Shown piece after piece: positions 1-64,000 of a DNA stretch of 64,000 nt (positions are counted from its first letter, which is position 1; each line of letters begins with the position of its first letter). The position numbers and the translations under genes are program-made. The notes below the pieces were generated by a model, which did not search any database, was not told where the DNA came from, and was given only the letters and a program-made list of their open reading frames with translations. Source of the stretch: an uncultured Gammaproteobacteria bacterium (lineage in GTDB: Bacteria > Patescibacteriota > Microgenomatia > CAZETR01 > Amesbacteraceae); NCBI GenBank assembly GCA_964358085.1, contig CAYHNU010000001.1, forward strand, positions 11,220 through 75,219. Reading direction: 5' to 3'.

Positions 1-35
1 CACTCCGATATTCAACATCCAAATTCTCACTCTAG

Positions 36-1250
36 TTGCGCTTCTGGCCTTTATTTGGTTATTATGGCGCTATTATGCCAGAGATTAAACGTCCTCTCAT
101 AGTTGCGGCCATTTTCTATTTTTTCATCGCTCCTTTTTTCTTCCACCCCGATATCAAAATTATTTACTACCTCTCCCAATTTTTATCCCAGGGGACAGTC
201 AATATCTATCAGTATATCGCCGCCAATCCGGACAAAGCCCTGCTTGGCTCCTTTGTCTATCCGCCTTTGTCCTATTTTGTCATGGGGCTAGTTTACCCCG
301 TGGTTAATTTTTTGGCTGGCTCGGGATTTACTCCTTGGCTGGGTATGGGCAACGATGCCGTGGATATTGCCGGCATTTTCCGCTATTTGTTTCTCATCAA
401 AACTCCGCTCATTCTGGCTTTGTTAGCTACCGGTTGGGCGCTATCCCGGATATCCTCCCGGCGGGTAGTGCTGTGGATCTGGTTTTTTAACCCCATCACC
501 ATTTACGTAGTCGGCTTTATGGGCCAGATAGATATTTTACCGGTCTTGCTTTCTGTTTTGGCTCTGCTCCTTGCCAAACCCAAGCCGTTTTTGGCCGCCG
601 TACTTTTGGGATTGGGCGCAGCCCTCAAAACTTATCCACTCCTGCTTTTGCCTTTCCTGGCTCTCTTGTCCACTTCCAATCTTAAGCGGTCGGCTCTGAT
701 ATTTCTAGCTGGGTTGTCACCATATATTTTATTAGTCGCTCCATTTCTTACCACTCCAGCTTTTTATTCCGACACCCTAACCTCCGGGCTTACCCAGCGG
801 GTACTGCAACTCTCACTTCCCTTGGGTTATTCGGAAAACTTGTATCTAGTTCCGATAGTCTTAACTGGATTGCTCCTGGCCGCAGGTGTTTTGCACCGCG
901 GCCAAATTCACCGCTTGTCAGCTTACTGGATGGCCGCTTCTTTACTGCCGGTGGTTCTGTCTCACTTCCATCCCCAGTGGATTTTATGGTCCATGCCCTT
1001 TATTAGTCTGTGGATTGCTTCCAAATCGGACTGGCTGTCATTATTACTTTTTTCCGCCAGTTTTCTAGCGACAGTGTTTTTGTTTGCCGATAAATTTCTC
1101 ACCTGGGGACTGATTAGCCCCTTTAATCCCCAAATTCTCTTCCTGCCCGCTTTTTCAAATCCTTTATTGCAAAGCCTCTCTCACTCCGTCTTGGTGGGAG
1201 TTGGCTTGTGGATCAGCTTATGCGCGTGTTTTTCCTCGGACCGGTCATAG
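36..1250 (+). CDS. Polytopic membrane glycosyltransferase, GT-C type (GT87/DUF2029-like mannosyltransferase candidate)
   Basis: 404-aa ORF, about 10 hydrophobic segments. 'LLAKPKPFLAAVLLGLGAALKTYPLLLLPFLA' resembles DUF2029/GT87 polyprenyl-P-mannose-dependent transferases. Start is ambiguous (TTG at 36 or ATG at 75). Confidence 0.45.
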   Translation: MRFWPLFGYYGAIMPEIKRPLIVAAIFYFFIAPFFFHPDIKIIYYLSQFLSQGTVNIYQYIAANPDKALLGSFVYPPLSYFVMGLVYPVVNFLAGSGFTPWLGMGNDAVDIAGIFRYLFLIKTPLILALLATGWALSRISSRRVVLWIWFFNPITIYVVGFMGQIDILPVLLSVLALLLAKPKPFLAAVLLGLGAALKTYPLLLLPFLALLSTSNLKRSALIFLAGLSPYILLVAPFLTTPAFYSDTLTSGLTQRVLQLSLPLGYSENLYLVPIVLTGLLLAAGVLHRGQIHRLSAYWMAASLLPVVLSHFHPQWILWSMPFISLWIASKSDWLSLLLFSASFLATVFLFADKFLTWGLISPFNPQILFLPAFSNPLLQSLSHSVLVGVGLWISLCACFSSDRS

Positions 1251-1783
1251 TTTTAGCCGCTCTCGTCTTGGCTTCCTTGGCCAGCCGCAACCGGTTGGAT
1301 ACCGAAGTCTCCGGCAGTTCTTACTTACCACTCGTTGAAACCCGCCCCATCACTTTCACCCCCATCCATTCGGGTCTAAATATCATCCTTCTTCGCATGA
1401 AGAATCCGAACCTGGCGGACACGTCCGATTTTGTTTTTACACTTAAAGACCAAGCTAACCAGACAGTCCGGGAGCTTAATTTTTCCGGCCGCAACATCGG
1501 TGATCCCAGCGACGTCCGTTTGCAGTTTACCCCCATTCTGGATTCCGCTAATCAACCCCTGACTCTGACCATCATCTCTCCATCTACCTCCGTAAAAATC
1601 GAAAACGGTTTTCGTGCTTACTACCGCACTTCCGGTCTGTCACTTAATTTGGCCCCGCTTACCCGTGATCCTGTCTTTATGGTCGTGTGGGCGTTGCTTG
1701 TATTCGGGCTGACTCGTATCCCTGCGGATCCCAAGTCTTCCCCAAAGTTGCCTCTTCCGGCAAACTGTACACGCCGCCGATAA
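1208..1783 (+). CDS. Hypothetical membrane-anchored exported protein
   Basis: 191-aa ORF with N-terminal hydrophobic anchor 'VFFLGPVIVLAALVLASLA' followed by a soluble Ser/Thr/Pro-rich domain. Its 3' end overlaps the convergent gene 1677..3065 by about 107 bp, so it could be spurious. Confidence 0.3.
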   Translation: MDQLMRVFFLGPVIVLAALVLASLASRNRLDTEVSGSSYLPLVETRPITFTPIHSGLNIILLRMKNPNLADTSDFVFTLKDQANQTVRELNFSGRNIGDPSDVRLQFTPILDSANQPLTLTIISPSTSVKIENGFRAYYRTSGLSLNLAPLTRDPVFMVVWALLVFGLTRIPADPKSSPKLPLPANCTRRR

Positions 1784-3065
1784 ACAACGTGTTTGGCAGA
1801 TTTTGGTCGTCAGGCCAATATATTTTGCGAAATTCAAACTTGCCGAAGTCATATCCTTGCCGTGGTGCTTTTTGATATTCTTCCGGCGGTATTTTGAGAT
1901 AAAACAAAGTAAAAATATACGGCTGGGCCTGCCCAGTTTCCCACACCACGTGGCCATAATTATCGAGTATCGGAGAGATAATCCGCGCCACTTCTTTAAA
2001 TCCCCACTGCCAATCGCCGTAATGGTTATACGGCATCTGCCACAAGGCAGCCAGCACAAACCATCCCAAACTGATAACCGCCCAAGGAATAATCAGCCAC
2101 TTGAGCCATGTTTTAAGTTGTACCCACCCCACCGCGATTAACATGGTATTGGCCGCCCATAACGGCAGCACCCGCACCGGGTTGAACCAGCTCTGGGTAA
2201 TGACCGCCGGCAACGGGGCCAAAGCCAGCCAGGCCACTAACACTTTGTTTTTCCGCCAGTTTTTAATTAGCCACCAAATTCCTGATCCCCAGAAAAATAT
2301 TTCCCATCCGTAATACAGGCCAAATCCATCTACTCGTTGGTTGGGTTCATTGGTGCCCCGGACAAACAAGTTAGCTGGGGAAAAATACGAGAAATATTTC
2401 TGTCCTGCTTCCCGCCAGCTCCCGCCAGCCGATGTCCATCTGGCCCATCCCCCGCTAGACATAGCTATGCCGAACAGAACGATGGCTAAAATTACCCCCA
2501 AGCTCCGCCGGCCCCAGATGAGAAATGGCCATAAATAAATCTTAGCCGAGTGATAGGCAAACACATTTATTCCCGCTATCACCAACCCCAACGTATATTT
2601 CCCTTCTAGAATAAGACACATGGTCGCCAGGATTAATGTCAGAGACAAATTGGCTTCCCATGCCCCGCGCGAGTAAAAAATAGCCCACGGTTCGACAGCC
2701 ATCATTCCCGCCGCGATTAATCCTATTCGCTTCCCCAGCAACTTGGCTGAAATTAAATACAGCAAACCGATACTGGCCACTCCGGCCATCGCCGACAGTA
2801 ATCTGGTATTTATCTCGTTTAAGCCGAATATCCCCACAATCGGAGCCGTCAGATATGCATATAGCGGGGGTTTATAGTCATCGAACGAGCGCAACGATAG
2901 CGGCCACTTTGTTCCATACTCATCCGCCCCGGTTTTCCACAATGAATAAGCGTTATACCCTAGAGCCGCCTCGTCCCAGTTCACCGACCCCGGAGATTTG
3001 TCCAGCCAAACCAGCCGCAAGACGGCTCCCACCACCAGAATGACGATTAATATTTTGCGATCCAT
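1677..3065 (-). CDS. GT39/GT83-family (PMT/ArnT-like) polyprenyl-phosphate-sugar-dependent glycosyltransferase, paralog 1
   Basis: 462 aa, multi-TM. N-terminal loop 'WDEAALGYNAYSLWKTGADEYG', then 'YSRGAWEANLSL'. C-terminal module 'QPYIFTLFYLKIPPEEYQ' is shared with the paralogs at 4310, 7362, 8854 and 10410. ATG confirmed at 3065 (reverse complement). Confidence 0.7.
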   Translation of the reverse strand: MDRKILIVILVVGAVLRLVWLDKSPGSVNWDEAALGYNAYSLWKTGADEYGTKWPLSLRSFDDYKPPLYAYLTAPIVGIFGLNEINTRLLSAMAGVASIGLLYLISAKLLGKRIGLIAAGMMAVEPWAIFYSRGAWEANLSLTLILATMCLILEGKYTLGLVIAGINVFAYHSAKIYLWPFLIWGRRSLGVILAIVLFGIAMSSGGWARWTSAGGSWREAGQKYFSYFSPANLFVRGTNEPNQRVDGFGLYYGWEIFFWGSGIWWLIKNWRKNKVLVAWLALAPLPAVITQSWFNPVRVLPLWAANTMLIAVGWVQLKTWLKWLIIPWAVISLGWFVLAALWQMPYNHYGDWQWGFKEVARIISPILDNYGHVVWETGQAQPYIFTLFYLKIPPEEYQKAPRQGYDFGKFEFRKIYWPDDQNLPNTLFIGGVYSLPEEATLGKTWDPQGYESARIQATPTRP

Positions 3066-4267
3066 AATCCTTTTCCGTAGCCGTAAACCAACTCGTCATC
3101 GGCCTCTATTTTTTTAATAATTTTATCCTCCGGTATTCCCGCCATCTCCTTTGGTAAACCGACGTAAACATTTCCCGGGACGGGAGTAAATTCTCGCACC
3201 TCGATTTTTGAGTTGGGCAATATTTTGTAAAACTTTAACATCTCCTCCATTGGCCCGAATTTGCTCGTCACTACCACCCCCGGCACTTGATCTAGGTTAT
3301 CTTTTAGCCACAAATAAGTTTGCCGGTACAAATACACATCTGAATACTGCCACTTCAATTGATTAAAGAACATTTCTCTGTAAAAAAATCCGGCTCCAAC
3401 CAAGTATAAAGCACACACCAAACGCTTGTCCAAAACTTTCACCGCTTGGGCTACCAACATCACAATCGCTGGAATAAATAGTATCCCCCCGATCGTAAAA
3501 AATTTCTTGTCCAGAAATATTCCCCCCAGCCATCCGCCGATTATCCACCACTTTGTTCCTCCGGAACCGAACTTCACTAGCCCATAGATTATCACAGGCA
3601 CTTCCCAGTAATAGATAAGAGGCAATAATCCCTTGGGGGGCAAACCGCTCATTCCCGTTATTATCCTCGCGGCCAGGGGAGCAGTCCATTGTTCAAAATC
3701 CAGTAAAGCTATGCTTCTTTGTAAAACCGTGTTTATCGCCAGTCCTGGTTTGTTGTACAAGATTTTTCGCGCTAACGCCGGCAGGATATAAGTTTTTCCA
3801 GTGGCCAGAAAATTAGTTTTTTGGATTGCGTCTACTTTTTGGCCCAAGTAACCCCAGTTTAATTTATCAAACAAATTGTCGGTAGTGATTTTTGCCAAGC
3901 TCACCCGATCGGCTGCCAGGGCCAGTATCACAAGTACAATGGCCACAGCCTTTTGCCATCTTTTAGTGGCTGTCCAGGCCCATAATCCCGCCGCCAGAGC
4001 TGTCGTCTCCCATACGTGCCACAAGCTTAAGGTATTCAACCATGGATTAGCCGCTGCAATCACCGCCGCCCAGCCCGACCTGGTCTTTTTGGCCAGCAAG
4101 ATTACAATCACCGCCTGCGCGAGCCACCCCCAAATCCTAATTTGTGTCTCGCCCCATCCCCAACTTCCAAACCCTTGGGCCAACTCCACGCTTACCCCTA
4201 ACGGCTTTCCTATCGTCAGTCCCAATCGCACCACCATCACAATTCCTGCAGTAATTCCCGGCCACAT
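3047..4267 (-). CDS. Polytopic membrane protein, divergent relative of the PMT-like paralogs (shares only the C-terminal soluble module)
   Basis: About 406 aa with a multi-TM N-terminal half. C-terminal 'VVVTSKFGPMEEMLKFYKILPN' parallels the '...QPYIFTLFY..P' C-terminal domain of the neighbouring GT39-like proteins. Lacks the N-terminal DE-loop motif. ATG at 4265-4267 (reverse complement), TTG alternative at 4270. Confidence 0.45.
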   Translation of the reverse strand: MWPGITAGIVMVVRLGLTIGKPLGVSVELAQGFGSWGWGETQIRIWGWLAQAVIVILLAKKTRSGWAAVIAAANPWLNTLSLWHVWETTALAAGLWAWTATKRWQKAVAIVLVILALAADRVSLAKITTDNLFDKLNWGYLGQKVDAIQKTNFLATGKTYILPALARKILYNKPGLAINTVLQRSIALLDFEQWTAPLAARIITGMSGLPPKGLLPLIYYWEVPVIIYGLVKFGSGGTKWWIIGGWLGGIFLDKKFFTIGGILFIPAIVMLVAQAVKVLDKRLVCALYLVGAGFFYREMFFNQLKWQYSDVYLYRQTYLWLKDNLDQVPGVVVTSKFGPMEEMLKFYKILPNSKIEVREFTPVPGNVYVGLPKEMAGIPEDKIIKKIEADDELVYGYGKGLWIAKY

Positions 4268-4270
4268 CAA

Positions 4271-4300
4271 TTGATATTAAGCTCACGGACCTCGTATAAT
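4271..4300 (+). promoter_or_regulatory. Candidate sigma70-like promoter (TTGATA - 18 bp - TATAAT) in the divergent gap, driving the long plus-strand operon
   Basis: ttgata at 4271-4276 and tataat at 4295-4300, with an 18-bp spacer. ATG of the downstream gene at 4310. Confidence 0.3.
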
Positions 4301-4309
4301 CAAGTCTAC

Positions 4310-5860
4310 ATGCGCCGTTTACTGATTCTGGCCCTGGTCATCGGATCACTCACGCGTTTACTATGGCTCACTCGTTACCCGGTTGGATTTACTCCGGATG
4401 AAGCCGCTTTTGGCTACAACGCTTATTCTCTTCTGCTCACCGGCCGTGATGAATGGGGAGTCCCGTGGTGGCAATTGTTTTTTACCAACCTCCGTTCCTT
4501 TGGGGATTACAAACTCCCCCTTTACACTTTCTTGGCTATTCCTTCCGTTAAAATTTTCGGTTTGACTGAATTTGCTGTCCGTTTGCCCAACGCGGTCTTT
4601 GGCATTCTGGCCATAGGCGCCGTTTATCTGCTGGCCAATAAACTTTTTCCCCGCTCCGGTTCCATCGCCGCCCTCCTTCTGGCCATCTCTCCCTGGCATG
4701 TCCAGCTTTCCCGGGGGGCTTTCGAAGCCAATCTGGCTACCTTTCTCTTGCCTATGGGGATTTACCTGTTTCTAGAGAACAAGACCCTCTTTTCCACCCT
4801 ATTCTTTACCGCTGCCGCCTATTCCTATCATTCAGCCAGGCTAATTTTACCCTTCATTTTGGTCTTTATCTTTGTCAACTTCCGCAACAAATTCAAACCT
4901 CTCCTGCTTATTCCCCTTATAGTTTCACTATGGGGATTAAGTTCGGCCCGGGTGGCCGACGTGAGCATTTTCAGCCCCACTGATAACTGGTTGGGAGTGG
5001 CCACCCGCCGTTTTGAGGCCCGGGCTCTGGGTCTTCCGGACCAGATTGCCCGCGTTTTTTCCAACAAGCTGGTTTATTCCCTCTCCACTTTTTCTCAAAA
5101 TTATATTTCTTACTTTTCCCCCAATTTCCTTTTTACCTCTGGAGCTGGTGAGCCCTTTTACGGCATGATGCCGGGCAGGGGAGTGCTTTACTTAATTGAA
5201 CTGCCAATTTTGGTTTTGGCTCTGCTTTACTTTATCCGCAAACCCTCCCGATCAGTTTTCCTGTTACTAATACTCATAGCCCTGGCTCCTATCCCCGCCG
5301 CTCTGGCCAAAGGTCCGGGAGCCGCCGCCAACCGCGCCGTAATTATGCTTCCCTGGTTAATCATTCTTCTTTCCACCGCCATCGTCCGCCTCCCCCGCCA
5401 GTGGCTGACTCTCGTGATCGGCGCCTATATTACCAGCTTCGTTTTCTTTGGAGAGGATTATTTATACCACTCACCCTATCTTGCCGCTCCCTCCATGTCC
5501 TACGGCTGGCGGGATTTAATGCCGCGGCTTCAGGCCTTTACTGACCGTTTCCCCGACGTGCGTTTCAGCAGATCGCTCTCCGAGCCGCACATTTTCGTGG
5601 CCTTTTACACCCGCTTTGATCCCCGGGAGTATCAAAAAGCTTCTGCTTCTTGGCCTCGCAACGTTAAGTTTCTGGACCAATTCGACGGCTACTATTTAGG
5701 CAAATACCGGTTCGGAGTTATTCATCCCGCCGATCCGGTAACCATTCCTACTTTGTACATCGGCAAACCCGAAGATTTTTCGCCGGATTTCCCCGAATAT
5801 TTCCACATTAATTACCCGTCTTCCCGTCCAGCTATCATAGTTGCTCAGAAGCTTCCATGA
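4310..5860 (+). CDS. GT39/GT83-family (PMT/ArnT-like) glycosyltransferase, paralog 2
   Basis: 'PDEAAFGYNAYSLLLTGRDEWG', 'LSRGAFEANLATFLL', C-terminal 'EPHIFVAFYTRFDPREYQ'. Multi-TM. ATG at 4310 (TTG alternative at 4271). Confidence 0.7.
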   Translation: MRRLLILALVIGSLTRLLWLTRYPVGFTPDEAAFGYNAYSLLLTGRDEWGVPWWQLFFTNLRSFGDYKLPLYTFLAIPSVKIFGLTEFAVRLPNAVFGILAIGAVYLLANKLFPRSGSIAALLLAISPWHVQLSRGAFEANLATFLLPMGIYLFLENKTLFSTLFFTAAAYSYHSARLILPFILVFIFVNFRNKFKPLLLIPLIVSLWGLSSARVADVSIFSPTDNWLGVATRRFEARALGLPDQIARVFSNKLVYSLSTFSQNYISYFSPNFLFTSGAGEPFYGMMPGRGVLYLIELPILVLALLYFIRKPSRSVFLLLILIALAPIPAALAKGPGAAANRAVIMLPWLIILLSTAIVRLPRQWLTLVIGAYITSFVFFGEDYLYHSPYLAAPSMSYGWRDLMPRLQAFTDRFPDVRFSRSLSEPHIFVAFYTRFDPREYQKASASWPRNVKFLDQFDGYYLGKYRFGVIHPADPVTIPTLYIGKPEDFSPDFPEYFHINYPSSRPAIIVAQKLP

Positions 5861-7407
5861 AAAAAATCCTCTTACTGCTTCTCATCCCCACATTTTCTTT
5901 GATGTTGCGTCCCGGTATTTTTACGATGCACGATTTCCACGTCTTCCGCCAGTTTGAATTTGGCAAATGCGTTGCCGCCAAAACTTTTCCTTGCCGCTGG
6001 GCGCCGGATGCGGGGATGGGTTACGGCGAGCCGGTATTTAATTTCTACGGTCAGTTTCCTTACTGGATTGGCCAGATATTTCACGCCTTCGGTTTACAAA
6101 CAATTGATTCTGTCAAAGCCAATTTTATTTTGACAATAATAGTTTCAGCCGTGGCCATGTTTTACTTGGGCAAAAAATACTGGGGAAATCTAGGCGGGGT
6201 AGTAGCGGCTCTTTTTTATGTTTACGCTCCTTACCGGGCAGTGGACGTCTGGGTTCGCGGTTCTCTCAACGAAGCATATGCCCTGGCCTTATTTCCTTTG
6301 ATTTTTCTCTCGTTGGATAATTTCCTTGACGATCACCAACCCCGGCATCTCTGGTGGTTAGTTTTATTTGCTTCCGCTCTACTCATAACCCACAACATAT
6401 CCGCACTCATGATTGCCCCGTTTTTGGCTATATGGGTTTTCAAAAAATCTCCCGTGCCTTTCTCTCGCCTCATCGCCGCCGGAGCTGCCGTCTTTCTTTT
6501 AAGCGCTTTTTATTTGCTGCCCGTTATTTTTGAAAGTCACCTGGTTACTTTAAACCGCACCACCACCGACTATTATTCTTACCAGCTCCATTGGACCACT
6601 CTCAAGCAGCTCTTTATCTCCCGCTTTTGGGGTTATGGCGGCTCCGTTTGGGGCCCTAACGACACCATGAGTTTCTCCGTCGGTTACCTACAGTGGATCG
6701 TGCCGGTTCTAGTAGGTATATATTTTTTAATTAGGAAATTCAGGCATTCATTAGGTCAATTAGAAATTAGGTCAATTAGAAATTTTGCAGTATTCATTTC
6801 ATCAGCCTTCTTCGCTATTTTTCTCACTCACGGCAAGTCGGAATTTATCTGGAAACTTTTCCCTCCTTTAGCTTACGTCCAGTTCCCCTGGCGTTTCCTA
6901 GCCGTGGCAACCTTCTTTCTGGCCCTCTCTTCCGGCGCCATCGCGCAAGTGTTTCCCAAAAAATTATCAATCATCTTAATCAGCTTAGTTATCTTAATTA
7001 ACTTCTCCTTCTTCCGTCCCGATATTTGGCGTAACATCACGGACCGTGAACAATTTTCAGGAGCCTTGTGGGACGAGCAACGTTCTTCGGCTCTAAATGA
7101 TTTTTGGCCCCGCACAGCTCCCCAGTTACCCCGTTTTTTCGCCCCATCCCAACCTCAGGTTCTTCTTACTACAGATACTTACCAAAAAATCCAATACCCC
7201 ATTGTTTATTTCCCCGGCTGGAAATCGGAAGTTGAACTTTTCCCCTTCGGTCCGCTGGGTTTAATTACCGCCCGAGTCCCGCTAGACACGCAAATTACCC
7301 TGAAATTTACCGATACGCCTGTCCGGATCATCGGCAACATTACTAGTCTGGTCGCTGTGCTATGTCTCATCTTAAGTGGCTATTACTTATTGTCGCGGCG
7401 GGTTTAA
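5857..7407 (+). CDS. Large polytopic membrane protein of unknown function (possible GT-C glycosyltransferase)
   Basis: 516 aa, about 12 hydrophobic segments. N-terminal 'HDFHVFRQFEFGKCVAAKTFPCRWAPDAGMGYGEPVFNFYG'. ATGA overlap with the upstream stop. Contains a perfect 16-bp x2 tandem repeat at 6751-6782. Confidence 0.45.
   Translation: MKKILLLLLIPTFSLMLRPGIFTMHDFHVFRQFEFGKCVAAKTFPCRWAPDAGMGYGEPVFNFYGQFPYWIGQIFHAFGLQTIDSVKANFILTIIVSAVAMFYLGKKYWGNLGGVVAALFYVYAPYRAVDVWVRGSLNEAYALALFPLIFLSLDNFLDDHQPRHLWWLVLFASALLITHNISALMIAPFLAIWVFKKSPVPFSRLIAAGAAVFLLSAFYLLPVIFESHLVTLNRTTTDYYSYQLHWTTLKQLFISRFWGYGGSVWGPNDTMSFSVGYLQWIVPVLVGIYFLIRKFRHSLGQLEIRSIRNFAVFISSAFFAIFLTHGKSEFIWKLFPPLAYVQFPWRFLAVATFFLALSSGAIAQVFPKKLSIILISLVILINFSFFRPDIWRNITDREQFSGALWDEQRSSALNDFWPRTAPQLPRFFAPSQPQVLLTTDTYQKIQYPIVYFPGWKSEVELFPFGPLGLITARVPLDTQITLKFTDTPVRIIGNITSLVAVLCLILSGYYLLSRRV
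6751..6782. repeat. Perfect 16-bp x2 tandem duplication ttaggtcaattagaaa inside the CDS 5857..7407 (contains the ttagaaattag core)
   Basis: Direct read. Encodes SLGQLEIRSIRNF. Confidence 0.8.
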
Positions 7408-8864
7408 CTCTAAGGCTCGCTGCCATTAATTTTTTACCGCCTAGTCTCAACTGGGACGAAGTGTCACTGGGTTACAACGCTTATTCACTTCTCAAAACGG
7501 GCCGGGATGAATGGGGGACAATCCTGCCCACCATTATTCGCGCTTATGGAGACTACAAGTTACCTATTTACGTTTATTTAGCTGTTACTTCGCCGTTCTT
7601 TATCCGTTTACCTTCAATTATTTTCGGCACTCTGCTTATCATAGTTACATATCTATTAGGTCGACGGCTGGCTTCTCCGTTCGTTGGTCTGACTTCAGCT
7701 CTGCTGATAGCCATTTCCCCCTGGACCTGGTGGATATCCCGCATCGCTCTGGAGGCCAACGTGGGAGCCCTGCTTATCGCCATAGGCATCTACTGTCTAC
7801 TTGCCCGCAAACTTAATCTGGGAATACTTTTTCTGGGTCTATCCGTTTGGGCTTATAATTCCGCCCGCGTCTTCTCTCCGCTTTTCTTGACCGGCTACTG
7901 GTTAATCAATCGTCCCAAACTAACTCCTATCCACTATTCTCTAATTTCTATTTTCTTTATTCCTATGATTTTCCAACTCTTATCCTCCTCCGGCCAGGCT
8001 CGCTTAAACTGGCTGACCATTCTTGATTCTGGGGCCATCACCCAGATAAACCAGCTGCAATCCCGTCCCGGCGGCCGACTGGTGTACAACAAAGCCACTT
8101 ATTTCCTCTATCGCTTCGGCCAAAACTATATTTCCTATCTCTCTCCCAATTTCCTGTTTCTTAAAGGCGGCAATCATTATCAATTCAGTGTCCAAAACTA
8201 TGGCTTGCTATATTTAATTTGTCTGCCATTTTTTTATATTGGGATTTGGTATTTATTTAGAAATTATAAATTAGAAAGTAGAAATTCGTTGCTGTTGTGG
8301 TTACTGCTGGCGCCGGTCGCTGGCAGCCTTACCCGCGATGCACCCCACGTCCTGCGTGCCATCCCTTTGCTTCCTCTCCCCATGATCCTCACCGCCATCG
8401 GCCTGGACCGCTTCGGCCGCAATGTTAAGGTTCTCTTCTTCGTCGTCTTACTACTATCAACTATGAACTATTTATTCGTAACTAAAAGTTATCGCAATAA
8501 CTTTTCGGATGCCTGGCAATACGGTTATTCTCAAGTAATTCAATTTATTAAACCGCTGTATTCCCAATACGATCAAATCGTTTTTACCAAGAAATATGGC
8601 GAACCGCACGAATTCGTGGCTTACTTCTGGCCCTGGGATCCCGCCGATTTTTCCCAAAATAAGTCTTGGGACTACCACGCTAATTGGTATTGGGTGAACA
8701 GTCTGGACAAGATTAAGTTCGTCAACGATTGGGAGATTAGCACCATGGCGTTTAAACCAAACACTTTAGTTATTTCCAGTCCTGAAAGTGAAATTTCCGG
8801 CCGCGAGATAAAAAGGATTAATTTTCTCAATGGCCAGCCAGCCTTTATTATTTATGAAATCTAA
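7362..8864 (+). CDS. GT39/GT83-family (PMT/ArnT-like) glycosyltransferase, paralog 3
   Basis: 'WDEVSLGYNAYSLLKTGRDEWG', 'ISRIALEANVGALLI', C-terminal 'EPHEFVAYFWPWDPADFSQ'. ATG confirmed at 7362. Confidence 0.7.
   Translation: MSHLKWLLLIVAAGLTLRLAAINFLPPSLNWDEVSLGYNAYSLLKTGRDEWGTILPTIIRAYGDYKLPIYVYLAVTSPFFIRLPSIIFGTLLIIVTYLLGRRLASPFVGLTSALLIAISPWTWWISRIALEANVGALLIAIGIYCLLARKLNLGILFLGLSVWAYNSARVFSPLFLTGYWLINRPKLTPIHYSLISIFFIPMIFQLLSSSGQARLNWLTILDSGAITQINQLQSRPGGRLVYNKATYFLYRFGQNYISYLSPNFLFLKGGNHYQFSVQNYGLLYLICLPFFYIGIWYLFRNYKLESRNSLLLWLLLAPVAGSLTRDAPHVLRAIPLLPLPMILTAIGLDRFGRNVKVLFFVVLLLSTMNYLFVTKSYRNNFSDAWQYGYSQVIQFIKPLYSQYDQIVFTKKYGEPHEFVAYFWPWDPADFSQNKSWDYHANWYWVNSLDKIKFVNDWEISTMAFKPNTLVISSPESEISGREIKRINFLNGQPAFIIYEI
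8256..8287. repeat. AT-rich degenerate repeat tttagaaattataaattagaaagtagaaatt inside PMT-like paralog 3 (encodes FRNYKLESRN)
   Basis: Contains the ttagaaa/agaaatt cores seen at 6751, 13742 and 42941. Confidence 0.55.
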
Positions 8865-10413
8865 AATTCTGCTCATATTTATTGTTTTACTCGGGTCTGG
8901 ATTGAGATTGTTTCACTTAGGCTCTCGCCCATTGGGTTTCACTTGGGACGAAGCCGCACTCGGCTACAACGCCTACTCGCTTCTCAAAACCGGCCGTGAC
9001 GAATACGGAAAAATTTTGCCCGTGGTTCTCAAATCTTTCGGCGACTATAAACCCGGAGTTTATGCTTACCTGGCTGTTCCCAGCATCGCCACTCTCGGCC
9101 TGTCTGAATTTGCCACCCGCCTTCCCTCGGCCATTTTTGGCACCTTGCTCGTTATCGTTGTTTACCTTCTTACTCGAAACGCATTTACTGCTCTGCTTTT
9201 AGCCATCAATCCCTGGTCACTCTATTTCTCCCGTGGAGCGTGGGAAGCCAACATCGCTTTGGTTTTCACCACCCTGGGTGCCCTTTTGTTTATCAAACGC
9301 CGGTATTTAACATCGGCCCTCTTCTTTGGCCTGACATTTCTCACTTACCAAGGAGCTAAAATGTTCACCCCCTTGCTTCTGGTTTCCCTTTTTTTGATTT
9401 ACCGTCCCAATATTAAATTATTAATCAAACCCCTAATTTTCCTGTTTCTCCTGTTTCTCCCCATCCTCCTGGGTCTTGGCACCCAATCCGGCCGTTTGAA
9501 AGTCTTTAGTGTCTTCAGCTACACCCGCCGTCCTGACACCATTGTGGAAATAAAACGCCAGGACAAAAATAACCCTTTCCTTTTCACTCTCTTCGATTCA
9601 GAAATCATTGATCAGGGCAGGGGAGTGCTGCAAAGATATTTAAATCACCTCTCGCCTTATTTCCTGTTCTTCGCCGGTGATTGGCAAAACCTGCGCCATT
9701 CTGTTCCGTACTACGGTTACTTCCACCTCCCCGAAATACTGACCATTCTCATTGGCCTCGTCGTCTTACTACGAACCAATAACCAACTAACTAAGCTTCT
9801 GATAGCTTGGTTGCTTTTGGCTGCTTTGCCTTCGACTCTGTCACGCGACCTGGTCTCCGGCGTTCGCTCATTGCCCCTTCTCGTTCCGCTAATTATCATT
9901 TCCGGAATCGGCCTTGCCCAACTATTTCGTCATCGTTTCCTCTTATACTCTTACACTCTTATACTCTTGTTTTTCTTTGTTTATTATCTCGACTTATTTT
10001 ATGTTCACTCTCCCAATTTCACTGCCGCCGATATGCTTTATCCATACAAACCGGCCTTGACCCTGATTAAACAACATCTGGGGGAATATCAGCGAGTCAT
10101 TATCTCCGATAAGCTCGGCCAGCCATATATTTTTACCCTTTTTTATCTGCGCATTGACCCACTGGAGTACCAGCGTCAAAGCCAGTTGACAGCCAATCCC
10201 CAGGGGGACGTGGGCCATGTTGACCGCTTTGACCAATTTGTTTTTCGCCCGCTTTTTTTGCCCGAGGATAGGTATCTACGTTCCACAATTTTGATAGGGG
10301 ACAGATACGAGCTACCTGACCCAGATCTACCATCTATTCCCAACCTAGTCATGCTGGGGGACATTAAATATCCCAATGGCGCCCCGGGTCTGAAAGTGAT
10401 CGGTCTCAAGTGA
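8854..10413 (+). CDS. GT39/GT83-family (PMT/ArnT-like) glycosyltransferase, paralog 4
   Basis: 'WDEAALGYNAYSLLKTGRDEYG', 'FSRGAWEANIALVF', C-terminal 'QPYIFTLFYLRIDPLEYQ'. ATG at 8854 (earlier ATG at 8830 possible). Confidence 0.7.
   Translation: MKSKILLIFIVLLGSGLRLFHLGSRPLGFTWDEAALGYNAYSLLKTGRDEYGKILPVVLKSFGDYKPGVYAYLAVPSIATLGLSEFATRLPSAIFGTLLVIVVYLLTRNAFTALLLAINPWSLYFSRGAWEANIALVFTTLGALLFIKRRYLTSALFFGLTFLTYQGAKMFTPLLLVSLFLIYRPNIKLLIKPLIFLFLLFLPILLGLGTQSGRLKVFSVFSYTRRPDTIVEIKRQDKNNPFLFTLFDSEIIDQGRGVLQRYLNHLSPYFLFFAGDWQNLRHSVPYYGYFHLPEILTILIGLVVLLRTNNQLTKLLIAWLLLAALPSTLSRDLVSGVRSLPLLVPLIIISGIGLAQLFRHRFLLYSYTLILLFFFVYYLDLFYVHSPNFTAADMLYPYKPALTLIKQHLGEYQRVIISDKLGQPYIFTLFYLRIDPLEYQRQSQLTANPQGDVGHVDRFDQFVFRPLFLPEDRYLRSTILIGDRYELPDPDLPSIPNLVMLGDIKYPNGAPGLKVIGLK
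9441..9460. repeat. Perfect 10-bp x2 tandem duplication cctgtttctc in PMT-like paralog 4
   Basis: Direct read. Encodes FLFLLFL. Confidence 0.6.
9941..9969. repeat. Intragenic 8-bp tandem repeat (tcttaYac)x3.5 in PMT-like paralog 4
   Basis: tcttatac, tcttacac, tcttatac, tcttg. Encodes LYSYTLILL. Confidence 0.6.
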
Positions 10414-12005
10414 AAAATTTTTTGCTGATTCTCATTCTCGTCCTGGCATCCGTTTTACGGCTTTATAAACTTTCCTCCTATCCCGCCGGCCTGAACGCCG
10501 ACGAAGCGGCTCTGGGCTACAACGCCTACTCACTCCTTCTCACCGGAAAGGATGAGCATGGTCATCCTTGGCCGGTCAATCTGGAATCTTTTGGCGACTT
10601 CAAACCTGCCGGTTACGCGTATCTGCTTATTCCCTTTATCAAAGTTTTCGGCCTGACGGAATTCGCCGTCCGTCTCCCCTCGGCCGTCTTTGGGATATTG
10701 GGAGTGTTATTCATTTATTTATTAACTAAGGAATTAATTAACAAGGACTGTGGATTGATTGCAGCTCTTATGCTTACAATTTCGCCGTGGCACCTGCACT
10801 TCTCCCGCGGCGGTTGGGAAGTCAATGTAGCCACCACTCTCATACTTATCGGCGCCTGGCTTTTTCTTAAAAAACGCTTTGCCCTTTGCACTTTGCCTTT
10901 TGCCCTTTCTATGTACACCTACCAGTCTGCCCGCCTCATCGTTCCCCTCATGGGATTGGGTCTATTTTTTCTCTACCGCCCCAAACGAATTTTTATGGCT
11001 TTTGTTTTGGGCTTCTTACTCCTAATCCCTCTAACCTATAACCTAGTCACTACCGACGCCGCCTCCCGTTTGTCCGGCGTGGGGCTTCTGGCCGATGAGG
11101 GGCCTCTCAACCGGGCCAAGGAATTGCGCGGCCAGCATCCCGCTTGGAGCTCTCCTTTGTCCAGAATTTTACACAACCGCCCGGTTTTATATTCCATCCA
11201 ATTTTTGAAAAACTACACCGACCATTTTTTCGGCGACTTTCTTTTTGTTAACGGCGACGTTATACCCCGTAACCGCGTCCCCGAAACCGGCCTGCTCTAT
11301 TTCACCGACTTTATTTTCTTAGGGTTAGGAGCGGTTTATCTACTACGAACTATGAACCATGAACCAAGAACTAAATTGGTTTGGTTATGGCTTGCCATCG
11401 CCCCAATTGCTGCAGCTCTCACTTTCCAAACCCCCCACGCCCTCCGCGCCCAAAACATGGTCATCCCACTGACAATTATTTTGTCATTTGGCATTTATTC
11501 ATTTTTTATTGATTTAAAATTAAAAATTAAAAATTTAAAATTGTTCCGTTTAGTTATTGGAGGTTTTGTGATAGTTTATCTTTGGCAGGTGGCGCGCTAC
11601 TTGCACGAATATTACGTCCATTATCCCCAAACTTATCCATACGCCTGGGAATACGGCTTTAAAGAACTGGTGGCTTACGTGGGATCGGTTCAGGACAAAT
11701 ATGAAAAGATTTTAGTCACCGACAAATATGATCAGCCATACATCATTTTTCTCTTTTATTCCAAATACCCGCCCCAAAACTTCCAGGGCCGCCATACGCT
11801 GACTTTCCGCGACAAATACAACTTTTCCACTGTTCGTGACTACGACAAATTTCATTTTTCCGCCACCCCCTGGACAAAAGTCAGCGACATCCATTCGTCC
11901 CTCATAGTAGCCGCCCCGGAAGATATTCCCGACGTGGGTGTTAATATAGTTAAAACCATTAATTTCCCAAATGACCAACCAGCGTTTAAAATAATTAGTA
12001 ATTAA
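10410..12005 (+). CDS. GT39/GT83-family (PMT/ArnT-like) glycosyltransferase, paralog 5
   Basis: 'ADEAALGYNAYSLLLTGKDEHG', 'FSRGGWEVNVATTLI', C-terminal 'QPYIIFLFYSKYPPQNFQ'. GTG start overlapping the upstream TGA (GTGA). Confidence 0.7.
   Translation: MKNFLLILILVLASVLRLYKLSSYPAGLNADEAALGYNAYSLLLTGKDEHGHPWPVNLESFGDFKPAGYAYLLIPFIKVFGLTEFAVRLPSAVFGILGVLFIYLLTKELINKDCGLIAALMLTISPWHLHFSRGGWEVNVATTLILIGAWLFLKKRFALCTLPFALSMYTYQSARLIVPLMGLGLFFLYRPKRIFMAFVLGFLLLIPLTYNLVTTDAASRLSGVGLLADEGPLNRAKELRGQHPAWSSPLSRILHNRPVLYSIQFLKNYTDHFFGDFLFVNGDVIPRNRVPETGLLYFTDFIFLGLGAVYLLRTMNHEPRTKLVWLWLAIAPIAAALTFQTPHALRAQNMVIPLTIILSFGIYSFFIDLKLKIKNLKLFRLVIGGFVIVYLWQVARYLHEYYVHYPQTYPYAWEYGFKELVAYVGSVQDKYEKILVTDKYDQPYIIFLFYSKYPPQNFQGRHTLTFRDKYNFSTVRDYDKFHFSATPWTKVSDIHSSLIVAAPEDIPDVGVNIVKTINFPNDQPAFKIISN
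10877..10910. repeat. Intragenic 7-bp tandem repeat (ctttgcN)x4-5 in PMT-like paralog 5
   Basis: ctttgcc, ctttgca, ctttgcc, ttttgcc, ctttct. Encodes FALCTLPFALS. Confidence 0.6.
11344..11376. repeat. Motif ctacgaactatgaaccatgaaccaagaact (encodes LRTMNHEPRT) within PMT-like paralog 5
   Basis: 24 of 27 nt identical to 60661-60687. Related copy at 13756-13785. Confidence 0.7.
11516..11543. repeat. 28-bp heptad element aaaatta-aaaatta-aaaattt-aaaattg, in frame within the PMT-like gene (encodes LKIKNLKL)
   Basis: Differs from the 42937-42964 copy only at the first base of each heptad. Same reading frame. Confidence 0.8.
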
Positions 12006-12006
12006 C

Positions 12007-12843
12007 ATGAAGGACCAAAAGAAATTAGCCATATTTGAAGGGAAAAAGATTCGCCGGCATTGGAATGGTGAACAAGAAAAATGGTATTTCTCTGTCGTGG
12101 ATGTAGTATCCGCTTTAACAGATAGCATCGATCCAAGAAACTATTGGAAGGTTCTTAAAAACAGGTTAAAGAATGAAGGAAGCGAGGTGGTTACAAAGTG
12201 TAACCAACTGAAAATGCAGGCTGCAGACGACAAATATTATCTTACCGATGTAGCCGATACAGAAGTAATGTTTCGTATTATTCAGTCTATTCCTTCTCCA
12301 AACGCCGAACCGTTTAAACTCTGGTTAGCCAGGGTTGGCTATGAGCGGATCGAGGAGTCTCAAGATCCAGAACTGGCCATTAACCGGGCTTTAAAAGCCT
12401 ACCTGAGAAAGGGTTATAGCAGAGATTGGATTAACCAACGTTTAAAAAGCATTGAAATTCGAAAAGCCCTGACGGATGAATGGGAAAACAGAGGAGTTAA
12501 GGCTGGCGACGAGTTTGCCATTCTGACTGATGATATTACCTTTGCTTGGGCGGGGATAACTACCAAGCGGTATAAAAATTACAAAGGGCTTAAGAAGGAA
12601 AACCTGCGAGACAATATGACTAATTTGGAATTGGTCTTGGATATGCTGGCCGAAACGGCTACCACCGAAATTTCCCAAAAGCGTAAATCGCAGACATTTA
12701 TGGGTAATCGGCGAGTTGCGAAAGAGGGTGGAGGCATAGCCGGCAATGCCAGAAAACAGATTGAGGCCAAGACTGGCAGGAGAATTGTGAGTAAATACAA
12801 GTTTATCCCTGCAAGTGCTCGAAAAACATTAAAAAACGTATGA
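12007..12843 (+). CDS. DinD-like / BRO-N domain protein (DNA-damage-inducible protein D family)
   Basis: 278 aa. N-terminal 'FEGKKIRRHWNGEQEKWYFSVVDVVSALTDS...NYWKVLKNRL' matches the BRO-N/DinD pattern. Central 'FAILTDDITFAWAGITTKRYKNYKGLKKENL...LAETATTE' matches my recollection of E. coli DinD. Starts 1 bp after the upstream stop, and its stop overlaps the next start (ATGA). Confidence 0.55.
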   Translation: MKDQKKLAIFEGKKIRRHWNGEQEKWYFSVVDVVSALTDSIDPRNYWKVLKNRLKNEGSEVVTKCNQLKMQAADDKYYLTDVADTEVMFRIIQSIPSPNAEPFKLWLARVGYERIEESQDPELAINRALKAYLRKGYSRDWINQRLKSIEIRKALTDEWENRGVKAGDEFAILTDDITFAWAGITTKRYKNYKGLKKENLRDNMTNLELVLDMLAETATTEISQKRKSQTFMGNRRVAKEGGGIAGNARKQIEAKTGRRIVSKYKFIPASARKTLKNV

Positions 12844-13619
12844 AAAAAATAAAACTCTCCGTAGTTCTGGCCACTCACAACGAGGAGGCCAATATTGTGA
12901 GATGTCTTGAGTCGGTCAAAAACATCGCCGACGAGATAGTTATCGCTGACGAACAATCTTCGGATAAAACAGTGAAGATTGCCAAAAAATTTGCAGCCAA
13001 AGTTATCTCTGTCCCACATAACGATAACTTTCATATCACTAAAAATATCGCTATTGCGTCAGCAACAGGGGACTGGATTCTCCAACTGGATGCCGACGAA
13101 GTCGTCTCCCCCGAACTGGCCCGGGAAATCCAATCCCACCTGAAAGGTGGCCGGAAGGACTCCTTTCAGGTGAACGGCTATTGGATGAACAGAAAAAATT
13201 GGTTTTTAAATCGGTTCTTAACCAAAGGCGGTCAATACCCGGATCCCACTCTCCGCTTCTACCGCCGGGGACTAGGACACCTTCCGGCCGCAAATGTCCA
13301 CGAACAAGCTACCGTCAATGGACCGGTCGGCCGCCTCAAGCACGATTTACTTCACTATCACCACACCACCTTTTCTAAATACATGGATGGATTCAACCGC
13401 TATTCTTCTTTCGCCGCTTCTCAAATGCAAGCTCGTCATGAACCCCTTAATCTACTTAATGCACTTAATCACTTAATCCCTCTCCCCCTATTTACTTTTC
13501 TGAATATCTATTTCCGTCATCTAGGTATGGTTGATGGATATTCCGGATTTGTTTTTGCCCTCTTTTCCGGCCTCACCCATGCCGTTGCCTACATTAAATA
13601 CTGGCAAAGGTCATTATGA
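12840..13619 (+). CDS. GT2 glycosyltransferase, polyprenyl-phosphate sugar synthase-like (ArnC/GtrB-like, C-terminal TM helices)
   Basis: 'KLSVVLATHNEEANIVRCLESV', 'QLDADE' DxD-type motif, C-terminal hydrophobic pair 'LIPLPLFTFLNIYF...FVFALFSGLTHAVAYI'. Confidence 0.6.
   Translation: MKKIKLSVVLATHNEEANIVRCLESVKNIADEIVIADEQSSDKTVKIAKKFAAKVISVPHNDNFHITKNIAIASATGDWILQLDADEVVSPELAREIQSHLKGGRKDSFQVNGYWMNRKNWFLNRFLTKGGQYPDPTLRFYRRGLGHLPAANVHEQATVNGPVGRLKHDLLHYHHTTFSKYMDGFNRYSSFAASQMQARHEPLNLLNALNHLIPLPLFTFLNIYFRHLGMVDGYSGFVFALFSGLTHAVAYIKYWQRSL
13446..13477. repeat. Intragenic tandem repeat (cttaatNNN)x4 in the GT2 gene (encodes LNLLNALNHL)
   Basis: cttaat recurs at 13446, 13455, 13464 and 13472. 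Confidence 0.6.
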
Positions 13620-14605
13620 TCAAAGTCGGTTTTATTACATCTCCCCTGCACGACGCCAATGCTGCCCGCGGCGTCGGCTCCTACACCCGCCGCCTCCTAG
13701 AAAGACTCAAAGTTCAAAGTTCAAGGTTCAATATTGAGATTTTAGAAATTAAAAATGACCATGAACTACAAACTATGAACTATGAACTCGTCCACTACCC
13801 ATACTTCGACTTATTTCGGCATACCTTGCCAATTTTTAATAAATCCAAAATTGTAGTCACCCTTCACGATGTGATACCGTTGGAATTTCCTGATCACTAC
13901 CCCCCCGGTCTCCGCGGCAGGCTTAATCTGCAGTTGCAAAAATTGGCCCTGGCCAACGTAGAACGTGTCATTACCGTTTCCTATGCTTCAGTACAAGCAA
14001 TACGAAAGTATCTGCTTGTACCTCACGCTAAACTCAAACTGGTTTACGAAGCCGCCGACCCCATGTTTAAAAAGATTTCTAAACCCAAAAACAAATATCA
14101 TCTGCCCAAAAAATTCGTTCTCTACGTCGGAGATGTGAATTGGAATAAAAATATACCCAATTTAGTTAAAGCTTGTGAACAAATAAATTACCCATTGGTA
14201 ATAGTGGGTAAACAAGCAACTGAAGTAGAAAAACTGGACCTAAACCACGCTGAACTGCGGCATTTACAAGGAGTAGATTGGTCGGCCGTTATCCGCTCGG
14301 GTTTTGTGGCAGACGAAGATTTGGTACATATCTACAATTTGGCCACCGTTTACTGCCAGCCGTCCTTATCCGAAGGCTTTGGCCTGCCTGTCGTGGAAGC
14401 CCTGGCCTGCGGCACCCCTGTAGCCTGCAGCAATACTTCATCCTTGCCGGAAATAGCGGAGGATAACGCCACATATTTCAATCCCTATGACGTCGATGAT
14501 ATGTCCCAAGCTATAATTAACGCTAAGCCTCCACAAAGCAAGCCAATGTTTTCATGGGAGGAAACTGCCAAATTGACTCTGATGGTTTATCGGGAAATAT
14601 TATGA
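13616..14605 (+). CDS. GT4 (GT-B fold) glycosyltransferase
   Basis: C-terminal 'QPSLSEGFGLPVVEALACGTPVACSNTSSLPEIAED' is the typical GT4 E-x7-E region. ATGA overlap at both ends. N-terminal region carries repeat insertions (13708-13785). Confidence 0.65.
   Translation: MIKVGFITSPLHDANAARGVGSYTRRLLERLKVQSSRFNIEILEIKNDHELQTMNYELVHYPYFDLFRHTLPIFNKSKIVVTLHDVIPLEFPDHYPPGLRGRLNLQLQKLALANVERVITVSYASVQAIRKYLLVPHAKLKLVYEAADPMFKKISKPKNKYHLPKKFVLYVGDVNWNKNIPNLVKACEQINYPLVIVGKQATEVEKLDLNHAELRHLQGVDWSAVIRSGFVADEDLVHIYNLATVYCQPSLSEGFGLPVVEALACGTPVACSNTSSLPEIAEDNATYFNPYDVDDMSQAIINAKPPQSKPMFSWEETAKLTLMVYREIL
13708..13785. repeat. Composite repeat block in the GT4 N-terminus: (caaagtt)x3, then tta gaa att aaa aat core, then cat gaa cta caa act atg aac tat gaa ctc
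   Basis: Direct read. Encodes KVQSSRFNIEILEIKNDHELQTMNYEL. Confidence 0.7.
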
Positions 14606-15714
14606 AGTTTACAGCAATTCTAAAATATTTTGTCCTCTGGCAGGCGGCAATAATCATTATGGCCATTGCCGCCCAATATTCTTCCCTGCCTTTGCGGGAG
14701 ACGTATTTAGGCAGCGGTACCCAAGGGTATATGGAGAAACCTTGGTTCTACTCCCGGGAGAACTTCGACGGAATGCACTACACGTACATCGCCCGCCGGG
14801 GCTATGGCTACTCCCAACAGGCCTTCTTCCCCCTTTATCCGGCCATCATGCGCCGCATCATGACTTTGCCGATTCTCAACAACGCTGTTCTTGCTGGGAT
14901 CCTAGTCTCGGTAGTATCTTTCTTAGCCGGACTATACCTTTTTACCAAGCTCGCTCTATTAGATTACTCTCCTACAGTGATCAAGTGGACTGTTTTAGCA
15001 CTTTTGTTTTTTCCCACCAGTTTCTTCTTCACCTCCATTTATACCGAAGGTCTGTTCTTTTTCCTGACCATCGCCGCCTTTTACTCCGCCCGCACCCGCC
15101 GCTGGTTGCTGGCAGGCATATTTGGGGCCTTGGCCAGCTACACCCGCTTCATCGGCATTTTTCTCCTTCCCGCACTTCTTATCGAATGGTGGCAGCAGGG
15201 CCGCCGCTTTAGGCACTTCTTGCCTCTTCTTTTGATTCCACTTGGCCTGGGAATTTACATGAATTATCTAAATAAGACAGTAGGGGATCCGTTGGCCTTT
15301 TTCCACGTCCAGGTCAATTTTGCCCAGTTAAGAAGCGAGAAACTGATTCTCCTCTACCAAGTCTTCTGGCGTTACGTAAAAATGCTCTTTACCGTTAACC
15401 GGTCTGACCCCCTGTATTTGACCATTATCCTGGAACTTGTCACCGGAGTAGCCTTTCTAGCCACCACTGTCTACTCTTTCATCAAGCACCGTCTATCCTA
15501 CGCCGTCTTCAACTTCCTAGCCTACCTCACTCCCACTCTTACCGGTAGCTTCACATCTTTGCCCCGTTACGTCCTCCTCTGTTTCCCGTCGTTCTTGCTT
15601 ATCGGCGAATTATCGTCCCGCTCTCCCTTGGCTCGCAAGATCATTTTCGGCACCTTCGCCCTGGCCTTCATTATTTTTCTCTCCCTCTTCGCCCGGGGAT
15701 ATTGGGTATCATAA
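14602..15714 (+). CDS. GT-C membrane mannosyltransferase candidate, PIG-V (GT76)-like
   Basis: Multi-TM. 'FDGMHYTYIARRGY' resembles the conserved WDxxHYLxIAxxGY motif of the PIG-V/Mannosyl_trans2 family. ATG at 14602 overlaps the upstream TGA. Confidence 0.45.
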   Translation: MKFTAILKYFVLWQAAIIIMAIAAQYSSLPLRETYLGSGTQGYMEKPWFYSRENFDGMHYTYIARRGYGYSQQAFFPLYPAIMRRIMTLPILNNAVLAGILVSVVSFLAGLYLFTKLALLDYSPTVIKWTVLALLFFPTSFFFTSIYTEGLFFFLTIAAFYSARTRRWLLAGIFGALASYTRFIGIFLLPALLIEWWQQGRRFRHFLPLLLIPLGLGIYMNYLNKTVGDPLAFFHVQVNFAQLRSEKLILLYQVFWRYVKMLFTVNRSDPLYLTIILELVTGVAFLATTVYSFIKHRLSYAVFNFLAYLTPTLTGSFTSLPRYVLLCFPSFLLIGELSSRSPLARKIIFGTFALAFIIFLSLFARGYWVS

Positions 15715-16458
15715 ATGAATACAGCTGATTTATCGGTGGTCATGCCGGTATATAAACAAGAAAATAAAGTGGTGCTGTATCTTAAAAATTTGGATAAAAT
15801 TTTGGCAGAATTAAACATAAACTATGAAATTATTTGTGTAGTTGATGGTTTTTTAGATAATACTTTTAAAAATGCAAAAAAATACATTAATAAAAGAATT
15901 AAAGTAATTGGTTATGAGAAAAACCAGGGTAAAGGTAACGCGGTTAGATTTGGAATGTCACACGCGAAAGGAAAGATAATAGGTTTTGTAGACGGAGGAT
16001 TTGACCTTAAATATACATCGATTCCCTTAGCTTTGAAACACATGAAGTGGTATGACGCGGATATTATTATTGGGTCCAAACGCCATCCAGCATCCAAAGT
16101 AGCATATCCCTGGCAAAGGCGAATTTTGTCCTGGGGATATCAGATAGGAGTGAGGTTGTTATTTGGAATTAATATCCGGGATTCACAAGTAGGCATTAAG
16201 TTTTTTAAACGCGAAGTGATAAAAAAAATAATGCCTAAACTTTTGATAAAGGAGTTTGCTTTTGATATCGAAATGTTAGCGGTTGCCAACAGAATGGGCT
16301 TTTCCCGGATTTATGAATTTCCTATTGAATTGGAATTAGAATTTGGCACATCTTCAATTGCATCAATTGGTTTTTTTAAAACTGTTTGGAACATGCTGTG
16401 GGACACCTTGGCCGTCTTTTACCGTCTGGAAATCCGGCACTACTACGACGATGTGTAA
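15715..16458 (+). CDS. GT2 glycosyltransferase (short, DPM1/GtrB-like)
   Basis: 'LSVVMPVYKQENKV', 'VVDGFLDNT', 'GKGNAVRFGMSHAKG', 'FVDGGFD'. 247 aa soluble GT-A. Confidence 0.6.
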   Translation: MNTADLSVVMPVYKQENKVVLYLKNLDKILAELNINYEIICVVDGFLDNTFKNAKKYINKRIKVIGYEKNQGKGNAVRFGMSHAKGKIIGFVDGGFDLKYTSIPLALKHMKWYDADIIIGSKRHPASKVAYPWQRRILSWGYQIGVRLLFGINIRDSQVGIKFFKREVIKKIMPKLLIKEFAFDIEMLAVANRMGFSRIYEFPIELELEFGTSSIASIGFFKTVWNMLWDTLAVFYRLEIRHYYDDV

Positions 16459-18208
16459 TTTTTTAGTAGCGGCCATACTATTTTTTATTTTGGTTCCCGG
16501 CGTATATGCTTCGGAGGAATTTATAAATATTGTCAATCCGGTGCGGACTTCTACTTATAACTCCAATCCAGCAGCCAGCCTGCGGGCCCAGTACAGCATA
16601 ATTTCCCAATACCGGTTAGCAGCAACTTGGTTATTGACCTACGATGTATTAGGCCGACCGGAAATGGTCACCGAATTTAAAAAATTCTCGCCCAATCAAG
16701 AACTCGGTATTTTCTTAGAGATTGCTCCTGGATTTGCTAAAGCTGCGGGAGTTGAGTATCACAATACCGGTTCTTGGCATTTTGCCAACGCAGTATTTTT
16801 ATCCGGTTACACACAAGAAGAAAGAATCAAGTTCATGGATACGGTATTTGCCAAGTTTAAAGAACAATTTGGTTACTACCCAGTTTCCGTCGGGTCCTGG
16901 TGGACGGATAGTTATTCCCTAAGTTACATGAGACAAAAATACGGTATTATTGCCAATCTGGGGGTTGCCGACCAGTACTCGACTGATAATTATCAGGTGT
17001 GGGGGACTTATTGGTCCACCCCCTATTATCCCAGCAAACTTCACGCCGGTATTCCGGCGGCCAGCCCGGACAATAAAATAGGAGTAGTCACTCTCCAATG
17101 GGCTCCCCGCGAGCCTCGGCGGGGGTATTACAGCAGTCTATATAGTACCCAAGATTATTTCACCACTCCAAAGCTTGATGTCAATTATTTCTCCCAGCTG
17201 ATCGATATATTTTCTCAAGTCACAGTTGGTTTAGAAAGCGATTTCACCCCCGATGTTTATGGGGGTGAATATGCCAAACAAATGCAGATTGTGACTCAAA
17301 AAAGCGCAACCAAGGTGACCATGAAAAACTTTGCCGAATGGTACACAGATAAATTTCCCGGGATATCACCAGAACAAAAGATCGAATCGGACGGTATGGT
17401 CTGGTATCAATCACCTTTTTACAGGTTGGGCATAGACAAAACAAACAGCAAAATCATTGATTTCAGAATTTATCCCGCGGATTATAGAGAGCCTTATTAT
17501 TTATGGCCAAATAGAGAAAAAGATTTGCGCATAAATATTCCCTCTTTGATTGATTCCATCCAAAACCCTTCAGAAATTTGGAATATCACAGACCTAAATA
17601 TCAAGACTATGCCAAAATATTTTGAATCCGCAAATAAACCTCCCCAAAGATTTTTCAAATCAAACTTTATTTTGGTAAAGAAATCAGGCAATACTTGGCG
17701 CGTAGAGATAAGTAACAACTTTAAAGACGGAGAGATATTTAGCGATTGGAGTCTGGAAACGAAACACTTATTCAAATCCTCTAAAAATCTCATCAAAACA
17801 ATGATTTCTTTTGACTGGAATAAATTCAAAAAAGAAAAATACTGGATTTCTCCGGAGGAACTAATAGCTTTGGAAAAATTTAGATTAATGCCAAAAGGCA
17901 AGGTATTAGTTTACGACCACGAGTGTCTGCAATGTGAATATTTCGGAAAATATCGCCCGGCAGCATTTGCCAATTCTCGGAAATACGTAAGCAGATTTTC
18001 CCAAAAAACAATAATTTATAATTACTCTGTGTTTAAAGCCAAAGATAGACCCACAGCTAAAAAGCAATTACAAAAAACTGGGGCTAAATACGTTTACTTA
18101 GTTAAGTATAATCAATATCAGGAATCGTTACCATTTTCACCGGGGGATTTGGGAGTTGAGAAGATATTCGAAAATGCCAATGTACAAATATGGATCAAAA
18201 AGATATAA
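16451..18208 (+). CDS. Hypothetical exported protein (signal peptide), unknown function, embedded in glycan locus
   Basis: ATG at 16451 gives 'MCNFLVAAILFFILVPGVYASEEF', a signal-peptide-like N-terminus. About 585 aa, Tyr/Trp-rich soluble domain. I did not recognise a family. Confidence 0.45.
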   Translation: MCNFLVAAILFFILVPGVYASEEFINIVNPVRTSTYNSNPAASLRAQYSIISQYRLAATWLLTYDVLGRPEMVTEFKKFSPNQELGIFLEIAPGFAKAAGVEYHNTGSWHFANAVFLSGYTQEERIKFMDTVFAKFKEQFGYYPVSVGSWWTDSYSLSYMRQKYGIIANLGVADQYSTDNYQVWGTYWSTPYYPSKLHAGIPAASPDNKIGVVTLQWAPREPRRGYYSSLYSTQDYFTTPKLDVNYFSQLIDIFSQVTVGLESDFTPDVYGGEYAKQMQIVTQKSATKVTMKNFAEWYTDKFPGISPEQKIESDGMVWYQSPFYRLGIDKTNSKIIDFRIYPADYREPYYLWPNREKDLRINIPSLIDSIQNPSEIWNITDLNIKTMPKYFESANKPPQRFFKSNFILVKKSGNTWRVEISNNFKDGEIFSDWSLETKHLFKSSKNLIKTMISFDWNKFKKEKYWISPEELIALEKFRLMPKGKVLVYDHECLQCEYFGKYRPAAFANSRKYVSRFSQKTIIYNYSVFKAKDRPTAKKQLQKTGAKYVYLVKYNQYQESLPFSPGDLGVEKIFENANVQIWIKKI

Positions 18209-19212
18209 ATTTTCCCGGAGTTAGCATCATTATTCCGGTTTTAAATAACGAACGTACTATCAAAAAGTGCTTGGAAGGTATTACGCTTCAAGATTATCCT
18301 AAAAACAAAGTCGAGGTCCTGATTCTTGATGGGGGAAGCACTGACAAAACCATAGCAATCGCAAAATCTTTTAGAAGCATAAACCTCCACATTGTAAAGG
18401 GTGGTTATCGCAACAATATGGAGGCCAGGAGATCTATAGGCTTCCGAAAAGCAAAGTACAATTTAGTATTGGTTTTGGATTCGGACAATTACTTATACAG
18501 TTCAGATAGTCTTCGAAAGTTAGTCAAGCCCATGCTCGGCGAGGATCATCTGATTGGGTCATTCACTCTTCACTACCACTATGATTCCCAATTGCCGTTT
18601 TTTACTAGATATATATCTTTATTTGGCAACCATGATCCCGTTGCCTATTATCTACACAAAGCTGATCGGCAAAAAATTACTCAAAAAACTTGGCCACACA
18701 AAAACCAAATTGTGTCTACAAAACCGGAATGGACTGTCGTCCAATTTAATAAACAAAATTTCCCAACCCTCGGCAGCAACGGGTTTCTCATAAACAAGAA
18801 ATATCTGCGCTTAAAAAATCTTAAACCGGAGAATTTTTTACATACTGATATTCTCTATGATCTTCTCGATAGGGGGTTAAATAAATATGCGGTGGTTGAT
18901 GCTCAAGTTGTTCACGATAGCAGTTCCAGCATTAAACGACATTTAGAAAAAAGGTATGAATATATGCAACTTCACCATATTTCTCTGGCTAAAATAAGGC
19001 GCTATAAAGTCTTCGATTCCAACTCGCCTCAGGATCGTTTCCATCTTACCAAATTTATTTTTTATACCATTACTATTGTCAAGCCTCTCCATGAATCAAT
19101 CGAGGGATTCTTCAAAAAACCCGACCTCGCCTGGTTTATTCACCCCTTTTTGTGCTGGGCATTTTTAATCACTTATTCATTTGCAGTAGTCAATCCTCAC
19201 AAAAAAAGATGA
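18190..19212 (+). CDS. GT2 glycosyltransferase with C-terminal membrane segment
   Basis: 'VSIIIPVLNNERTI', 'LDGGSTDKT', 'LDSDN'. C-terminal hydrophobic 'WFIHPFLCWAFLITYSFAVV'. Confidence 0.6.
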   Translation: MDQKDINFPGVSIIIPVLNNERTIKKCLEGITLQDYPKNKVEVLILDGGSTDKTIAIAKSFRSINLHIVKGGYRNNMEARRSIGFRKAKYNLVLVLDSDNYLYSSDSLRKLVKPMLGEDHLIGSFTLHYHYDSQLPFFTRYISLFGNHDPVAYYLHKADRQKITQKTWPHKNQIVSTKPEWTVVQFNKQNFPTLGSNGFLINKKYLRLKNLKPENFLHTDILYDLLDRGLNKYAVVDAQVVHDSSSSIKRHLEKRYEYMQLHHISLAKIRRYKVFDSNSPQDRFHLTKFIFYTITIVKPLHESIEGFFKKPDLAWFIHPFLCWAFLITYSFAVVNPHKKR

Positions 19213-20324
19213 ACATATTAATTCTGAATTGGAAGGACCTTAAGCATCCACAAGTAGGGGGAGCTGAAATCATAGTTTACGAATTGGCAAAGAGGCTGGT
19301 ATCGATGGGACATGAAGTAACATGGTTTTGTAGAATCTTCAAGTATGGAAAGCCAGAAGAAATCATCAACGGAATTAAAGTTGTAAGAAGAGGTAATTTA
19401 ATAACCATGTATCTTCACGCGCCGGTATACTATTGGAAACTTCAGAAAAAACCAGACGTGGTAGTAGACATATCTAATACCATATATTGGCAAACCCCTT
19501 TATGGGCTTGGAAATCCGAAAAAATTGCTTATCTTAATCAATTGGCACAAGAAGTTTTTTATTACGAGTATCCAATCTTGATATCTCGATTTGGTAAGTT
19601 AATAGAAAAACTTCAGTATTTAGTATATTTAAATACAAAGTTTGTTTGTTACGCCCAGAGTACAAAAACAGACTTGATATCAATGGGAATAAACAATTCC
19701 AAAATAAGCGTATTCTCATTGGGAGTTGATCACGATAGATACTTTCCCGGTAAAAAGTCAAAAACTCCATTATTTATATGCGTTAACCGACTGGTGAAGA
19801 TGAAAAGAACCGATTTGGCTATCAGAGCTATGGGTGAAGTTTGTAAAAACTTTCCCAAAGCCAGATTAGTAATCGTAGGATATGGTTACGATAGAATAAG
19901 GCTTGAGAAATTAAGAGACAGTTTAGGTCTGGAAGACTCAGTGAGATTTGCGGATGAAAACATTTTGTTTTTCACCAAAAACTCAAACGACAAAAAAGTT
20001 TCACTTATGCAACAAGCTTGGGCATTAGTTTTTCCTTCAGTCAAAGAGGGATGGGGGATGACAGTTACTGAAAGTGCTGCCTGTGGGACTCCGTCTATTG
20101 TAACCGACGTGACAGGCCTTAGAAATTCTGTACTTAAAAATGAAACAGGTTTGGTGGTATCCGCCAATCCAACAGTGGAAGAACTTTCGGAAGCTATGGA
20201 AAATATACTCTCTGATTCTAACTTAAGAAACCGGCTATCGAAAAACGCACTAAAATACGCACAGAAATTTACTTGGGACAAAAGTTGTCAGCAATTCCAA
20301 AAAATCATCACCCACACATCATGA
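19209..20324 (+). CDS. GT4 glycosyltransferase, member 1 of a tandem triplet
   Basis: 'MNILILNWKDLKHPQVGGAEI...', C-terminal 'FPSVKEGWGMTVTESAACGTPSIVTDVTG'. ATGA overlaps at both ends. Confidence 0.65.
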   Translation: MNILILNWKDLKHPQVGGAEIIVYELAKRLVSMGHEVTWFCRIFKYGKPEEIINGIKVVRRGNLITMYLHAPVYYWKLQKKPDVVVDISNTIYWQTPLWAWKSEKIAYLNQLAQEVFYYEYPILISRFGKLIEKLQYLVYLNTKFVCYAQSTKTDLISMGINNSKISVFSLGVDHDRYFPGKKSKTPLFICVNRLVKMKRTDLAIRAMGEVCKNFPKARLVIVGYGYDRIRLEKLRDSLGLEDSVRFADENILFFTKNSNDKKVSLMQQAWALVFPSVKEGWGMTVTESAACGTPSIVTDVTGLRNSVLKNETGLVVSANPTVEELSEAMENILSDSNLRNRLSKNALKYAQKFTWDKSCQQFQKIITHTS

Positions 20325-21451
20325 ATATCTTAATGCTTTCCTGGAGAGGACCAGGTCATCCCAACTCCGGTGGTGCAGAAATAAACACGCTTGAAAATGT
20401 CACTGCATGGACCAATGCCGGACACAGCGTTACCTGGTTCACCTCGACCTTTCCGGGGGCAATCCCTTTCGAAGTTGTTAATAAAGTGAAAATTGTTAGA
20501 CGCGGATCCCAAAATTTTAAAGTTAATTTAGCAGCATTTACTTGGTACCTCTCTGGATCCCATGAGAAATTTGACATCGTCGTTGATCAATTCCATGGAT
20601 TACCCTTCTTTACTCCTCTGTACGTTAAGGTTCCTAAACTTGCATTTATTCATGAAGTAGCCCGTGAGGTTTGGTGGTTAAACCCCTGGCCTAAACCGTT
20701 TAACCTCATTCCAGCTATAGTCGGCAGCTTTCTTGAGCCGTGGATATTTCGCATTCTTTACAAAAAGATTCCTTTTATGACAGTATCTAATTCAACCAAA
20801 GAAGATTTAATTAAATACGGAATTCCTGAAAAAAACATATCGGTATTTCTTAGCGGAGTTAATCTTTCTATTCCGTCTCCTTTACCAACCAAAAACAAGG
20901 TTCCAACGATTGTATTTTTAGGAGCATTATCTAAAGACAAGGGAATTGAAGACGCGTTACTCACCTTTTCTTTTATTAGTAAACTCCGTCCATCTTGGAA
21001 ATTCTGGGTGATAGGTAAGGGGGAAACTAACTATCAACTCTATTTAGACACTCTTTGTCAGAAACTGCAGGTAGACAAAAAGGTCAAGTTTTTGGGCCCG
21101 GTATATTCATTGAAGAAATTTAAGCTACTGTCACGGTCGCACATTTTGATTAATCCTTCGATCCGTGAGGGCTGGGGCCTGGTCAATATTGAAGCCAACG
21201 CCGTAGGAACTCCGGTAGTAGGATACTATGTTCCGGGTACTAAGGATTCAGTTCGTCATCAAGTTACCGGTCTCCTCTGTCCTCCACATCATCCGGAATT
21301 GCTGGCCAGAAATGCGATTCGGTTGATTGAAGACAAAAAATTATATAAACGACTTGTCTCCAATTCTCTGCGCTGGAGTAAACAATTTTCTTGGGACAAG
21401 TTTACTAAACAAAGCTTAACTCTTATTGAAAACCTAGCGGGCAAGAAATGA
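20321..21451 (+). CDS. GT4 glycosyltransferase, member 2 of a tandem triplet
   Basis: 'MNILMLSWRGPGHPNSGGAEI', 'NPSIREGWGLVNIEANAVGTPVVGYYVPG'. Confidence 0.65.
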   Translation: MNILMLSWRGPGHPNSGGAEINTLENVTAWTNAGHSVTWFTSTFPGAIPFEVVNKVKIVRRGSQNFKVNLAAFTWYLSGSHEKFDIVVDQFHGLPFFTPLYVKVPKLAFIHEVAREVWWLNPWPKPFNLIPAIVGSFLEPWIFRILYKKIPFMTVSNSTKEDLIKYGIPEKNISVFLSGVNLSIPSPLPTKNKVPTIVFLGALSKDKGIEDALLTFSFISKLRPSWKFWVIGKGETNYQLYLDTLCQKLQVDKKVKFLGPVYSLKKFKLLSRSHILINPSIREGWGLVNIEANAVGTPVVGYYVPGTKDSVRHQVTGLLCPPHHPELLARNAIRLIEDKKLYKRLVSNSLRWSKQFSWDKFTKQSLTLIENLAGKK

Positions 21452-22578
21452 ACATTCTTATGCTTTCCTGGCGCGGTCCCGGCCACCCCAACTATGGCGG
21501 AGCCGAGATCGTTTCACATGAACATGCCAAAGCCTGGGTAGCTGCTGGTCACCAAGTAACCTTATTCACCTCCTATTTTCCTGGCGTTCCTCAAGAAGAG
21601 TTTGTTGACGGGGTGAAAATAATTCGCAGTGGAAACCAACTAATTACGATTCAACTTGCGGCTATGTATTGGTATTTGTTTGGCCGCCATTCCAAATATG
21701 ATTTGGTTATTGATCAATTTCATGGTATCCCTTTTTTTACTCCGCTTTTTGTCAGAACCAAAAAATTGGCATTTATCCATGAAGTGGCTAAAGAAGTTTG
21801 GTGGATAAATCATTTACGCTTCCCCATTAATTACATATTTGGCACAGCCGGGTTTATTTCCGAACCCTTAATTTTTCGATTTTTTTATCGTCACATCCCT
21901 TTTTTTACCGTATCCCAGTCCACAAAACAAGATTTGATCAAGTGGTCCATCCCTGCTTCAAATATTCATATAATACCTAACGGAGTCACCACTTTACCTG
22001 CTAAATTTGCCAAAGAAAAAATCCCAACCGTGATTTTTTTAGGCGCTATCGCTCAAGATAAGGGAATTGAAGATACACTGTTTGCCTTTTCACACATTGT
22101 CAAACTACATCCCCAGTGGCGTTTATGGGTTGTTGGTAAGAGTGAACCGACCTATCAGGCTAAGCTGGATGAACTCGGCCTTCACTTAGGAATTAATTCT
22201 CGGCTCAAATTCTGGGGCTTTGCGAATGAGCCAAAAAAATTCGAACTTTTATCCCGGGCCAATGTGATGCTTAACCCATCAGCCAGAGAAGGCTGGGGAT
22301 TAGTGAATATTGAAGCTAATTCCGTCGGCACACCCGTTGTCGCCTACGATGTTCCCGGTTGTCGTGACTCTATCCAAGACCAGATCACCGGATTTCTTTG
22401 TCCCAAAGGCGATATTTCCTGTCTTGCTAAAACCTGCGTCCGCCTTGTGAGTGATAATAAGTTGTATGAAAAAATGTCAGCTCAAGCAATAAAATGGTCT
22501 CAGCAATTTTCCTGGACCAAATCAACTTCTATTAGCCTCAAGCTTATTGAGACTTTACACACAACAAATCCGCGTTGA
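21448..22578 (+). CDS. GT4 glycosyltransferase, member 3 of a tandem triplet
   Basis: 'MNILMLSWRGPGHPNYGGAEI', 'NPSAREGWGLVNIEANSVGTPVVAYDVPG'. N-terminus nearly identical to member 2. Confidence 0.65.
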   Translation: MNILMLSWRGPGHPNYGGAEIVSHEHAKAWVAAGHQVTLFTSYFPGVPQEEFVDGVKIIRSGNQLITIQLAAMYWYLFGRHSKYDLVIDQFHGIPFFTPLFVRTKKLAFIHEVAKEVWWINHLRFPINYIFGTAGFISEPLIFRFFYRHIPFFTVSQSTKQDLIKWSIPASNIHIIPNGVTTLPAKFAKEKIPTVIFLGAIAQDKGIEDTLFAFSHIVKLHPQWRLWVVGKSEPTYQAKLDELGLHLGINSRLKFWGFANEPKKFELLSRANVMLNPSAREGWGLVNIEANSVGTPVVAYDVPGCRDSIQDQITGFLCPKGDISCLAKTCVRLVSDNKLYEKMSAQAIKWSQQFSWTKSTSISLKLIETLHTTNPR

Positions 22579-23404
22579 AGAGTGAATCCTGGGGGTAATC
22601 TATCAATATTTTTTGAATTGAAAGGGTAGACACTTTTTTGGTAATGTTATTGATTTCGAAAATTTTGAATTTACTCTTCTTAAGAAGATTTAGATACTCC
22701 CGACCAGAACTTCCACACAGGCGCAACCCTCTTGGCCAGAACTCGGTTAAAAGCTTCAGTTTTTTACTTTTCCTTATTATTTCTGATGCACCAGTTAAAG
22801 TTTTTGTCTCCGAGCCTTGAATGTCCATCTTAATGACATTAATTCTTTTCTCTTTATTTTTTAAAAAAGTGTCCAATTTGATTGTACCTATAGAAATAGA
22901 TACCCGATTGCCTTCTGGGTCATAAATACGTTGATCGCCGAAATTGTCTTCATTACTCAAAAAAAGTTTGGCAGTACCATCTCTATCCGACACGGCTTTG
23001 TTAATTAGTACTACGTTTTTATATCCATTTAACTCCACGTTTTTTTTAAGTAATTCGAAATTTTTGGGAAGTGGTTCAAACGCATATACCCTTCCTTTAT
23101 CCCCCACTTTTTTCGCGGCAATTAATGTGTAATACCCAATGTGTGCTCCTATATCAACGACAATGTCTCCCAAATTAATACTTTGTTTAAAAAGTTCCGT
23201 TTCAAATTCTTCCCATTTTCCACTCAACAATAACTCCAGTGAAATAACTCGGTCATCTTTATCAATATACATCCGGTGGCCATCGACTATTACTGATTCT
23301 GGTTTAAAAAAATTTATAATTCTGGAGGCGATGTTCTTAGTATGAGGATTTTCATAGATGGGGTGTACGATTTTCCATAAAATTCCTCTAAACATAAGTA
23401 CCAT
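22544..23404 (-). CDS. FkbM-family SAM-dependent methyltransferase
   Basis: 'VVDIGAHIGYYTLIAAKKVGDKGRVYAFEPLPKNF'. The 'FG(N/T)...D(I/V)(E/Q)G.E' tail 'KMDIQGSET' is typical of the Methyltransf_21/FkbM family. Confidence 0.6.
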   Translation of the reverse strand: MVLMFRGILWKIVHPIYENPHTKNIASRIINFFKPESVIVDGHRMYIDKDDRVISLELLLSGKWEEFETELFKQSINLGDIVVDIGAHIGYYTLIAAKKVGDKGRVYAFEPLPKNFELLKKNVELNGYKNVVLINKAVSDRDGTAKLFLSNEDNFGDQRIYDPEGNRVSISIGTIKLDTFLKNKEKRINVIKMDIQGSETKTLTGASEIIRKSKKLKLLTEFWPRGLRLCGSSGREYLNLLKKSKFKIFEINNITKKVSTLSIQKILIDYPQDSLFNADLLCVKSQ

Positions 23405-23453
23405 TATACAGCCAAAATACTTTGTTGTTTGGTGTTAGAATAAGAAGTTATAC

Positions 23454-24431
23454 ATGGCAGTAGAAGCTCGAATTAATACAGTCTCTAATGGGGACACGGA
23501 GATTCTCGTCCCCCTGCACGGAGGTACCTATCAAGTGGTTTGGGAACGTTCTTGGGGGAGTGGTGTTTTTAATCCTTCCCCAAATCAATTTTCAGACTTT
23601 GCCCGAGGCATTAATTATGTAAAAGGGGGCGAGCACAAACTTCTTTTTGGTGTCACTCTTAACGGTGCCTGCCCGGCCGATTGTCTGGATTGCCCCTTCG
23701 GGCGCACAATTATGGCAAAACTTTATACCAGTCTAACTGACAAACAACTCACCCTAGCTCGTCCAATCAGCTCTTCAGAATTACAATCTGCTCTCGAGCG
23801 TGCAAAAGAAATAGCCATAAAGAATGGTATTCTAAGCCAAAACGAAGTGTTTGCAGCAGGAGCCCTTCTGGCGGGAGATCCTGGTTATAGCCCTCACATT
23901 CCCGACCTCATAGCCACGGTTAGCGGTTTTACTGGTTGTGAAGCCTGCCGTTGGTCTACGGTTGCGCCCGATACTGAAAACAATGTCTTGGGGGCTTTTA
24001 TAGAGGGAGCAACTCGAGCCAAGGAAGCCAACCCGACCCACACGCTCAGTTTTCAAGTCTCCCTTCATAGTACCGACCATCAGGAACGTATCAACCACAC
24101 GGGTGTTTCTCGTCTTCTGTCGATGCAAGAAATCTCAATGACATCTCAAAGAATCAGAAAAATTACTGGTAGAAAATTATCTCTTTCCTTTGTATTGCAT
24201 GAAGGATCTGTATTAGATCCACAAGTATTAAATGATAATTTCTCTCCTGACAACAACCTTATCTCTCTACGACCTATCTATTCTCGCATTACCAATCCCA
24301 TAAATCCGGACAGGTTGATAGAACTTTATTCAAAATTAAGAAGCGACAATTGGGATGTGGTTTATATGCCCCCAAGTCAAAGCTATACAGAAGGTGGGCG
24401 GCCAATTGAATTACACAACATGAGAAGCTAG
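23454..24431 (+). CDS. Hypothetical protein with CX3CX2C cysteine motif (possible divergent radical-SAM-like or metal-binding enzyme)
   Basis: 325 aa. 'GVTLNGACPADCLDCPFGR' = C-x3-C-x2-C, plus a later 'GCEACRW'. Visibly higher GC than flanking genes. Lone plus-strand gene between two minus-strand genes. Confidence 0.35.
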   Translation: MAVEARINTVSNGDTEILVPLHGGTYQVVWERSWGSGVFNPSPNQFSDFARGINYVKGGEHKLLFGVTLNGACPADCLDCPFGRTIMAKLYTSLTDKQLTLARPISSSELQSALERAKEIAIKNGILSQNEVFAAGALLAGDPGYSPHIPDLIATVSGFTGCEACRWSTVAPDTENNVLGAFIEGATRAKEANPTHTLSFQVSLHSTDHQERINHTGVSRLLSMQEISMTSQRIRKITGRKLSLSFVLHEGSVLDPQVLNDNFSPDNNLISLRPIYSRITNPINPDRLIELYSKLRSDNWDVVYMPPSQSYTEGGRPIELHNMRS

Positions 24432-25216
24432 GCGGGTGGATTGTAATAGCCCATTGCTGCCTTAATGGCCATTAAGAGGACATCAATTTTTTTTCTAAAT
24501 CCCACAATCTTAGTAGGGGTTTTGCCCTGCGGAGGGTAACATCGCACAACTGGAATCTCGACACTTCGTAGTCCCAATCGGTTGGCGCGAGCGGTCACAT
24601 AAAACAAAATTTCGTAATTGCTAAAAACATTTCTAAATAATTTCAACCTTGAATTAAGAAGTAATTTTCGGCTATGGGCCCGAAAACCATTACTTGTGTC
24701 CGTGTATATCTTACCAGCCGCTAAATTGAGAATTGGAGTGAACAAGTATCTGTTTGCAAATTTCCTTTCTAGCGGGGTATTGACCGCCCGGCCACCTTTT
24801 GCGTATCTGGATCCTTGAATATAATCAAAACCCTCATCTAGTTTTTTTATAAAACTCGAAATTGCTTCTACCCCATCTTTACCATTTCCATCCATCTGCA
24901 CTACCCCTCGATAACCATTTTTAAGCGCAAAGGTATAAGCCATCCGGTACTGCGCCCCCAATTTGCCCGGACCGGTTTTTACAAGCAAAGCTGTCACTCC
25001 TTGATTTTTCAAAAATTTCGGATCAGTCGAACCGTCAGTGCTACCTCCGTCGGCAATAATAATGTCCACCAACTTCGCATACTTCTTTACTTTTTGTAGT
25101 TGTTTCTTAAACTTATCTCCTTCATTAATAACAGGGATGACCAGACAATATTTGGTCTTTCTTTTCTTAAACTCGATCTTTTTAAAACTCGGCACCTCCC
25201 AATCCTTTTTCACCAC
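24428..25216 (-). CDS. GT2 polyprenyl-phosphate sugar synthase (DPM1/GtrB-like)
   Basis: 'YCLVIPVINEGDKF', 'IIADGGSTDGS', 'VVQMDGNG', 'GSRYAKGG'. 262 aa soluble. Divergently paired with the GtrA-like gene. Confidence 0.65.
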   Translation of the reverse strand: MVKKDWEVPSFKKIEFKKRKTKYCLVIPVINEGDKFKKQLQKVKKYAKLVDIIIADGGSTDGSTDPKFLKNQGVTALLVKTGPGKLGAQYRMAYTFALKNGYRGVVQMDGNGKDGVEAISSFIKKLDEGFDYIQGSRYAKGGRAVNTPLERKFANRYLFTPILNLAAGKIYTDTSNGFRAHSRKLLLNSRLKLFRNVFSNYEILFYVTARANRLGLRSVEIPVVRCYPPQGKTPTKIVGFRKKIDVLLMAIKAAMGYYNPPA

Positions 25217-25291
25217 TCAATTATACAGAAGAACTTACAACATCTGTATAATTGTCTTGTGGTACAAACTTTTATACAATTCGTGCGGTTT

Positions 25292-25648
25292 ATGTTTGTG
25301 GGCGGATTGGCAGTAGGGGTTGATTTTGTGGTTTATTTTGGGTTGTTATTTTTACTACCAGTTATTCCTATTTCTTTGGCCAAAGCTATATCTTACATCT
25401 GTGGAGCAACTGTTTCATTTATTGGCCACCGGTATTTTGTATTTGAAGCCCACGACCGCCACCCGCAGCATCAAATCCTGCCCTTCAGTGTTCTCTACAG
25501 CAGTTCTTTAGTAGCCAATAACTTAACCAACCTAGTTATTTTAAATCTGACGGGAGTAAAAATCTTGGCCTGGTTTGTGGCCATCTGCTTATCAACTACA
25601 ATAAATTATCTGGGCATGAAATTTGGGGTGTTCAGGAAAATTAATTAA
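25292..25648 (+). CDS. GtrA-family small membrane protein (polyprenyl-P-sugar flippase-like)
   Basis: 118 aa, 4 TM. 'FVRFMFVGGLAVGVDFVVYFGLL', 'GHRYFVFE'. 'KILAWFVAICLSTTINYLGMKFGVF' is typical of GtrA-like proteins. ATG at 25292. Confidence 0.6.
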   Translation: MFVGGLAVGVDFVVYFGLLFLLPVIPISLAKAISYICGATVSFIGHRYFVFEAHDRHPQHQILPFSVLYSSSLVANNLTNLVILNLTGVKILAWFVAICLSTTINYLGMKFGVFRKIN

Positions 25649-25692
25649 ATCATACCTCTTTACACTTTATAAAAATATGATATATATGACGT

Positions 25693-26733
25693 ATGAAAGT
25701 TTTAGTGACAGGTGGAGCGGGATTTGCAGGAAGTCATGTTTGTGAGTATTACAAAAACGCCGGAGCAAAAGTTATTGCTTATGACAGCTTAACTAAATTT
25801 GAACTGCGTCGTACTGGATATTCTACAGAAAAAGCTCGATTTCATAATGTAGACTTTCTAAAAAAGATAGGTATTGATGTTGTTAAAGAAGACATTCGGG
25901 ACCGGGAGACACTGGAGTCATACGCAAAAAAAGCTGATTTTATTATTCATACAGCCGCCCAACCAGCGATGACTATTTCTTGGGAAGATCCGGAATTGGA
26001 TTTCACCACCAACGTCGTGGGGTCATTTAATGTACTAGAAATTGCACGTAAATATAAAATACCTACAGTATCTTGTGCGACCATTCACATTTATGGCAAC
26101 AAAATCAATGATGAGGTCAAAGAAGGGAAAACTCGCTATATCAGACGCCCAACAGAGATTGATGAAAATCATAGATTAGTTGAAGGATTGTTGACCCCAT
26201 TGCATGCTTCTAAACACACCCTAGACCTTTACACTCAAACTTACATCGATACATACAAACTCCCTTTGGCGTCTTTTAGACTCACAGGTCTGTATGGATC
26301 TCGTCAATTCGGTGGTGAAGATCATGGTTGGGTGGCCAATTTCGCCATTCGTTCCGTCATGGGTTATCCATTAACTATCTTTGGTACCGGCAAACAAGTG
26401 CGAGATATTTTGCATATTTCAGATCTTACCCGAGCTTTCGACGCTTTTTACAAAAAACAAAAAGCCGGAGTGTACAATATTGGCGGGGGAACTAAAACCA
26501 CTCTCTCACTAATTGAATGTATCCATTTGATTGAAAAAATATTGGGCAAGAAATCTAAAATTAAATACCAGCCTTCGCGGATGGGGGACTTGGTATATTT
26601 TGTTTGTAACACGACCAAAGCCCAGAAAAATCTAGGCTGGTCTGCCAAAGTTACTCCGGATAAAGGTGTTAGGGAACTAGTTAATTGGGTTCAAGAAAAT
26701 AAACATCTTTTCGAGATCAAAGATGCAAAGTAG
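25693..26733 (+). CDS. NAD-dependent sugar-nucleotide epimerase/dehydratase (extended SDR; CDP-paratose-epimerase/UDP-Glc-4-epimerase-like)
   Basis: 'MKVLVTGGAGFAGSH' Rossmann motif. 346 aa extended SDR length. Confidence 0.65.
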   Translation: MKVLVTGGAGFAGSHVCEYYKNAGAKVIAYDSLTKFELRRTGYSTEKARFHNVDFLKKIGIDVVKEDIRDRETLESYAKKADFIIHTAAQPAMTISWEDPELDFTTNVVGSFNVLEIARKYKIPTVSCATIHIYGNKINDEVKEGKTRYIRRPTEIDENHRLVEGLLTPLHASKHTLDLYTQTYIDTYKLPLASFRLTGLYGSRQFGGEDHGWVANFAIRSVMGYPLTIFGTGKQVRDILHISDLTRAFDAFYKKQKAGVYNIGGGTKTTLSLIECIHLIEKILGKKSKIKYQPSRMGDLVYFVCNTTKAQKNLGWSAKVTPDKGVRELVNWVQENKHLFEIKDAK

Positions 26734-27502
26734 TGTCAAGATCGGTGTCATTCCTGCCGCTGGATCTGGTAGACGACTGGGTTATCTATCGGGACTTCTT
26801 CCTAAAACCTTATTTCCTCTATACGACCGTCCTATCATTCATTACGTTGTAGATCAAATGCAGAAGGCGGGGATTGAAGACATTTACATTATTGTTAATG
26901 TTTACAAAGAAAAAGTCATAGAGTACTTCAAGCCAGTGCAAATGGATCTGAGATCCAATATTCATTTTATCGAGCAGAAGGAGTTAAATGGTACCGGGGA
27001 GTCCATTCTTTTAGCTGAAAAATATGTAAAAAAGGAACCTTTCATGGTCATATACGGTGACGATTGTACTATTACTGAGTCACTGGAGCCCATGATCAAT
27101 AATTTTTTAAAGACTAACGCTTCAGTAATGGAGGGTGTGGTCAAAGAGACGGATTTAGACATACTTCGACATACATGCTCTGTAAAAATGGCTAAAAATG
27201 GCAAAATGATCGAGATTATTGAAAAACCCGAATTCCCCCCTTACATGCTTAGGGGCTGTGGGGTTTACTTATTTAGACCCGATATTTTTTCTCAAATCAG
27301 ACAAACTCCAATTCATCCAATTCGTAAAGAAAGAGAAATTACATACACTATCAATAACCTTGCAAAACAAAATAAGGCATATGGGTTTCTAATAAATGGT
27401 TACAACATTAACATTAATGATTACGATGAATTACTTAAAGCCAGTCAGCTTCTAAAGGATAGTAAAAAGAATTCAAAAAAGGTTATTGAAGTTCTCTTCT
27501 AG
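26723..27502 (+). CDS. Sugar-1-phosphate nucleotidyltransferase
   Basis: 'IGVIPAAGSGRRLGYLSGLLPKTLFPLYDRPIIHYVV' is the G-x-G-x-R-L NTP_transferase signature. Confidence 0.6.
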   Translation: MQSSVKIGVIPAAGSGRRLGYLSGLLPKTLFPLYDRPIIHYVVDQMQKAGIEDIYIIVNVYKEKVIEYFKPVQMDLRSNIHFIEQKELNGTGESILLAEKYVKKEPFMVIYGDDCTITESLEPMINNFLKTNASVMEGVVKETDLDILRHTCSVKMAKNGKMIEIIEKPEFPPYMLRGCGVYLFRPDIFSQIRQTPIHPIRKEREITYTINNLAKQNKAYGFLINGYNININDYDELLKASQLLKDSKKNSKKVIEVLF

Positions 27503-27503
27503 A

Positions 27504-28346
27504 TTATCTTGGTCTCGAAAGATAAACCAATGGAGTATACAAGCCCCGAGACGCCAACCATTTTAGAAAACCACCCATCTTCAAGGTGCGAATAATCTTA
27601 GAAATAAATTGAATGTAAATACTACGACCGTAAATCTCGTTTGATGTCAACTGACGCGACCACTCTGGCAGACCTAAGTTTTCAAATTCAAATCCTTGTT
27701 TCCTTAAAGCTAACTCAACCGATTTATGTGTTACAAATCTTAGCTCGTCAAAAAACTTCTTATTAGTTCTTCCGGCAAGTTGGCAACACCACCATTTCCA
27801 TATGTCTGGACCGGGAGGGAAAAAGATATAAAAATGTGGTTCATAAGGAATATTATAATTCGGTGTTTCAATAAATAATCTTCCCTCTTTTTTGATTACT
27901 TTTCGCAACTTTCTTAAATAATCATTTAGGTCAGCGACATGCTCAACTGTTTCGAAAGAGGAAATAAAATCGAATTTCCCCTTTAATCTAAAGGCATCAG
28001 GAGTAGATTGAATTCTGGAGGGAGAAATATTATTTGCTCTCAGCATTTCTTTTGCAATATTTCGGGCAACGGGATCAATTTCGTATCCGTAATAATTATA
28101 TCCGGCCAAATTGGCTGCAGCCACAAGTGTGCCTATACCGCAACCGGCGTCCAAACAAATATTATTCTGTCTCACTCCAATCACTTTCAATCTTTTTATT
28201 TGTACAATTGCACTTTCCAATCTGTGTTTAGCAAAATCTGACATTGCGTACGATTTGGGAATAACTCCGCTATAAGTGGCTTCATAGTATTTGACAATTT
28301 TTTCCCACAGATACTGGGAAATTTTTACTTTATTAATTTTTAACAT
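27504..28346 (-). CDS. Class I SAM-dependent methyltransferase
   Basis: 'CLDAGCGIGTLVAAANLAGYNYYGYEIDP' (motif I). 280 aa. Confidence 0.6.
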   Translation of the reverse strand: MLKINKVKISQYLWEKIVKYYEATYSGVIPKSYAMSDFAKHRLESAIVQIKRLKVIGVRQNNICLDAGCGIGTLVAAANLAGYNYYGYEIDPVARNIAKEMLRANNISPSRIQSTPDAFRLKGKFDFISSFETVEHVADLNDYLRKLRKVIKKEGRLFIETPNYNIPYEPHFYIFFPPGPDIWKWWCCQLAGRTNKKFFDELRFVTHKSVELALRKQGFEFENLGLPEWSRQLTSNEIYGRSIYIQFISKIIRTLKMGGFLKWLASRGLYTPLVYLSRPR

Positions 28347-30099
28347 TTTTTAATTTTCTTAATAGTTCTCTTTTTTCATCAGTTACGTCTATTAAATTTC
28401 TACTTTGAAGTCTGTACACGTAGATGTTTTCTAATTTTACCGGAAAGTAGGGGCCTGGCATAAATCTCTTTAATGATTGTCCGTCCAAATACGCCGACTC
28501 CACCTCTAGCCAAATATTAGTAGCAGCGATATTGTACCAAGGAGCGAAATCAAATTGGAAGGATGCAATCACTGGAAACCCAAAAATAAAGGCATGTTGT
28601 AAAATTTCGGGATCATCTCCCTCAAAATAAAATACTAAAGGCTCTTTGGGGTTGCCAAAGTTCTTAGCCCGTTTGATTGAACCTCTTAATCGATCTGTAA
28701 GTTCAATTCCCCTAACTTCTGACAAGTGATATAGGTATCTATAGCTGGTTTTGGCGTGCAGGCTAAACAACAGTCCAAACATCATAATCAAAACTAACTT
28801 TCTTTTTAAATCTGTTTTAGTGGCCAGTGGTACAGCCATAAGCCAGGCAAGCCCGGCTCCTGAAACGATCAAATATCTACCGGTTATTTCATACAAAAAG
28901 CCAGGGTTGCGCAGCCAAGGCGCAATGAAGCCACCAATCATCATAAAAACGGACAGCACCAATATCAATCGCAAATTATTTTGCCCTTTTAGTTGGATCC
29001 ACCATAAAATTACCCAGATTAAGAAATATCCACCAATTAAATAGGTAAATAGTTCAAATGGTTCTACGGGTGAGGAAGTTTTTGCTATAAATTCTTGCCA
29101 CACATATGCAGTCCAGCCGCCACCCACGAGGAGTCCACTAACTAGTTCGATCCTTTTTGACTTAAAGAAAACCAGCCAGATTGCAAAGCCGGCAAAGACG
29201 GGAATAACCGCTCTTCTAAAAGTTCTAGGCAGTCCCCAATGCTCAAGCCTCTGGTACATAAAATCATTGGGTAAAATAATCTTGCCAAGTTGGCTTATGG
29301 GAGAAAGAAAGATTTTATAATTTTTTTCTTGGTAATGTTTGATGACTAAGCCGTAGTTTTTGATAAGAGCGGCCGTGCCGCGAGCACCGACTGCCCCCCC
29401 AATACTGGTATATTTTAGAATCGATGTAGTAAGAAGAATATATAATCCAATTCGAAAAACCGTTAGAACTGTTTTCTTCCAGTTGAAATTTGTTATCAGC
29501 CAGTATATTTCCAAACCAATCATCAGGGCTGGCAAAAACAGCATGCGGATAGGCTGGGAAATGATGGCAATTACAAATAGTAATGCCAAAATTGTCCATA
29601 TCCAAAGATTATTTTTAGAGCGGGTTATAGTAAAAACACCTAACAAGGTATTCATAACCGCAATGGCCGCGTAGGACGGCATGTTAAATGACCAGTCGGT
29701 TGTTTCCAGACCTGTCACTGTTATAGAAAAAAACGCTGCCGATCCCAGACTAGCCCATTTGTTTCTAGTCAATTTATATACTGGCCATAAAAAAGACAAC
29801 GATGCCGTAAGCCTTAATAAAAAAGAAAAAATATAATAAACCTTATGATTAAATCCAAAATAGTGGTGAATAGTAGCAGTCAACGTATCCATTGGTCCAT
29901 AGTCGCTAAAGAAAAATGACAAGTTGTTCAGTTTTTCACCCCCCCATCCATTTGTATAAAAATCGTATCTCCACAGGCCTAAATAGTCATCGCCAGTCAA
30001 AGCTAAATTAAAGCTAGGTAGTAGGGTGACAAAATATATGCCAAATAATAAGAAAATCCCCACGACCCAAAATTTATGCGTTTTCATAAACATCATCAT
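28333..30099 (-). CDS. Polytopic membrane protein, GT-C-like candidate (shares the GDD N-terminal loop with the giant membrane proteins)
   Basis: 588 aa, at least 12 hydrophobic segments. 'LALTGDDYLGLWRYDFY' near the first loop, comparable to 'GGDDMRLYYMYP' at 46224 and 'GGDDSRLFYLYP' at 48442. Confidence 0.45.
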   Translation of the reverse strand: MMMFMKTHKFWVVGIFLLFGIYFVTLLPSFNLALTGDDYLGLWRYDFYTNGWGGEKLNNLSFFFSDYGPMDTLTATIHHYFGFNHKVYYIFSFLLRLTASLSFLWPVYKLTRNKWASLGSAAFFSITVTGLETTDWSFNMPSYAAIAVMNTLLGVFTITRSKNNLWIWTILALLFVIAIISQPIRMLFLPALMIGLEIYWLITNFNWKKTVLTVFRIGLYILLTTSILKYTSIGGAVGARGTAALIKNYGLVIKHYQEKNYKIFLSPISQLGKIILPNDFMYQRLEHWGLPRTFRRAVIPVFAGFAIWLVFFKSKRIELVSGLLVGGGWTAYVWQEFIAKTSSPVEPFELFTYLIGGYFLIWVILWWIQLKGQNNLRLILVLSVFMMIGGFIAPWLRNPGFLYEITGRYLIVSGAGLAWLMAVPLATKTDLKRKLVLIMMFGLLFSLHAKTSYRYLYHLSEVRGIELTDRLRGSIKRAKNFGNPKEPLVFYFEGDDPEILQHAFIFGFPVIASFQFDFAPWYNIAATNIWLEVESAYLDGQSLKRFMPGPYFPVKLENIYVYRLQSRNLIDVTDEKRELLRKLKNVKN

Positions 30100-30116
30100 T
30101 ATAATATAATCCCCTC

Positions 30117-30950
30117 ATGGTCAAATCACTGGTATCAATCATTATTCCGACATATAACGAGGAAAAAGTTATTGATCGTTTGCTTGTGTCTATCAATAAT
30201 CAGTCTTATCCCAGAATTGAGAGTCTAGTTATAGACGATAGTTCTACGGACGGGACTCTCAAAATAGCTTCTCAAATAGCCACGGTTGTCATCAAGAGAA
30301 AACATGCCGAGAGGAGTATTCAAAGAAACTACGGAGCCTCGATATCTCACGGAGAATATTTGCTCTTTTTGGACGCTGATATGCAACTTGCCCCCGATGT
30401 TGTTTCAGAGTGTATTCAAAGAATACAAAGTGATGCAAGTATTGGGGCAATAGCTATCCCTGAACAGCCAATCGCCAGTAATTTTCTAGAAAAAGTCAAA
30501 GCCTTCGAGAGGTCTTTTTATAGTGAAAAAGGAGATCCAGATACAGATGCCGCTAGGTTTTTCCCAAGGAAACTATTTCAAAAGGCGGGTGGATATGACG
30601 AGACGATTACCGGTCCTGAAGACTGGGACTTGCCAGAAACTATCGTCAAGATGGGCTACAAAATAGGCCGAATTTCCACTCGCATAAGGCATTACGAAAG
30701 GATTCCGTCGCTTTTAAGTCTTATTAAAAAAAAGTATTACTACGGTCTTTCATCACACCGATATTTTAAAAAACACAACCTTTCAATAGTTGGTCCCAAG
30801 ACCATCTATTTTTTACGCCCCGTATTTTACAAAAACTGGCGGCAGTTAGTCCGTAATCCGATTCTTACAGTCGGTATGCTCGTGGTACTCGCATTAGAAC
30901 AATTATTTGGGGGATTAGGATATTTAGTTGGAAAAATTAAGCGGGTATGA
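30117..30950 (+). CDS. GT2 glycosyltransferase with C-terminal TM (ArnC/GtrB-like)
   Basis: 'VSIIIPTYNEEKVIDRLL', 'VIDDSSTDGT', 'FLDADM'. C-terminal 'ILTVGMLVVLALEQLFGGLGYLVG'. Confidence 0.65.
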   Translation: MVKSLVSIIIPTYNEEKVIDRLLVSINNQSYPRIESLVIDDSSTDGTLKIASQIATVVIKRKHAERSIQRNYGASISHGEYLLFLDADMQLAPDVVSECIQRIQSDASIGAIAIPEQPIASNFLEKVKAFERSFYSEKGDPDTDAARFFPRKLFQKAGGYDETITGPEDWDLPETIVKMGYKIGRISTRIRHYERIPSLLSLIKKKYYYGLSSHRYFKKHNLSIVGPKTIYFLRPVFYKNWRQLVRNPILTVGMLVVLALEQLFGGLGYLVGKIKRV

Positions 30951-32050
30951 AAATTCTTCAGCTTACATCTCATTACTATCCAAATCTGGGAGGGGTAGAG
31001 ACTCATCTTCAAGACTTGGTCAAAGAATTAACAAAAAAGAAACATCAAGTATTCGTTCTGACTTATCGGCCATTATCTACTAATTCTTCATGGTCAATTT
31101 GGGAGAACTCCTCGTTCTTAAAAGTTTTTCGTATTCCATGGTTTCCCGGGCTATTTAATAAATTGTCCACCTATTCAGCTTTAGAATTTTTGTACTTGGT
31201 ACCCGGGTTGTTTATTATTCTCCCATTTATATTAATTTTTTTTAAACCCCGGGTAATTCACTCTCATGGGCTGGTTGCCGGATTTGTAGGAGCCTTTTGG
31301 GGAAAATTATTTGGCATCCATACGGTGATTTCTACCCACTCCATTTATCATTTTCCAAAGTCTGGGCTATACCGTGCCGTGTCTAAACATATCTTCTTGA
31401 TGACGAACCAAACTTTGTGTTTGTCCAACCAATCGGTATCTGAAATAGTAAGCTTGGGTATACCAGCTAACCATGTTCATAGATTTACTTACTGGGTCGA
31501 TTTAGACAAGTTCAAGCCAATGTCCAAATCCATCGCAAAGAAAAAATTGAAATGGAAAAGCAAATTCTGCGTATTGTTTGTGGGTAGGTTGGTAAAAGAG
31601 AAAGGAATCATGATATTAGACGAAGCGGCCAGTGCTCTGAAAAAACACGACATTTTAGTTTATGTGGCTGGAAGTGGACCAGAGTTTAGAAACATAAAAA
31701 ATTGCATTCTTCTGGGGTCAGTTTCGCAAGAAAAGTTACCGATATATTACAATGCAGCCGATTTATTAATAGTTCCCTCTATTCATGAGGAAGGATTTGG
31801 TCGGGTCATTCTCGAGTCATTGGCCTGTGGTACTCCAGTCGTAGCAGCCAATCGGGGAGCCATACCCGAAGCCATGGATAATACAGTGGGAAAATTGATT
31901 GATATCACGCCAAAAAATATCGCCAAAACTATTAACGATCTTTATCAACATACCCAATTGCTTGCTAAGTTGGCGAAAAAGTCCCATTCTTTTGCTACTC
32001 GATTTTATTCTCCTGCCAATATTATTGAAATAACCTCTTCATATGAATAA
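30947..32050 (+). CDS. GT4 glycosyltransferase
   Basis: 'MKILQLTSHYYPNLGGVETH', 'VPSIHEEGFGRVILESLACGTPVVAANRGAIPE'. ATGA overlap. Confidence 0.65.
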   Translation: MKILQLTSHYYPNLGGVETHLQDLVKELTKKKHQVFVLTYRPLSTNSSWSIWENSSFLKVFRIPWFPGLFNKLSTYSALEFLYLVPGLFIILPFILIFFKPRVIHSHGLVAGFVGAFWGKLFGIHTVISTHSIYHFPKSGLYRAVSKHIFLMTNQTLCLSNQSVSEIVSLGIPANHVHRFTYWVDLDKFKPMSKSIAKKKLKWKSKFCVLFVGRLVKEKGIMILDEAASALKKHDILVYVAGSGPEFRNIKNCILLGSVSQEKLPIYYNAADLLIVPSIHEEGFGRVILESLACGTPVVAANRGAIPEAMDNTVGKLIDITPKNIAKTINDLYQHTQLLAKLAKKSHSFATRFYSPANIIEITSSYE

Positions 32051-33017
32051 ATATCCCAAGGTCAGTATAATTATTCCTCTGTATGTAATTTCAGATAGAT
32101 TTTTTGAGGACCTTATCAAATTTAACAATCTCGATTATCCTAACTTTGAAATATTGATAGTCTGCGATCAAAAAGTTGCCCTGCCTCGATTCAAGAAGAT
32201 CAAGGCCAGACTTATACTTACCGGTCAATCTAATACTGGTCCTGCCGAAAAAAGGGATATTGCCTTAAAGTATGCCAAAGGTGAATTTTGTGCTTTTATT
32301 GACGATGATGCGTATCCCCATCCCTTGTGGCTAAAAAACGCCGTCCCCAATTTTTTAGACACCTCCATAGTTGCCGTGGGAGGACCTGGAGTAACTCCTC
32401 CAGAGGATACTTATTGGGGACAGATGACCGGTTTGGTCTATGGGTCATTTTTTTGCAGTGGTTTTGCCCAGTATCGGTTTGTAAAAGGAAAAAGACAATA
32501 CGTCAGAGACTACCCCGCCTATAACCTTTTAATCAGGAAAACTGCACTTCTCAAAGTTGGCGGATACGGAAATCATTTTTATGGCGGAGAAGATACTTTT
32601 TTGTGTTTGAAACTGGTTAAGAAGGGGTTCAAGATCTTTTATGATCCTAATGTTTTGATCTTTCACCATCGCAGGCCCTTATTTGTCAGTTACTTAAAAC
32701 AAATAGCCAATGTGGGTAGACATAGGGGATATTTTGCCCGCGTTTTTCCCCAGACCTCCTTCACTTGGGAATACTTTATTCCTTCAATTCTAGCTATAAG
32801 CCTAATCGCTTTAATAGTGCTATCTCCATTTCAAACTTGGGCGCAACTTCTCTTGTTTACCTTACTTCCGTTCTTTTATTTACTTGCTATATTGTCTGTA
32901 ATTAATAAAACAAACATACTAGATGCTCTAATTGTCTCCACAGGCATAATTCTTACCCACATGGTCTATGGATTGAATTTTATTCAAGGCTACCTTACCA
33001 AACAGTTACTGCGATAG
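32043..33017 (+). CDS. GT2 glycosyltransferase with C-terminal membrane domain
   Basis: 'VSIIIPLYV', 'FIDDDAYP', 'GGPGVTPPEDTYWG'. C-terminal TM helices 'FIPSILAISLIALIVLSPF...LLPFFYLLAILSVI'. Confidence 0.55.
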   Translation: MNKYPKVSIIIPLYVISDRFFEDLIKFNNLDYPNFEILIVCDQKVALPRFKKIKARLILTGQSNTGPAEKRDIALKYAKGEFCAFIDDDAYPHPLWLKNAVPNFLDTSIVAVGGPGVTPPEDTYWGQMTGLVYGSFFCSGFAQYRFVKGKRQYVRDYPAYNLLIRKTALLKVGGYGNHFYGGEDTFLCLKLVKKGFKIFYDPNVLIFHHRRPLFVSYLKQIANVGRHRGYFARVFPQTSFTWEYFIPSILAISLIALIVLSPFQTWAQLLLFTLLPFFYLLAILSVINKTNILDALIVSTGIILTHMVYGLNFIQGYLTKQLLR

Positions 33018-34040
33018 GCCTAAGACCTTCTTGATAATCTCTCGTCCCTTACTTCTACTTATAAATCCCCATAACAAAACGTCAGTTATAACCAAAGATA
33101 CTACTGGTCTCCACATAAAAGCCCAGTCGGATTTGACAAATGATTCCCACAATCCTCTCACTAGTTCCGGAAAAAATAAATTTGCATAGACAATCCAGTA
33201 AATAATCTTATCCAGGTCCTTCGGACTGTTAATATCAAACCAAGCATATTTTTTGTCGGTTGTAGAGAAATAATTACCATCCAAGTTTCTTAATCTTTTC
33301 TTGATTAAGTTCCTAAGGCTGGTTACATGATAATGTCTTAATTTTGCTTTCGGCACGTAAGCAAAATTGTGCCAACCGGCTGCTACCACTACCTCCAAAG
33401 CATCAAGATCATAAAAACCCGCTATTTTATCCACCTCTGTTTTCAATAGTTCCTTTTTCTTGTACATAATTCTTCCGCAGGGGGGAATCTTGCCCGGTTC
33501 GAACCAACATAGCTGATAGTTATCAAACTCAGCCACTACAGTATTGGCAATATCATTGGAAAAGAAACGATAAATTGGATCCCTCTGTAATGGGTCATGA
33601 GAAATAAATCGTAAAAGCGAATTGTCTATCTTTGGCAGGCAATCCAAGGCAAACTCTTTGGTAAAACTACCAACTATTTCCTGATCCTTAAGCATTGGCT
33701 CAATCATTAATTGAAAAAAGTTATCTACACATATTTCCATATCCGCGTCCATAAAATAAACAAATTCTCCTCTCGCCATTCTTAATCCAAGCCCTTTATT
33801 AAATTCGGTCCAATACGAGACTGGATGTTGATGTTTACTACGATCGATGTCTATAATTTCTGCTCCGAATTTCCGAGCTAACCCATTGGATCCATCCGTC
33901 GATCCATCGTCCATCAACAAATACTCGATCCTTTCCCTTGGATAAGTCTGTTTAGCTAGGGATGTAAACAATCTCTGCAGATTCTGTTCCTCGTTCAAGA
34001 CTGGTATAATTATCGACAATAAAGGCTTAATAGAACTCAT
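33006..34040 (-). CDS. GT2 glycosyltransferase
   Basis: 'LSIIIPVLNEEQNLQRL', 'LMDDGSTDGS', 'FMDADM'. 344 aa with a C-terminal hydrophobic segment. Confidence 0.6.
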   Translation of the reverse strand: MSSIKPLLSIIIPVLNEEQNLQRLFTSLAKQTYPRERIEYLLMDDGSTDGSNGLARKFGAEIIDIDRSKHQHPVSYWTEFNKGLGLRMARGEFVYFMDADMEICVDNFFQLMIEPMLKDQEIVGSFTKEFALDCLPKIDNSLLRFISHDPLQRDPIYRFFSNDIANTVVAEFDNYQLCWFEPGKIPPCGRIMYKKKELLKTEVDKIAGFYDLDALEVVVAAGWHNFAYVPKAKLRHYHVTSLRNLIKKRLRNLDGNYFSTTDKKYAWFDINSPKDLDKIIYWIVYANLFFPELVRGLWESFVKSDWAFMWRPVVSLVITDVLLWGFISRSKGREIIKKVLGLSQ

Positions 34041-34078
34041 GTTGTTAATTTATACTCGTATCAATTATATCCTACAAT

Positions 34079-34759
34079 ATGGATAAGAAGGATTTTTTAG
34101 GGATTACCTCCGTACCTATTGATGAATATCTAAAGCATGACTACTATCAAAAAATAATCGAATATATACGGGGAAAAAAGCTTCTGGATGTGGGCTGTAT
34201 CGATGACGGTCAAGACGATGTAAACAAGGTTAGACTTTGGAATCATTGGCTATTGTTTAAGGTAAGCAAAAGTATAACTGGCATTGACGTGCGGGTTGGT
34301 CCCATCAAGCAATTGAAGCAAATAGGGTTTAATGTTGTCAGGATGGATGCTCAAAATATGAGGTTCAAAGACAAATTTGAAGTGATTTTTGCGGGCGAAT
34401 TGATCGAGCACCTACCCAACCCAGGGCTATTCCTGCGCAGTGCAGCCAACTTGCTAGACAAGAATGGGTTGATAATATTATCTACACCCAACCCCTTTTC
34501 CCTAAACAGAATAGTGAGAGTATTCCAATCTCTGACCAATGAGCCCGCCGTAAATCCTGATCATACTATGTACTTATCACCCCAAAACATTCGGACTTTG
34601 GCAAAAAAATGCGATTTGGCCGTAATAAGAATTGATTACGCCCACTTTCCATTTACGCGCAACAATCTATTAATTATTTTAAACAAAATCGGCTGCAAAC
34701 TTATTGGCGACAGGTTCAAAGAACAAATGTTAGTTTTTATCCAAAAAAGTTATAGATGA
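34079..34759 (+). CDS. Putative SAM-dependent methyltransferase (atypical motif I)
   Basis: 'KKLLDVGCIDDGQDD' and 'FEVIFAGELIEHLPNP' (methyltransferase motifs I and post-II). 226 aa. Confidence 0.45.
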   Translation: MDKKDFLGITSVPIDEYLKHDYYQKIIEYIRGKKLLDVGCIDDGQDDVNKVRLWNHWLLFKVSKSITGIDVRVGPIKQLKQIGFNVVRMDAQNMRFKDKFEVIFAGELIEHLPNPGLFLRSAANLLDKNGLIILSTPNPFSLNRIVRVFQSLTNEPAVNPDHTMYLSPQNIRTLAKKCDLAVIRIDYAHFPFTRNNLLIILNKIGCKLIGDRFKEQMLVFIQKSYR

Positions 34760-35520
34760 ACCCGTTTACAAAGACTCCGTTTTATCACTATTTTTTAGCT
34801 TTTGACTTAATTTCTAATCCAACAGCTAAAGTGTTAGACTTCGGCTGCGGCAGCGGCCAGTTCCTAGGAAAGTTACACGCGAAGGTCAAAAATGTATACG
34901 GTTACGACGTGGACCCGGAAAAAATTAACTTAGCACAACATCTCCATCCCCATGTCAAATTTAAATTAGGTAGAGTTGGTGCGCCTTTACCATATCCAGA
35001 TGCAACATTTGATGTTGTCAACATGTTTCATATCTTAGAACATGTATCCTCGGAAACAATGGCCATATTAGAAACCCATAGGCTGCTTAAAAAAAATGGC
35101 CTTCTTTTTCTAGCTTCACCTTATCAGGGACTTTTTTCTTGGGCAGATGCGGCGAACCTTCGATACCGCTTTCCCAACCTTCACAAATGGTTTTTTATTA
35201 CTTTTTTGGGAAAATATGAATATGAAAGACGATTTGTTAGTCGTCGTTCAATTGGAATGTATGGCGACTGTACAGATAATCGAAACTGGCACAAGCACTA
35301 CACCGAAGGAGAATTGCGCCAACTACTTGGAAATAAATTTACCATTACTGAAGTTCATAAGTTTTCGCTCTTTTATCCATTCCTGCTTATTCCCTACAAC
35401 TTAATCAACTATTTTTTTAAACCCAAATTCAACTCCATTCTTTGGCTGATTCACTTGGACAACTTAATTAATGCCGGAGGATGGTCTTACAATTTCCTAA
35501 TTGTAGCCAGAAAAAAATGA
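34756..35520 (+). CDS. Class I SAM-dependent methyltransferase
   Basis: 'VLDFGCGSGQFLGKL', 'FDVVNMFHILEHV'. ATGA overlap. Confidence 0.6.
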   Translation: MNPFTKTPFYHYFLAFDLISNPTAKVLDFGCGSGQFLGKLHAKVKNVYGYDVDPEKINLAQHLHPHVKFKLGRVGAPLPYPDATFDVVNMFHILEHVSSETMAILETHRLLKKNGLLFLASPYQGLFSWADAANLRYRFPNLHKWFFITFLGKYEYERRFVSRRSIGMYGDCTDNRNWHKHYTEGELRQLLGNKFTITEVHKFSLFYPFLLIPYNLINYFFKPKFNSILWLIHLDNLINAGGWSYNFLIVARKK

Positions 35521-37508
35521 AATGGTTTCTCACTAGCATTGTTCTATCCTTAAGTTTAGTAGCCATTTGGATGGGGCCCAAAAAGATGTTGGCTCATGCG
35601 GAAGAAGGTCTGCCATTTTATAATCCCTCACGCACTTTCCAAATATACAAGTATATCTGGCAAGACTCGAATTTGGGATTCATTAACCCCTTCTTAACTT
35701 CCAGGCTCACGCTTTACGGGTTCTCTGCCTGGCTTAATTCATTTGAGATCCCTAGCCAGGAGTTGTTTTTCTTTATATTAATTTTAACCCCCCTTGTCGT
35801 TATTCCTCCTCTATCCCAAACTCTCTTTCCCACCTTAAATGGCTCGGTTGGAAAATTTGCCGCTCTTTTTTATGTTTTTAACCTATTTGTCCTAACTCAA
35901 GTCTGGCACCGCTTCATCTACCCGCTGATTTTCCTGTGGTCATATCTCCCTTTGTTTCTTCTACTCTGGCTTAAATGGTTGGAAACAAGAGAAAAGAAGT
36001 ATTTATTTTATTTCATATTATCCAATTTCATTTTTTCAGATGTTTACGGATTAACCTCTTCCATCTTTGCTCTCTGGATACCGGCTGGAATTCTCTGGTT
36101 CAAGAACAGGCGAATCATTCCGGCCGTGGTAGCAATATTTCTCTGGTTAGTGACAACCGTTTGGTGGTGGTACCCATTAGTTGCCATAAAAGATAATCGC
36201 TTTAATAAATTTTTAAACCCGGCTCAAAATTTAATCTCACTTGTAGATGTCAGTAAATACTATCTTAATTCCGACATTTTATTATTAAAGCAAAAATATT
36301 ATTTTTCTCCCCAAACCATCTGGTTCAACTTTTTTTCCCGCCTACCCATAAATTATCTTAGCTGGATTTTTCCCATCTTACTTGCAATTGGTTCAGTTTG
36401 GGCTATCAAATCCAGATCAGGCAGACTATTAATTATTTGGCTTGTAATTGGTTGGTTTTTTATCAAAGGAGCCAATCCTCCTTGGGGTACCCAATTTTAC
36501 GAATGGTTGTTTAAGACCTTTCCCTTCACCATGGTCGTACGCAATCCCTACGAGAAACTTGGAGTGATTTTTCTTCTCCCTTATTGTCTGCTCATGGCTT
36601 TCGGTCTTTCCCGCATTCCACTCCGCTTCGGTAAGATACTTGTGATTTTTCTTGTCGGTTTTGTTTTACTGCGCCCCATGTGGACAGGCCAGGTTTTTTC
36701 CGGCTACCAAGTCCAAGTGCCTTCTTCATATAGTTTAGCAAATAGTTATCTTAACTCCGGTAGCAATTTACGTCTTTTGCAACTACCCTTTTTGCACGGA
36801 GCCGGGACCCAATACACCTGGGGTTATGGCGGCGAAGAACCGTCCAACTTCTTCTTTGATCGTCCATCCCTCTCTGGCACTTACTTTTCTCCCACCGATC
36901 CCTACTTATTTCTTTACAAATACATGCGTTCTCCCAAGACTTACCGCCTGCTCCAGCTCCTTGCTGTAGACACCATAGTTCTTCACAAAGATACTTTACC
37001 GGGACCAGCTTATCAGGAAAACTATGCTGGCTCTCGGGCCCTGCTTAGCCAAATGGAGCATATAAGTCTTGCTAAAACATTCCCCGATCTAGATATTTAC
37101 CAATTAAATCCCAATTTGCCAATTGGCTGGGGATATTTATCAAATCGGACGTTTTCCATCCCATCTCTTTCAGACGGCTTTGATTTGGTAGTCAACAACG
37201 ATTTGTTTAAACTCCATAGCGACTCGTTTGTGCTTTCACCCCAAAACCCAAAGAATCTTGGCGATAGCTTACCAAACTACACCATTACCAAGTTGTCACC
37301 AATTCGATACCTTTACCGCATCAAGCAAGCCACCTCCCCTTATATACTTATTTTGTCCCAAAATTTTAATCTCGGCTGGACGGCCGCCATAGATAAAAAA
37401 GAACTAGAAAATCATTTCCCAATTAATGGGTACGCCAATGGTTGGCTAGTTGATAAACCTGATGACTATGTTATTGATGTAAGTTTTAAAGCCTGGCCAT
37501 GGGATTAA
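35517..37508 (+). CDS. Large polytopic membrane protein with C-terminal extracytoplasmic domain (GT-C-like candidate)
   Basis: About 663 aa. N-terminal multi-TM domain. C-terminal '...FNLGWTAAIDKKELENHFPINGYANGWLVD' resembles the C-termini of the giant proteins ('GFANGWEIN', 'GYANLWEIN'). ATG at 35517 overlaps the upstream TGA. Confidence 0.5.
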   Translation: MKWFLTSIVLSLSLVAIWMGPKKMLAHAEEGLPFYNPSRTFQIYKYIWQDSNLGFINPFLTSRLTLYGFSAWLNSFEIPSQELFFFILILTPLVVIPPLSQTLFPTLNGSVGKFAALFYVFNLFVLTQVWHRFIYPLIFLWSYLPLFLLLWLKWLETREKKYLFYFILSNFIFSDVYGLTSSIFALWIPAGILWFKNRRIIPAVVAIFLWLVTTVWWWYPLVAIKDNRFNKFLNPAQNLISLVDVSKYYLNSDILLLKQKYYFSPQTIWFNFFSRLPINYLSWIFPILLAIGSVWAIKSRSGRLLIIWLVIGWFFIKGANPPWGTQFYEWLFKTFPFTMVVRNPYEKLGVIFLLPYCLLMAFGLSRIPLRFGKILVIFLVGFVLLRPMWTGQVFSGYQVQVPSSYSLANSYLNSGSNLRLLQLPFLHGAGTQYTWGYGGEEPSNFFFDRPSLSGTYFSPTDPYLFLYKYMRSPKTYRLLQLLAVDTIVLHKDTLPGPAYQENYAGSRALLSQMEHISLAKTFPDLDIYQLNPNLPIGWGYLSNRTFSIPSLSDGFDLVVNNDLFKLHSDSFVLSPQNPKNLGDSLPNYTITKLSPIRYLYRIKQATSPYILILSQNFNLGWTAAIDKKELENHFPINGYANGWLVDKPDDYVIDVSFKAWPWD

Positions 37509-38245
37509 AAACAAAAAAATTTAAAAATTGGATCATATCATATCTAAATGAAGCTGAATTAGACGAAATGTTAAAAGAACTTTATGAAAAGAAATACTAC
37601 GATTGGCAAAGTTCAAAAAGTGATCCTGTAATTTTCGATGTAGGCGCATTGATTGGAGAAACAGTTCTATATTTTAAAGAGTTATATCCCAAGGCTCGAA
37701 TCACTGCCTTTGAGCCCAGTCCTCGTAGTTTTAAACTGCTCGAAAGAAACGTTTCTCAAAATCACCTTTCTAATGTCCGTTTAATTAATGTCGCGGTGGC
37801 AAAAAATAACGGGAAAATGAATTTTTATATCAGTAAATCTGAAAATAATCCCTGGGGGAGGGGAGATTCGTTGAAAGAAAACAGATTCAATAACAAGAAA
37901 AAATCTAAAGTAATTAAGGTTTCAACAGTGAAGCTGTCCGATTATATAAAAGAGAAAATAGACTTGCTTAAACTTGACATCGAAGGAGCCGAGACTGAAG
38001 TTATTCAAGAAATTGAACCAAGGCTAAAACATGTTAAACAAATAATTTTAGAATTTCATGCCAGCGTTTATAATCCTGAAAATAGTTTACCTAAAATCAT
38101 GGAAATTTTGAAAAAACATGGATTTAAGACTAAAATCTATCTTAGCCGTTGGTTATTGCCGAATTTTGCTGCCAGTTCAATACTAATATTTTTATCAATC
38201 CTTAAAATAGATGAATATTGGCTTCGTATCTATGCAAAGCATTAA
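37499..38245 (+). CDS. FkbM-family SAM-dependent methyltransferase
   Basis: 'IFDVGALIGETVLYFKELYPKARITAFEPSPRSF', 'KLDIEGAETEV'. Confidence 0.6.
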   Translation: MGLKTKKFKNWIISYLNEAELDEMLKELYEKKYYDWQSSKSDPVIFDVGALIGETVLYFKELYPKARITAFEPSPRSFKLLERNVSQNHLSNVRLINVAVAKNNGKMNFYISKSENNPWGRGDSLKENRFNNKKKSKVIKVSTVKLSDYIKEKIDLLKLDIEGAETEVIQEIEPRLKHVKQIILEFHASVYNPENSLPKIMEILKKHGFKTKIYLSRWLLPNFAASSILIFLSILKIDEYWLRIYAKH

Positions 38246-38804
38246 TGAACATTTTATTTCGTCGGGTAAGTTGATCAAGCAATCACTATCCAAGTTACGC
38301 GACCCCATCAGTCAAGCAGCCAAGTTAATCTCTAAAACTTTTAACTCCGGAGGAAAACTTTTGATTTGTGGTAATGGGGGAAGTGCGGCCGATTCTCAAC
38401 ATTTTGCAGCTGAACTGGTAGGGCACTATTTGACGGAACGAAAACCATTAGCGGCCATAGCCCTTACCACCAACACTTCTTCGTTAACAGCAATAGGAAA
38501 CGATTACGGATTTGATAAAGTTTTTTCTCGCCAAGTTGAGGCATACGCAACAAAAGGCGATGTGCTTTTTTGTATTAGTACCAGCGGTAACTCCGCAAAT
38601 GTAATTGCCGCCGCCAAAACTGCTAAATCATTACAAGTCAAAACAATTGGTCTGACAGGCAACAAGGGAGGTAAGCTAAAATCCCATTGCGACATTAATC
38701 TCATTGTTCCATCAAACCATACTCCCTTTATTCAGGAAATTCATCTCGTTACTATACACATAATCTGCGATCTGGTAGAATCAGGTCTTCTTTCTTCGAT
38801 ATGA
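38232..38804 (+). CDS. gmhA: Sedoheptulose-7-phosphate isomerase (SIS domain, GmhA-like)
   Basis: 'GGKLLICGNGGSAADSQHFAAELVG', 'GDVLFCISTSGNSANVI'. About 190 aa. Confidence 0.7.
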   Translation: MQSINEHFISSGKLIKQSLSKLRDPISQAAKLISKTFNSGGKLLICGNGGSAADSQHFAAELVGHYLTERKPLAAIALTTNTSSLTAIGNDYGFDKVFSRQVEAYATKGDVLFCISTSGNSANVIAAAKTAKSLQVKTIGLTGNKGGKLKSHCDINLIVPSNHTPFIQEIHLVTIHIICDLVESGLLSSI

Positions 38805-40522
38805 AAGTCGTAATCTTATGTGAAGGCTTTGGCACTAGGCTGTCGTCAATAGTTTCCGATAGACCCAAACCTTTAGCCCCGATTGCGGGAAAACCTTTCA
38901 TAGAACACGTCATAAAATGGCTTTGTAGGTACGGTTACAAAGACATAATTTTCTGTGTTAGCTATAAGGCTGACCAAATTATAAAATTTGTGGGAGATGG
39001 TAAGAAATTCGGTATCAAGGCAACATATTCCAGAAGATCCCAACCTTCGGGAACAGGTGGGGCTATCAAGTTTGCCAGTCAACTCTTAAATGGCAAAGAT
39101 GAAAGAGTATTGGTACTTAATGGAGACACTTTATTTGACATTAACTTAAATAAATTTGTTGAATTTCATGATAAAAATAAATCGTTTGCAACTATCGCCC
39201 TTAGTCACGTTTTGGATGTGCATCAATACGGGGAAGTCAGTATCGATTCCGGCTATCAACTAACCAAATTCAGCGAAAAAAACCCAGAAAGCCTATTAAA
39301 TCCCCATGCCGGATTGGTTAATGGTGGTGTCTATCTGCTCAGCCGGGAAGCCTTAAATATATTAAGCAATCTCCAGCCCCCTTTCTCGATAGAGAAAGAC
39401 TTTTTCTCTGTTCAGGTTAACACCCAAAAGATCTTCGGATACGTTTCAGACATAACCCATTACGATATGGGGACACCGTCTGGTTATCGCAAAACTGACA
39501 GAATTTTAAGCGGACAGGAAGAAATCATTATTCGCAGCCGGGCTCCGTTAAGAATTTCTTTTGGAGGGGGAGGCACTGATGTGCCGCCTTTCGATCAAAA
39601 ATATGGCGGCTGTGTGCTTAATTGCACGATCAATAAGTATGTTTATGGTTTACTGAAGCTTCGTGACGACAAAAAAATAAGATTGGTTTCTTCAGACTAT
39701 CGTTTGTCGGTTGTATACAGTGACATTAAGCACTTGGAATTTGATGGACACCTGGACCTCATAAAAGGAATAATCAAGAGGGTAGATGTCAATTATGGAT
39801 TTGAACTTGAAATCAGATCGGATGTCCCACCCAATAGCGGGATGGGATCAAGCGCCAGCGTTTGTGTAGCCGTTATAGGTCTGTTTAACCATTTATTAGT
39901 TGAAAGCAAAATGACTAAATCTCAAATCGCTGAACTTGCATACAAAGTAGAAGTGGAAGATCTCAAAAACCATGGAGGAAGACAGGATCAATACGCTTCG
40001 GTATATGGGGGGCTTAATCTTTTTGAATTCAGAGGAGGCGATTTTGTCAAAGTTAGCCCTTTAAACCCAAAGAGAGAGATCTTTCTCGAGTTAGAAAGGA
40101 ACACTGTATTAGTCTACACGGGGAAAAGAGGAATTTCCGGATTACAACATGACAATAATGAAATTTCTCTACGCAAAAGAACCGAATATTTACAGGCAAT
40201 AAAAATTTTAGGATATGAATCATTTGATTCTTTAATGAGGGGGGATATAAATCGGTTCGGAAATATACTTGAGGAAACTTGGGAGTTAAAGAAAAAAGCA
40301 TTCCCTCAATCAAGCAACAAGTATATTGATTCTTTGTATTTAGCTGCAAAAAAAGCCGGCGCCATTGGAGGGAGAGTAGCCGGTGCGGGGGGCGGGGGAC
40401 ATATGGTCTTTTATTGCCGTCCCGGGACTGAGCATAAGGTGACTAAAGTGTTACAAGCCATGGGTACCAAGTCAGTAGATTTTAGTTTTGATTACCAAGG
40501 ATTAGAAACATGGGAAGTTTGA
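38801..40522 (+). CDS. Bifunctional heptose-1-phosphate nucleotidyltransferase (N-terminal, HddC-like) / D-glycero-D-manno-heptose-7-phosphate kinase (C-terminal GHMP kinase, HddA-like)
   Basis: N-terminal 'MKVVILCEGFGTRLSSIVSDRPKPLAPIAGKPFIEH' (NTP_transferase). C-terminal 'PPNSGMGSSASVCVAVIG' (GHMP ATP motif) and 'AGAGGGGHMVFYC'. 573 aa fusion. ATGA overlap with gmhA. Confidence 0.6.
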   Translation: MKVVILCEGFGTRLSSIVSDRPKPLAPIAGKPFIEHVIKWLCRYGYKDIIFCVSYKADQIIKFVGDGKKFGIKATYSRRSQPSGTGGAIKFASQLLNGKDERVLVLNGDTLFDINLNKFVEFHDKNKSFATIALSHVLDVHQYGEVSIDSGYQLTKFSEKNPESLLNPHAGLVNGGVYLLSREALNILSNLQPPFSIEKDFFSVQVNTQKIFGYVSDITHYDMGTPSGYRKTDRILSGQEEIIIRSRAPLRISFGGGGTDVPPFDQKYGGCVLNCTINKYVYGLLKLRDDKKIRLVSSDYRLSVVYSDIKHLEFDGHLDLIKGIIKRVDVNYGFELEIRSDVPPNSGMGSSASVCVAVIGLFNHLLVESKMTKSQIAELAYKVEVEDLKNHGGRQDQYASVYGGLNLFEFRGGDFVKVSPLNPKREIFLELERNTVLVYTGKRGISGLQHDNNEISLRKRTEYLQAIKILGYESFDSLMRGDINRFGNILEETWELKKKAFPQSSNKYIDSLYLAAKKAGAIGGRVAGAGGGGHMVFYCRPGTEHKVTKVLQAMGTKSVDFSFDYQGLETWEV

Positions 40523-41337
40523 AATGCTTACTAGCTAATACTGGGGATATGGCGCTAAAACGCCGAGCCAGAAGAATAATTACCGAGCTAGACCCCAAGT
40601 CCGGAGACAAGATTCTGGATATCGGTTGTGGAGATGGCTACTATCTTCATATTCTCTCCCACTTAAACATTTCCAACCTGAACCTGTCCGGCACAGATAA
40701 TGACATTAATGGGTTAAATAAAACCAGAAAAAATCTCGATAATCCGAAAATCAAAGTTTATCCTGGCGATTTGATGAAAAAACTCCCATTTGAAAATAAC
40801 AGTTTCGATAAAGCAGTTATGTCCGAAGTAGCCGAGCATTTGCCAAACGACATCAAAGGACTCAAGGAAGTCTACCGAATTCTTAAGCCAGGTGCGATTC
40901 TAAGTCTCACGGTGCCCCACGCAAACTATCCCCTTCTTTGGGACCCACTAAATTGGCTACTCGAAAGGTTATTCGGTGTTCATGTTAAATCTGGTTTCTT
41001 TGCCGGACTTTGGAATCAACATATTCGGCTATATCAGCCCGCTCAAATAGAACGCGTTTTGAAAAAAGCCGGTTTCAAAGTAGAGAAACTTGAATCACTC
41101 ACCTTTTGGTGTTTACCCTTTAACCATTATTTGGTCAACCTCGTCGCACGCTATCTTGCCCGTCAATATAGACAGGGTACTCCAAATGTTTCACTTAATA
41201 AATTTACAATCGCTTCTGCCAAACCATTTTTACTAAATGCTGCCTTTTACATTGTTAATCTCCTAGATCGTCTTAACGATATTTTGCAGCCAAGAGGCAT
41301 TGGAGTTTCGGTATTTGTAAAAGCGATTAAAGTATGA
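40510..41337 (+). CDS. Class I SAM-dependent methyltransferase
   Basis: 'KILDIGCGDGYYLHIL', 'FDKAVMSEVAEHLPND', 'LKPGAILSLTVP'. Confidence 0.6.
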   Translation: MGSLKCLLANTGDMALKRRARRIITELDPKSGDKILDIGCGDGYYLHILSHLNISNLNLSGTDNDINGLNKTRKNLDNPKIKVYPGDLMKKLPFENNSFDKAVMSEVAEHLPNDIKGLKEVYRILKPGAILSLTVPHANYPLLWDPLNWLLERLFGVHVKSGFFAGLWNQHIRLYQPAQIERVLKKAGFKVEKLESLTFWCLPFNHYLVNLVARYLARQYRQGTPNVSLNKFTIASAKPFLLNAAFYIVNLLDRLNDILQPRGIGVSVFVKAIKV

Positions 41338-42158
41338 AGCAGCTAATAGCAAAGATTTGCGACAATCTTTGTTTTGATAAAATATTTTTACTTACTGAGA
41401 ATTTGTCTCTTTTGGAGAAAGTAAAGTATACATTCAGAAAATATTTAACAATAATATTTGGACGGAAAGAAATAGTATATTTAGGTAAGGTTTTCAAATT
41501 TGATAACTCCTTTACTCCAGTGCTTTTGCAAAGTTATCCCCATGAGATTGGTACATTGGATAGAGAAATAAATTTGAATACGATTCATTCGGTTTTGGAT
41601 ATAGGGGCAAATATAGGTCAGTGGTCATTCACATTGAAGTCTTTATTTTCTCATCTGAACGTAATATCACTTGAGCCTAACCCTAAAGTTTTTCCCCTGT
41701 TGCGCGAGAATGCAAAGGGTTTTTCTAAGTGGAAATGTTACAATTTTGGGGTAGGTGATGGGGGTAGACACAAGTACATATATTATTCAGGGAATGGCTC
41801 TTCAGAAGCTAGTATTTATAACAAAATTAGCACCAACAATAAGAAAAAAGATAAAATAGTACCAGTACGCCTAGTAGTTTTAAATAATGGAAAAATAGGT
41901 GGAACTCAAATACCCAATTCGTTTGATTTAGTAAAAATTGACACTGAAGGGTCTGAGCTTGAAGTGTTACATTCAATTAGTAAACTTCATTTTAAGTACT
42001 TGGAAGTAGAAGTATCACTTAAACGAAATAGAGGAGTAACTGTAAAGGATGTCAAAAACTTTTTTAAAAGGCATACTCGTTTTCAGCCAAAATTATTACA
42101 TTTAGATATATTTAATAGTAATTCACCTGTAGCTGATGCAATTTTTTCATTAACATGA
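41334..42158 (+). CDS. FkbM-family SAM-dependent methyltransferase
   Basis: 'VLDIGANIGQWSFTLKSLFSHLNVISLEPNPKVF', 'KIDTEGSELEVL'. ATGA overlaps at both ends. Confidence 0.6.
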   Translation: MKQLIAKICDNLCFDKIFLLTENLSLLEKVKYTFRKYLTIIFGRKEIVYLGKVFKFDNSFTPVLLQSYPHEIGTLDREINLNTIHSVLDIGANIGQWSFTLKSLFSHLNVISLEPNPKVFPLLRENAKGFSKWKCYNFGVGDGGRHKYIYYSGNGSSEASIYNKISTNNKKKDKIVPVRLVVLNNGKIGGTQIPNSFDLVKIDTEGSELEVLHSISKLHFKYLEVEVSLKRNRGVTVKDVKNFFKRHTRFQPKLLHLDIFNSNSPVADAIFSLT

Positions 42159-43363
42159 AGATAAATAAGATTTATTTTTGGTCAATGGCTTCCCATGGCG
42201 CTGGAATTTCTGGAGGCGACAGAATCTTTATGGAATTTGTCAAAAGATGGAGGACAAAGCATCCAGTTACGGTTGTAACTTGGGCAGAAGGGGAGTCCAT
42301 GATGGCTAGAAACAACCTTCTTGAATCCGCAAATGTTTCCTTTCAACGTCTATTGGTTCCAAAAATTATTCGCTTTAATTTTTTATTGTGCTATCTATAT
42401 AGAATAATTATTGGTATTTTCACTGCACTAACCATGCGTCTTGATAGCCCATTAGAACTGTATTTATATTCCTCTTCCGAGTTTTGGATGGACTCACTAC
42501 CTTCTTTTATTTTAAAACTTCGTTACCCCACTATCAATTGGATTGCAACCTGGTACCAAACCGCTCCAAATCCTCTTGTTGGTTTTTCAAATGGCCGTTA
42601 TCGCATAACGGCTTTATTACTATGGCTTTCTCAATTACCAATTAAGCCATTAATTGGTAATTTTGCCGATGTTGTTTTGGTAAACAACGATACCGAAAAA
42701 AAGATATTCCCAAAATCTCAAACAATTGTAGTTTTGGGCGCAGTTGACACCAAACTGATTGAAACCTATATTGCTAAAAATCCTAAAACAAAAAAGAAGT
42801 ATGCAGCTGTCTTTCAAGGTAGATTTCATCCCCAAAAAGGAGTAGTGGAACTCATAGATGTATGGAAAAAAGTGGTTGAGAAAATCCCGGATGCCAAATT
42901 GGCCATGATAGGGGATGGCCCGCTTATGGAAAGTGTGAAATTAGAAATTAGAAATTTGAAATTGGAGAATAATGTTAAATTGTTAGGATATGTTTTTGAC
43001 GGCGATGAGAAATACAAACTATTTGCTCAAAGCAAAATTGTAGTTCACCCGGCCTTTTATGATTCTGGGGGTATGGCCTCGGCTGAAGCTATGGCCTTTG
43101 GTTTACCTTGCATAGGCTTTAATTTACCCGCTTATGAATCGTATTATCCCAAAGGTATGATTAAAATCCCCATCGGTGACTTGAATTCCTTTGCTGAAAC
43201 GATAGTTGACCTACTTAAAAATAATTCCAAACGAAATCTCGTGGGGAATCAGGCGGGAAAATTTATTCGTGGGTCTTATTCTTGGGACTATCGTGCTCGA
43301 GAGATTTTACGGCAAATAGTTGGAACGACAAATCCGGAAAGAAAAAAAGTAGAATCTCAGTAA
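42155..43363 (+). CDS. GT4 glycosyltransferase
   Basis: 'FQGRFHPQKGVVELIDVWKKV', 'HPAFYDSGGMASAEAMAFGLPCIGFNLPAY'. Contains the 28-bp (gaaattN)x4 element at 42937-42964. Confidence 0.6.
   Translation: MKINKIYFWSMASHGAGISGGDRIFMEFVKRWRTKHPVTVVTWAEGESMMARNNLLESANVSFQRLLVPKIIRFNFLLCYLYRIIIGIFTALTMRLDSPLELYLYSSSEFWMDSLPSFILKLRYPTINWIATWYQTAPNPLVGFSNGRYRITALLLWLSQLPIKPLIGNFADVVLVNNDTEKKIFPKSQTIVVLGAVDTKLIETYIAKNPKTKKKYAAVFQGRFHPQKGVVELIDVWKKVVEKIPDAKLAMIGDGPLMESVKLEIRNLKLENNVKLLGYVFDGDEKYKLFAQSKIVVHPAFYDSGGMASAEAMAFGLPCIGFNLPAYESYYPKGMIKIPIGDLNSFAETIVDLLKNNSKRNLVGNQAGKFIRGSYSWDYRAREILRQIVGTTNPERKKVESQ
42937..42964. repeat. 28-bp heptad element gaaatta-gaaatta-gaaattt-gaaattg, in frame within the GT4 gene (encodes LEIRNLKL)
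   Basis: Direct read of the sequence. Near-identical copy at 11516-11543. Confidence 0.8.
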
Positions 43364-43964
43364 CAGCCGAAAATAACCCCCAAAATATCCAAGGAGAGAA
43401 TCTGATTGATGCTTCGTCGTTTCGTAAATATTTAAGTCCTCTCAAGCCATATACTTGGTACCCCATATCTTGGAGGTCTTTTTTACTCCAACCTGAATGA
43501 TGAACTTGATACGGATTGCCATCATACGCCTTTTGATCAATGTAGCCTTGAGGAGTCATTAATATAACTTTTTTACGCGCGATCTTCTCCATCTGGGAAA
43601 TCATTTTTAAGGCCTCTTGCTTTGTTAAGTGCTCGATAACATCGATTGATATTAAGGTGTCAAAACTTTTATTTTTGTAATACTTACCTAGTTTTCTTAC
43701 ATCTCCTAATTTGTAAGTATCGTGATAGTGATTTCTTTTGCTAATCTCTATGCACCTAGGATAGATGTCAATTCCCTCACTGGAAAAAGTTTTAGCAAGT
43801 CTTCCCAGAGATGAGTCATTGCCACATCCAACATCCAGAACGCTTTTTGAGTTAGCCAATTCTTTTTCCAGTCTTGAAAAAAAGAAAATATTTTCAAATT
43901 GGCGAAAAAAATTTTTAAATCGTTCTTTTTTATTGTGATTTAGAAAAAGCTTTGGAAAATTCAT
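43263..43964 (-). CDS. Class I SAM-dependent methyltransferase
   Basis: 'VLDVGCGNDSSLGRLAKTF', 'FDTLISIDVIEHLTKQE'. ATG chosen at 43964 (reverse complement); the ORF extends to 44018. 3' end overlaps the convergent gene 42155..43363 by about 100 bp. Confidence 0.5.
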   Translation of the reverse strand: MNFPKLFLNHNKKERFKNFFRQFENIFFFSRLEKELANSKSVLDVGCGNDSSLGRLAKTFSSEGIDIYPRCIEISKRNHYHDTYKLGDVRKLGKYYKNKSFDTLISIDVIEHLTKQEALKMISQMEKIARKKVILMTPQGYIDQKAYDGNPYQVHHSGWSKKDLQDMGYQVYGLRGLKYLRNDEASIRFSPWIFWGLFSAVTEILLFFFPDLSFQLFAVKSLEHDSPKNKTHE

Positions 43965-45144
43965 TATCCCAAGTATTGACTTTTGCAAATTTAAGTAATA
44001 CTTTATGCATCTTAACATATAATATTGGGCTAGAAAACAGTGTTATAACAGCGTCGGTCAGCCCCTCTTTGTTGTCCGGAGCAATGATAGATCCCCCTAT
44101 TTCTTGTAAATTTTTTCCCAATGGCGGTACCGCAGTGGTAATAATTGGTAGCCCTGCTGCGGCATATGATCTCATTTTTGAAGCGTCGGCATATTTTCTA
44201 GTAGAGTCTGGAAAATCTCGATATGGAGCAACTGCTACATAGCAATGGCTAAGAATTTCTGCCATATCAATGTTTTTTACAACATAACCGTAAAAAACCA
44301 CCTTAGATTCGATTCCCAAAGATTTAACCAAGTTTTTCAATCGTTCAAGGTTTTTTTGTCCACCTCCAATAACGTGGAGTGTTGTTTTAGCAAATTTTTT
44401 AAGAACCAAAGGCATGGCCTCAATTGCTAGATCAGGTCCACTTTCTTCTCCAAGCGTTCCCATGTATACGAGAGAAAAAGGAAGCCGTTTATTTATAGGG
44501 GCAGAAAGTAATTGTTGTGGGTATATTCCAATAGGAACATGGATGACCGGAGATGATTTCTTTTCATCTAAGCCCAATGCAATTCTGGCTGGTTGCATAG
44601 CTTTTGATACGTCCCAAATGTAATCAGCGTGTACGGCACAATATTGATCTAAGAATAAATATATTTTATTAAAGATACCTTTGTATCTGCTTGGCGAATA
44701 GTCCAAGACATAGTATATGACTTTATTAACTTTTCCCAATTTCTTTAGTATTATGCCGGCTAACGTGTTAATACATTCTAGTCCAATGAAATAATCGTAT
44801 TTGAATTTATTCATAAGTGTCCAATCAAACACAGAAAAGAAATCTCTTATCTTGAAAAAAAGCTGTGTCCCTTGAAAATTAGTCAATTTTAAAAAGGGCA
44901 ATAATAAAAACATCCACCAAGAAGAAGAATGGGAAACGTATTTTAATTGTTGATTGGAATACTCTTCAATTATCGGCATGACGACCTCACTTCCTGGGTG
45001 TGGCTGATCAATCAGGACAAGACGTTTAACGCGGGGCACTAAGAAATCCCTCAAGGGTTCAACGTTTCCATTGGTTGGCATACGTGTGCCGTTTGTCCAC
45101 ATGGAAAACGTTACAAATAGTATCGTTGAGTTTTTAGATAGCAT
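43930..45144 (-). CDS. GT4 glycosyltransferase
   Basis: 'LHVIGGGQKNLERLKNLV', 'VAPYRDFPDSTRKYADASKMRSYAAAGLPIITTAVPP'. Confidence 0.6.
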   Translation of the reverse strand: MLSKNSTILFVTFSMWTNGTRMPTNGNVEPLRDFLVPRVKRLVLIDQPHPGSEVVMPIIEEYSNQQLKYVSHSSSWWMFLLLPFLKLTNFQGTQLFFKIRDFFSVFDWTLMNKFKYDYFIGLECINTLAGIILKKLGKVNKVIYYVLDYSPSRYKGIFNKIYLFLDQYCAVHADYIWDVSKAMQPARIALGLDEKKSSPVIHVPIGIYPQQLLSAPINKRLPFSLVYMGTLGEESGPDLAIEAMPLVLKKFAKTTLHVIGGGQKNLERLKNLVKSLGIESKVVFYGYVVKNIDMAEILSHCYVAVAPYRDFPDSTRKYADASKMRSYAAAGLPIITTAVPPLGKNLQEIGGSIIAPDNKEGLTDAVITLFSSPILYVKMHKVLLKFAKVNTWDNEFSKAFSKSQ

Positions 45145-46207
45145 TTAAATTAGCTAAAAAGATAGATGCCGTTTTTTTCCAACTGAAAGCAGAAGCACGT
45201 TTTAATCCCTTTTCTTTAAGGCTATTTCGAAGGTTCTTGTCTTTTAAAGTTTTAAGCATTGCCGTTGTTAACTCCGTTTGGTTTTTCACCAAAATTCCTG
45301 CATCTCCTACTAATTCCGTAAGCGAAGAATTGGCATATGAGATCACCGGAGTCCCACACTTCATGGCTTCTAAAATAGGCAGGCCAAATCCTTCGTACAG
45401 TGAAGTACAAACAAATATGTCTGCTCCACAATATAAACTAGACAATTGGGAATAATCTGGCCTGCAAACGTAGATAATTTTATCGTAAATACCTAATTTT
45501 TTTGATAACTGAACGATTTCTTGATAATTTTTGCCTTCTGTGATGCCCACAATTACCAATTGAAGGGATTTATTTAACTGTTCACATACTTCCGAAAAAG
45601 CCAATAATAAGTCGACCATATTTTTTCGAGGAATGAATGTGCCGGGAAATGCAAGGGCAAACGGTTGATTAATGTTGTATTGTTTTAAATTGATCACTAT
45701 TTTCTGAGTAGGTTGAATACAAATTTCATCTGGTGAAGCAAGAGGGGTTATAAAAATCTTATGGGGGTCAATTTTTAGAATTTTAATAATGTCGTTTTTG
45801 GAGTTTTTGGAGAATGTAGATATCTTTACAGCTCTGTGAGCTGAAATAAAATACATGATAAATAAATAAATCTTAGTTATACCCAAGATACCAGAATCGT
45901 AAACAAACGACATGTCTGGAATAGTCAGGACTATGGGAACAGAAAGTAAAAATGGTATGGGTGGATTTAAAAAAATACCTATGTTGAATTTTTTTTCTCT
46001 AAATACATTAAACAATTTAATTTGTAACCAATATTGTTCGCTGATCAACCACCACAACCCTCCCCAACGCTTTGTTGTTTGATCTTTTAAAATAAAATAT
46101 TGATTTTTCTTGTCAATTATTCGTAGATTATTAATCAACCTTTGGGCATAGACGGCCATACCACCTTTGTGGTTAGATACAATTCTAAAGTCTACTCCAA
46201 TATTCAT
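45134..46207 (-). CDS. GT4 glycosyltransferase
   Basis: 'MNIGVDFRIV...', 'VCTSLYEGFGLPILEAMKCGTPVISYANSSLTELVGD'. Confidence 0.6.
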   Translation of the reverse strand: MNIGVDFRIVSNHKGGMAVYAQRLINNLRIIDKKNQYFILKDQTTKRWGGLWWLISEQYWLQIKLFNVFREKKFNIGIFLNPPIPFLLSVPIVLTIPDMSFVYDSGILGITKIYLFIMYFISAHRAVKISTFSKNSKNDIIKILKIDPHKIFITPLASPDEICIQPTQKIVINLKQYNINQPFALAFPGTFIPRKNMVDLLLAFSEVCEQLNKSLQLVIVGITEGKNYQEIVQLSKKLGIYDKIIYVCRPDYSQLSSLYCGADIFVCTSLYEGFGLPILEAMKCGTPVISYANSSLTELVGDAGILVKNQTELTTAMLKTLKDKNLRNSLKEKGLKRASAFSWKKTASIFLANLNAI

Positions 46208-46223
46208 ATGTTAAGATTCTAGC

Positions 46224-48449
46224 ATGAGAAAAGTAATTATTATTCTAATAATATTGGCACTCGGTATTACCCCATTACTTACACAGGGTAATTTATATTT
46301 TGTAGGAGGAGACGACATGAGACTTTACTACATGTATCCCAAGGAATACATCCAAAATTTACTTTTGAATATAGTAACCGACAATTCAATTAGTGGAGGC
46401 AATATGGGCTACTATCCTGCCACCCATCCGGTTCCTCTAGTTGCATTAATATGGTTGGTAAAGACGCTAGTGCCTGCTAATACGCAGTTTGTTATGTATG
46501 GAATAAATTGGTCATTGTCCTTCCTCTTCTTCTACTTATTAATGGGTTTCTGGATATCAGATAAGTCTCGATTCAGTTTTTTTGCCAAAGTGGCTTCATG
46601 TCTGATTTATATATTTTCCCCATTTCTGTTCATGACCTTCTATAAACATCAAATGATCGTATTATTTTTAATAACCGCTTTCCCGGGGGTATTATATTTT
46701 TTTATCAAAAGTGTTCGACAACGTAATCCCCTATACGTTTTTTCGGCTTGTTTAATAATCTCTATCTTTAGTACTAATCTAAGCTCAATTCCGTGGATGC
46801 TTCCAATGTTTATTACAAGTACCCCATTGTTGTTTTGGGAGTTTTATAAGGACAAAAAGACTTTCTTTTGGCATGCCATTATTTTTGTAATTTGCTACTT
46901 TTTATTAAATATTTCCTGGATATTCCATTTAGTTTACTTGACTATCTATAATACTGGTTTAGTAGATGGTTTGAGTAGCTATCTTACGCCAGAGTTTTTG
47001 AAAGCAAATATTGCTGGTATTTTGGGGACATCCCGCCAATACAGTCCACTTAATGGTGTAGTTAGTCAACTGGTTATTGGGCTTACAAAAAACCTAACTA
47101 TAGTTTCATATGTCAATTTAATATTTATTTTCTTGATTGTTGCAGCTGGAGTTTTTATCAAAAAAGAGAGAAACAATATTTTAATTTCAGGATTCATTTT
47201 GGGTTTATTATCGCTACTTATTTCATGGATCATGTTAGCTCCCAATATTCAGACTTGGGGGCCTGATGCGTTCATCTGGTTATCTCTTAGAGTGCCCTTC
47301 TTTACCATGTTTAGAAATATGTCTGATAAATTTGCCTTACCAATGGCCTTTTTTTATGCTCTAACTTTGGGATCAAGCTTGGTAATTTTGGCCAATAGGT
47401 TTGCCAACAAGGCCTTACGATTGATTGTGCGTTGTTCGCTAAGTGTTGTAATTTTGATAAATATTTATCCACTACTGCAAAATCGATCTGAACATGTTGG
47501 GGTGGCAGCCAAGATGTCAGGTAGTTTTAATGATGATTTTAATGCCTTGGCTGATTATTTATTGACGTTAAAGAACCCATCAAGAATATTGTGGTTGCCA
47601 CTAAACTTTCCATCTTTTATTAATATTGAAGACAAGTATAATCCCGGTCATTATTACTCTGGCCCTTCACCCTTGCGTTTTTTAAGCAATCGTCAAGATT
47701 ATGCTGGACAATTTAGTTTTATTTCTTCAAATGACTTTGGAATTGCTGATAAGATTTTTCCTATGATAGATGCCAAAGATTTTAAAAGTTTTGGCAAACT
47801 AATTCAATTACGAAACGCGAGATATATCATTTTAGATAAGCAACAGCTTCCGGAGACTATGAAGCCATATCTTTATAACCACTACAGCATTGAATATGGG
47901 AAGTTAAAGATGCAAACAGAAGAATTTGTTAATGAATTCATTGGAAAGAAGCTTCAAGAATTTGGCACACGCTATGTTTTATATGAGATTAATCCGAAAT
48001 ATAATAATGATCGAATATATTTAACTGATAGTTACGAAATTTTTCCTAAAAACTTGCCAAATATTGAATACGAAAAAGTATCTGATTCTTTATACAATAT
48101 TAGCCTGAAAAGTATTAGTAAATCACGGAAATTAGTGTTTTTGGACTCTTACTATAAAGATTGGACACTTTATGTAAAAGGAGATTCAGAGACAAAGGCA
48201 TACCAAAAAGGTAAAAACGTTCCTGTCCAAGGATTTGCCAACGGTTGGGAAATTAATTTAGATGAGATTATAAAGAATTTTTCCAAGGGTTACTATACTA
48301 CCAACATGGACGGGTCAATAAATATTAAAATGACTCTCTACTTCGAACCCAGCAAATATAACAAGCCTACGCGTATTATTAGCGCGATGACCTTTGTAAT
48401 ACTTGGTTTGTCTCAATTGATTTTACTTGCAAAAAGAAACAATGTTTAA
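46224..48449 (+). CDS. Giant polytopic membrane protein, paralog 1 of 3 (GT-C-like; YfhO/AftD-type architecture hypothesis)
   Basis: 741 aa. 'LYFVGGDDMRLYYMYPKEY', 'FRNMSDKFALPMAFFYAL', C-terminal 'VQGFANGWEINLDEI'. More than 12 TM segments plus a C-terminal soluble domain. Confidence 0.55.
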   Translation: MRKVIIILIILALGITPLLTQGNLYFVGGDDMRLYYMYPKEYIQNLLLNIVTDNSISGGNMGYYPATHPVPLVALIWLVKTLVPANTQFVMYGINWSLSFLFFYLLMGFWISDKSRFSFFAKVASCLIYIFSPFLFMTFYKHQMIVLFLITAFPGVLYFFIKSVRQRNPLYVFSACLIISIFSTNLSSIPWMLPMFITSTPLLFWEFYKDKKTFFWHAIIFVICYFLLNISWIFHLVYLTIYNTGLVDGLSSYLTPEFLKANIAGILGTSRQYSPLNGVVSQLVIGLTKNLTIVSYVNLIFIFLIVAAGVFIKKERNNILISGFILGLLSLLISWIMLAPNIQTWGPDAFIWLSLRVPFFTMFRNMSDKFALPMAFFYALTLGSSLVILANRFANKALRLIVRCSLSVVILINIYPLLQNRSEHVGVAAKMSGSFNDDFNALADYLLTLKNPSRILWLPLNFPSFINIEDKYNPGHYYSGPSPLRFLSNRQDYAGQFSFISSNDFGIADKIFPMIDAKDFKSFGKLIQLRNARYIILDKQQLPETMKPYLYNHYSIEYGKLKMQTEEFVNEFIGKKLQEFGTRYVLYEINPKYNNDRIYLTDSYEIFPKNLPNIEYEKVSDSLYNISLKSISKSRKLVFLDSYYKDWTLYVKGDSETKAYQKGKNVPVQGFANGWEINLDEIIKNFSKGYYTTNMDGSINIKMTLYFEPSKYNKPTRIISAMTFVILGLSQLILLAKRNNV

Positions 48450-51400
48450 TTTCGTATTTTTTGTCAGGCTATTGGCAATTTGGGGAACGATTTTAGTTGT
48501 TTTTACTACTTTTTCTGTATACCAAGATATTAAACAGAATAAGCTGCTGAATTATACCGATACATATTCATCTTCTTCGGTGGATATTAAATCAGAATAT
48601 AAATCTTCTGGTATTTTAAAGTACGTATTTAAATTTTTGGCGCATGATGACTATCTTGGAACAATGACGTTTAAGTATTTCCGTCTTCGGGAAAATCAAG
48701 GACAGGTAATTTTTAGAATTAAAGAAATCTCTCAAAAAGATTGGTATGCTGAAAACCGTTATGATTTCTCTTACTTCGTCAATGATGATATTTATCAATT
48801 TGGTTTTCCTGAAATAAAAAATTCCAAAGGCAAACAGTTTATTGTTGAATTTGAAATTGTTTCCCAGACATTAATGAAAGATCAGAGATCACTAGACCTA
48901 AAGACAGCACCAATTTTAACCGTTAAATACGTATTTCCGCGCGATACTTACTACAAATCAGTTGGGAAGCTGTCAACAATTGTTTTAAACAGATCCATTT
49001 CAGTATTGACCGAGATGGATTATGTTAAGGTGTTTATTTCTTCGTTCCTAATTGCCATGTTTTTCCTTATTGCCCTTAGTCGTCAAGAAAATGAAACCGG
49101 GCCAAAAATAATAATTCGACAAAAGGTTTTACAAAAAAACGTACAAATTTTGAGTAATTGGACAAATAAAATTAATCCCTTTATTGTCCCTGGAGTTGTT
49201 TTGATAATCTTGTCGTTAGGATTTGTCTCTGGTAATTATGTATTGGCTGAACGAATGTCAGTTCAATTGTGGGCTACCTTATTTGGAAGTGTTGTTTTTT
49301 ACATTCTTCAGGTAACTATCTTTAATAGGCTGTCAAATTTGATAAAACATATTAATACAATTAGTGCTAATACTCTATCGATTTTGGACGACTTAATGAA
49401 CAAAAAACTTTTGTTATTAATGGGGACACTGTTTGTAATAGTATCGGGTATGTCTGCCACATATTATTTAGGTGGAGATGATTCCCGTTTATTTTACTTA
49501 TACCCTCAAGAATTTTTGGACAACTATATATCTAAAATTGTGTCCGATACTGGAGTTAGTCAACTTACAAACCTTATTCCTCCAACATCATTATCGGCCT
49601 TTACGATAATTATGATAGGCCTAAGAAACATATTGTATCAGTTCAATCTTCAGGCGTTGTTAAATTCGGCAAATCTTGTAGGTGGATTTTTTGCCTTTTA
49701 TTATTTATTAAATTACTTATTGAAACCAACAGATAAATACGAACGCGTAATTTGCGTCTTGGCTTCGTTTATGTATGTTTTTTCTATTTTTAATTTTTAT
49801 ACTCTATTAAATTCCAGATTGATAGCGGAATATTTAATAAGCTTGTTTCCACTATCTTTATATTTAGGTATTAAGGCAATACGTGAAGGAAAATTTTATT
49901 TATTTATTTTGGCTACACTTATTTGGTCGGCCTTTAGTTTCCTTTCCGTCACTCTTCCTTTATCTGGCGCAGTTTTGATTACTTCTATTCCTTTACTTAT
50001 TTTCGCGACATGGAAACACAAAATCAGGATAATTGCATATTTAGTGGGAGCAGGTCTACTGTTTGCTGTTCTAAATTTACATTGGTTTATGTTTATCCCG
50101 TATACAAACTTTTCTAAAAACATACCCGGTTCGTATACACCAAGCCTTACTTCTGTGGAATTCCGCAAGCAAAATGAGATTGGTATCAGAACAGTTTCCG
50201 ACATAAATAATAGTTTCTTTCCATTGCTAAATTCGTATCATCGAAAAATTCAGATAAATTTTAATTGGCCCCATTTACCTATATATTTATCTTGGTATTC
50301 AAAAATCTTAATACTTGGATATTTATTGATAGCTGTAGTCATCATAGCCGGCATTAGGATAGAAAAGAATAAACAAAGAAAAGGTATTTATGTTGCCTTA
50401 GTGATTAATTTTGTTTTAGCCGTTTATTTTTTTACGGTCAACATTGGTCCTTGGGGAGTTGATGTATTCTTGTGGTTGTCTAATCATATTCCTGGGTTTG
50501 TAATTTTCCGCAACATGTTTGATAAATTCGCATATGCAATGGCATTCCAATGGGCATTCTTAATTTCAGTCAGCTTAATTGTCATTGTTAAGTCCATTAA
50601 AAAAACTATGTTTAAAGAATATTTGTTATTTGCAATTTTTTTGATTGCAATAATCAATGCCAAACCCTTCCTTTTGAGAGAATTTGTAAATCTGCCGTAC
50701 TGGACTAGTAAATATAGCCATGATGGGATTACAGCTTTTAATAGTGATTATTTAGATTTGCTAAAATTTGTAAAAAATCAAGATGGCGTTGGTCGTTATT
50801 TATCACTACCTTTGTTAACTGGCAATAGTGTGATTGTAGAGGGAGAAAAACAAAAGGACCATTATTACGCTGGTGTATCACCACTTTTATTATTAACTGG
50901 TAAGAACGATATGTCTGGACTAATGAGCTTTGGTGAACATTCAAATAAAGTTTTTAAATGGCTTACTAAAAAAGATTACGATAGTTTTGGACAATTATTA
51001 CAACAATATAACGTTAAATATATAATTTTAAGTAACTCAACGTCTGAAGATCTTCAGCCAAGTTTCATGTTTTCTGATGGTTTGTTTTACTTGCAGACTA
51101 AAAGTTTTTATCAAAGCATAATTGGTCAGAAAGTAAGAGATTTTGGATCCAGGTACAGTTTATTTGAAATAAATTCTAAATATTTAAGTGAAAAGATATA
51201 TATTACCGATAGCCCTGGATCGTTTGTAAATCAAGAGGCCAATTTGTCTTTTAAAAAACTTGCTACTCATGAATATGAAATCGAAGTCTCGGATCTTAGA
51301 AAACAACTTTCACTGGTATTCTTAGACCCTTATCTTAAAGAATGGCAATTGCTCACACCGAGTGGAAAAGAACTGTCCACTGAATATCATCACCCTGTTT

Positions 51401-51630
51401 TTGGCTACGCCAATTTATGGGAAATTAATCCTCAAATTATTCAGATTGACTTTCCTAAGTCAGATTATCAAATAATGTCAGATGGAAGTTTGAAATTAAA
51501 GTTAAAGCTATACTTTCAACCATATAATTATTTTTGGACAGTAAATATTATATCTGCATCGGCATATGCGTTAGGAATAGCTTATGTATTGTTATCTATA
51601 TTCATTAAATTTATTAAAAAACAGAAATGA
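48442..51630 (+). CDS. Giant polytopic membrane protein, paralog 2 of 3 (extra N-terminal soluble domain)
   Basis: About 1062 aa. 'YYLGGDDSRLFYLYPQEF', 'FRNMFDKFAYAMAFQWAF', C-terminal 'VFGYANLWEINPQI'. ATG at 48442 (TTG alternative at 48427). Very AT-rich. Confidence 0.55.
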   Translation: MFNFVFFVRLLAIWGTILVVFTTFSVYQDIKQNKLLNYTDTYSSSSVDIKSEYKSSGILKYVFKFLAHDDYLGTMTFKYFRLRENQGQVIFRIKEISQKDWYAENRYDFSYFVNDDIYQFGFPEIKNSKGKQFIVEFEIVSQTLMKDQRSLDLKTAPILTVKYVFPRDTYYKSVGKLSTIVLNRSISVLTEMDYVKVFISSFLIAMFFLIALSRQENETGPKIIIRQKVLQKNVQILSNWTNKINPFIVPGVVLIILSLGFVSGNYVLAERMSVQLWATLFGSVVFYILQVTIFNRLSNLIKHINTISANTLSILDDLMNKKLLLLMGTLFVIVSGMSATYYLGGDDSRLFYLYPQEFLDNYISKIVSDTGVSQLTNLIPPTSLSAFTIIMIGLRNILYQFNLQALLNSANLVGGFFAFYYLLNYLLKPTDKYERVICVLASFMYVFSIFNFYTLLNSRLIAEYLISLFPLSLYLGIKAIREGKFYLFILATLIWSAFSFLSVTLPLSGAVLITSIPLLIFATWKHKIRIIAYLVGAGLLFAVLNLHWFMFIPYTNFSKNIPGSYTPSLTSVEFRKQNEIGIRTVSDINNSFFPLLNSYHRKIQINFNWPHLPIYLSWYSKILILGYLLIAVVIIAGIRIEKNKQRKGIYVALVINFVLAVYFFTVNIGPWGVDVFLWLSNHIPGFVIFRNMFDKFAYAMAFQWAFLISVSLIVIVKSIKKTMFKEYLLFAIFLIAIINAKPFLLREFVNLPYWTSKYSHDGITAFNSDYLDLLKFVKNQDGVGRYLSLPLLTGNSVIVEGEKQKDHYYAGVSPLLLLTGKNDMSGLMSFGEHSNKVFKWLTKKDYDSFGQLLQQYNVKYIILSNSTSEDLQPSFMFSDGLFYLQTKSFYQSIIGQKVRDFGSRYSLFEINSKYLSEKIYITDSPGSFVNQEANLSFKKLATHEYEIEVSDLRKQLSLVFLDPYLKEWQLLTPSGKELSTEYHHPVFGYANLWEINPQIIQIDFPKSDYQIMSDGSLKLKLKLYFQPYNYFWTVNIISASAYALGIAYVLLSIFIKFIKKQK

Positions 51631-51926
51631 TTGTATTAATGATTATTTTGGTTTTTTTTGATGCGTTTTTTTTGCCCGCTAAAAATCTCTTTTCCAATTT
51701 AATTTTTGTTTTAATCTTAGGGTTGGGAATTTGGAAAATCCATTATTATAAAAATTGGTTCATGTTGTCTTTAGTTTTTATTACCGCAGCAGTTGTCTTT
51801 TATTTGATTGGTAGTGAGTCTGCAAATGAAGTTATTGTCCAGAAGTTTTCGGACTGGACATTGATATCATTATTATTGGGTGCGTTGCGGTTGATCAAAT
51901 TACCAAATGATAAAAATAGGATTTAG
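51627..51926 (+). CDS. Small hypothetical membrane protein
   Basis: 99 aa with 3 hydrophobic segments. ATGA overlap with the upstream stop. Confidence 0.3.
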   Translation: MIVLMIILVFFDAFFLPAKNLFSNLIFVLILGLGIWKIHYYKNWFMLSLVFITAAVVFYLIGSESANEVIVQKFSDWTLISLLLGALRLIKLPNDKNRI

Positions 51927-52064
51927 TTTTTTTTCGTTTTTTTTGGCTTTAACAAGTCTTCTGTTGTGGTTTGGAAAGACGGCTAAAGCTCAATTTTTGA
52001 TAGAGATAGCTTTTGGCGTGATTGCAACATGTTTAGTTAGTTATTTATTTAGATTGACCAGAAA

Positions 52065-54647
52065 ATGATTCCCTTAATCGGTGCACATGACTTTCCATAT
52101 CTTTTTTTAGATCAAGCTGCTGGCCTGTTTAGATTGCCTCTTACTTGGGCGACACAAAGCCATGACTCTCTGGGGGTATTTACTTTATCTACTCTCTGGA
52201 ATTGGCCATACGGACTTCTTTACGGATTGGCTGGAAAAATCGGCTTAAACTTTACTCTTTCTACATTATTTTTCGGCATTCTCCCCGTATTTATCTTAGG
52301 CTGGTTTACTATTGGCAAACTACTCAAAAGCCATTCTCTCTCATCTCCTGCAAGATTTGTGGGTCAATTCCTATTTATAGCCAACACATACATCCTGATG
52401 CTCATTGATGGAGGCCAACTTAGTCTGGCCGTAGCCTATTCTTTCTTCCCTCTGGTTATTCTTTATCTTCCCTCCCGATTAAACTTTGTTTTGGCTATCA
52501 TTGCCATATCTTTCCTCGATATTCGTTATTTATACATCTTATTTATACCCATTGGCTTAAAAATATTTTTCGATTTTCGTCATACATTTAAATACTTAAT
52601 TACCGGATTATTCACGGGCTTAATTCTTATAGGTCTTCATAGTTATTGGATTTTGCCTTCCATCCTCTCCAAAGGTCCCTCTTTGCCCTCTACTTATACT
52701 CGTCCTGCTCAAGTAGACGCCCTTAGTTTTGCTAGCCTCTCTCATGCCTTTCTGTTGATTCATCCTCACTGGCCAAAGAATATTTTCGGCCAAGTAGCTA
52801 CTCCGTCGCCCTATTTCCTTCTCCTACCCATCCTTACCTTCCTTCCATTAGTCGTGTTTCGCAAAAATGTCACAATTGGTTATTGGTCAACACTAGCCAT
52901 CATCGCAGCCTTTCTTGTGAAGGGGAGTGGCTCACCTTTTCCTCAAGTATATAGTTGGTTGTTCTCTCATATTCCTGGTTTTTCTCTTTTTCGCGATCCG
53001 ACAAAATTTTTCCCCTTACTCGCCTTGTCATATAGTGTGTTGATCGCCTTTTCGGCAGACTTTATCTACATGCGCCGCAGGTCTTGGTTTATATTTATTC
53101 CTTTGTATTTAACGCTCCTGTTGGTCCCTATTTTTTTAGGTGAAACAACCGGCTTGTTTTCAAAAGCTCGTAATCAAGACTCTTATCTCAAGTTGGCAAG
53201 CTTTATGAACAACGATCTTTCTCCCGGAAGCTTGCTATGGGTGCCCTCCAAACCCCCCCTTGGCTATTCCAGCCCCACCCATCCGTCCATAGACGCCTTA
53301 ACTTTACTCGACAAAAGACCATTCGCCACTGGGGTGGTAGGTAGCTATGAACTCTTAAACTTTCTACGCGACGCTACCTATTCGGGAGAGCTTCTCAATA
53401 TCGCATCCATAAAATATTTAGCCATATCTAGCGTTGATCCCAAAAGGGACAGCTTAAAAATTGAAGACATTCAATACCGCGATATTTTTACTAAACAACT
53501 AACCTCCTTACCTTGGGTCAGCTCATATCAGAAATTTGGTCCTGTCACCCTCTTGCAAACCAAAATCCATCAACCCCTCTTTTTTATTCCGTCTACTACA
53601 ACTTTTGTGGTCGGTCCCGATGATATTTATAATACAGAAGTTAAATTGAGCAATAAGGCCCTAGTTTTTGTGGAAAGCCAACCTAATCTATTATCTCAAA
53701 TTCGCCAATTTCCTCAAGCCAAAATTCTTTTAAATCATAAAACTAATCTGGATGCAGCTGCCGCCCTTCTCCCCCGCGAAAGCTTTCTCTTTCCCAGCCC
53801 ACTTTTAAATTTTAGTCCTGATTCTTCCGGATGGTGGAAGAGGGAAGCGTCGGATTTAATTTCCTGGCGGGACTTTCTCCAACAAAAGTATAATTTAGAT
53901 AATCAAGATTTTGATTATGGAGGAGGATGGTCGATCTCGGAAGGCGCGCATACTTTAACGGTAAAACAGTCATCCAGTTGCCAATCGGATTGTATTCTTC
54001 TAGCTCGGGTCATGACTAGCCCCCAAGGAGGAAAAATACACTTTTCTAATTCCCAGCAAGCAATAGGTGAAATAGATACTATCAACTCCAATCCATCCCC
54101 ATCCACCATAACTCGTAAACTCACAGGTTATCAAGACACAGCCGACCAAATCTTTACTTACAATCGGGCGGATTTTCTCTGGCATGAAGTTGGCCAGCTA
54201 TCTGATTCCTCGCCAATTAGTATTTCCACCGAAGGCAATATTAATGTTGTAAATTCTCTGGCTGTTATTCCGTCGCGCTCATGGGAAAAACTTAAATCTC
54301 AAGCGGTCCAATTGGTAACAATTGCGTCTTCGCCTTCCAATGACAACCCCCAAGTGTCTTACCAGCAATTAGGCCCCGCTCATTATCGTGTAAAGGTGAC
54401 TGGATTGACCCATCCCGCGACTCTGGCTTTTGTTCAAAATTACGATCCTTTTTGGAAACTATCCGGCCAAACGCCCATTCCTTTATACGGTATGATTAAT
54501 GGCTTTTCCATTCCTGGCGCCGGTGAATATGATCTAATTTTTTCACCGCAGAAATATGTGAATTTTGGATTGGCAATAAGCGTTACAACTCTTCTTGTCT
54601 TGTTATTACTCCTATATAATGGCCATCGTAAACATGATTCAAAATAA
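52065..54647 (+). CDS. Giant polytopic membrane protein, paralog 3 of 3 (large C-terminal soluble domain)
   Basis: 860 aa. 'LFRDPTKFFPLLALSYSV' parallels the FRNMxDKFA motif of paralogs 1 and 2. C-terminal 'LYGMINGFSIPGAGEYDLIF', then a final TM 'LAISVTTLLVLLLLLY'. Confidence 0.5.
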   Translation: MIPLIGAHDFPYLFLDQAAGLFRLPLTWATQSHDSLGVFTLSTLWNWPYGLLYGLAGKIGLNFTLSTLFFGILPVFILGWFTIGKLLKSHSLSSPARFVGQFLFIANTYILMLIDGGQLSLAVAYSFFPLVILYLPSRLNFVLAIIAISFLDIRYLYILFIPIGLKIFFDFRHTFKYLITGLFTGLILIGLHSYWILPSILSKGPSLPSTYTRPAQVDALSFASLSHAFLLIHPHWPKNIFGQVATPSPYFLLLPILTFLPLVVFRKNVTIGYWSTLAIIAAFLVKGSGSPFPQVYSWLFSHIPGFSLFRDPTKFFPLLALSYSVLIAFSADFIYMRRRSWFIFIPLYLTLLLVPIFLGETTGLFSKARNQDSYLKLASFMNNDLSPGSLLWVPSKPPLGYSSPTHPSIDALTLLDKRPFATGVVGSYELLNFLRDATYSGELLNIASIKYLAISSVDPKRDSLKIEDIQYRDIFTKQLTSLPWVSSYQKFGPVTLLQTKIHQPLFFIPSTTTFVVGPDDIYNTEVKLSNKALVFVESQPNLLSQIRQFPQAKILLNHKTNLDAAAALLPRESFLFPSPLLNFSPDSSGWWKREASDLISWRDFLQQKYNLDNQDFDYGGGWSISEGAHTLTVKQSSSCQSDCILLARVMTSPQGGKIHFSNSQQAIGEIDTINSNPSPSTITRKLTGYQDTADQIFTYNRADFLWHEVGQLSDSSPISISTEGNINVVNSLAVIPSRSWEKLKSQAVQLVTIASSPSNDNPQVSYQQLGPAHYRVKVTGLTHPATLAFVQNYDPFWKLSGQTPIPLYGMINGFSIPGAGEYDLIFSPQKYVNFGLAISVTTLLVLLLLLYNGHRKHDSK

Positions 54648-55296
54648 ATATTTGGGATATTTTAAAAAGCATTATCACGCAAAGTTTAGCGCTGAGGATA
54701 TAGAATCATCACAAAAATGGTTATATCCACAATGGAAATTAATCAAAGAAAAGACAACATTATCAAAAAAAAGCAAAGTGCTGGAAATTGGCGCAGGTTT
54801 TGGAGGTTTCTATAGTTATTTATCTCAAGTGATCGAAGGTAACTCGTATACGGGTATAGAATTAGATAAAGAAGTTGTTAAATTTTGTAAGGATTTTTTT
54901 AAAACCGGAAACTTTACGAACATAAGCATCGAGAGATTCAACTCCAAAAATAAGTTCAACTACATTTTTGCCTTCGAAGTTCTCGAGCACCTAAATGATC
55001 CTTTTGAAACCATTGGTAAAATACACTCTTTACTAGACAAAACAGGTGTATTTGTAGGAACTTCTCCTTACCCATATCTAAAAAATGTTTTTGCCGATCG
55101 CACGCATAGATACGTACTCCATCCTGTAAATTGGACTAAACTTTTTATAGAGGCAGGTTTCAAGCATGTTTCGATTTATCCTATGAGTTTCATACCGTTT
55201 ATTTGGAGACTCAATAAACATCTTAATTTTAGAATACCATTTTATATTCCTTTCAATGGTTTTATTTCCACTGCCCTTATAATTGCATCAAAATGA
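54595..55296 (+). CDS. Class I SAM-dependent methyltransferase
   Basis: 'VLEIGAGFGGFYSYL', 'FNYIFAFEVLEHLNDP'. Start uncertain (54595, 54619 or 54634). Confidence 0.55.
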   Translation: MSCYYSYIMAIVNMIQNKYLGYFKKHYHAKFSAEDIESSQKWLYPQWKLIKEKTTLSKKSKVLEIGAGFGGFYSYLSQVIEGNSYTGIELDKEVVKFCKDFFKTGNFTNISIERFNSKNKFNYIFAFEVLEHLNDPFETIGKIHSLLDKTGVFVGTSPYPYLKNVFADRTHRYVLHPVNWTKLFIEAGFKHVSIYPMSFIPFIWRLNKHLNFRIPFYIPFNGFISTALIIASK

Positions 55297-55958
55297 AGGC
55301 AACAGACTTATCCTTATTCAATTTCTATAATCAAAAACATTTGACTGAAATTTCGAAAAAGGGATACTATAAAGAGCTGTCGTTATCCCAAAAACTACAA
55401 ATAATTGATGTTGCTTGTAACGATGGCACATTGACTAAAATATATAATAAATATGGAGATATTTATGGTGTTGATATGAATAAGAGATCGGTTACGGCCT
55501 GTAGAAAAAAGGGTATAGTTTGCATACATTCAGATATTGATTCTTTACCAGTAAAGTATCAGAATAAATTTGATGTTGTGGTTGCCACGGATATAATTGA
55601 ACATGTATTTAATACTGACAAATTCTTAATTAATCTAAAGAAGCTTCTTAGACCATGTGGGACATTACTGCTTACTACGGCAAACGTGGCCTCTATCGGC
55701 AGAAGAATAATGCTACTTCTTGGCAAGAATCCATTTCTAGAATATTCGACTAGATATCCAAATGTCGAAATTAACGTGGGTCACATTCGATACTACACAG
55801 TAAAAGATATGAAGATTCAACGGTCAGGATTGGGATTTAAGGACATCCGTATATATGGTGACAAGATAAATATTACAAGCACTATTTCGATTCCTCATGT
55901 AATTGCAAAGTGGTTTCCAAATATCTCCAGATACATGTTTGTGGAGTGCAGGATATAA
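55293..55958 (+). CDS. Class I SAM-dependent methyltransferase
   Basis: 'IIDVACNDGTLTKI', 'FDVVVATDIIEHVFNTD', 'LRPCGTLLLTT'. ATGA overlap. Confidence 0.55.
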   Translation: MKATDLSLFNFYNQKHLTEISKKGYYKELSLSQKLQIIDVACNDGTLTKIYNKYGDIYGVDMNKRSVTACRKKGIVCIHSDIDSLPVKYQNKFDVVVATDIIEHVFNTDKFLINLKKLLRPCGTLLLTTANVASIGRRIMLLLGKNPFLEYSTRYPNVEINVGHIRYYTVKDMKIQRSGLGFKDIRIYGDKINITSTISIPHVIAKWFPNISRYMFVECRI

Positions 55959-55971
55959 TTGTGTAGAGCAA

Positions 55972-57240
55972 ATGAACCAAAAACTCTTGGCCATATTCCA
56001 AACCCAAACATTGCGGCAATCGATTATCACAATTGTATCCACTTTTACCACCGCCGGCTTGGGCGCGGTATTTTATCTCCTTCTGGCCAGGATTATAGGT
56101 GCCCATGAATATGGATTATTCTCGGTAGTAGTTTCAATCTTGACCATTATTGTAACCTTTACTGACGTGGGTATGGGACAGGGGTTAGTTAAATTTGTAG
56201 CGGAAAATAGCGGCAGCGATAAATATCAACCTTATGTCAAAATTGCCCTGTTCACCAAAATTGCTATCGGCCTGGTGGTCAGTTTGGTTCTGTGGGCGTT
56301 TGCGAAGTCCCTGGCGGTTTCTCTCCTGCGCCAGCCGGAGGTAGCCAAGCTCCTGTCTATCACCGGATGGGGAGTTCTATCGATCATGCTTTTTAGTCTT
56401 TCCATATGTGTTTTTCAGGGACTGCAGAAGTTTATGCTCTGGGGCGGGCTGCAGGTTGGAGCTAATTTTTTCCGACTGCTTCTCCTCGGTTTTCTTCTGC
56501 TCGTCGCGGTGAAAATTGATTCAGTTTGGATGTTGGTCCTGTTTATTGCCGCTCCGCTTTCCGGATTTTTACTTTCCTGGTTTTGGCTGCCGGTCAGTAT
56601 TCTTAAAGCCAAAGTTACTTCCGTTCACTGGCACAATTTTTGGAATTTTAACAAGTGGACTGCCGCGCTTGGTATCACGGCCACTCTTGCTAGCCGCCTG
56701 GATACTCTACTCACCGCCCGATTTCTAACTCTATCTCAAACCGGTGTTTACGCCATGGCCATCACCATGGTGGCTTTTTTGCCCCAGCTGTCTTCGGCCA
56801 TCGGAGCCGTGACCGCGCCTAAATTTGCTTCATTTTCTGACTCCGATCACTCTCAAAAATATCTTGTCAAATCCACTCTTTTTTCGTTTGGTATTAGTGT
56901 AGGTGTGGCCCTAGCCATGATTCCGGCGGCCATGCTTGTCATCCGGTTTACCGGTCGGGATTTTTCTGCCTCTTTTACACCTTTCTTAATTCTGCTTCTG
57001 TCACTGGCAATATTCACTTCGCTTAACCCCGTCCGCGACAGCATTTTATATTTTTACAAACGCCCCCAGTTCTTCTTTTGGGCCAATCTCGCTCAAGCCG
57101 CTATCATTGTTGGGGCCGGGTTTTTGCTCATTCCCCGTTTCGGGGTCATTGGCACATCGTTGGCAGTGTTAATTAGCCACGTGTTTTTCGCTATCGCCAG
57201 TTGGTGGGAATATGAAAATTGTCGCGCACACGCTAGTTAA
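55972..57240 (+). CDS. Polysaccharide/oligosaccharide flippase, MOP superfamily (Wzx-like)
   Basis: About 422 aa, 12-14 TM. 'SIITIVSTFTTAGLGAVFYLLLARIIGAHEYGLFSVVVSI' is a typical Polysacc_synt N-terminus. ATG at 55972. Confidence 0.6.
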   Translation: MNQKLLAIFQTQTLRQSIITIVSTFTTAGLGAVFYLLLARIIGAHEYGLFSVVVSILTIIVTFTDVGMGQGLVKFVAENSGSDKYQPYVKIALFTKIAIGLVVSLVLWAFAKSLAVSLLRQPEVAKLLSITGWGVLSIMLFSLSICVFQGLQKFMLWGGLQVGANFFRLLLLGFLLLVAVKIDSVWMLVLFIAAPLSGFLLSWFWLPVSILKAKVTSVHWHNFWNFNKWTAALGITATLASRLDTLLTARFLTLSQTGVYAMAITMVAFLPQLSSAIGAVTAPKFASFSDSDHSQKYLVKSTLFSFGISVGVALAMIPAAMLVIRFTGRDFSASFTPFLILLLSLAIFTSLNPVRDSILYFYKRPQFFFWANLAQAAIIVGAGFLLIPRFGVIGTSLAVLISHVFFAIASWWEYENCRAHAS

Positions 57241-58021
57241 AAACGAACAAAGATGGGTGTGGTATGCAATAACCTCGGTTATTGATTTTGTAGATGAAAT
57301 TAAAGTATGGGATACAGGATCAAGCGATCAAACATTAGAGGTGGTTAAATCGATTGAGTCGCCTAAACTGACCATTAGGCAAACTTTGACTAAAAACCCA
57401 AAAGCCATAACGGCAATTAGACAAAAGATGCTTGAGGAAACAACAGGGGGGTGGGTTTTGATTTTGGACGGAGACGAAATTTGGACCGAAGGAGCCATTA
57501 GAGAGTCTCGTAAACTTATTGAGGGCGAAAAAAGTCTGCGATATTTGGCCAATAGGTACATTAATTTTATGGGTGACGTTTATCACACTCAAGATCCAAA
57601 AGCGGAAATGTACAATATTGCGGGTTTTAAAGGAAATGTAAATTTGAGGCTGGTCAATTTAGACGCCTACAAAAAAGTAAGTTTTGAGGGTGACTTAAGC
57701 AATGAGTGGATGGCTGACGAAAACGGGAATAAATTGCAAGATGAATCCATGGGGGTAGCTATAGTTGAGGAACCTTATCTTCATGCCACCAGACTTCCCA
57801 GATCGGGAAGTGAAACAGGTGATGAAATAACGTTTATGCGAAAAACGAAATATAAATGTGATTTGGGAACACGGTTTCCCAAAAATTTTATATATCCTAA
57901 AGTATTTTATTTCCCCAAACCAATTAATGTTCCCAGTCCATGGGCGAGGAGAAGTATTACTTTTGTAGCAAACGCAGCTTGGCAAACGCCCCTTCGCGCC
58001 ATAAAAAACTATGTCCTATAA
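57212..58021 (+). CDS. GT2-like glycosyltransferase
   Basis: 'MKIVAHTLVKNEQRWV', 'WDTGSSDQT', 'ILDGDE'. 269 aa. Confidence 0.5.
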   Translation: MKIVAHTLVKNEQRWVWYAITSVIDFVDEIKVWDTGSSDQTLEVVKSIESPKLTIRQTLTKNPKAITAIRQKMLEETTGGWVLILDGDEIWTEGAIRESRKLIEGEKSLRYLANRYINFMGDVYHTQDPKAEMYNIAGFKGNVNLRLVNLDAYKKVSFEGDLSNEWMADENGNKLQDESMGVAIVEEPYLHATRLPRSGSETGDEITFMRKTKYKCDLGTRFPKNFIYPKVFYFPKPINVPSPWARRSITFVANAAWQTPLRAIKNYVL

Positions 58022-58775
58022 CCGTCGTAAATACTATGCCCTAGCTGCAAAAGCCAGTAAGCAGATAGGGGAGCATCCTGGCCTTTTGTATTTACAGAAA
58101 ATTGCCGGCCAGTCATCTAAGGTGTTAGATGTAGGTTGTGGCGAAGGGTCACGTTTAGTAACTTTGTTGCCTCCAGGCCAGTTTGCTTGGGGAGTGGATA
58201 TTGACAAATACGCTATCAATCTTGCCAAAAAACAGTATCCGGATCAGCATTTTCAAATCTATTCAGGAGAAAAATTGCCTTATAAATCAAATACCTTTGA
58301 TCTAGTTTATTCTGCTTTTGTTCTCGAGCATGTCCAAATTCCGGCAAATTTATTAAATGAAATGATCCGCGTCTGCCAGCCCAGAGGGAGCGTCATCCTT
58401 CTTTGTCCGAATTTCGGTGCTCCGAACAGAAGATCCCCAAATTCAATTCAAAATTCCATTTCAAAGCTCCTCACAGGTTTTATTAACGATTTTTTCAGTA
58501 CTTCTATTTTCCGTTGGGAAAAGGTCCAACCTAAACCGGTTTACAATCTGCCGGACGACGACACAACAATTGAACCTTATTTATTATCGCTCATTCGTTA
58601 TTTCCAAAGCAAAAAATTAACAATTAATTTAGCATCGTCTTTATGGAATCTGGAAGTACCAAGCCTTAATCCTCGAAAAATAATTGTCAAAATACTAGGC
58701 CAGTTAGGCATTTTTCCATTTAAATACTGGGGTCCTCAAATTTTTGTTTCAGCCATTAAAACCGTATCTGACTAA
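58011..58775 (+). CDS. Class I SAM-dependent methyltransferase
   Basis: '[16 protein letters not shown]', '[14 protein letters not shown]', '[13 protein letters not shown]'. Confidence 0.6.
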
Positions 58776-59453
58776 ACACCACACCGTCCACAGGCCGTCT
58801 TTCCAATTGATCTTTTTTCCTTCAGCATAGCTTCTTCCGGAGTAACTAATTCCCACTTCATAAATCCGTACTCCCATTCGAGCGACTTTAATTGTAAATT
58901 CCGGCTCAACGCCAAACCTTTTTTCCTGCAAGTTCAACTTATTAGCCACGTCTTTAGTAAAAGCCTTGTAGCAAGTCTCAATATCCGTCAGATTCAAATT
59001 TGTCAGACAATTGGACAGTAGCGTGATAAATTTATTACCCACATAGTGCCAGAAATATAACACCCGATGCGGCTGGCCTCCGGTAAACCTGGATCCAAAC
59101 ACCACGTCGGCTTTCTTGGCCAAAATCGGCGCCAGCAATAATTCGTATTCATCAGGATCGTATTCCAAATCTGCATCCTGAATTATAAACGTGTCCCCGG
59201 AAGCTATTTTTAGCGCATCTCTCACTGCCGCCCCCTTCCCCTCGTTCTTGGATTTATTAATCGTTTTTAATTTTTTGGATCTTGAACTTTGCTCGCGAAG
59301 CGCGACGGAGTCGATCTTGAACCTTGTCTTATCGGTAGATCCATCATTCACCACAATTATTTCTTTAACTAATTTGTTAGATTGCACTTTTCGAAGTACT
59401 CGGGCAATTGTCTTTTCCTCGTTGTACGCTGGTATAATTACAGTTAGTTTCAC
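58749..59453 (-). CDS. GT2 polyprenyl-phosphate sugar synthase (DPM1/GtrB-like)
   Basis: '[18 protein letters not shown]', '[10 protein letters not shown]', '[11 protein letters not shown]', '[10 protein letters not shown]'. 234 aa soluble. Confidence 0.65.
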
Positions 59454-59468
59454 AAATCAGATTATACA

Positions 59469-60464
59469 ATGAAGATCGCCATTTTGAGCTTTTATTCTGG
59501 TAATCTCTATCGTGGCGTTGAGACTTATGTCCACGAGCTTAGTAATTGTTTGGTTAATTTGGGAGAACAAGTGGTTGTGTATCAAAATGGTCAGAAGCAT
59601 AAGAATTCAAAATACACGACGGTTTCTATTGGATTACCAATTGACTGGTCTCGGCTTGGTGGGGGGTGGACACCGTGGGATTATTGGAAATTGTTAGTTA
59701 AAAACTTTACGAAGATCTCCTTGCAAAAAATTGATCCAGACACTGAGATAATAATACCAACAAATGGAATGTGGCAGAGCTTGTATAGCCGTTTGTGGGC
59801 ATGGAGGAATAAAAAAAAGATGGTGATTTCCGGACAATCGGGGCCTGGATTAGACGATAGAATAAATTTATGGACTTTTCCGGATATGTTTGTTGGAATG
59901 ACGGATTATCAATGCCAATGGGCCAAAAAAGCTAATCCATTTGTAAAAATTGTAAAAATTCCCAATGGAGTGGATTTAGATAAATTTACTCCCGCCACAG
60001 AACCTATCAAACTCAACCTAAAAAAGCCTATCATCCTAAATGTGGGCGTGGTGACACCATTTAAACGCCAAGATCTTTTGCTTGATGCGGCTAAAAAAAT
60101 TAAAGCCTCAGTCTTATTAGTTGGAAAGGGAGGAACTATGGATTTTGTTCATTCAGATATGCCGAAAGTATATACGGCATGCGATTTATTTTCTTATCCT
60201 ACGTCACCTCAAGAATCTTTCGGCATCGCCATGCTGGAAGCCATGGCCAGCGGACTGGCTGTGGTAGCTACCGACGACCCTATTCGTCGGGAAATAGTAG
60301 GGGAAGCAGGCTTGTTTGTCGACCCAACAAATGCCACAGCTTACGCCCAAGCTTTAAAAAAGGCATTGCATATCAGCTGGGGCGATAAGCCCCGCCGGCA
60401 GGCCGAAAAGTTTTCCTGGGACAAAATTGCTAAACTTTATGATCTCTGTTTCCATAATTGCTAA
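59469..60464 (+). CDS. GT4 glycosyltransferase
   Basis: 'YPTSPQESFGIAMLEAMASGLAVVATDDPIRREIVGEAG'. Confidence 0.6.
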   Translation: MKIAILSFYSGNLYRGVETYVHELSNCLVNLGEQVVVYQNGQKHKNSKYTTVSIGLPIDWSRLGGGWTPWDYWKLLVKNFTKISLQKIDPDTEIIIPTNGMWQSLYSRLWAWRNKKKMVISGQSGPGLDDRINLWTFPDMFVGMTDYQCQWAKKANPFVKIVKIPNGVDLDKFTPATEPIKLNLKKPIILNVGVVTPFKRQDLLLDAAKKIKASVLLVGKGGTMDFVHSDMPKVYTACDLFSYPTSPQESFGIAMLEAMASGLAVVATDDPIRREIVGEAGLFVDPTNATAYAQALKKALHISWGDKPRRQAEKFSWDKIAKLYDLCFHNC

Positions 60465-61077
60465 AGATAAATCCGTTATCCTTCCGAGTTGTCTGGAAAG
60501 CGTTCGGCAGGTGTTTGACGACGTGGTTATCGTTACCAACGCCGACCATAAATTTATAAATTACGCTGACCAAAAAAATTACGCAGCAAGCAAATGCAAA
60601 TACGACTGGGTTTTGTCTTTAGACGCGGACGAAGAGCTTTCTCCAGAGCTTATCCACGAACTACGAACCATGAACCATGAACTATACGCCGCCTTTAAAA
60701 TCCCCAGATTAAATATCATTTTTGGCCGTCCCATGTTCCACACTAACTGGGAACCCTCTGCCGATACCCACATCTGGTTATATGACAAGACCAAGTGCAA
60801 ATGGGAGGGCAATGTTCACGAAGAAGTCGTCGCCAATGGCCCGGTGGGAACTTTACGGGCTCGCAAAATTCATCACAGTTACCAGACCGTTGAAGAATTT
60901 ATGGACAAAATGAACAATTACACCTCCCGCGAAACTAAAATAGTCAATCCGCTTTTTGATTTTCTCCGTCGCTACATCTGGCACAAGGGATTTTTGGACG
61001 GTTGGCACGGGTTATTCTTAAGTTATTTGATGGCTGTTTATCATACAGTGACATGGGTAAAGAAAAATTCTTCCTGA
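60439..61077 (+). CDS. GT2-like glycosyltransferase (short, LPS-core-type family 2 architecture)
   Basis: 'MISVSIIAKDKSVILPSCLESV', 'LSLDADEELSPEL'. ATG at 60439 overlaps the upstream gene by 26 bp. Contains the ctacgaaccatgaaccatgaacta motif. Confidence 0.5.
   Translation: MISVSIIAKDKSVILPSCLESVRQVFDDVVIVTNADHKFINYADQKNYAASKCKYDWVLSLDADEELSPELIHELRTMNHELYAAFKIPRLNIIFGRPMFHTNWEPSADTHIWLYDKTKCKWEGNVHEEVVANGPVGTLRARKIHHSYQTVEEFMDKMNNYTSRETKIVNPLFDFLRRYIWHKGFLDGWHGLFLSYLMAVYHTVTWVKKNSS
60661..60687. repeat. Motif ctacgaaccatgaaccatgaactatac (encodes LRTMNHELY) within the GT2-like gene
   Basis: Direct read. Shares ctacgaacNatgaaccatgaac with 11344-11376. Confidence 0.7.
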
Positions 61078-62372
61078 TCTTAATTCTTATTCTGGGGTTG
61101 GGTTTGCGCTTGATTAAATTAGATCAAAGTTTTTGGTTGGATGAAGCCTCACAGGCCCAACTCTCTTCCATGTCTCTTTCCCAGATCTGGTCTAATCGTC
61201 CCGGAGATTTCCAGCCCCCTCTGTTTTATTTCCTCGCCCACTACTGGCTGCAACTTGGTCGGTCCGAAACTTGGCTGCGCCTACTACCGGTTTCTTTCGG
61301 CCTTCTAAACATCGCAACAATTTACTACCTGGCCAAGGCAATCAATCCCAAATTGGGTCTGATTGCCGCTTTCTTGCTGGCCACTAATCCCTTCCATGTC
61401 TATTACTCCCAGGAATTTCGCATGTATTCGTTACTTGCCCTCTTGGGAACCCTTTCTATGTGGGCCTTTTATAAAAAACACTGGTCTCTCTTTCTGCTCA
61501 ACGCTCTTCTGTTATACACTCACTACGCGTCTGTCTTTCTTATTGCTTCCCAATTTGTTTACTCTCTCGTCTTTAACCGCAAGTTAATTAAATACCTTAC
61601 TTGGCACTTAGCCCTTAGCACTGTCCTATATTCCCCTTGGCTTCCCCAATTCCGGCATCAGCTCCAATCAGGAGCCAACATCGATACTTATTTACCGGGG
61701 TGGCGAAGTATCTTAACTCTTTCCCCGCTTAAATCCCTGCCCTTGATATTGTTTAAGTTTGTCGCCGGCCGCATAGACCTGCTCCCTAGATATATCTACG
61801 CCGTATATATCGCCTTTGTACTCCTAGTCACCGCTGCAGGTTTGCTCCTGGCCCGGGGCAAGCGCCGCCTGCTCTACACCTGGCTGTTTGTCCCCATAGC
61901 GGGCAGTATTCTTGTCTCCTTTTTCATTCCCCAAACCCAGCCGTTCCGCTTGATTTTTACTCTGCCAGCTTTGATCATCCTTTTGGCCGAAGTTACCATT
62001 AGATTTCCCAAAATATTTCTGACTCTGCTTATTTATATTTCCATCGTCGGCAATTACACCTATTTCACCCGCCCCCGCCTGCAGCGGGAACAGTGGCGAG
62101 AGAGTCTGGAGTTTATCCGCAGCCAACCTGCCACCATGGTGGTTAAGTTCCCCGGTCCCTTTGCTCCCATGACCTGGTATGCTCCGGATCTGCCGGTGAT
62201 TACTGCGTCCTCTTTCCCGGCTGAAATAGCTGATTTTTACCTTTTCCAATATCTATCTGGCCTGACTGACCCGCAATATAAAATCGACTCCCAAGTTCAG
62301 GCCGCAGGTTACATCTTACAAAAAAGGTATAATTTCGAAGGAGTGGGTTTTATTGACTATTATCAAAAATGA
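61053..62372 (+). CDS. GT39/GT83-like polytopic glycosyltransferase, divergent sixth paralog
   Basis: 'FLILILILGLGLRLIKLDQSFWLDEASQA', 'YYSQEFRMYSLLALLGTL'. Multi-TM plus a C-terminal soluble domain. ATG at 61053 (TTG alternative at 61002). Confidence 0.5.
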   Translation: MGKEKFFLILILILGLGLRLIKLDQSFWLDEASQAQLSSMSLSQIWSNRPGDFQPPLFYFLAHYWLQLGRSETWLRLLPVSFGLLNIATIYYLAKAINPKLGLIAAFLLATNPFHVYYSQEFRMYSLLALLGTLSMWAFYKKHWSLFLLNALLLYTHYASVFLIASQFVYSLVFNRKLIKYLTWHLALSTVLYSPWLPQFRHQLQSGANIDTYLPGWRSILTLSPLKSLPLILFKFVAGRIDLLPRYIYAVYIAFVLLVTAAGLLLARGKRRLLYTWLFVPIAGSILVSFFIPQTQPFRLIFTLPALIILLAEVTIRFPKIFLTLLIYISIVGNYTYFTRPRLQREQWRESLEFIRSQPATMVVKFPGPFAPMTWYAPDLPVITASSFPAEIADFYLFQYLSGLTDPQYKIDSQVQAAGYILQKRYNFEGVGFIDYYQK

Positions 62373-63331
62373 AAGTTGGTTTAGACGTTTCATCTATTAT
62401 TTACGGTACTGGTGTTTCCAATTACACCTTGGAGCTGCTGCAACACCTGCCGCAGGAAATTGTTGTCCCCTTTGGCTTTTCTCTGCGCCGACGGCAAGAT
62501 CATTTTTTTCCGTTTCCGCCGACGCTGATGCATTATCTCTGGAATAAACTCCACATCGTCAACGTAGAAACTTTAATTGGTAAAATCGACGTCTATCACT
62601 CTTCTGATTGGACCCAGGGACCCAGTCGAGCAAAAAAAGTTACCACTGTTCACGATCTATCCCCCTTTTTATATCCGGCTGAAACCGACCCCCAAATTGT
62701 GGCAGTCCACACTGCCCGTATGAAATGGGTAGTTAAAGAGTGCGATAAAATAATCTGTGTTTCTAACTCTACGGTCGGGGATCTGCACAGGCTATTTCCC
62801 CAGACTGTAGGGAGGACAATCGTTATTCCCGAGGCCTTAGCCGATAAATATTTGACTCTCAAGCCCCAAATTACCAAAAATGCCAATTACGTTTTTGCTA
62901 TCGGTGCCCGCCAGCCACGTAAAAACATTGACCGCCTGAAAAAAGCCTGTGAGAACATACACCAAAAATTAATCGCTGTCGGAGAAGGAAGTGATATTGG
63001 GTACGTTTCAGACCAGGACTTAGTTAATTATTTAGCCGGCGCCTCGGCTTTTGTATATCCGTCTTTATATGAAGGTTTTGGGTTACCCATTTTAGAAGCT
63101 TTCCACTACAAAATCCCCGTTGCCTGTTCAAACACTTCTAGTTTGCCCGAAGTAGCGGGTGACGCCGCCGCCTATTTTGATCCCTTGTCCGTCGAATCCA
63201 TAGCCGCCGGCATAACCCGGGCCATTAAAGACCGGGAGCGGTTAATCGCAGCGGGTAGCAAGCAGTTAGCCAAATTTAGTTGGGATAATGCCGCCCAGGA
63301 AACCCTCAAAGTTTACCAATCACTATGCTAA
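62369..63331 (+). CDS. GT4 glycosyltransferase
   Basis: 'MKVGLDVSSIIYGTGVSNYTLELL', 'YPSLYEGFGLPILEAFHYKIPVACSNTSSLPEVAGD'. ATGA overlap. Confidence 0.6.
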   Translation: MKVGLDVSSIIYGTGVSNYTLELLQHLPQEIVVPFGFSLRRRQDHFFPFPPTLMHYLWNKLHIVNVETLIGKIDVYHSSDWTQGPSRAKKVTTVHDLSPFLYPAETDPQIVAVHTARMKWVVKECDKIICVSNSTVGDLHRLFPQTVGRTIVIPEALADKYLTLKPQITKNANYVFAIGARQPRKNIDRLKKACENIHQKLIAVGEGSDIGYVSDQDLVNYLAGASAFVYPSLYEGFGLPILEAFHYKIPVACSNTSSLPEVAGDAAAYFDPLSVESIAAGITRAIKDRERLIAAGSKQLAKFSWDNAAQETLKVYQSLC

Positions 63332-64000
63332 TCGGAATTGATGCCAACGAAGCCAATCTCACTCCCAATTTAGTGGGCATAAATGAGTATGCCTATAATT
63401 TGCTGTGGGCAATTTACAATCTGAAATCAAATCACAAATTCGTGACTTATCTGAAGACCCCGCCTCAAAAATCCCTCCCACCTGAAAGGTGGGATTGGAA
63501 GTATCGGGTTATCCCTTTCCCCAAATTCTGGACCCAAACCCGCTTACCGTGGGATTTATATACCCACCAACCCCGTCCGGATGTGTTTTTCAGTATGACT
63601 CATTACGCACCCCGTTTTTCGCCCATTCCCACAGTCGTGGCCATTATGGATTTGGGTTTCTTGCAAACTCCCGAACAGTTCACTTCCAAAGACTTTAATC
63701 AATTAAAGAGCTGGACAGCTTACTCTGTCAAAAATGCTGCCAAAATAATCGCCATTTCTCAATATACAAAACAGGATATTATTAAAAATTATCACCGCGA
63801 CCCGCAAGACATTGTGGTTACATTATTAGGCTATAACACGAAACTCTTTAAACCGAGCCACAAGCCCCGTAAGCCTTATATTCTGTTTTTAAGTAGTTTA
63901 AAGCCCAACAAAAACGTCGAGGGTCTTATCCGCGCTTTTTATAACCTAACACCTAGAACCTATAACCTAGTCATCGCCGGTAAAAAGGCTTGGCTGTACG
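63325..64000 (+). CDS. GT4 glycosyltransferase (3'-truncated by the window edge)
   Basis: ATG at 63325 gives 'MLIGIDANEANLTPNLVGINEYAYNLL...'. Same N-terminal architecture as 62369 and 13616. Open to the end of the window. Confidence 0.5.
   Translation, partial: MLIGIDANEANLTPNLVGINEYAYNLLWAIYNLKSNHKFVTYLKTPPQKSLPPERWDWKYRVIPFPKFWTQTRLPWDLYTHQPRPDVFFSMTHYAPRFSPIPTVVAIMDLGFLQTPEQFTSKDFNQLKSWTAYSVKNAAKIIAISQYTKQDIIKNYHRDPQDIVVTLLGYNTKLFKPSHKPRKPYILFLSSLKPNKNVEGLIRAFYNLTPRTYNLVIAGKKAWLY

Follow-up and report, generated by a model that had tools for sequence, protein, structure and literature searches.

AftD-like membrane proteins in a patescibacterial glycan gene cluster belong to a GT-C superfamily without a Pfam or NCBIfam model

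Three tandem genes (P1, P2, and P3) and a fourth gene, all located within a 64-kb stretch of patescibacterial DNA (64,000 nucleotides, referred to as the window), encode paralogous, AftD-like integral-membrane proteins that are likely to be GT-C glycosyltransferases acting on a surface glycan. The chemistry itself is expected and not surprising; the superfamily is unmodelled in Pfam and NCBIfam. We infer the catalytic activity, the use of a polyprenyl-monophosphate donor, and the identity of the sugar and acceptor from homology and gene context.

Patescibacteria (CPR) are ubiquitous, mostly uncultured and episymbiotic bacteria, and their cell-surface chemistry is essentially unknown. A hidden Markov model for the superfamily would re-annotate thousands of proteins and would mark those steps of surface-glycan synthesis in CPR that take place outside the membrane; these steps plausibly help to determine how CPR attach to a host. 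AftD is essential in mycobacteria, and the superfamily carries its known range far past Mycobacteriales, with the 741-aa homologs being smaller and simpler objects for structural and mechanistic work on the AftD type.

Four homologous membrane proteins outside the domain databases

P1 (46224..48449, plus strand) encodes 741 aa; approximately 11 TM helices are followed by an extracytoplasmic domain of 290 aa and, at the C-terminus, by a single TM anchor. Translated from its ATG at 48442, P2 (48442..51630, plus strand) has 1062 aa, as has an identical database protein (P0165); the ORF from the TTG at 48427 is 1067 aa long. Ahead of the GT-C core P2 carries an N-terminal extension of approximately 320 aa, consisting of one TM, an extracytoplasmic segment of about 165 aa and four TMs; these segments come from a hydropathy scan with overlapping segments and are a rough guide only. 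The extension is kept in orthologs of 1034–1064 aa. P3 (52065..54647, plus strand) encodes 860 aa, and its 460-aa extracytoplasmic region includes a CBM6/35/36-like beta-sandwich and is followed by a C-terminal TM anchor. The description of three tandem giant membrane proteins in an earlier note on this DNA was therefore correct. The note also called the block AT-richer than the first third of the window; this holds for P1 and P2 (32.4% GC together) but not for P3 (41.8%), the first 16 kb of the window having a GC content of 46.8%.

Three motifs recur in these proteins. In the first extracytoplasmic loop (EL1) GGDD is found at residues 28–31 of P1 (nt 46305-46316) and at nt 49471-49482 of P2, as part of the segments GGDDMRLYYMYPKEY (P1 residues 28–42) and GGDDSRLFYLYPQEF (P2). 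The P3 ORF opens directly in the EL1 loop, and D9 (nt 52089-52091) is its invariant EL1 Asp. The mid-protein motif reads FRNMSDKFA in P1 (FRNMSDKF at residues 363–370, nt 47310-47333), FRNMFDKFA in P2 (FRNMFDKF at nt 50506-50529) and LFRDPTKFF in P3 (FRDPTKF at residues 309–315, nt 52989-53009). The motif of the C-terminal domain is seen as GFANGWEIN or GYANLWEIN, with ANGW of P1 at residues 672–675 (nt 48237-48248). The motifs quoted in the earlier note were thus all found, and matches at the BLASTP level and in hhalign show that they reflect real homology and not chance.

P1 and P2 are 30% identical across the whole length of P1 (E = 1e-91), and the profiles of the P1 and P3 families align over 454 columns with an hhalign probability of 99.9% (E = 1.4e-31). 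By sequence, P1 and P2 are clear paralogs, and P3 is genuinely but distantly related to them. All three were previously taken to form a family of their own; P1 and P2 do belong together, but P3 represents a separate, larger sister family of the same superfamily. A fourth superfamily member is found at 35481..37508 (plus strand; 675 aa, or 663 aa from the ATG at 35517). Its shared signature had been noticed before and proved to reflect genuine homology, both to P1 (BLASTP E = 3e-9) and to the family profile A1 (hhalign 98%, E = 1.9e-13, 481 columns). It has a Glu at the acidic EL1 position, the motifs VRNPYEK and YANGW, and lacks the C-terminal TM anchor. The minus-strand ORF 28333-30099 was also thought to share the signature. 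TGDDYLGLW is indeed present right behind its first TM helix, but kinship was undetectable (BLASTP E ≥ 3, hhalign probability 0.1%) and the ORF was rejected as a family member. The 456-aa ORF 61002-62372 was rejected as an additional member as well (hhalign probability 0.6%).

None of the four proteins had a Pfam match at E ≤ 1, which includes YfhO (PF09586), PMT_2 (PF13231), PMT (PF02366), STT3 (PF02516) and the AftD family PF11847/DUF3367, whose gathering score none of them reached. In eight distant superfamily members no Pfam family was found at E ≤ 0.1, and no DUF3367; Pfam and NCBIfam scans of these eight, among them AftD-sized proteins of about 1230 aa, gave only weak matches to CBM_4_9 and MmpA. 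For P1–P3 the sole curated NCBIfam match was MmpA (NF053599), with 43.5 bits for P3, 20.3 for P2 and 14.7 for P1, all below the membership cut-off of 210 bits. The matches span approximately 110–150 residues (for P3 residues 263–413 against model positions 268–419, E = 1.6e-11). No strong match to a membrane protein family other than glycosyltransferases was therefore obtained, and the earlier failure to recognize a named family agrees with these scans. That no Pfam or NCBIfam GT-C model recognizes P1–P3 counts against the GT-C glycosyltransferase reading, and so does the annotation of MmpA as a lipid-delivery protein and not an enzyme.

Clustered at 50% identity, the superfamily comprises approximately 4,460 clusters, of which 482 match at E ≤ 1e-30. 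All named loci retrieved for it are from Patescibacteria; other labels, many of them "uncultured Gammaproteobacteria", look unreliable. Since there is no Pfam or NCBIfam model, the members are called "hypothetical protein" everywhere. A literature search on GT-C proteins in Patescibacteria and on DUF3367 returned no earlier account of the superfamily, although one may exist. The suggestion that these proteins represent an undescribed GT-C clade is accordingly sustained as far as the two databases go, while the fold is a familiar one, and so is the chemistry that the proteins probably carry out.

Predicted fold, relation to AftD, and conserved residues

A search of the predicted fold with Foldseek returned six matches at E ≤ 1e-3, three AftD entries and three STT3 entries. 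The helix arrangement of the polytopic N-terminal membrane domain is that of GT-C proteins, and approximately 580 residues aligned with AftD compared to approximately 390–430 with the oligosaccharyltransferases. Sequence homology to AftD itself was found with the superfamily profile A3, which matched AftD in the PDB (6wbx_A, E = 2.4e-9; 6w98_A, E = 2.8e-9) and nothing else significantly. The alignment joins profile positions 21–260 to AftD 26–256, so that the sequence link covers only the N-terminal 240 residues. PDB-sequence searches with the single sequences of P1 and P3 and with the family profiles A1 and A2 found nothing. Together, the profile match and the structural model show a GT-C fold with AftD as the nearest characterized relative. 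Of the two relationships proposed in the earlier note, YfhO-like or AftD-like, the latter was confirmed by profile A3, while YfhO-like membership was rejected in the HMM scan.

The A3 alignment pairs "ggdDsrL" with "SPDTKLD" of AftD, the segment that holds K39 and D41, both of which were shown to be essential (bioRxiv 10.1101/2019.12.22.885152). The conserved EL1 Asp is placed opposite AftD D37, while D41 lies in an insertion, and we count the pairing with D37 and not D41 against assignment as a GT-C glycosyltransferase. Further along, the invariant K369 (P1 numbering) and R364 are found at a position similar to that of AftD K361, which together with E251 and D474 is among the essential residues of AftD. 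Profile A4, which covers the FRN-motif region alone, gives no sequence alignment there and did not reach AftD in the PDB, where it had chance matches such as Rap1 and a phage protein. The equivalence of K369 and K361 is thus unproven, which again weighs against the reading.

Conservation was assessed in a superfamily alignment of 42 sequences with a mean column identity of 15%. K369 was found in 42/42 sequences, R364 in 41/42, and N673 of ANGW in 42/42. In the EL1 column of P1 D31, 40 of the 42 sequences have Asp and one, the 675-aa paralog, has Glu. This acidic residue is located 7–10 residues behind TM1, as the conserved acid of a GT-C protein is expected to be in the first extracytoplasmic loop, and is invariant as D9 in P3 even though the P3 ORF lacks TM1. 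A near-invariant EL1 acid and Arg/Lys motif at such low overall identity argue for selection on an active site.

The topology of P1 was predicted from the helices of the AlphaFold model and the positive-inside rule, counting by eye the Lys/Arg clusters of the predicted cytoplasmic loops. Both termini are predicted to be inside, and EL1, the R364/K369 motif and residues 419–707 outside. The active-site loops and the soluble domain would therefore be extracytoplasmic, as in GT-C enzymes and in agreement with the experimentally known topology of AftD; neither the DD nor the FRNxxDK motif is predicted on the cytoplasmic face.

AftD is the alpha-(1->3)-arabinofuranosyltransferase of Mycobacteriales (DUF3367/PF11847; PDB 6W98, 6WBX, 6WBY). 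Although it is the closest relative, identity is approximately 13%, and P1–P3 are 741–1062 aa long compared to approximately 1400 aa for AftD. AftD has three CBMs and 16 TM helices, of which TM13–16 form a C-terminal bundle contacting acyl carrier protein, whereas P1–P3 have a single C-terminal TM and a CBM6/35/36-like module in P3 only. Patescibacteria, in which P1–P3 occur, do not have arabinogalactan. Because no decaprenyl-phospho-arabinose pathway genes were found among the annotated window ORFs, the donor probably differs from that of AftD. An arabinofuranosyl function was judged unlikely, with UbiA/DprE-type genes absent from the same set of ORFs and the candidate donor synthases being GT2 enzymes of the hexose/HexNAc type.

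MmpA (Rv0226c/NCgl2761) shares homology with AftD over TM helices 1–11 of the latter (PMC8698533). The match of P1–P3 to MmpA spans the TM helices around F-R-N/D-x-x-K-F and the start of the soluble domain. MmpA is smaller, approximately 475–545 aa with a single small external domain, and acts in trehalose mycolate acetylation/transport in Mycobacteriales, a pathway absent from Patescibacteria.

The glycan cluster, a proposed function and its alternatives

At least 11 GT-C genes are located in one 50-kb glycan cluster, the four AftD-like genes and seven others. In contrast to P1–P3, six ORFs of the window (1677-12005) do have matches to PMT_2 or PTPS_related models, and in four cases the match exceeds the gathering score. 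The Wzx-type flippase gene (Polysacc_synt; 55903..57240, plus strand; PF01943 E = 3.9e-19, PF13440 E = 2.2e-18) is found downstream of P3, as are its equivalents in the related loci L001 and L002, and the cluster further encodes GT4 and GT2 enzymes, methyltransferases and heptose-pathway genes. A 234-aa GT2 protein (58749..59453, minus strand; PF00535 E = 6.6e-32) is a candidate AglJ/DPM1/PpgS-like polyprenyl-phosphate sugar synthase for the lipid-linked donor; its best NCBIfam matches, all sub-threshold, were AglJ (8.7e-35), PpgS (5.7e-19), Dol-P-hexose transferase (6e-16) and ArnC (4.6e-12). A second GT2 gene resembling AglJ and Dol-P-hexose transferase (24428..25216, minus strand; PF00535; NCBIfam sub-threshold, AglJ E = 9.6e-11 and Dol-P-hexose transferase E = 2.5e-7) adjoins a gene for a small membrane protein of the GtrA family, a candidate polyprenyl-phosphate-sugar flippase (25100..25648, plus strand; PF04138 GtrA_DPMS_TM, E = 1.2e-18). 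The GtrA-like and DPM1-like GT2 genes that the earlier note called neighbouring do exist, but 4–21 kb from P1–P3 and not adjacent to them. At that distance they could serve the seven other GT-C genes, which we count against the reading of P1–P3 as glycosyltransferases.

For the wall glycans of Gram-positive bacteria, a scheme consisting of a GT-A enzyme, GtrA and a GT-C enzyme is established; several of the GT-C proteins there are without a Pfam domain, and AftD is in general among the top HHpred matches of the GT-C proteins (PMC8035078). These systems combine a CsbB/GtrB-type GT2, a GtrA/GtcA flippase and a GT-C protein such as YfhO, GtlB or GacL; genes for all three component types are present in the window, and YfhO resembles P1–P3 in its many TM helices, which are joined by a large external domain and a TM at the C-terminus. 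The window differs from these systems in that neither a GT2 nor a GtrA gene directly neighbours P1–P3, and in having far more GT-C genes (four AftD-like and seven other genes in 64 kb). By analogy, the AglJ/DPM1-like GT2 would load a sugar onto polyprenyl phosphate at the cytoplasmic face, the GtrA-like protein would flip the charged lipid, and the GT-C paralogs would move the sugar from the lipid onto a surface glycan. The precursor of this glycan may be the product of the cluster's many GT4 and GT2 enzymes and of its methyltransferases, with the Wzx-like flippase exporting it. The outward-facing active site would be formed by the EL1 motif (GGDDxRL in P1 and P2, A-x-D-F-P in P3) and the Arg/Lys motif F-R-N/D-x-x-x-K-F at the outer end of a later TM helix. 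The large extracytoplasmic beta-rich domain, with its CBM-like part in P3, probably grips the acceptor glycan and would be anchored by the single C-terminal TM helix in P1, P2 and P3, and each paralog probably serves a different linkage or a different step. The earlier reading of the proteins as polyprenyl-phosphate-sugar transferases of the GT-C type is thereby largely supported by the AftD profile link, the outward motifs and the fold, with activity and donor suggested by homology and context.

Alternatively, the proteins could be oligosaccharyltransferases of the STT3/AglB/PglB type. Rather than attaching single sugars from polyprenyl-monophosphate donors, they would transfer a finished, Wzx-flipped polyprenyl-diphosphate oligosaccharide en bloc to a protein (an S-layer protein or a pilin, for instance) or to a cell-wall acceptor. 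We find this unlikely, since AftD is clearly the better match in structure and sequence, the alignment to the oligosaccharyltransferases being both weaker and shorter. There was no STT3 Pfam match, and WWD(Y/W/F)G is absent from P1, P2 and P3; P3 has no more than a GWWKRE, which is far away from the last TM helix of the core. A set of three or four paralogs in tandem also suits a glycan elaborated step by step better than one transferred en bloc in a single reaction.

The proteins could instead be non-catalytic scaffolds or substrate handlers of GT-C fold, similar to MmpA or PIG-U, that hold a glycolipid or glycan for enzymes or transporters. MmpA bit scores far under the cut-off, the near-invariance of the EL1 acid and Arg/Lys motif across the superfamily, and the alignment of the EL1 motif with essential residues of AftD make such a role quite improbable, and MmpA is itself now suspected of being a glycosyltransferase (bioRxiv 10.64898/2026.07.31.741767). 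Large polytopic proteins with big external loops in a Wzx-containing cluster might finally be polymerases or ligases of the Wzy/WaaL type, or an unrelated transporter, with a superficial likeness to GT-C proteins. MFS and ABC transporters did appear in the Foldseek search, yet with E above 0.04 throughout and TM-scores close to 0.1, and this explanation is very unlikely.

Small ORFs next to P3 and a possible split of the protein

The gene order P1, P2, small ORF, P3 is conserved in L001, L002 and L004. The small ORF (51627..51926, plus strand) encodes a 99-aa membrane protein, and its start overlaps the stop codon of P2. Homologs in synteny have 95 aa in L001, 113 aa in L002 and 111 aa in L004, and 19 columns are invariant in an alignment of the window, L001 and L002 proteins. 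The Pfam scan of the 99-aa protein was without a match.

The P3 of the window lineage lacks TM1, which normally belongs to the GT-C core, and this too counts against the GT-C glycosyltransferase reading. An in-frame upstream extension of P3 that would regain TM1 is excluded by stop codons. Directly upstream, a mini-ORF of 53 aa with two TM helices (51907..52068, plus strand) overlaps the start of P3 with its stop codon (ATGA), and is a candidate for the detached TM1 of P3.

More speculatively, the AftD-like proteins could be the core of an uncharacterized, Patescibacteria-wide family of extracytoplasmic glycosyltransferases, founding a new CAZy GT family once characterized. P1, P2, the membrane protein of about 100 aa and P3 would then constitute a conserved multi-subunit assembly line, with P3 being a naturally split GT-C protein that receives TM1 in trans from the translationally coupled 53-aa mini-protein. 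We regard this extended proposal as possible but rather doubtful. L001 and L004 have a similar mini-ORF with a stop/start overlap upstream of a TM1-less P3 ortholog, while L002 has no mini-ORF and a P3 that retains TM1. TM1 of the homologs that are not split aligns with the second of the two mini-ORF helices.

Paralogy and composition of the P1-P2-P3 block

Three neighbouring giant membrane proteins are encoded by co-directional ORFs, P1 (46224-48449, +, 741 aa), P2 (48427-51630, +, 1067 aa with a TTG start or 1062 aa with an ATG start at 48442) and P3 (52065-54647, +, 860 aa). A database protein identical to P2 is 1062 aa long, matching the ATG start, and a MAG labelled 'Patescibacteria group bacterium' contains identical proteins under the locus tags AAB887_00570 and AAB887_00585. 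Between P2 and P3 lie two small membrane ORFs of 99 aa (51627-51926, +) and 53 aa (51907-52068, +), each overlapping the stop or start codon of its neighbour. The 99-aa protein has kept its position between P2 and P3 in other loci (95 aa in L001, 113 aa in L002 and 111 aa in L004). No family match was found for it, and it may serve as a complex subunit.

P1 and P2 were found to be 30% identical across the full length of P1 (E=1e-91). For P3 the pairwise signal was near the detection limit (E=0.005 and 3e-5). However, comparison by hhalign of a profile from 33 P1 relatives (A1) with one from 41 P3 relatives (A2) gave a probability of 99.9% (E=1.4e-31) over 454 columns, covering the entire membrane domain and the beginning of the soluble domain. 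The 675-aa ORF at 35481-37508 (+) is a fourth member (BLASTP E=3e-9; hhalign 98%, E=1.9e-13).

The superfamily alignment comprises 42 sequences with a mean column identity of only 15%, and the residues surviving in it are those of the motifs. K369 and the Asn of ANGW are present in all 42 sequences, R364 and P39 in 41, and the Asp of the first extracytoplasmic loop (EL1) in 40, with Glu at that position in the 675-aa paralog.

These results largely confirm what an earlier note had read from the sequence: the ORFs, all quoted motifs and the kinship of the protein at 35517..37508 were borne out. A second proposed relative, at 28333..30099, was found to lie on the minus strand and to be unrelated by sequence (hhalign probability 0.1%). 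The AT-richness ascribed to the block applies to P1 and P2 (together 32.4% GC) but not to P3 (41.8%); the window's first 16 kb have 46.8%.

Individually, P1 and P2 have 31.5-33.6% GC (46224-51630) compared to 36-45% in the flanking genes and 41.8% in P3, so that close paralogs deviate from their own operon. P2 carries an N-terminal extension of approximately 320 residues beyond the P1 alignment, which is kept in P2 orthologs (1034-1064 aa). This region (48442-49470, residues 1-343) consists of one TM helix, a predicted extracytoplasmic segment of approximately 165 aa and four TM helices, and matched no family. In the 588-aa polytopic membrane protein at 28333-30099 (-), the first TM helix is immediately followed by TGDDYLGLW, which resembles a GT-C EL1 signature. 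This protein had no Pfam or NCBIfam match and may represent another unmodelled GT-C family.

Relationship to AftD and predicted topology

A Pfam scan of P1-P3 and the 675-aa ORF returned nothing at E<=1, which excludes YfhO, DUF3367, PMT_2, PMT and STT3. PMT_2 or PTPS_related models are nevertheless matched by six other ORFs of the window (1677-12005), in four cases above the gathering score; the negative result is therefore specific to these four proteins. The sole NCBIfam match was to MmpA (NF053599), which scored 43.5 bits with P3, 20.3 with P2 and 14.7 with P1 where the cut-off is 210, and was located around the F-R-N/D-x-x-K-F motif. MmpA (Rv0226c/NCgl2761) is reported to be homologous to the first 11 TM helices of AftD (PMC8698533), and a Foldseek hint in a 2026 preprint raises the possibility that MmpA is itself a glycosyltransferase (bioRxiv 10.64898/2026.07.31.741767). 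The match thus points toward AftD and not away from glycosyltransferases. The proteins did not qualify as members of PF11847, YfhO, PMT_2, STT3 or MmpA, while they conform to the GT-C superfamily at the level of both fold and motifs.

AftD is the nearest relative by structure and by sequence. AlphaFold2 models made with family alignments were confident, with a pLDDT of 84.4 and a pTM of 0.85 for P1, and 90.9 and 0.86 for P3. In a Foldseek search of the PDB the P1 model gave six matches at E<=1e-3, which were three AftD structures (best E=9.5e-7) and three STT3 structures. Neither A1 nor A2 found anything among PDB sequences. The superfamily profile (A3) matched AftD (6wbx_A, E=2.4e-9; 6w98_A, E=2.8e-9) and nothing else significantly, with positions 21-260 aligned to AftD residues 26-256. 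The proposal of an AftD-like GT-C group outside the named families is supported by these matches and by the failed family tests.

In the A3 alignment the conserved 'ggdDsrL' falls on AftD 'SPDTKLD', which contains native K39 and D41 after the three-residue offset of the deposited sequence. Both residues are essential by mutagenesis (bioRxiv 10.1101/2019.12.22.885152). The conserved Arg (R33 in P1) pairs with K39; the conserved Asp pairs with AftD D37 and D41 lies in an insertion, which leaves the residue-by-residue matching uncertain. When the FRN-motif region was used by itself as a profile, it did not reach AftD, and the correspondence of K369 to AftD K361 is therefore tentative.

In the P1 model, approximately 11 TM helices are followed by a soluble domain spanning residues 419-707 and by a single TM helix at the C-terminus. 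Clusters of basic residues at the N-terminus (RK), 113-116, 162-167, 209-212, 313-316, 392-403 and the C-terminus (KR) mark the ends of every predicted cytoplasmic loop, while few K or R occur in the outward loops. The positive-inside rule places both termini in the cytoplasm. It predicts that the soluble domain, the R364/K369 motif and EL1 with its GGDD all face outward, in agreement with the experimentally known orientation of AftD (bioRxiv 10.1101/2019.12.22.885152). The motifs are thus not on the cytoplasmic side, a placement that would have spoken against the earlier note's proposal.

P3 and its close orthologs (>=46% identity) begin at 'MIPLIGAHDFPY', that is, directly with the EL1 loop, and lack TM1. 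In more distant members of the P3 family, the same A-x-D-F-P motif is preceded by a hydrophobic TM1 of approximately 20 residues. An in-frame upstream extension of P3 that would supply TM1 was ruled out by stop codons. Where TM1 is missing, the start of P3 is overlapped by a mini-ORF that encodes two TM helices in approximately 43-57 aa (window 51907-52068, +, with P3 starting at 52065; L001 ~15670-15797; L004 13675-13848); it is not present in L002, where P3 has TM1. The second helix of the mini-ORF and the preceding basic patch align to TM1 of unsplit homologs, which is suggestive of a naturally split GT-C.

Glycan cluster and proposed function

One large glycan-biosynthesis cluster extends from approximately 12.8 kb to the window end, with at least 10 GT4 genes, at least 10 GT2 genes, about 10 class-I and FkbM methyltransferases, an epimerase/dehydratase and a sugar nucleotidyltransferase. 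It includes a Wzx-like flippase downstream of P3 (55903-57240, +) and a GtrA-like protein (25100-25648, +). A GT2 at 58749-59453 (-) is closest to AglJ, PpgS, Dol-P-hexose transferases and ArnC in NCBIfam, all sub-threshold, and one of similar type, also sub-threshold, adjoins GtrA (24428-25216, -); both are candidate polyprenyl-phosphate sugar synthases. A GmhA-like SIS protein followed by a 573-aa NTP-transferase/GHMP-kinase fusion (38211-40522, +) suggests a nucleotide-activated heptose pathway for the glycan. In L001 a PfkB kinase, a GT9 heptosyltransferase and a CTP-transferase/HAD fusion are found instead at this place.

The same gene order (P1-like, P2-like, a small ORF of ~100 aa, P3-like) was found in Microgenomates Gr01-1014_16 (L001), GCA_042569045.1 (L002) and Amesbacteria (L004), and is looser in L003. 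The recurring blocks always lie amid GT4, GT2 and methyltransferase genes, and a Wzx gene follows the block in L001 and L002.

The best-supported reading of the homology, fold, motif conservation, motif orientation and genomic context is an outward-acting set of AftD-like GT-C transferases, for which we infer catalysis, donor type, sugar and acceptor. The paralogs would act at the external face of the membrane, with lipid-phosphate-linked sugar donors made by AglJ/DPM1-like GT2 enzymes and flipped by GtrA, and would elaborate a surface glycan exported by Wzx; their beta-rich, CBM-like external domains may position the acceptor. Three-component systems of this logic are established in Gram-positive bacteria for wall polymers, and several of their GT-C components have no Pfam domain either (PMC8035078).

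En bloc transfer of the oligosaccharyltransferase type is a less likely alternative, suggested by the neighbouring Wzx gene and by the second-tier matches to STT3, AglB and PglB. The motif residues are nearly invariant, which speaks against a non-catalytic scaffold resembling MmpA or PIG-U, and the fold searches lend nothing to a Wzy/WaaL-type polymerase or a transporter. The AftD-related family holds no mechanistic surprise, but it is of use in annotating genomes and in studying the CPR envelope.

The 64-kb window holds at least 11 GT-C genes: six PMT_2/PTPS_related (1677-3065, -, and a tandem array of five at 4271-12005, +, encoding 529, 516, 500, 527 and 531 aa), one PIG-V-like (14554-15714) and four AftD-like. 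A Bro-N gene (12007-12843, +; PF02498, E=1.1e-7) separates the tandem array from the GT2/GT4 block. The Bro-N domain is typical of phages and viruses. Just downstream, from about 16 kb on, GC drops from ~46-51% to <40%. Two unannotated proteins within the cluster had no Pfam match: one of 621 aa whose only TM helix is N-terminal (16343-18208, +) and one of 456 aa with about nine TM helices (61002-62372, +), which we would guess to be a Wzy-like polymerase.

Family size and distribution

Word-seeded searches identified 44 P1, 28 P2 and 166 P3 homologs, and no precomputed Pfam domain is recorded for any of them. When A1 was run exhaustively with HMMER against 1.84 billion representatives clustered at 50% identity, 4,461 proteins scored E<=1e-3; of these, 2,263 reached E<=1e-10 and 482 reached E<=1e-30. 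The matches include longer architectures (~1230 aa); eight distant members of this type had no GT-C match in Pfam or NCBIfam and only weak matches to CBM_4_9 and MmpA.

Loci in GTDB species genomes belong to Amesbacteria, Microgenomates, Levyibacteriota, Woesebacteria, Moraniibacteriota, Saccharibacteria, Berkelbacteria, Peribacteria and unclassified Patescibacteria. A large number of further loci come from TPA MAGs titled 'uncultured Gammaproteobacteria', labels that we judge unreliable. As far as labels can be trusted, this is a very large, unmodelled, AftD-related family centred on Patescibacteria. Many GTDB-representative MAG records with the Gammaproteobacteria title (L006, L009, L010 and others) have a gene content that looks Patescibacteria-like, and one 25%-identity match comes from CP126743.1, a record of 1.67 Mb under the name Fluviibacter phosphoraccumulans.
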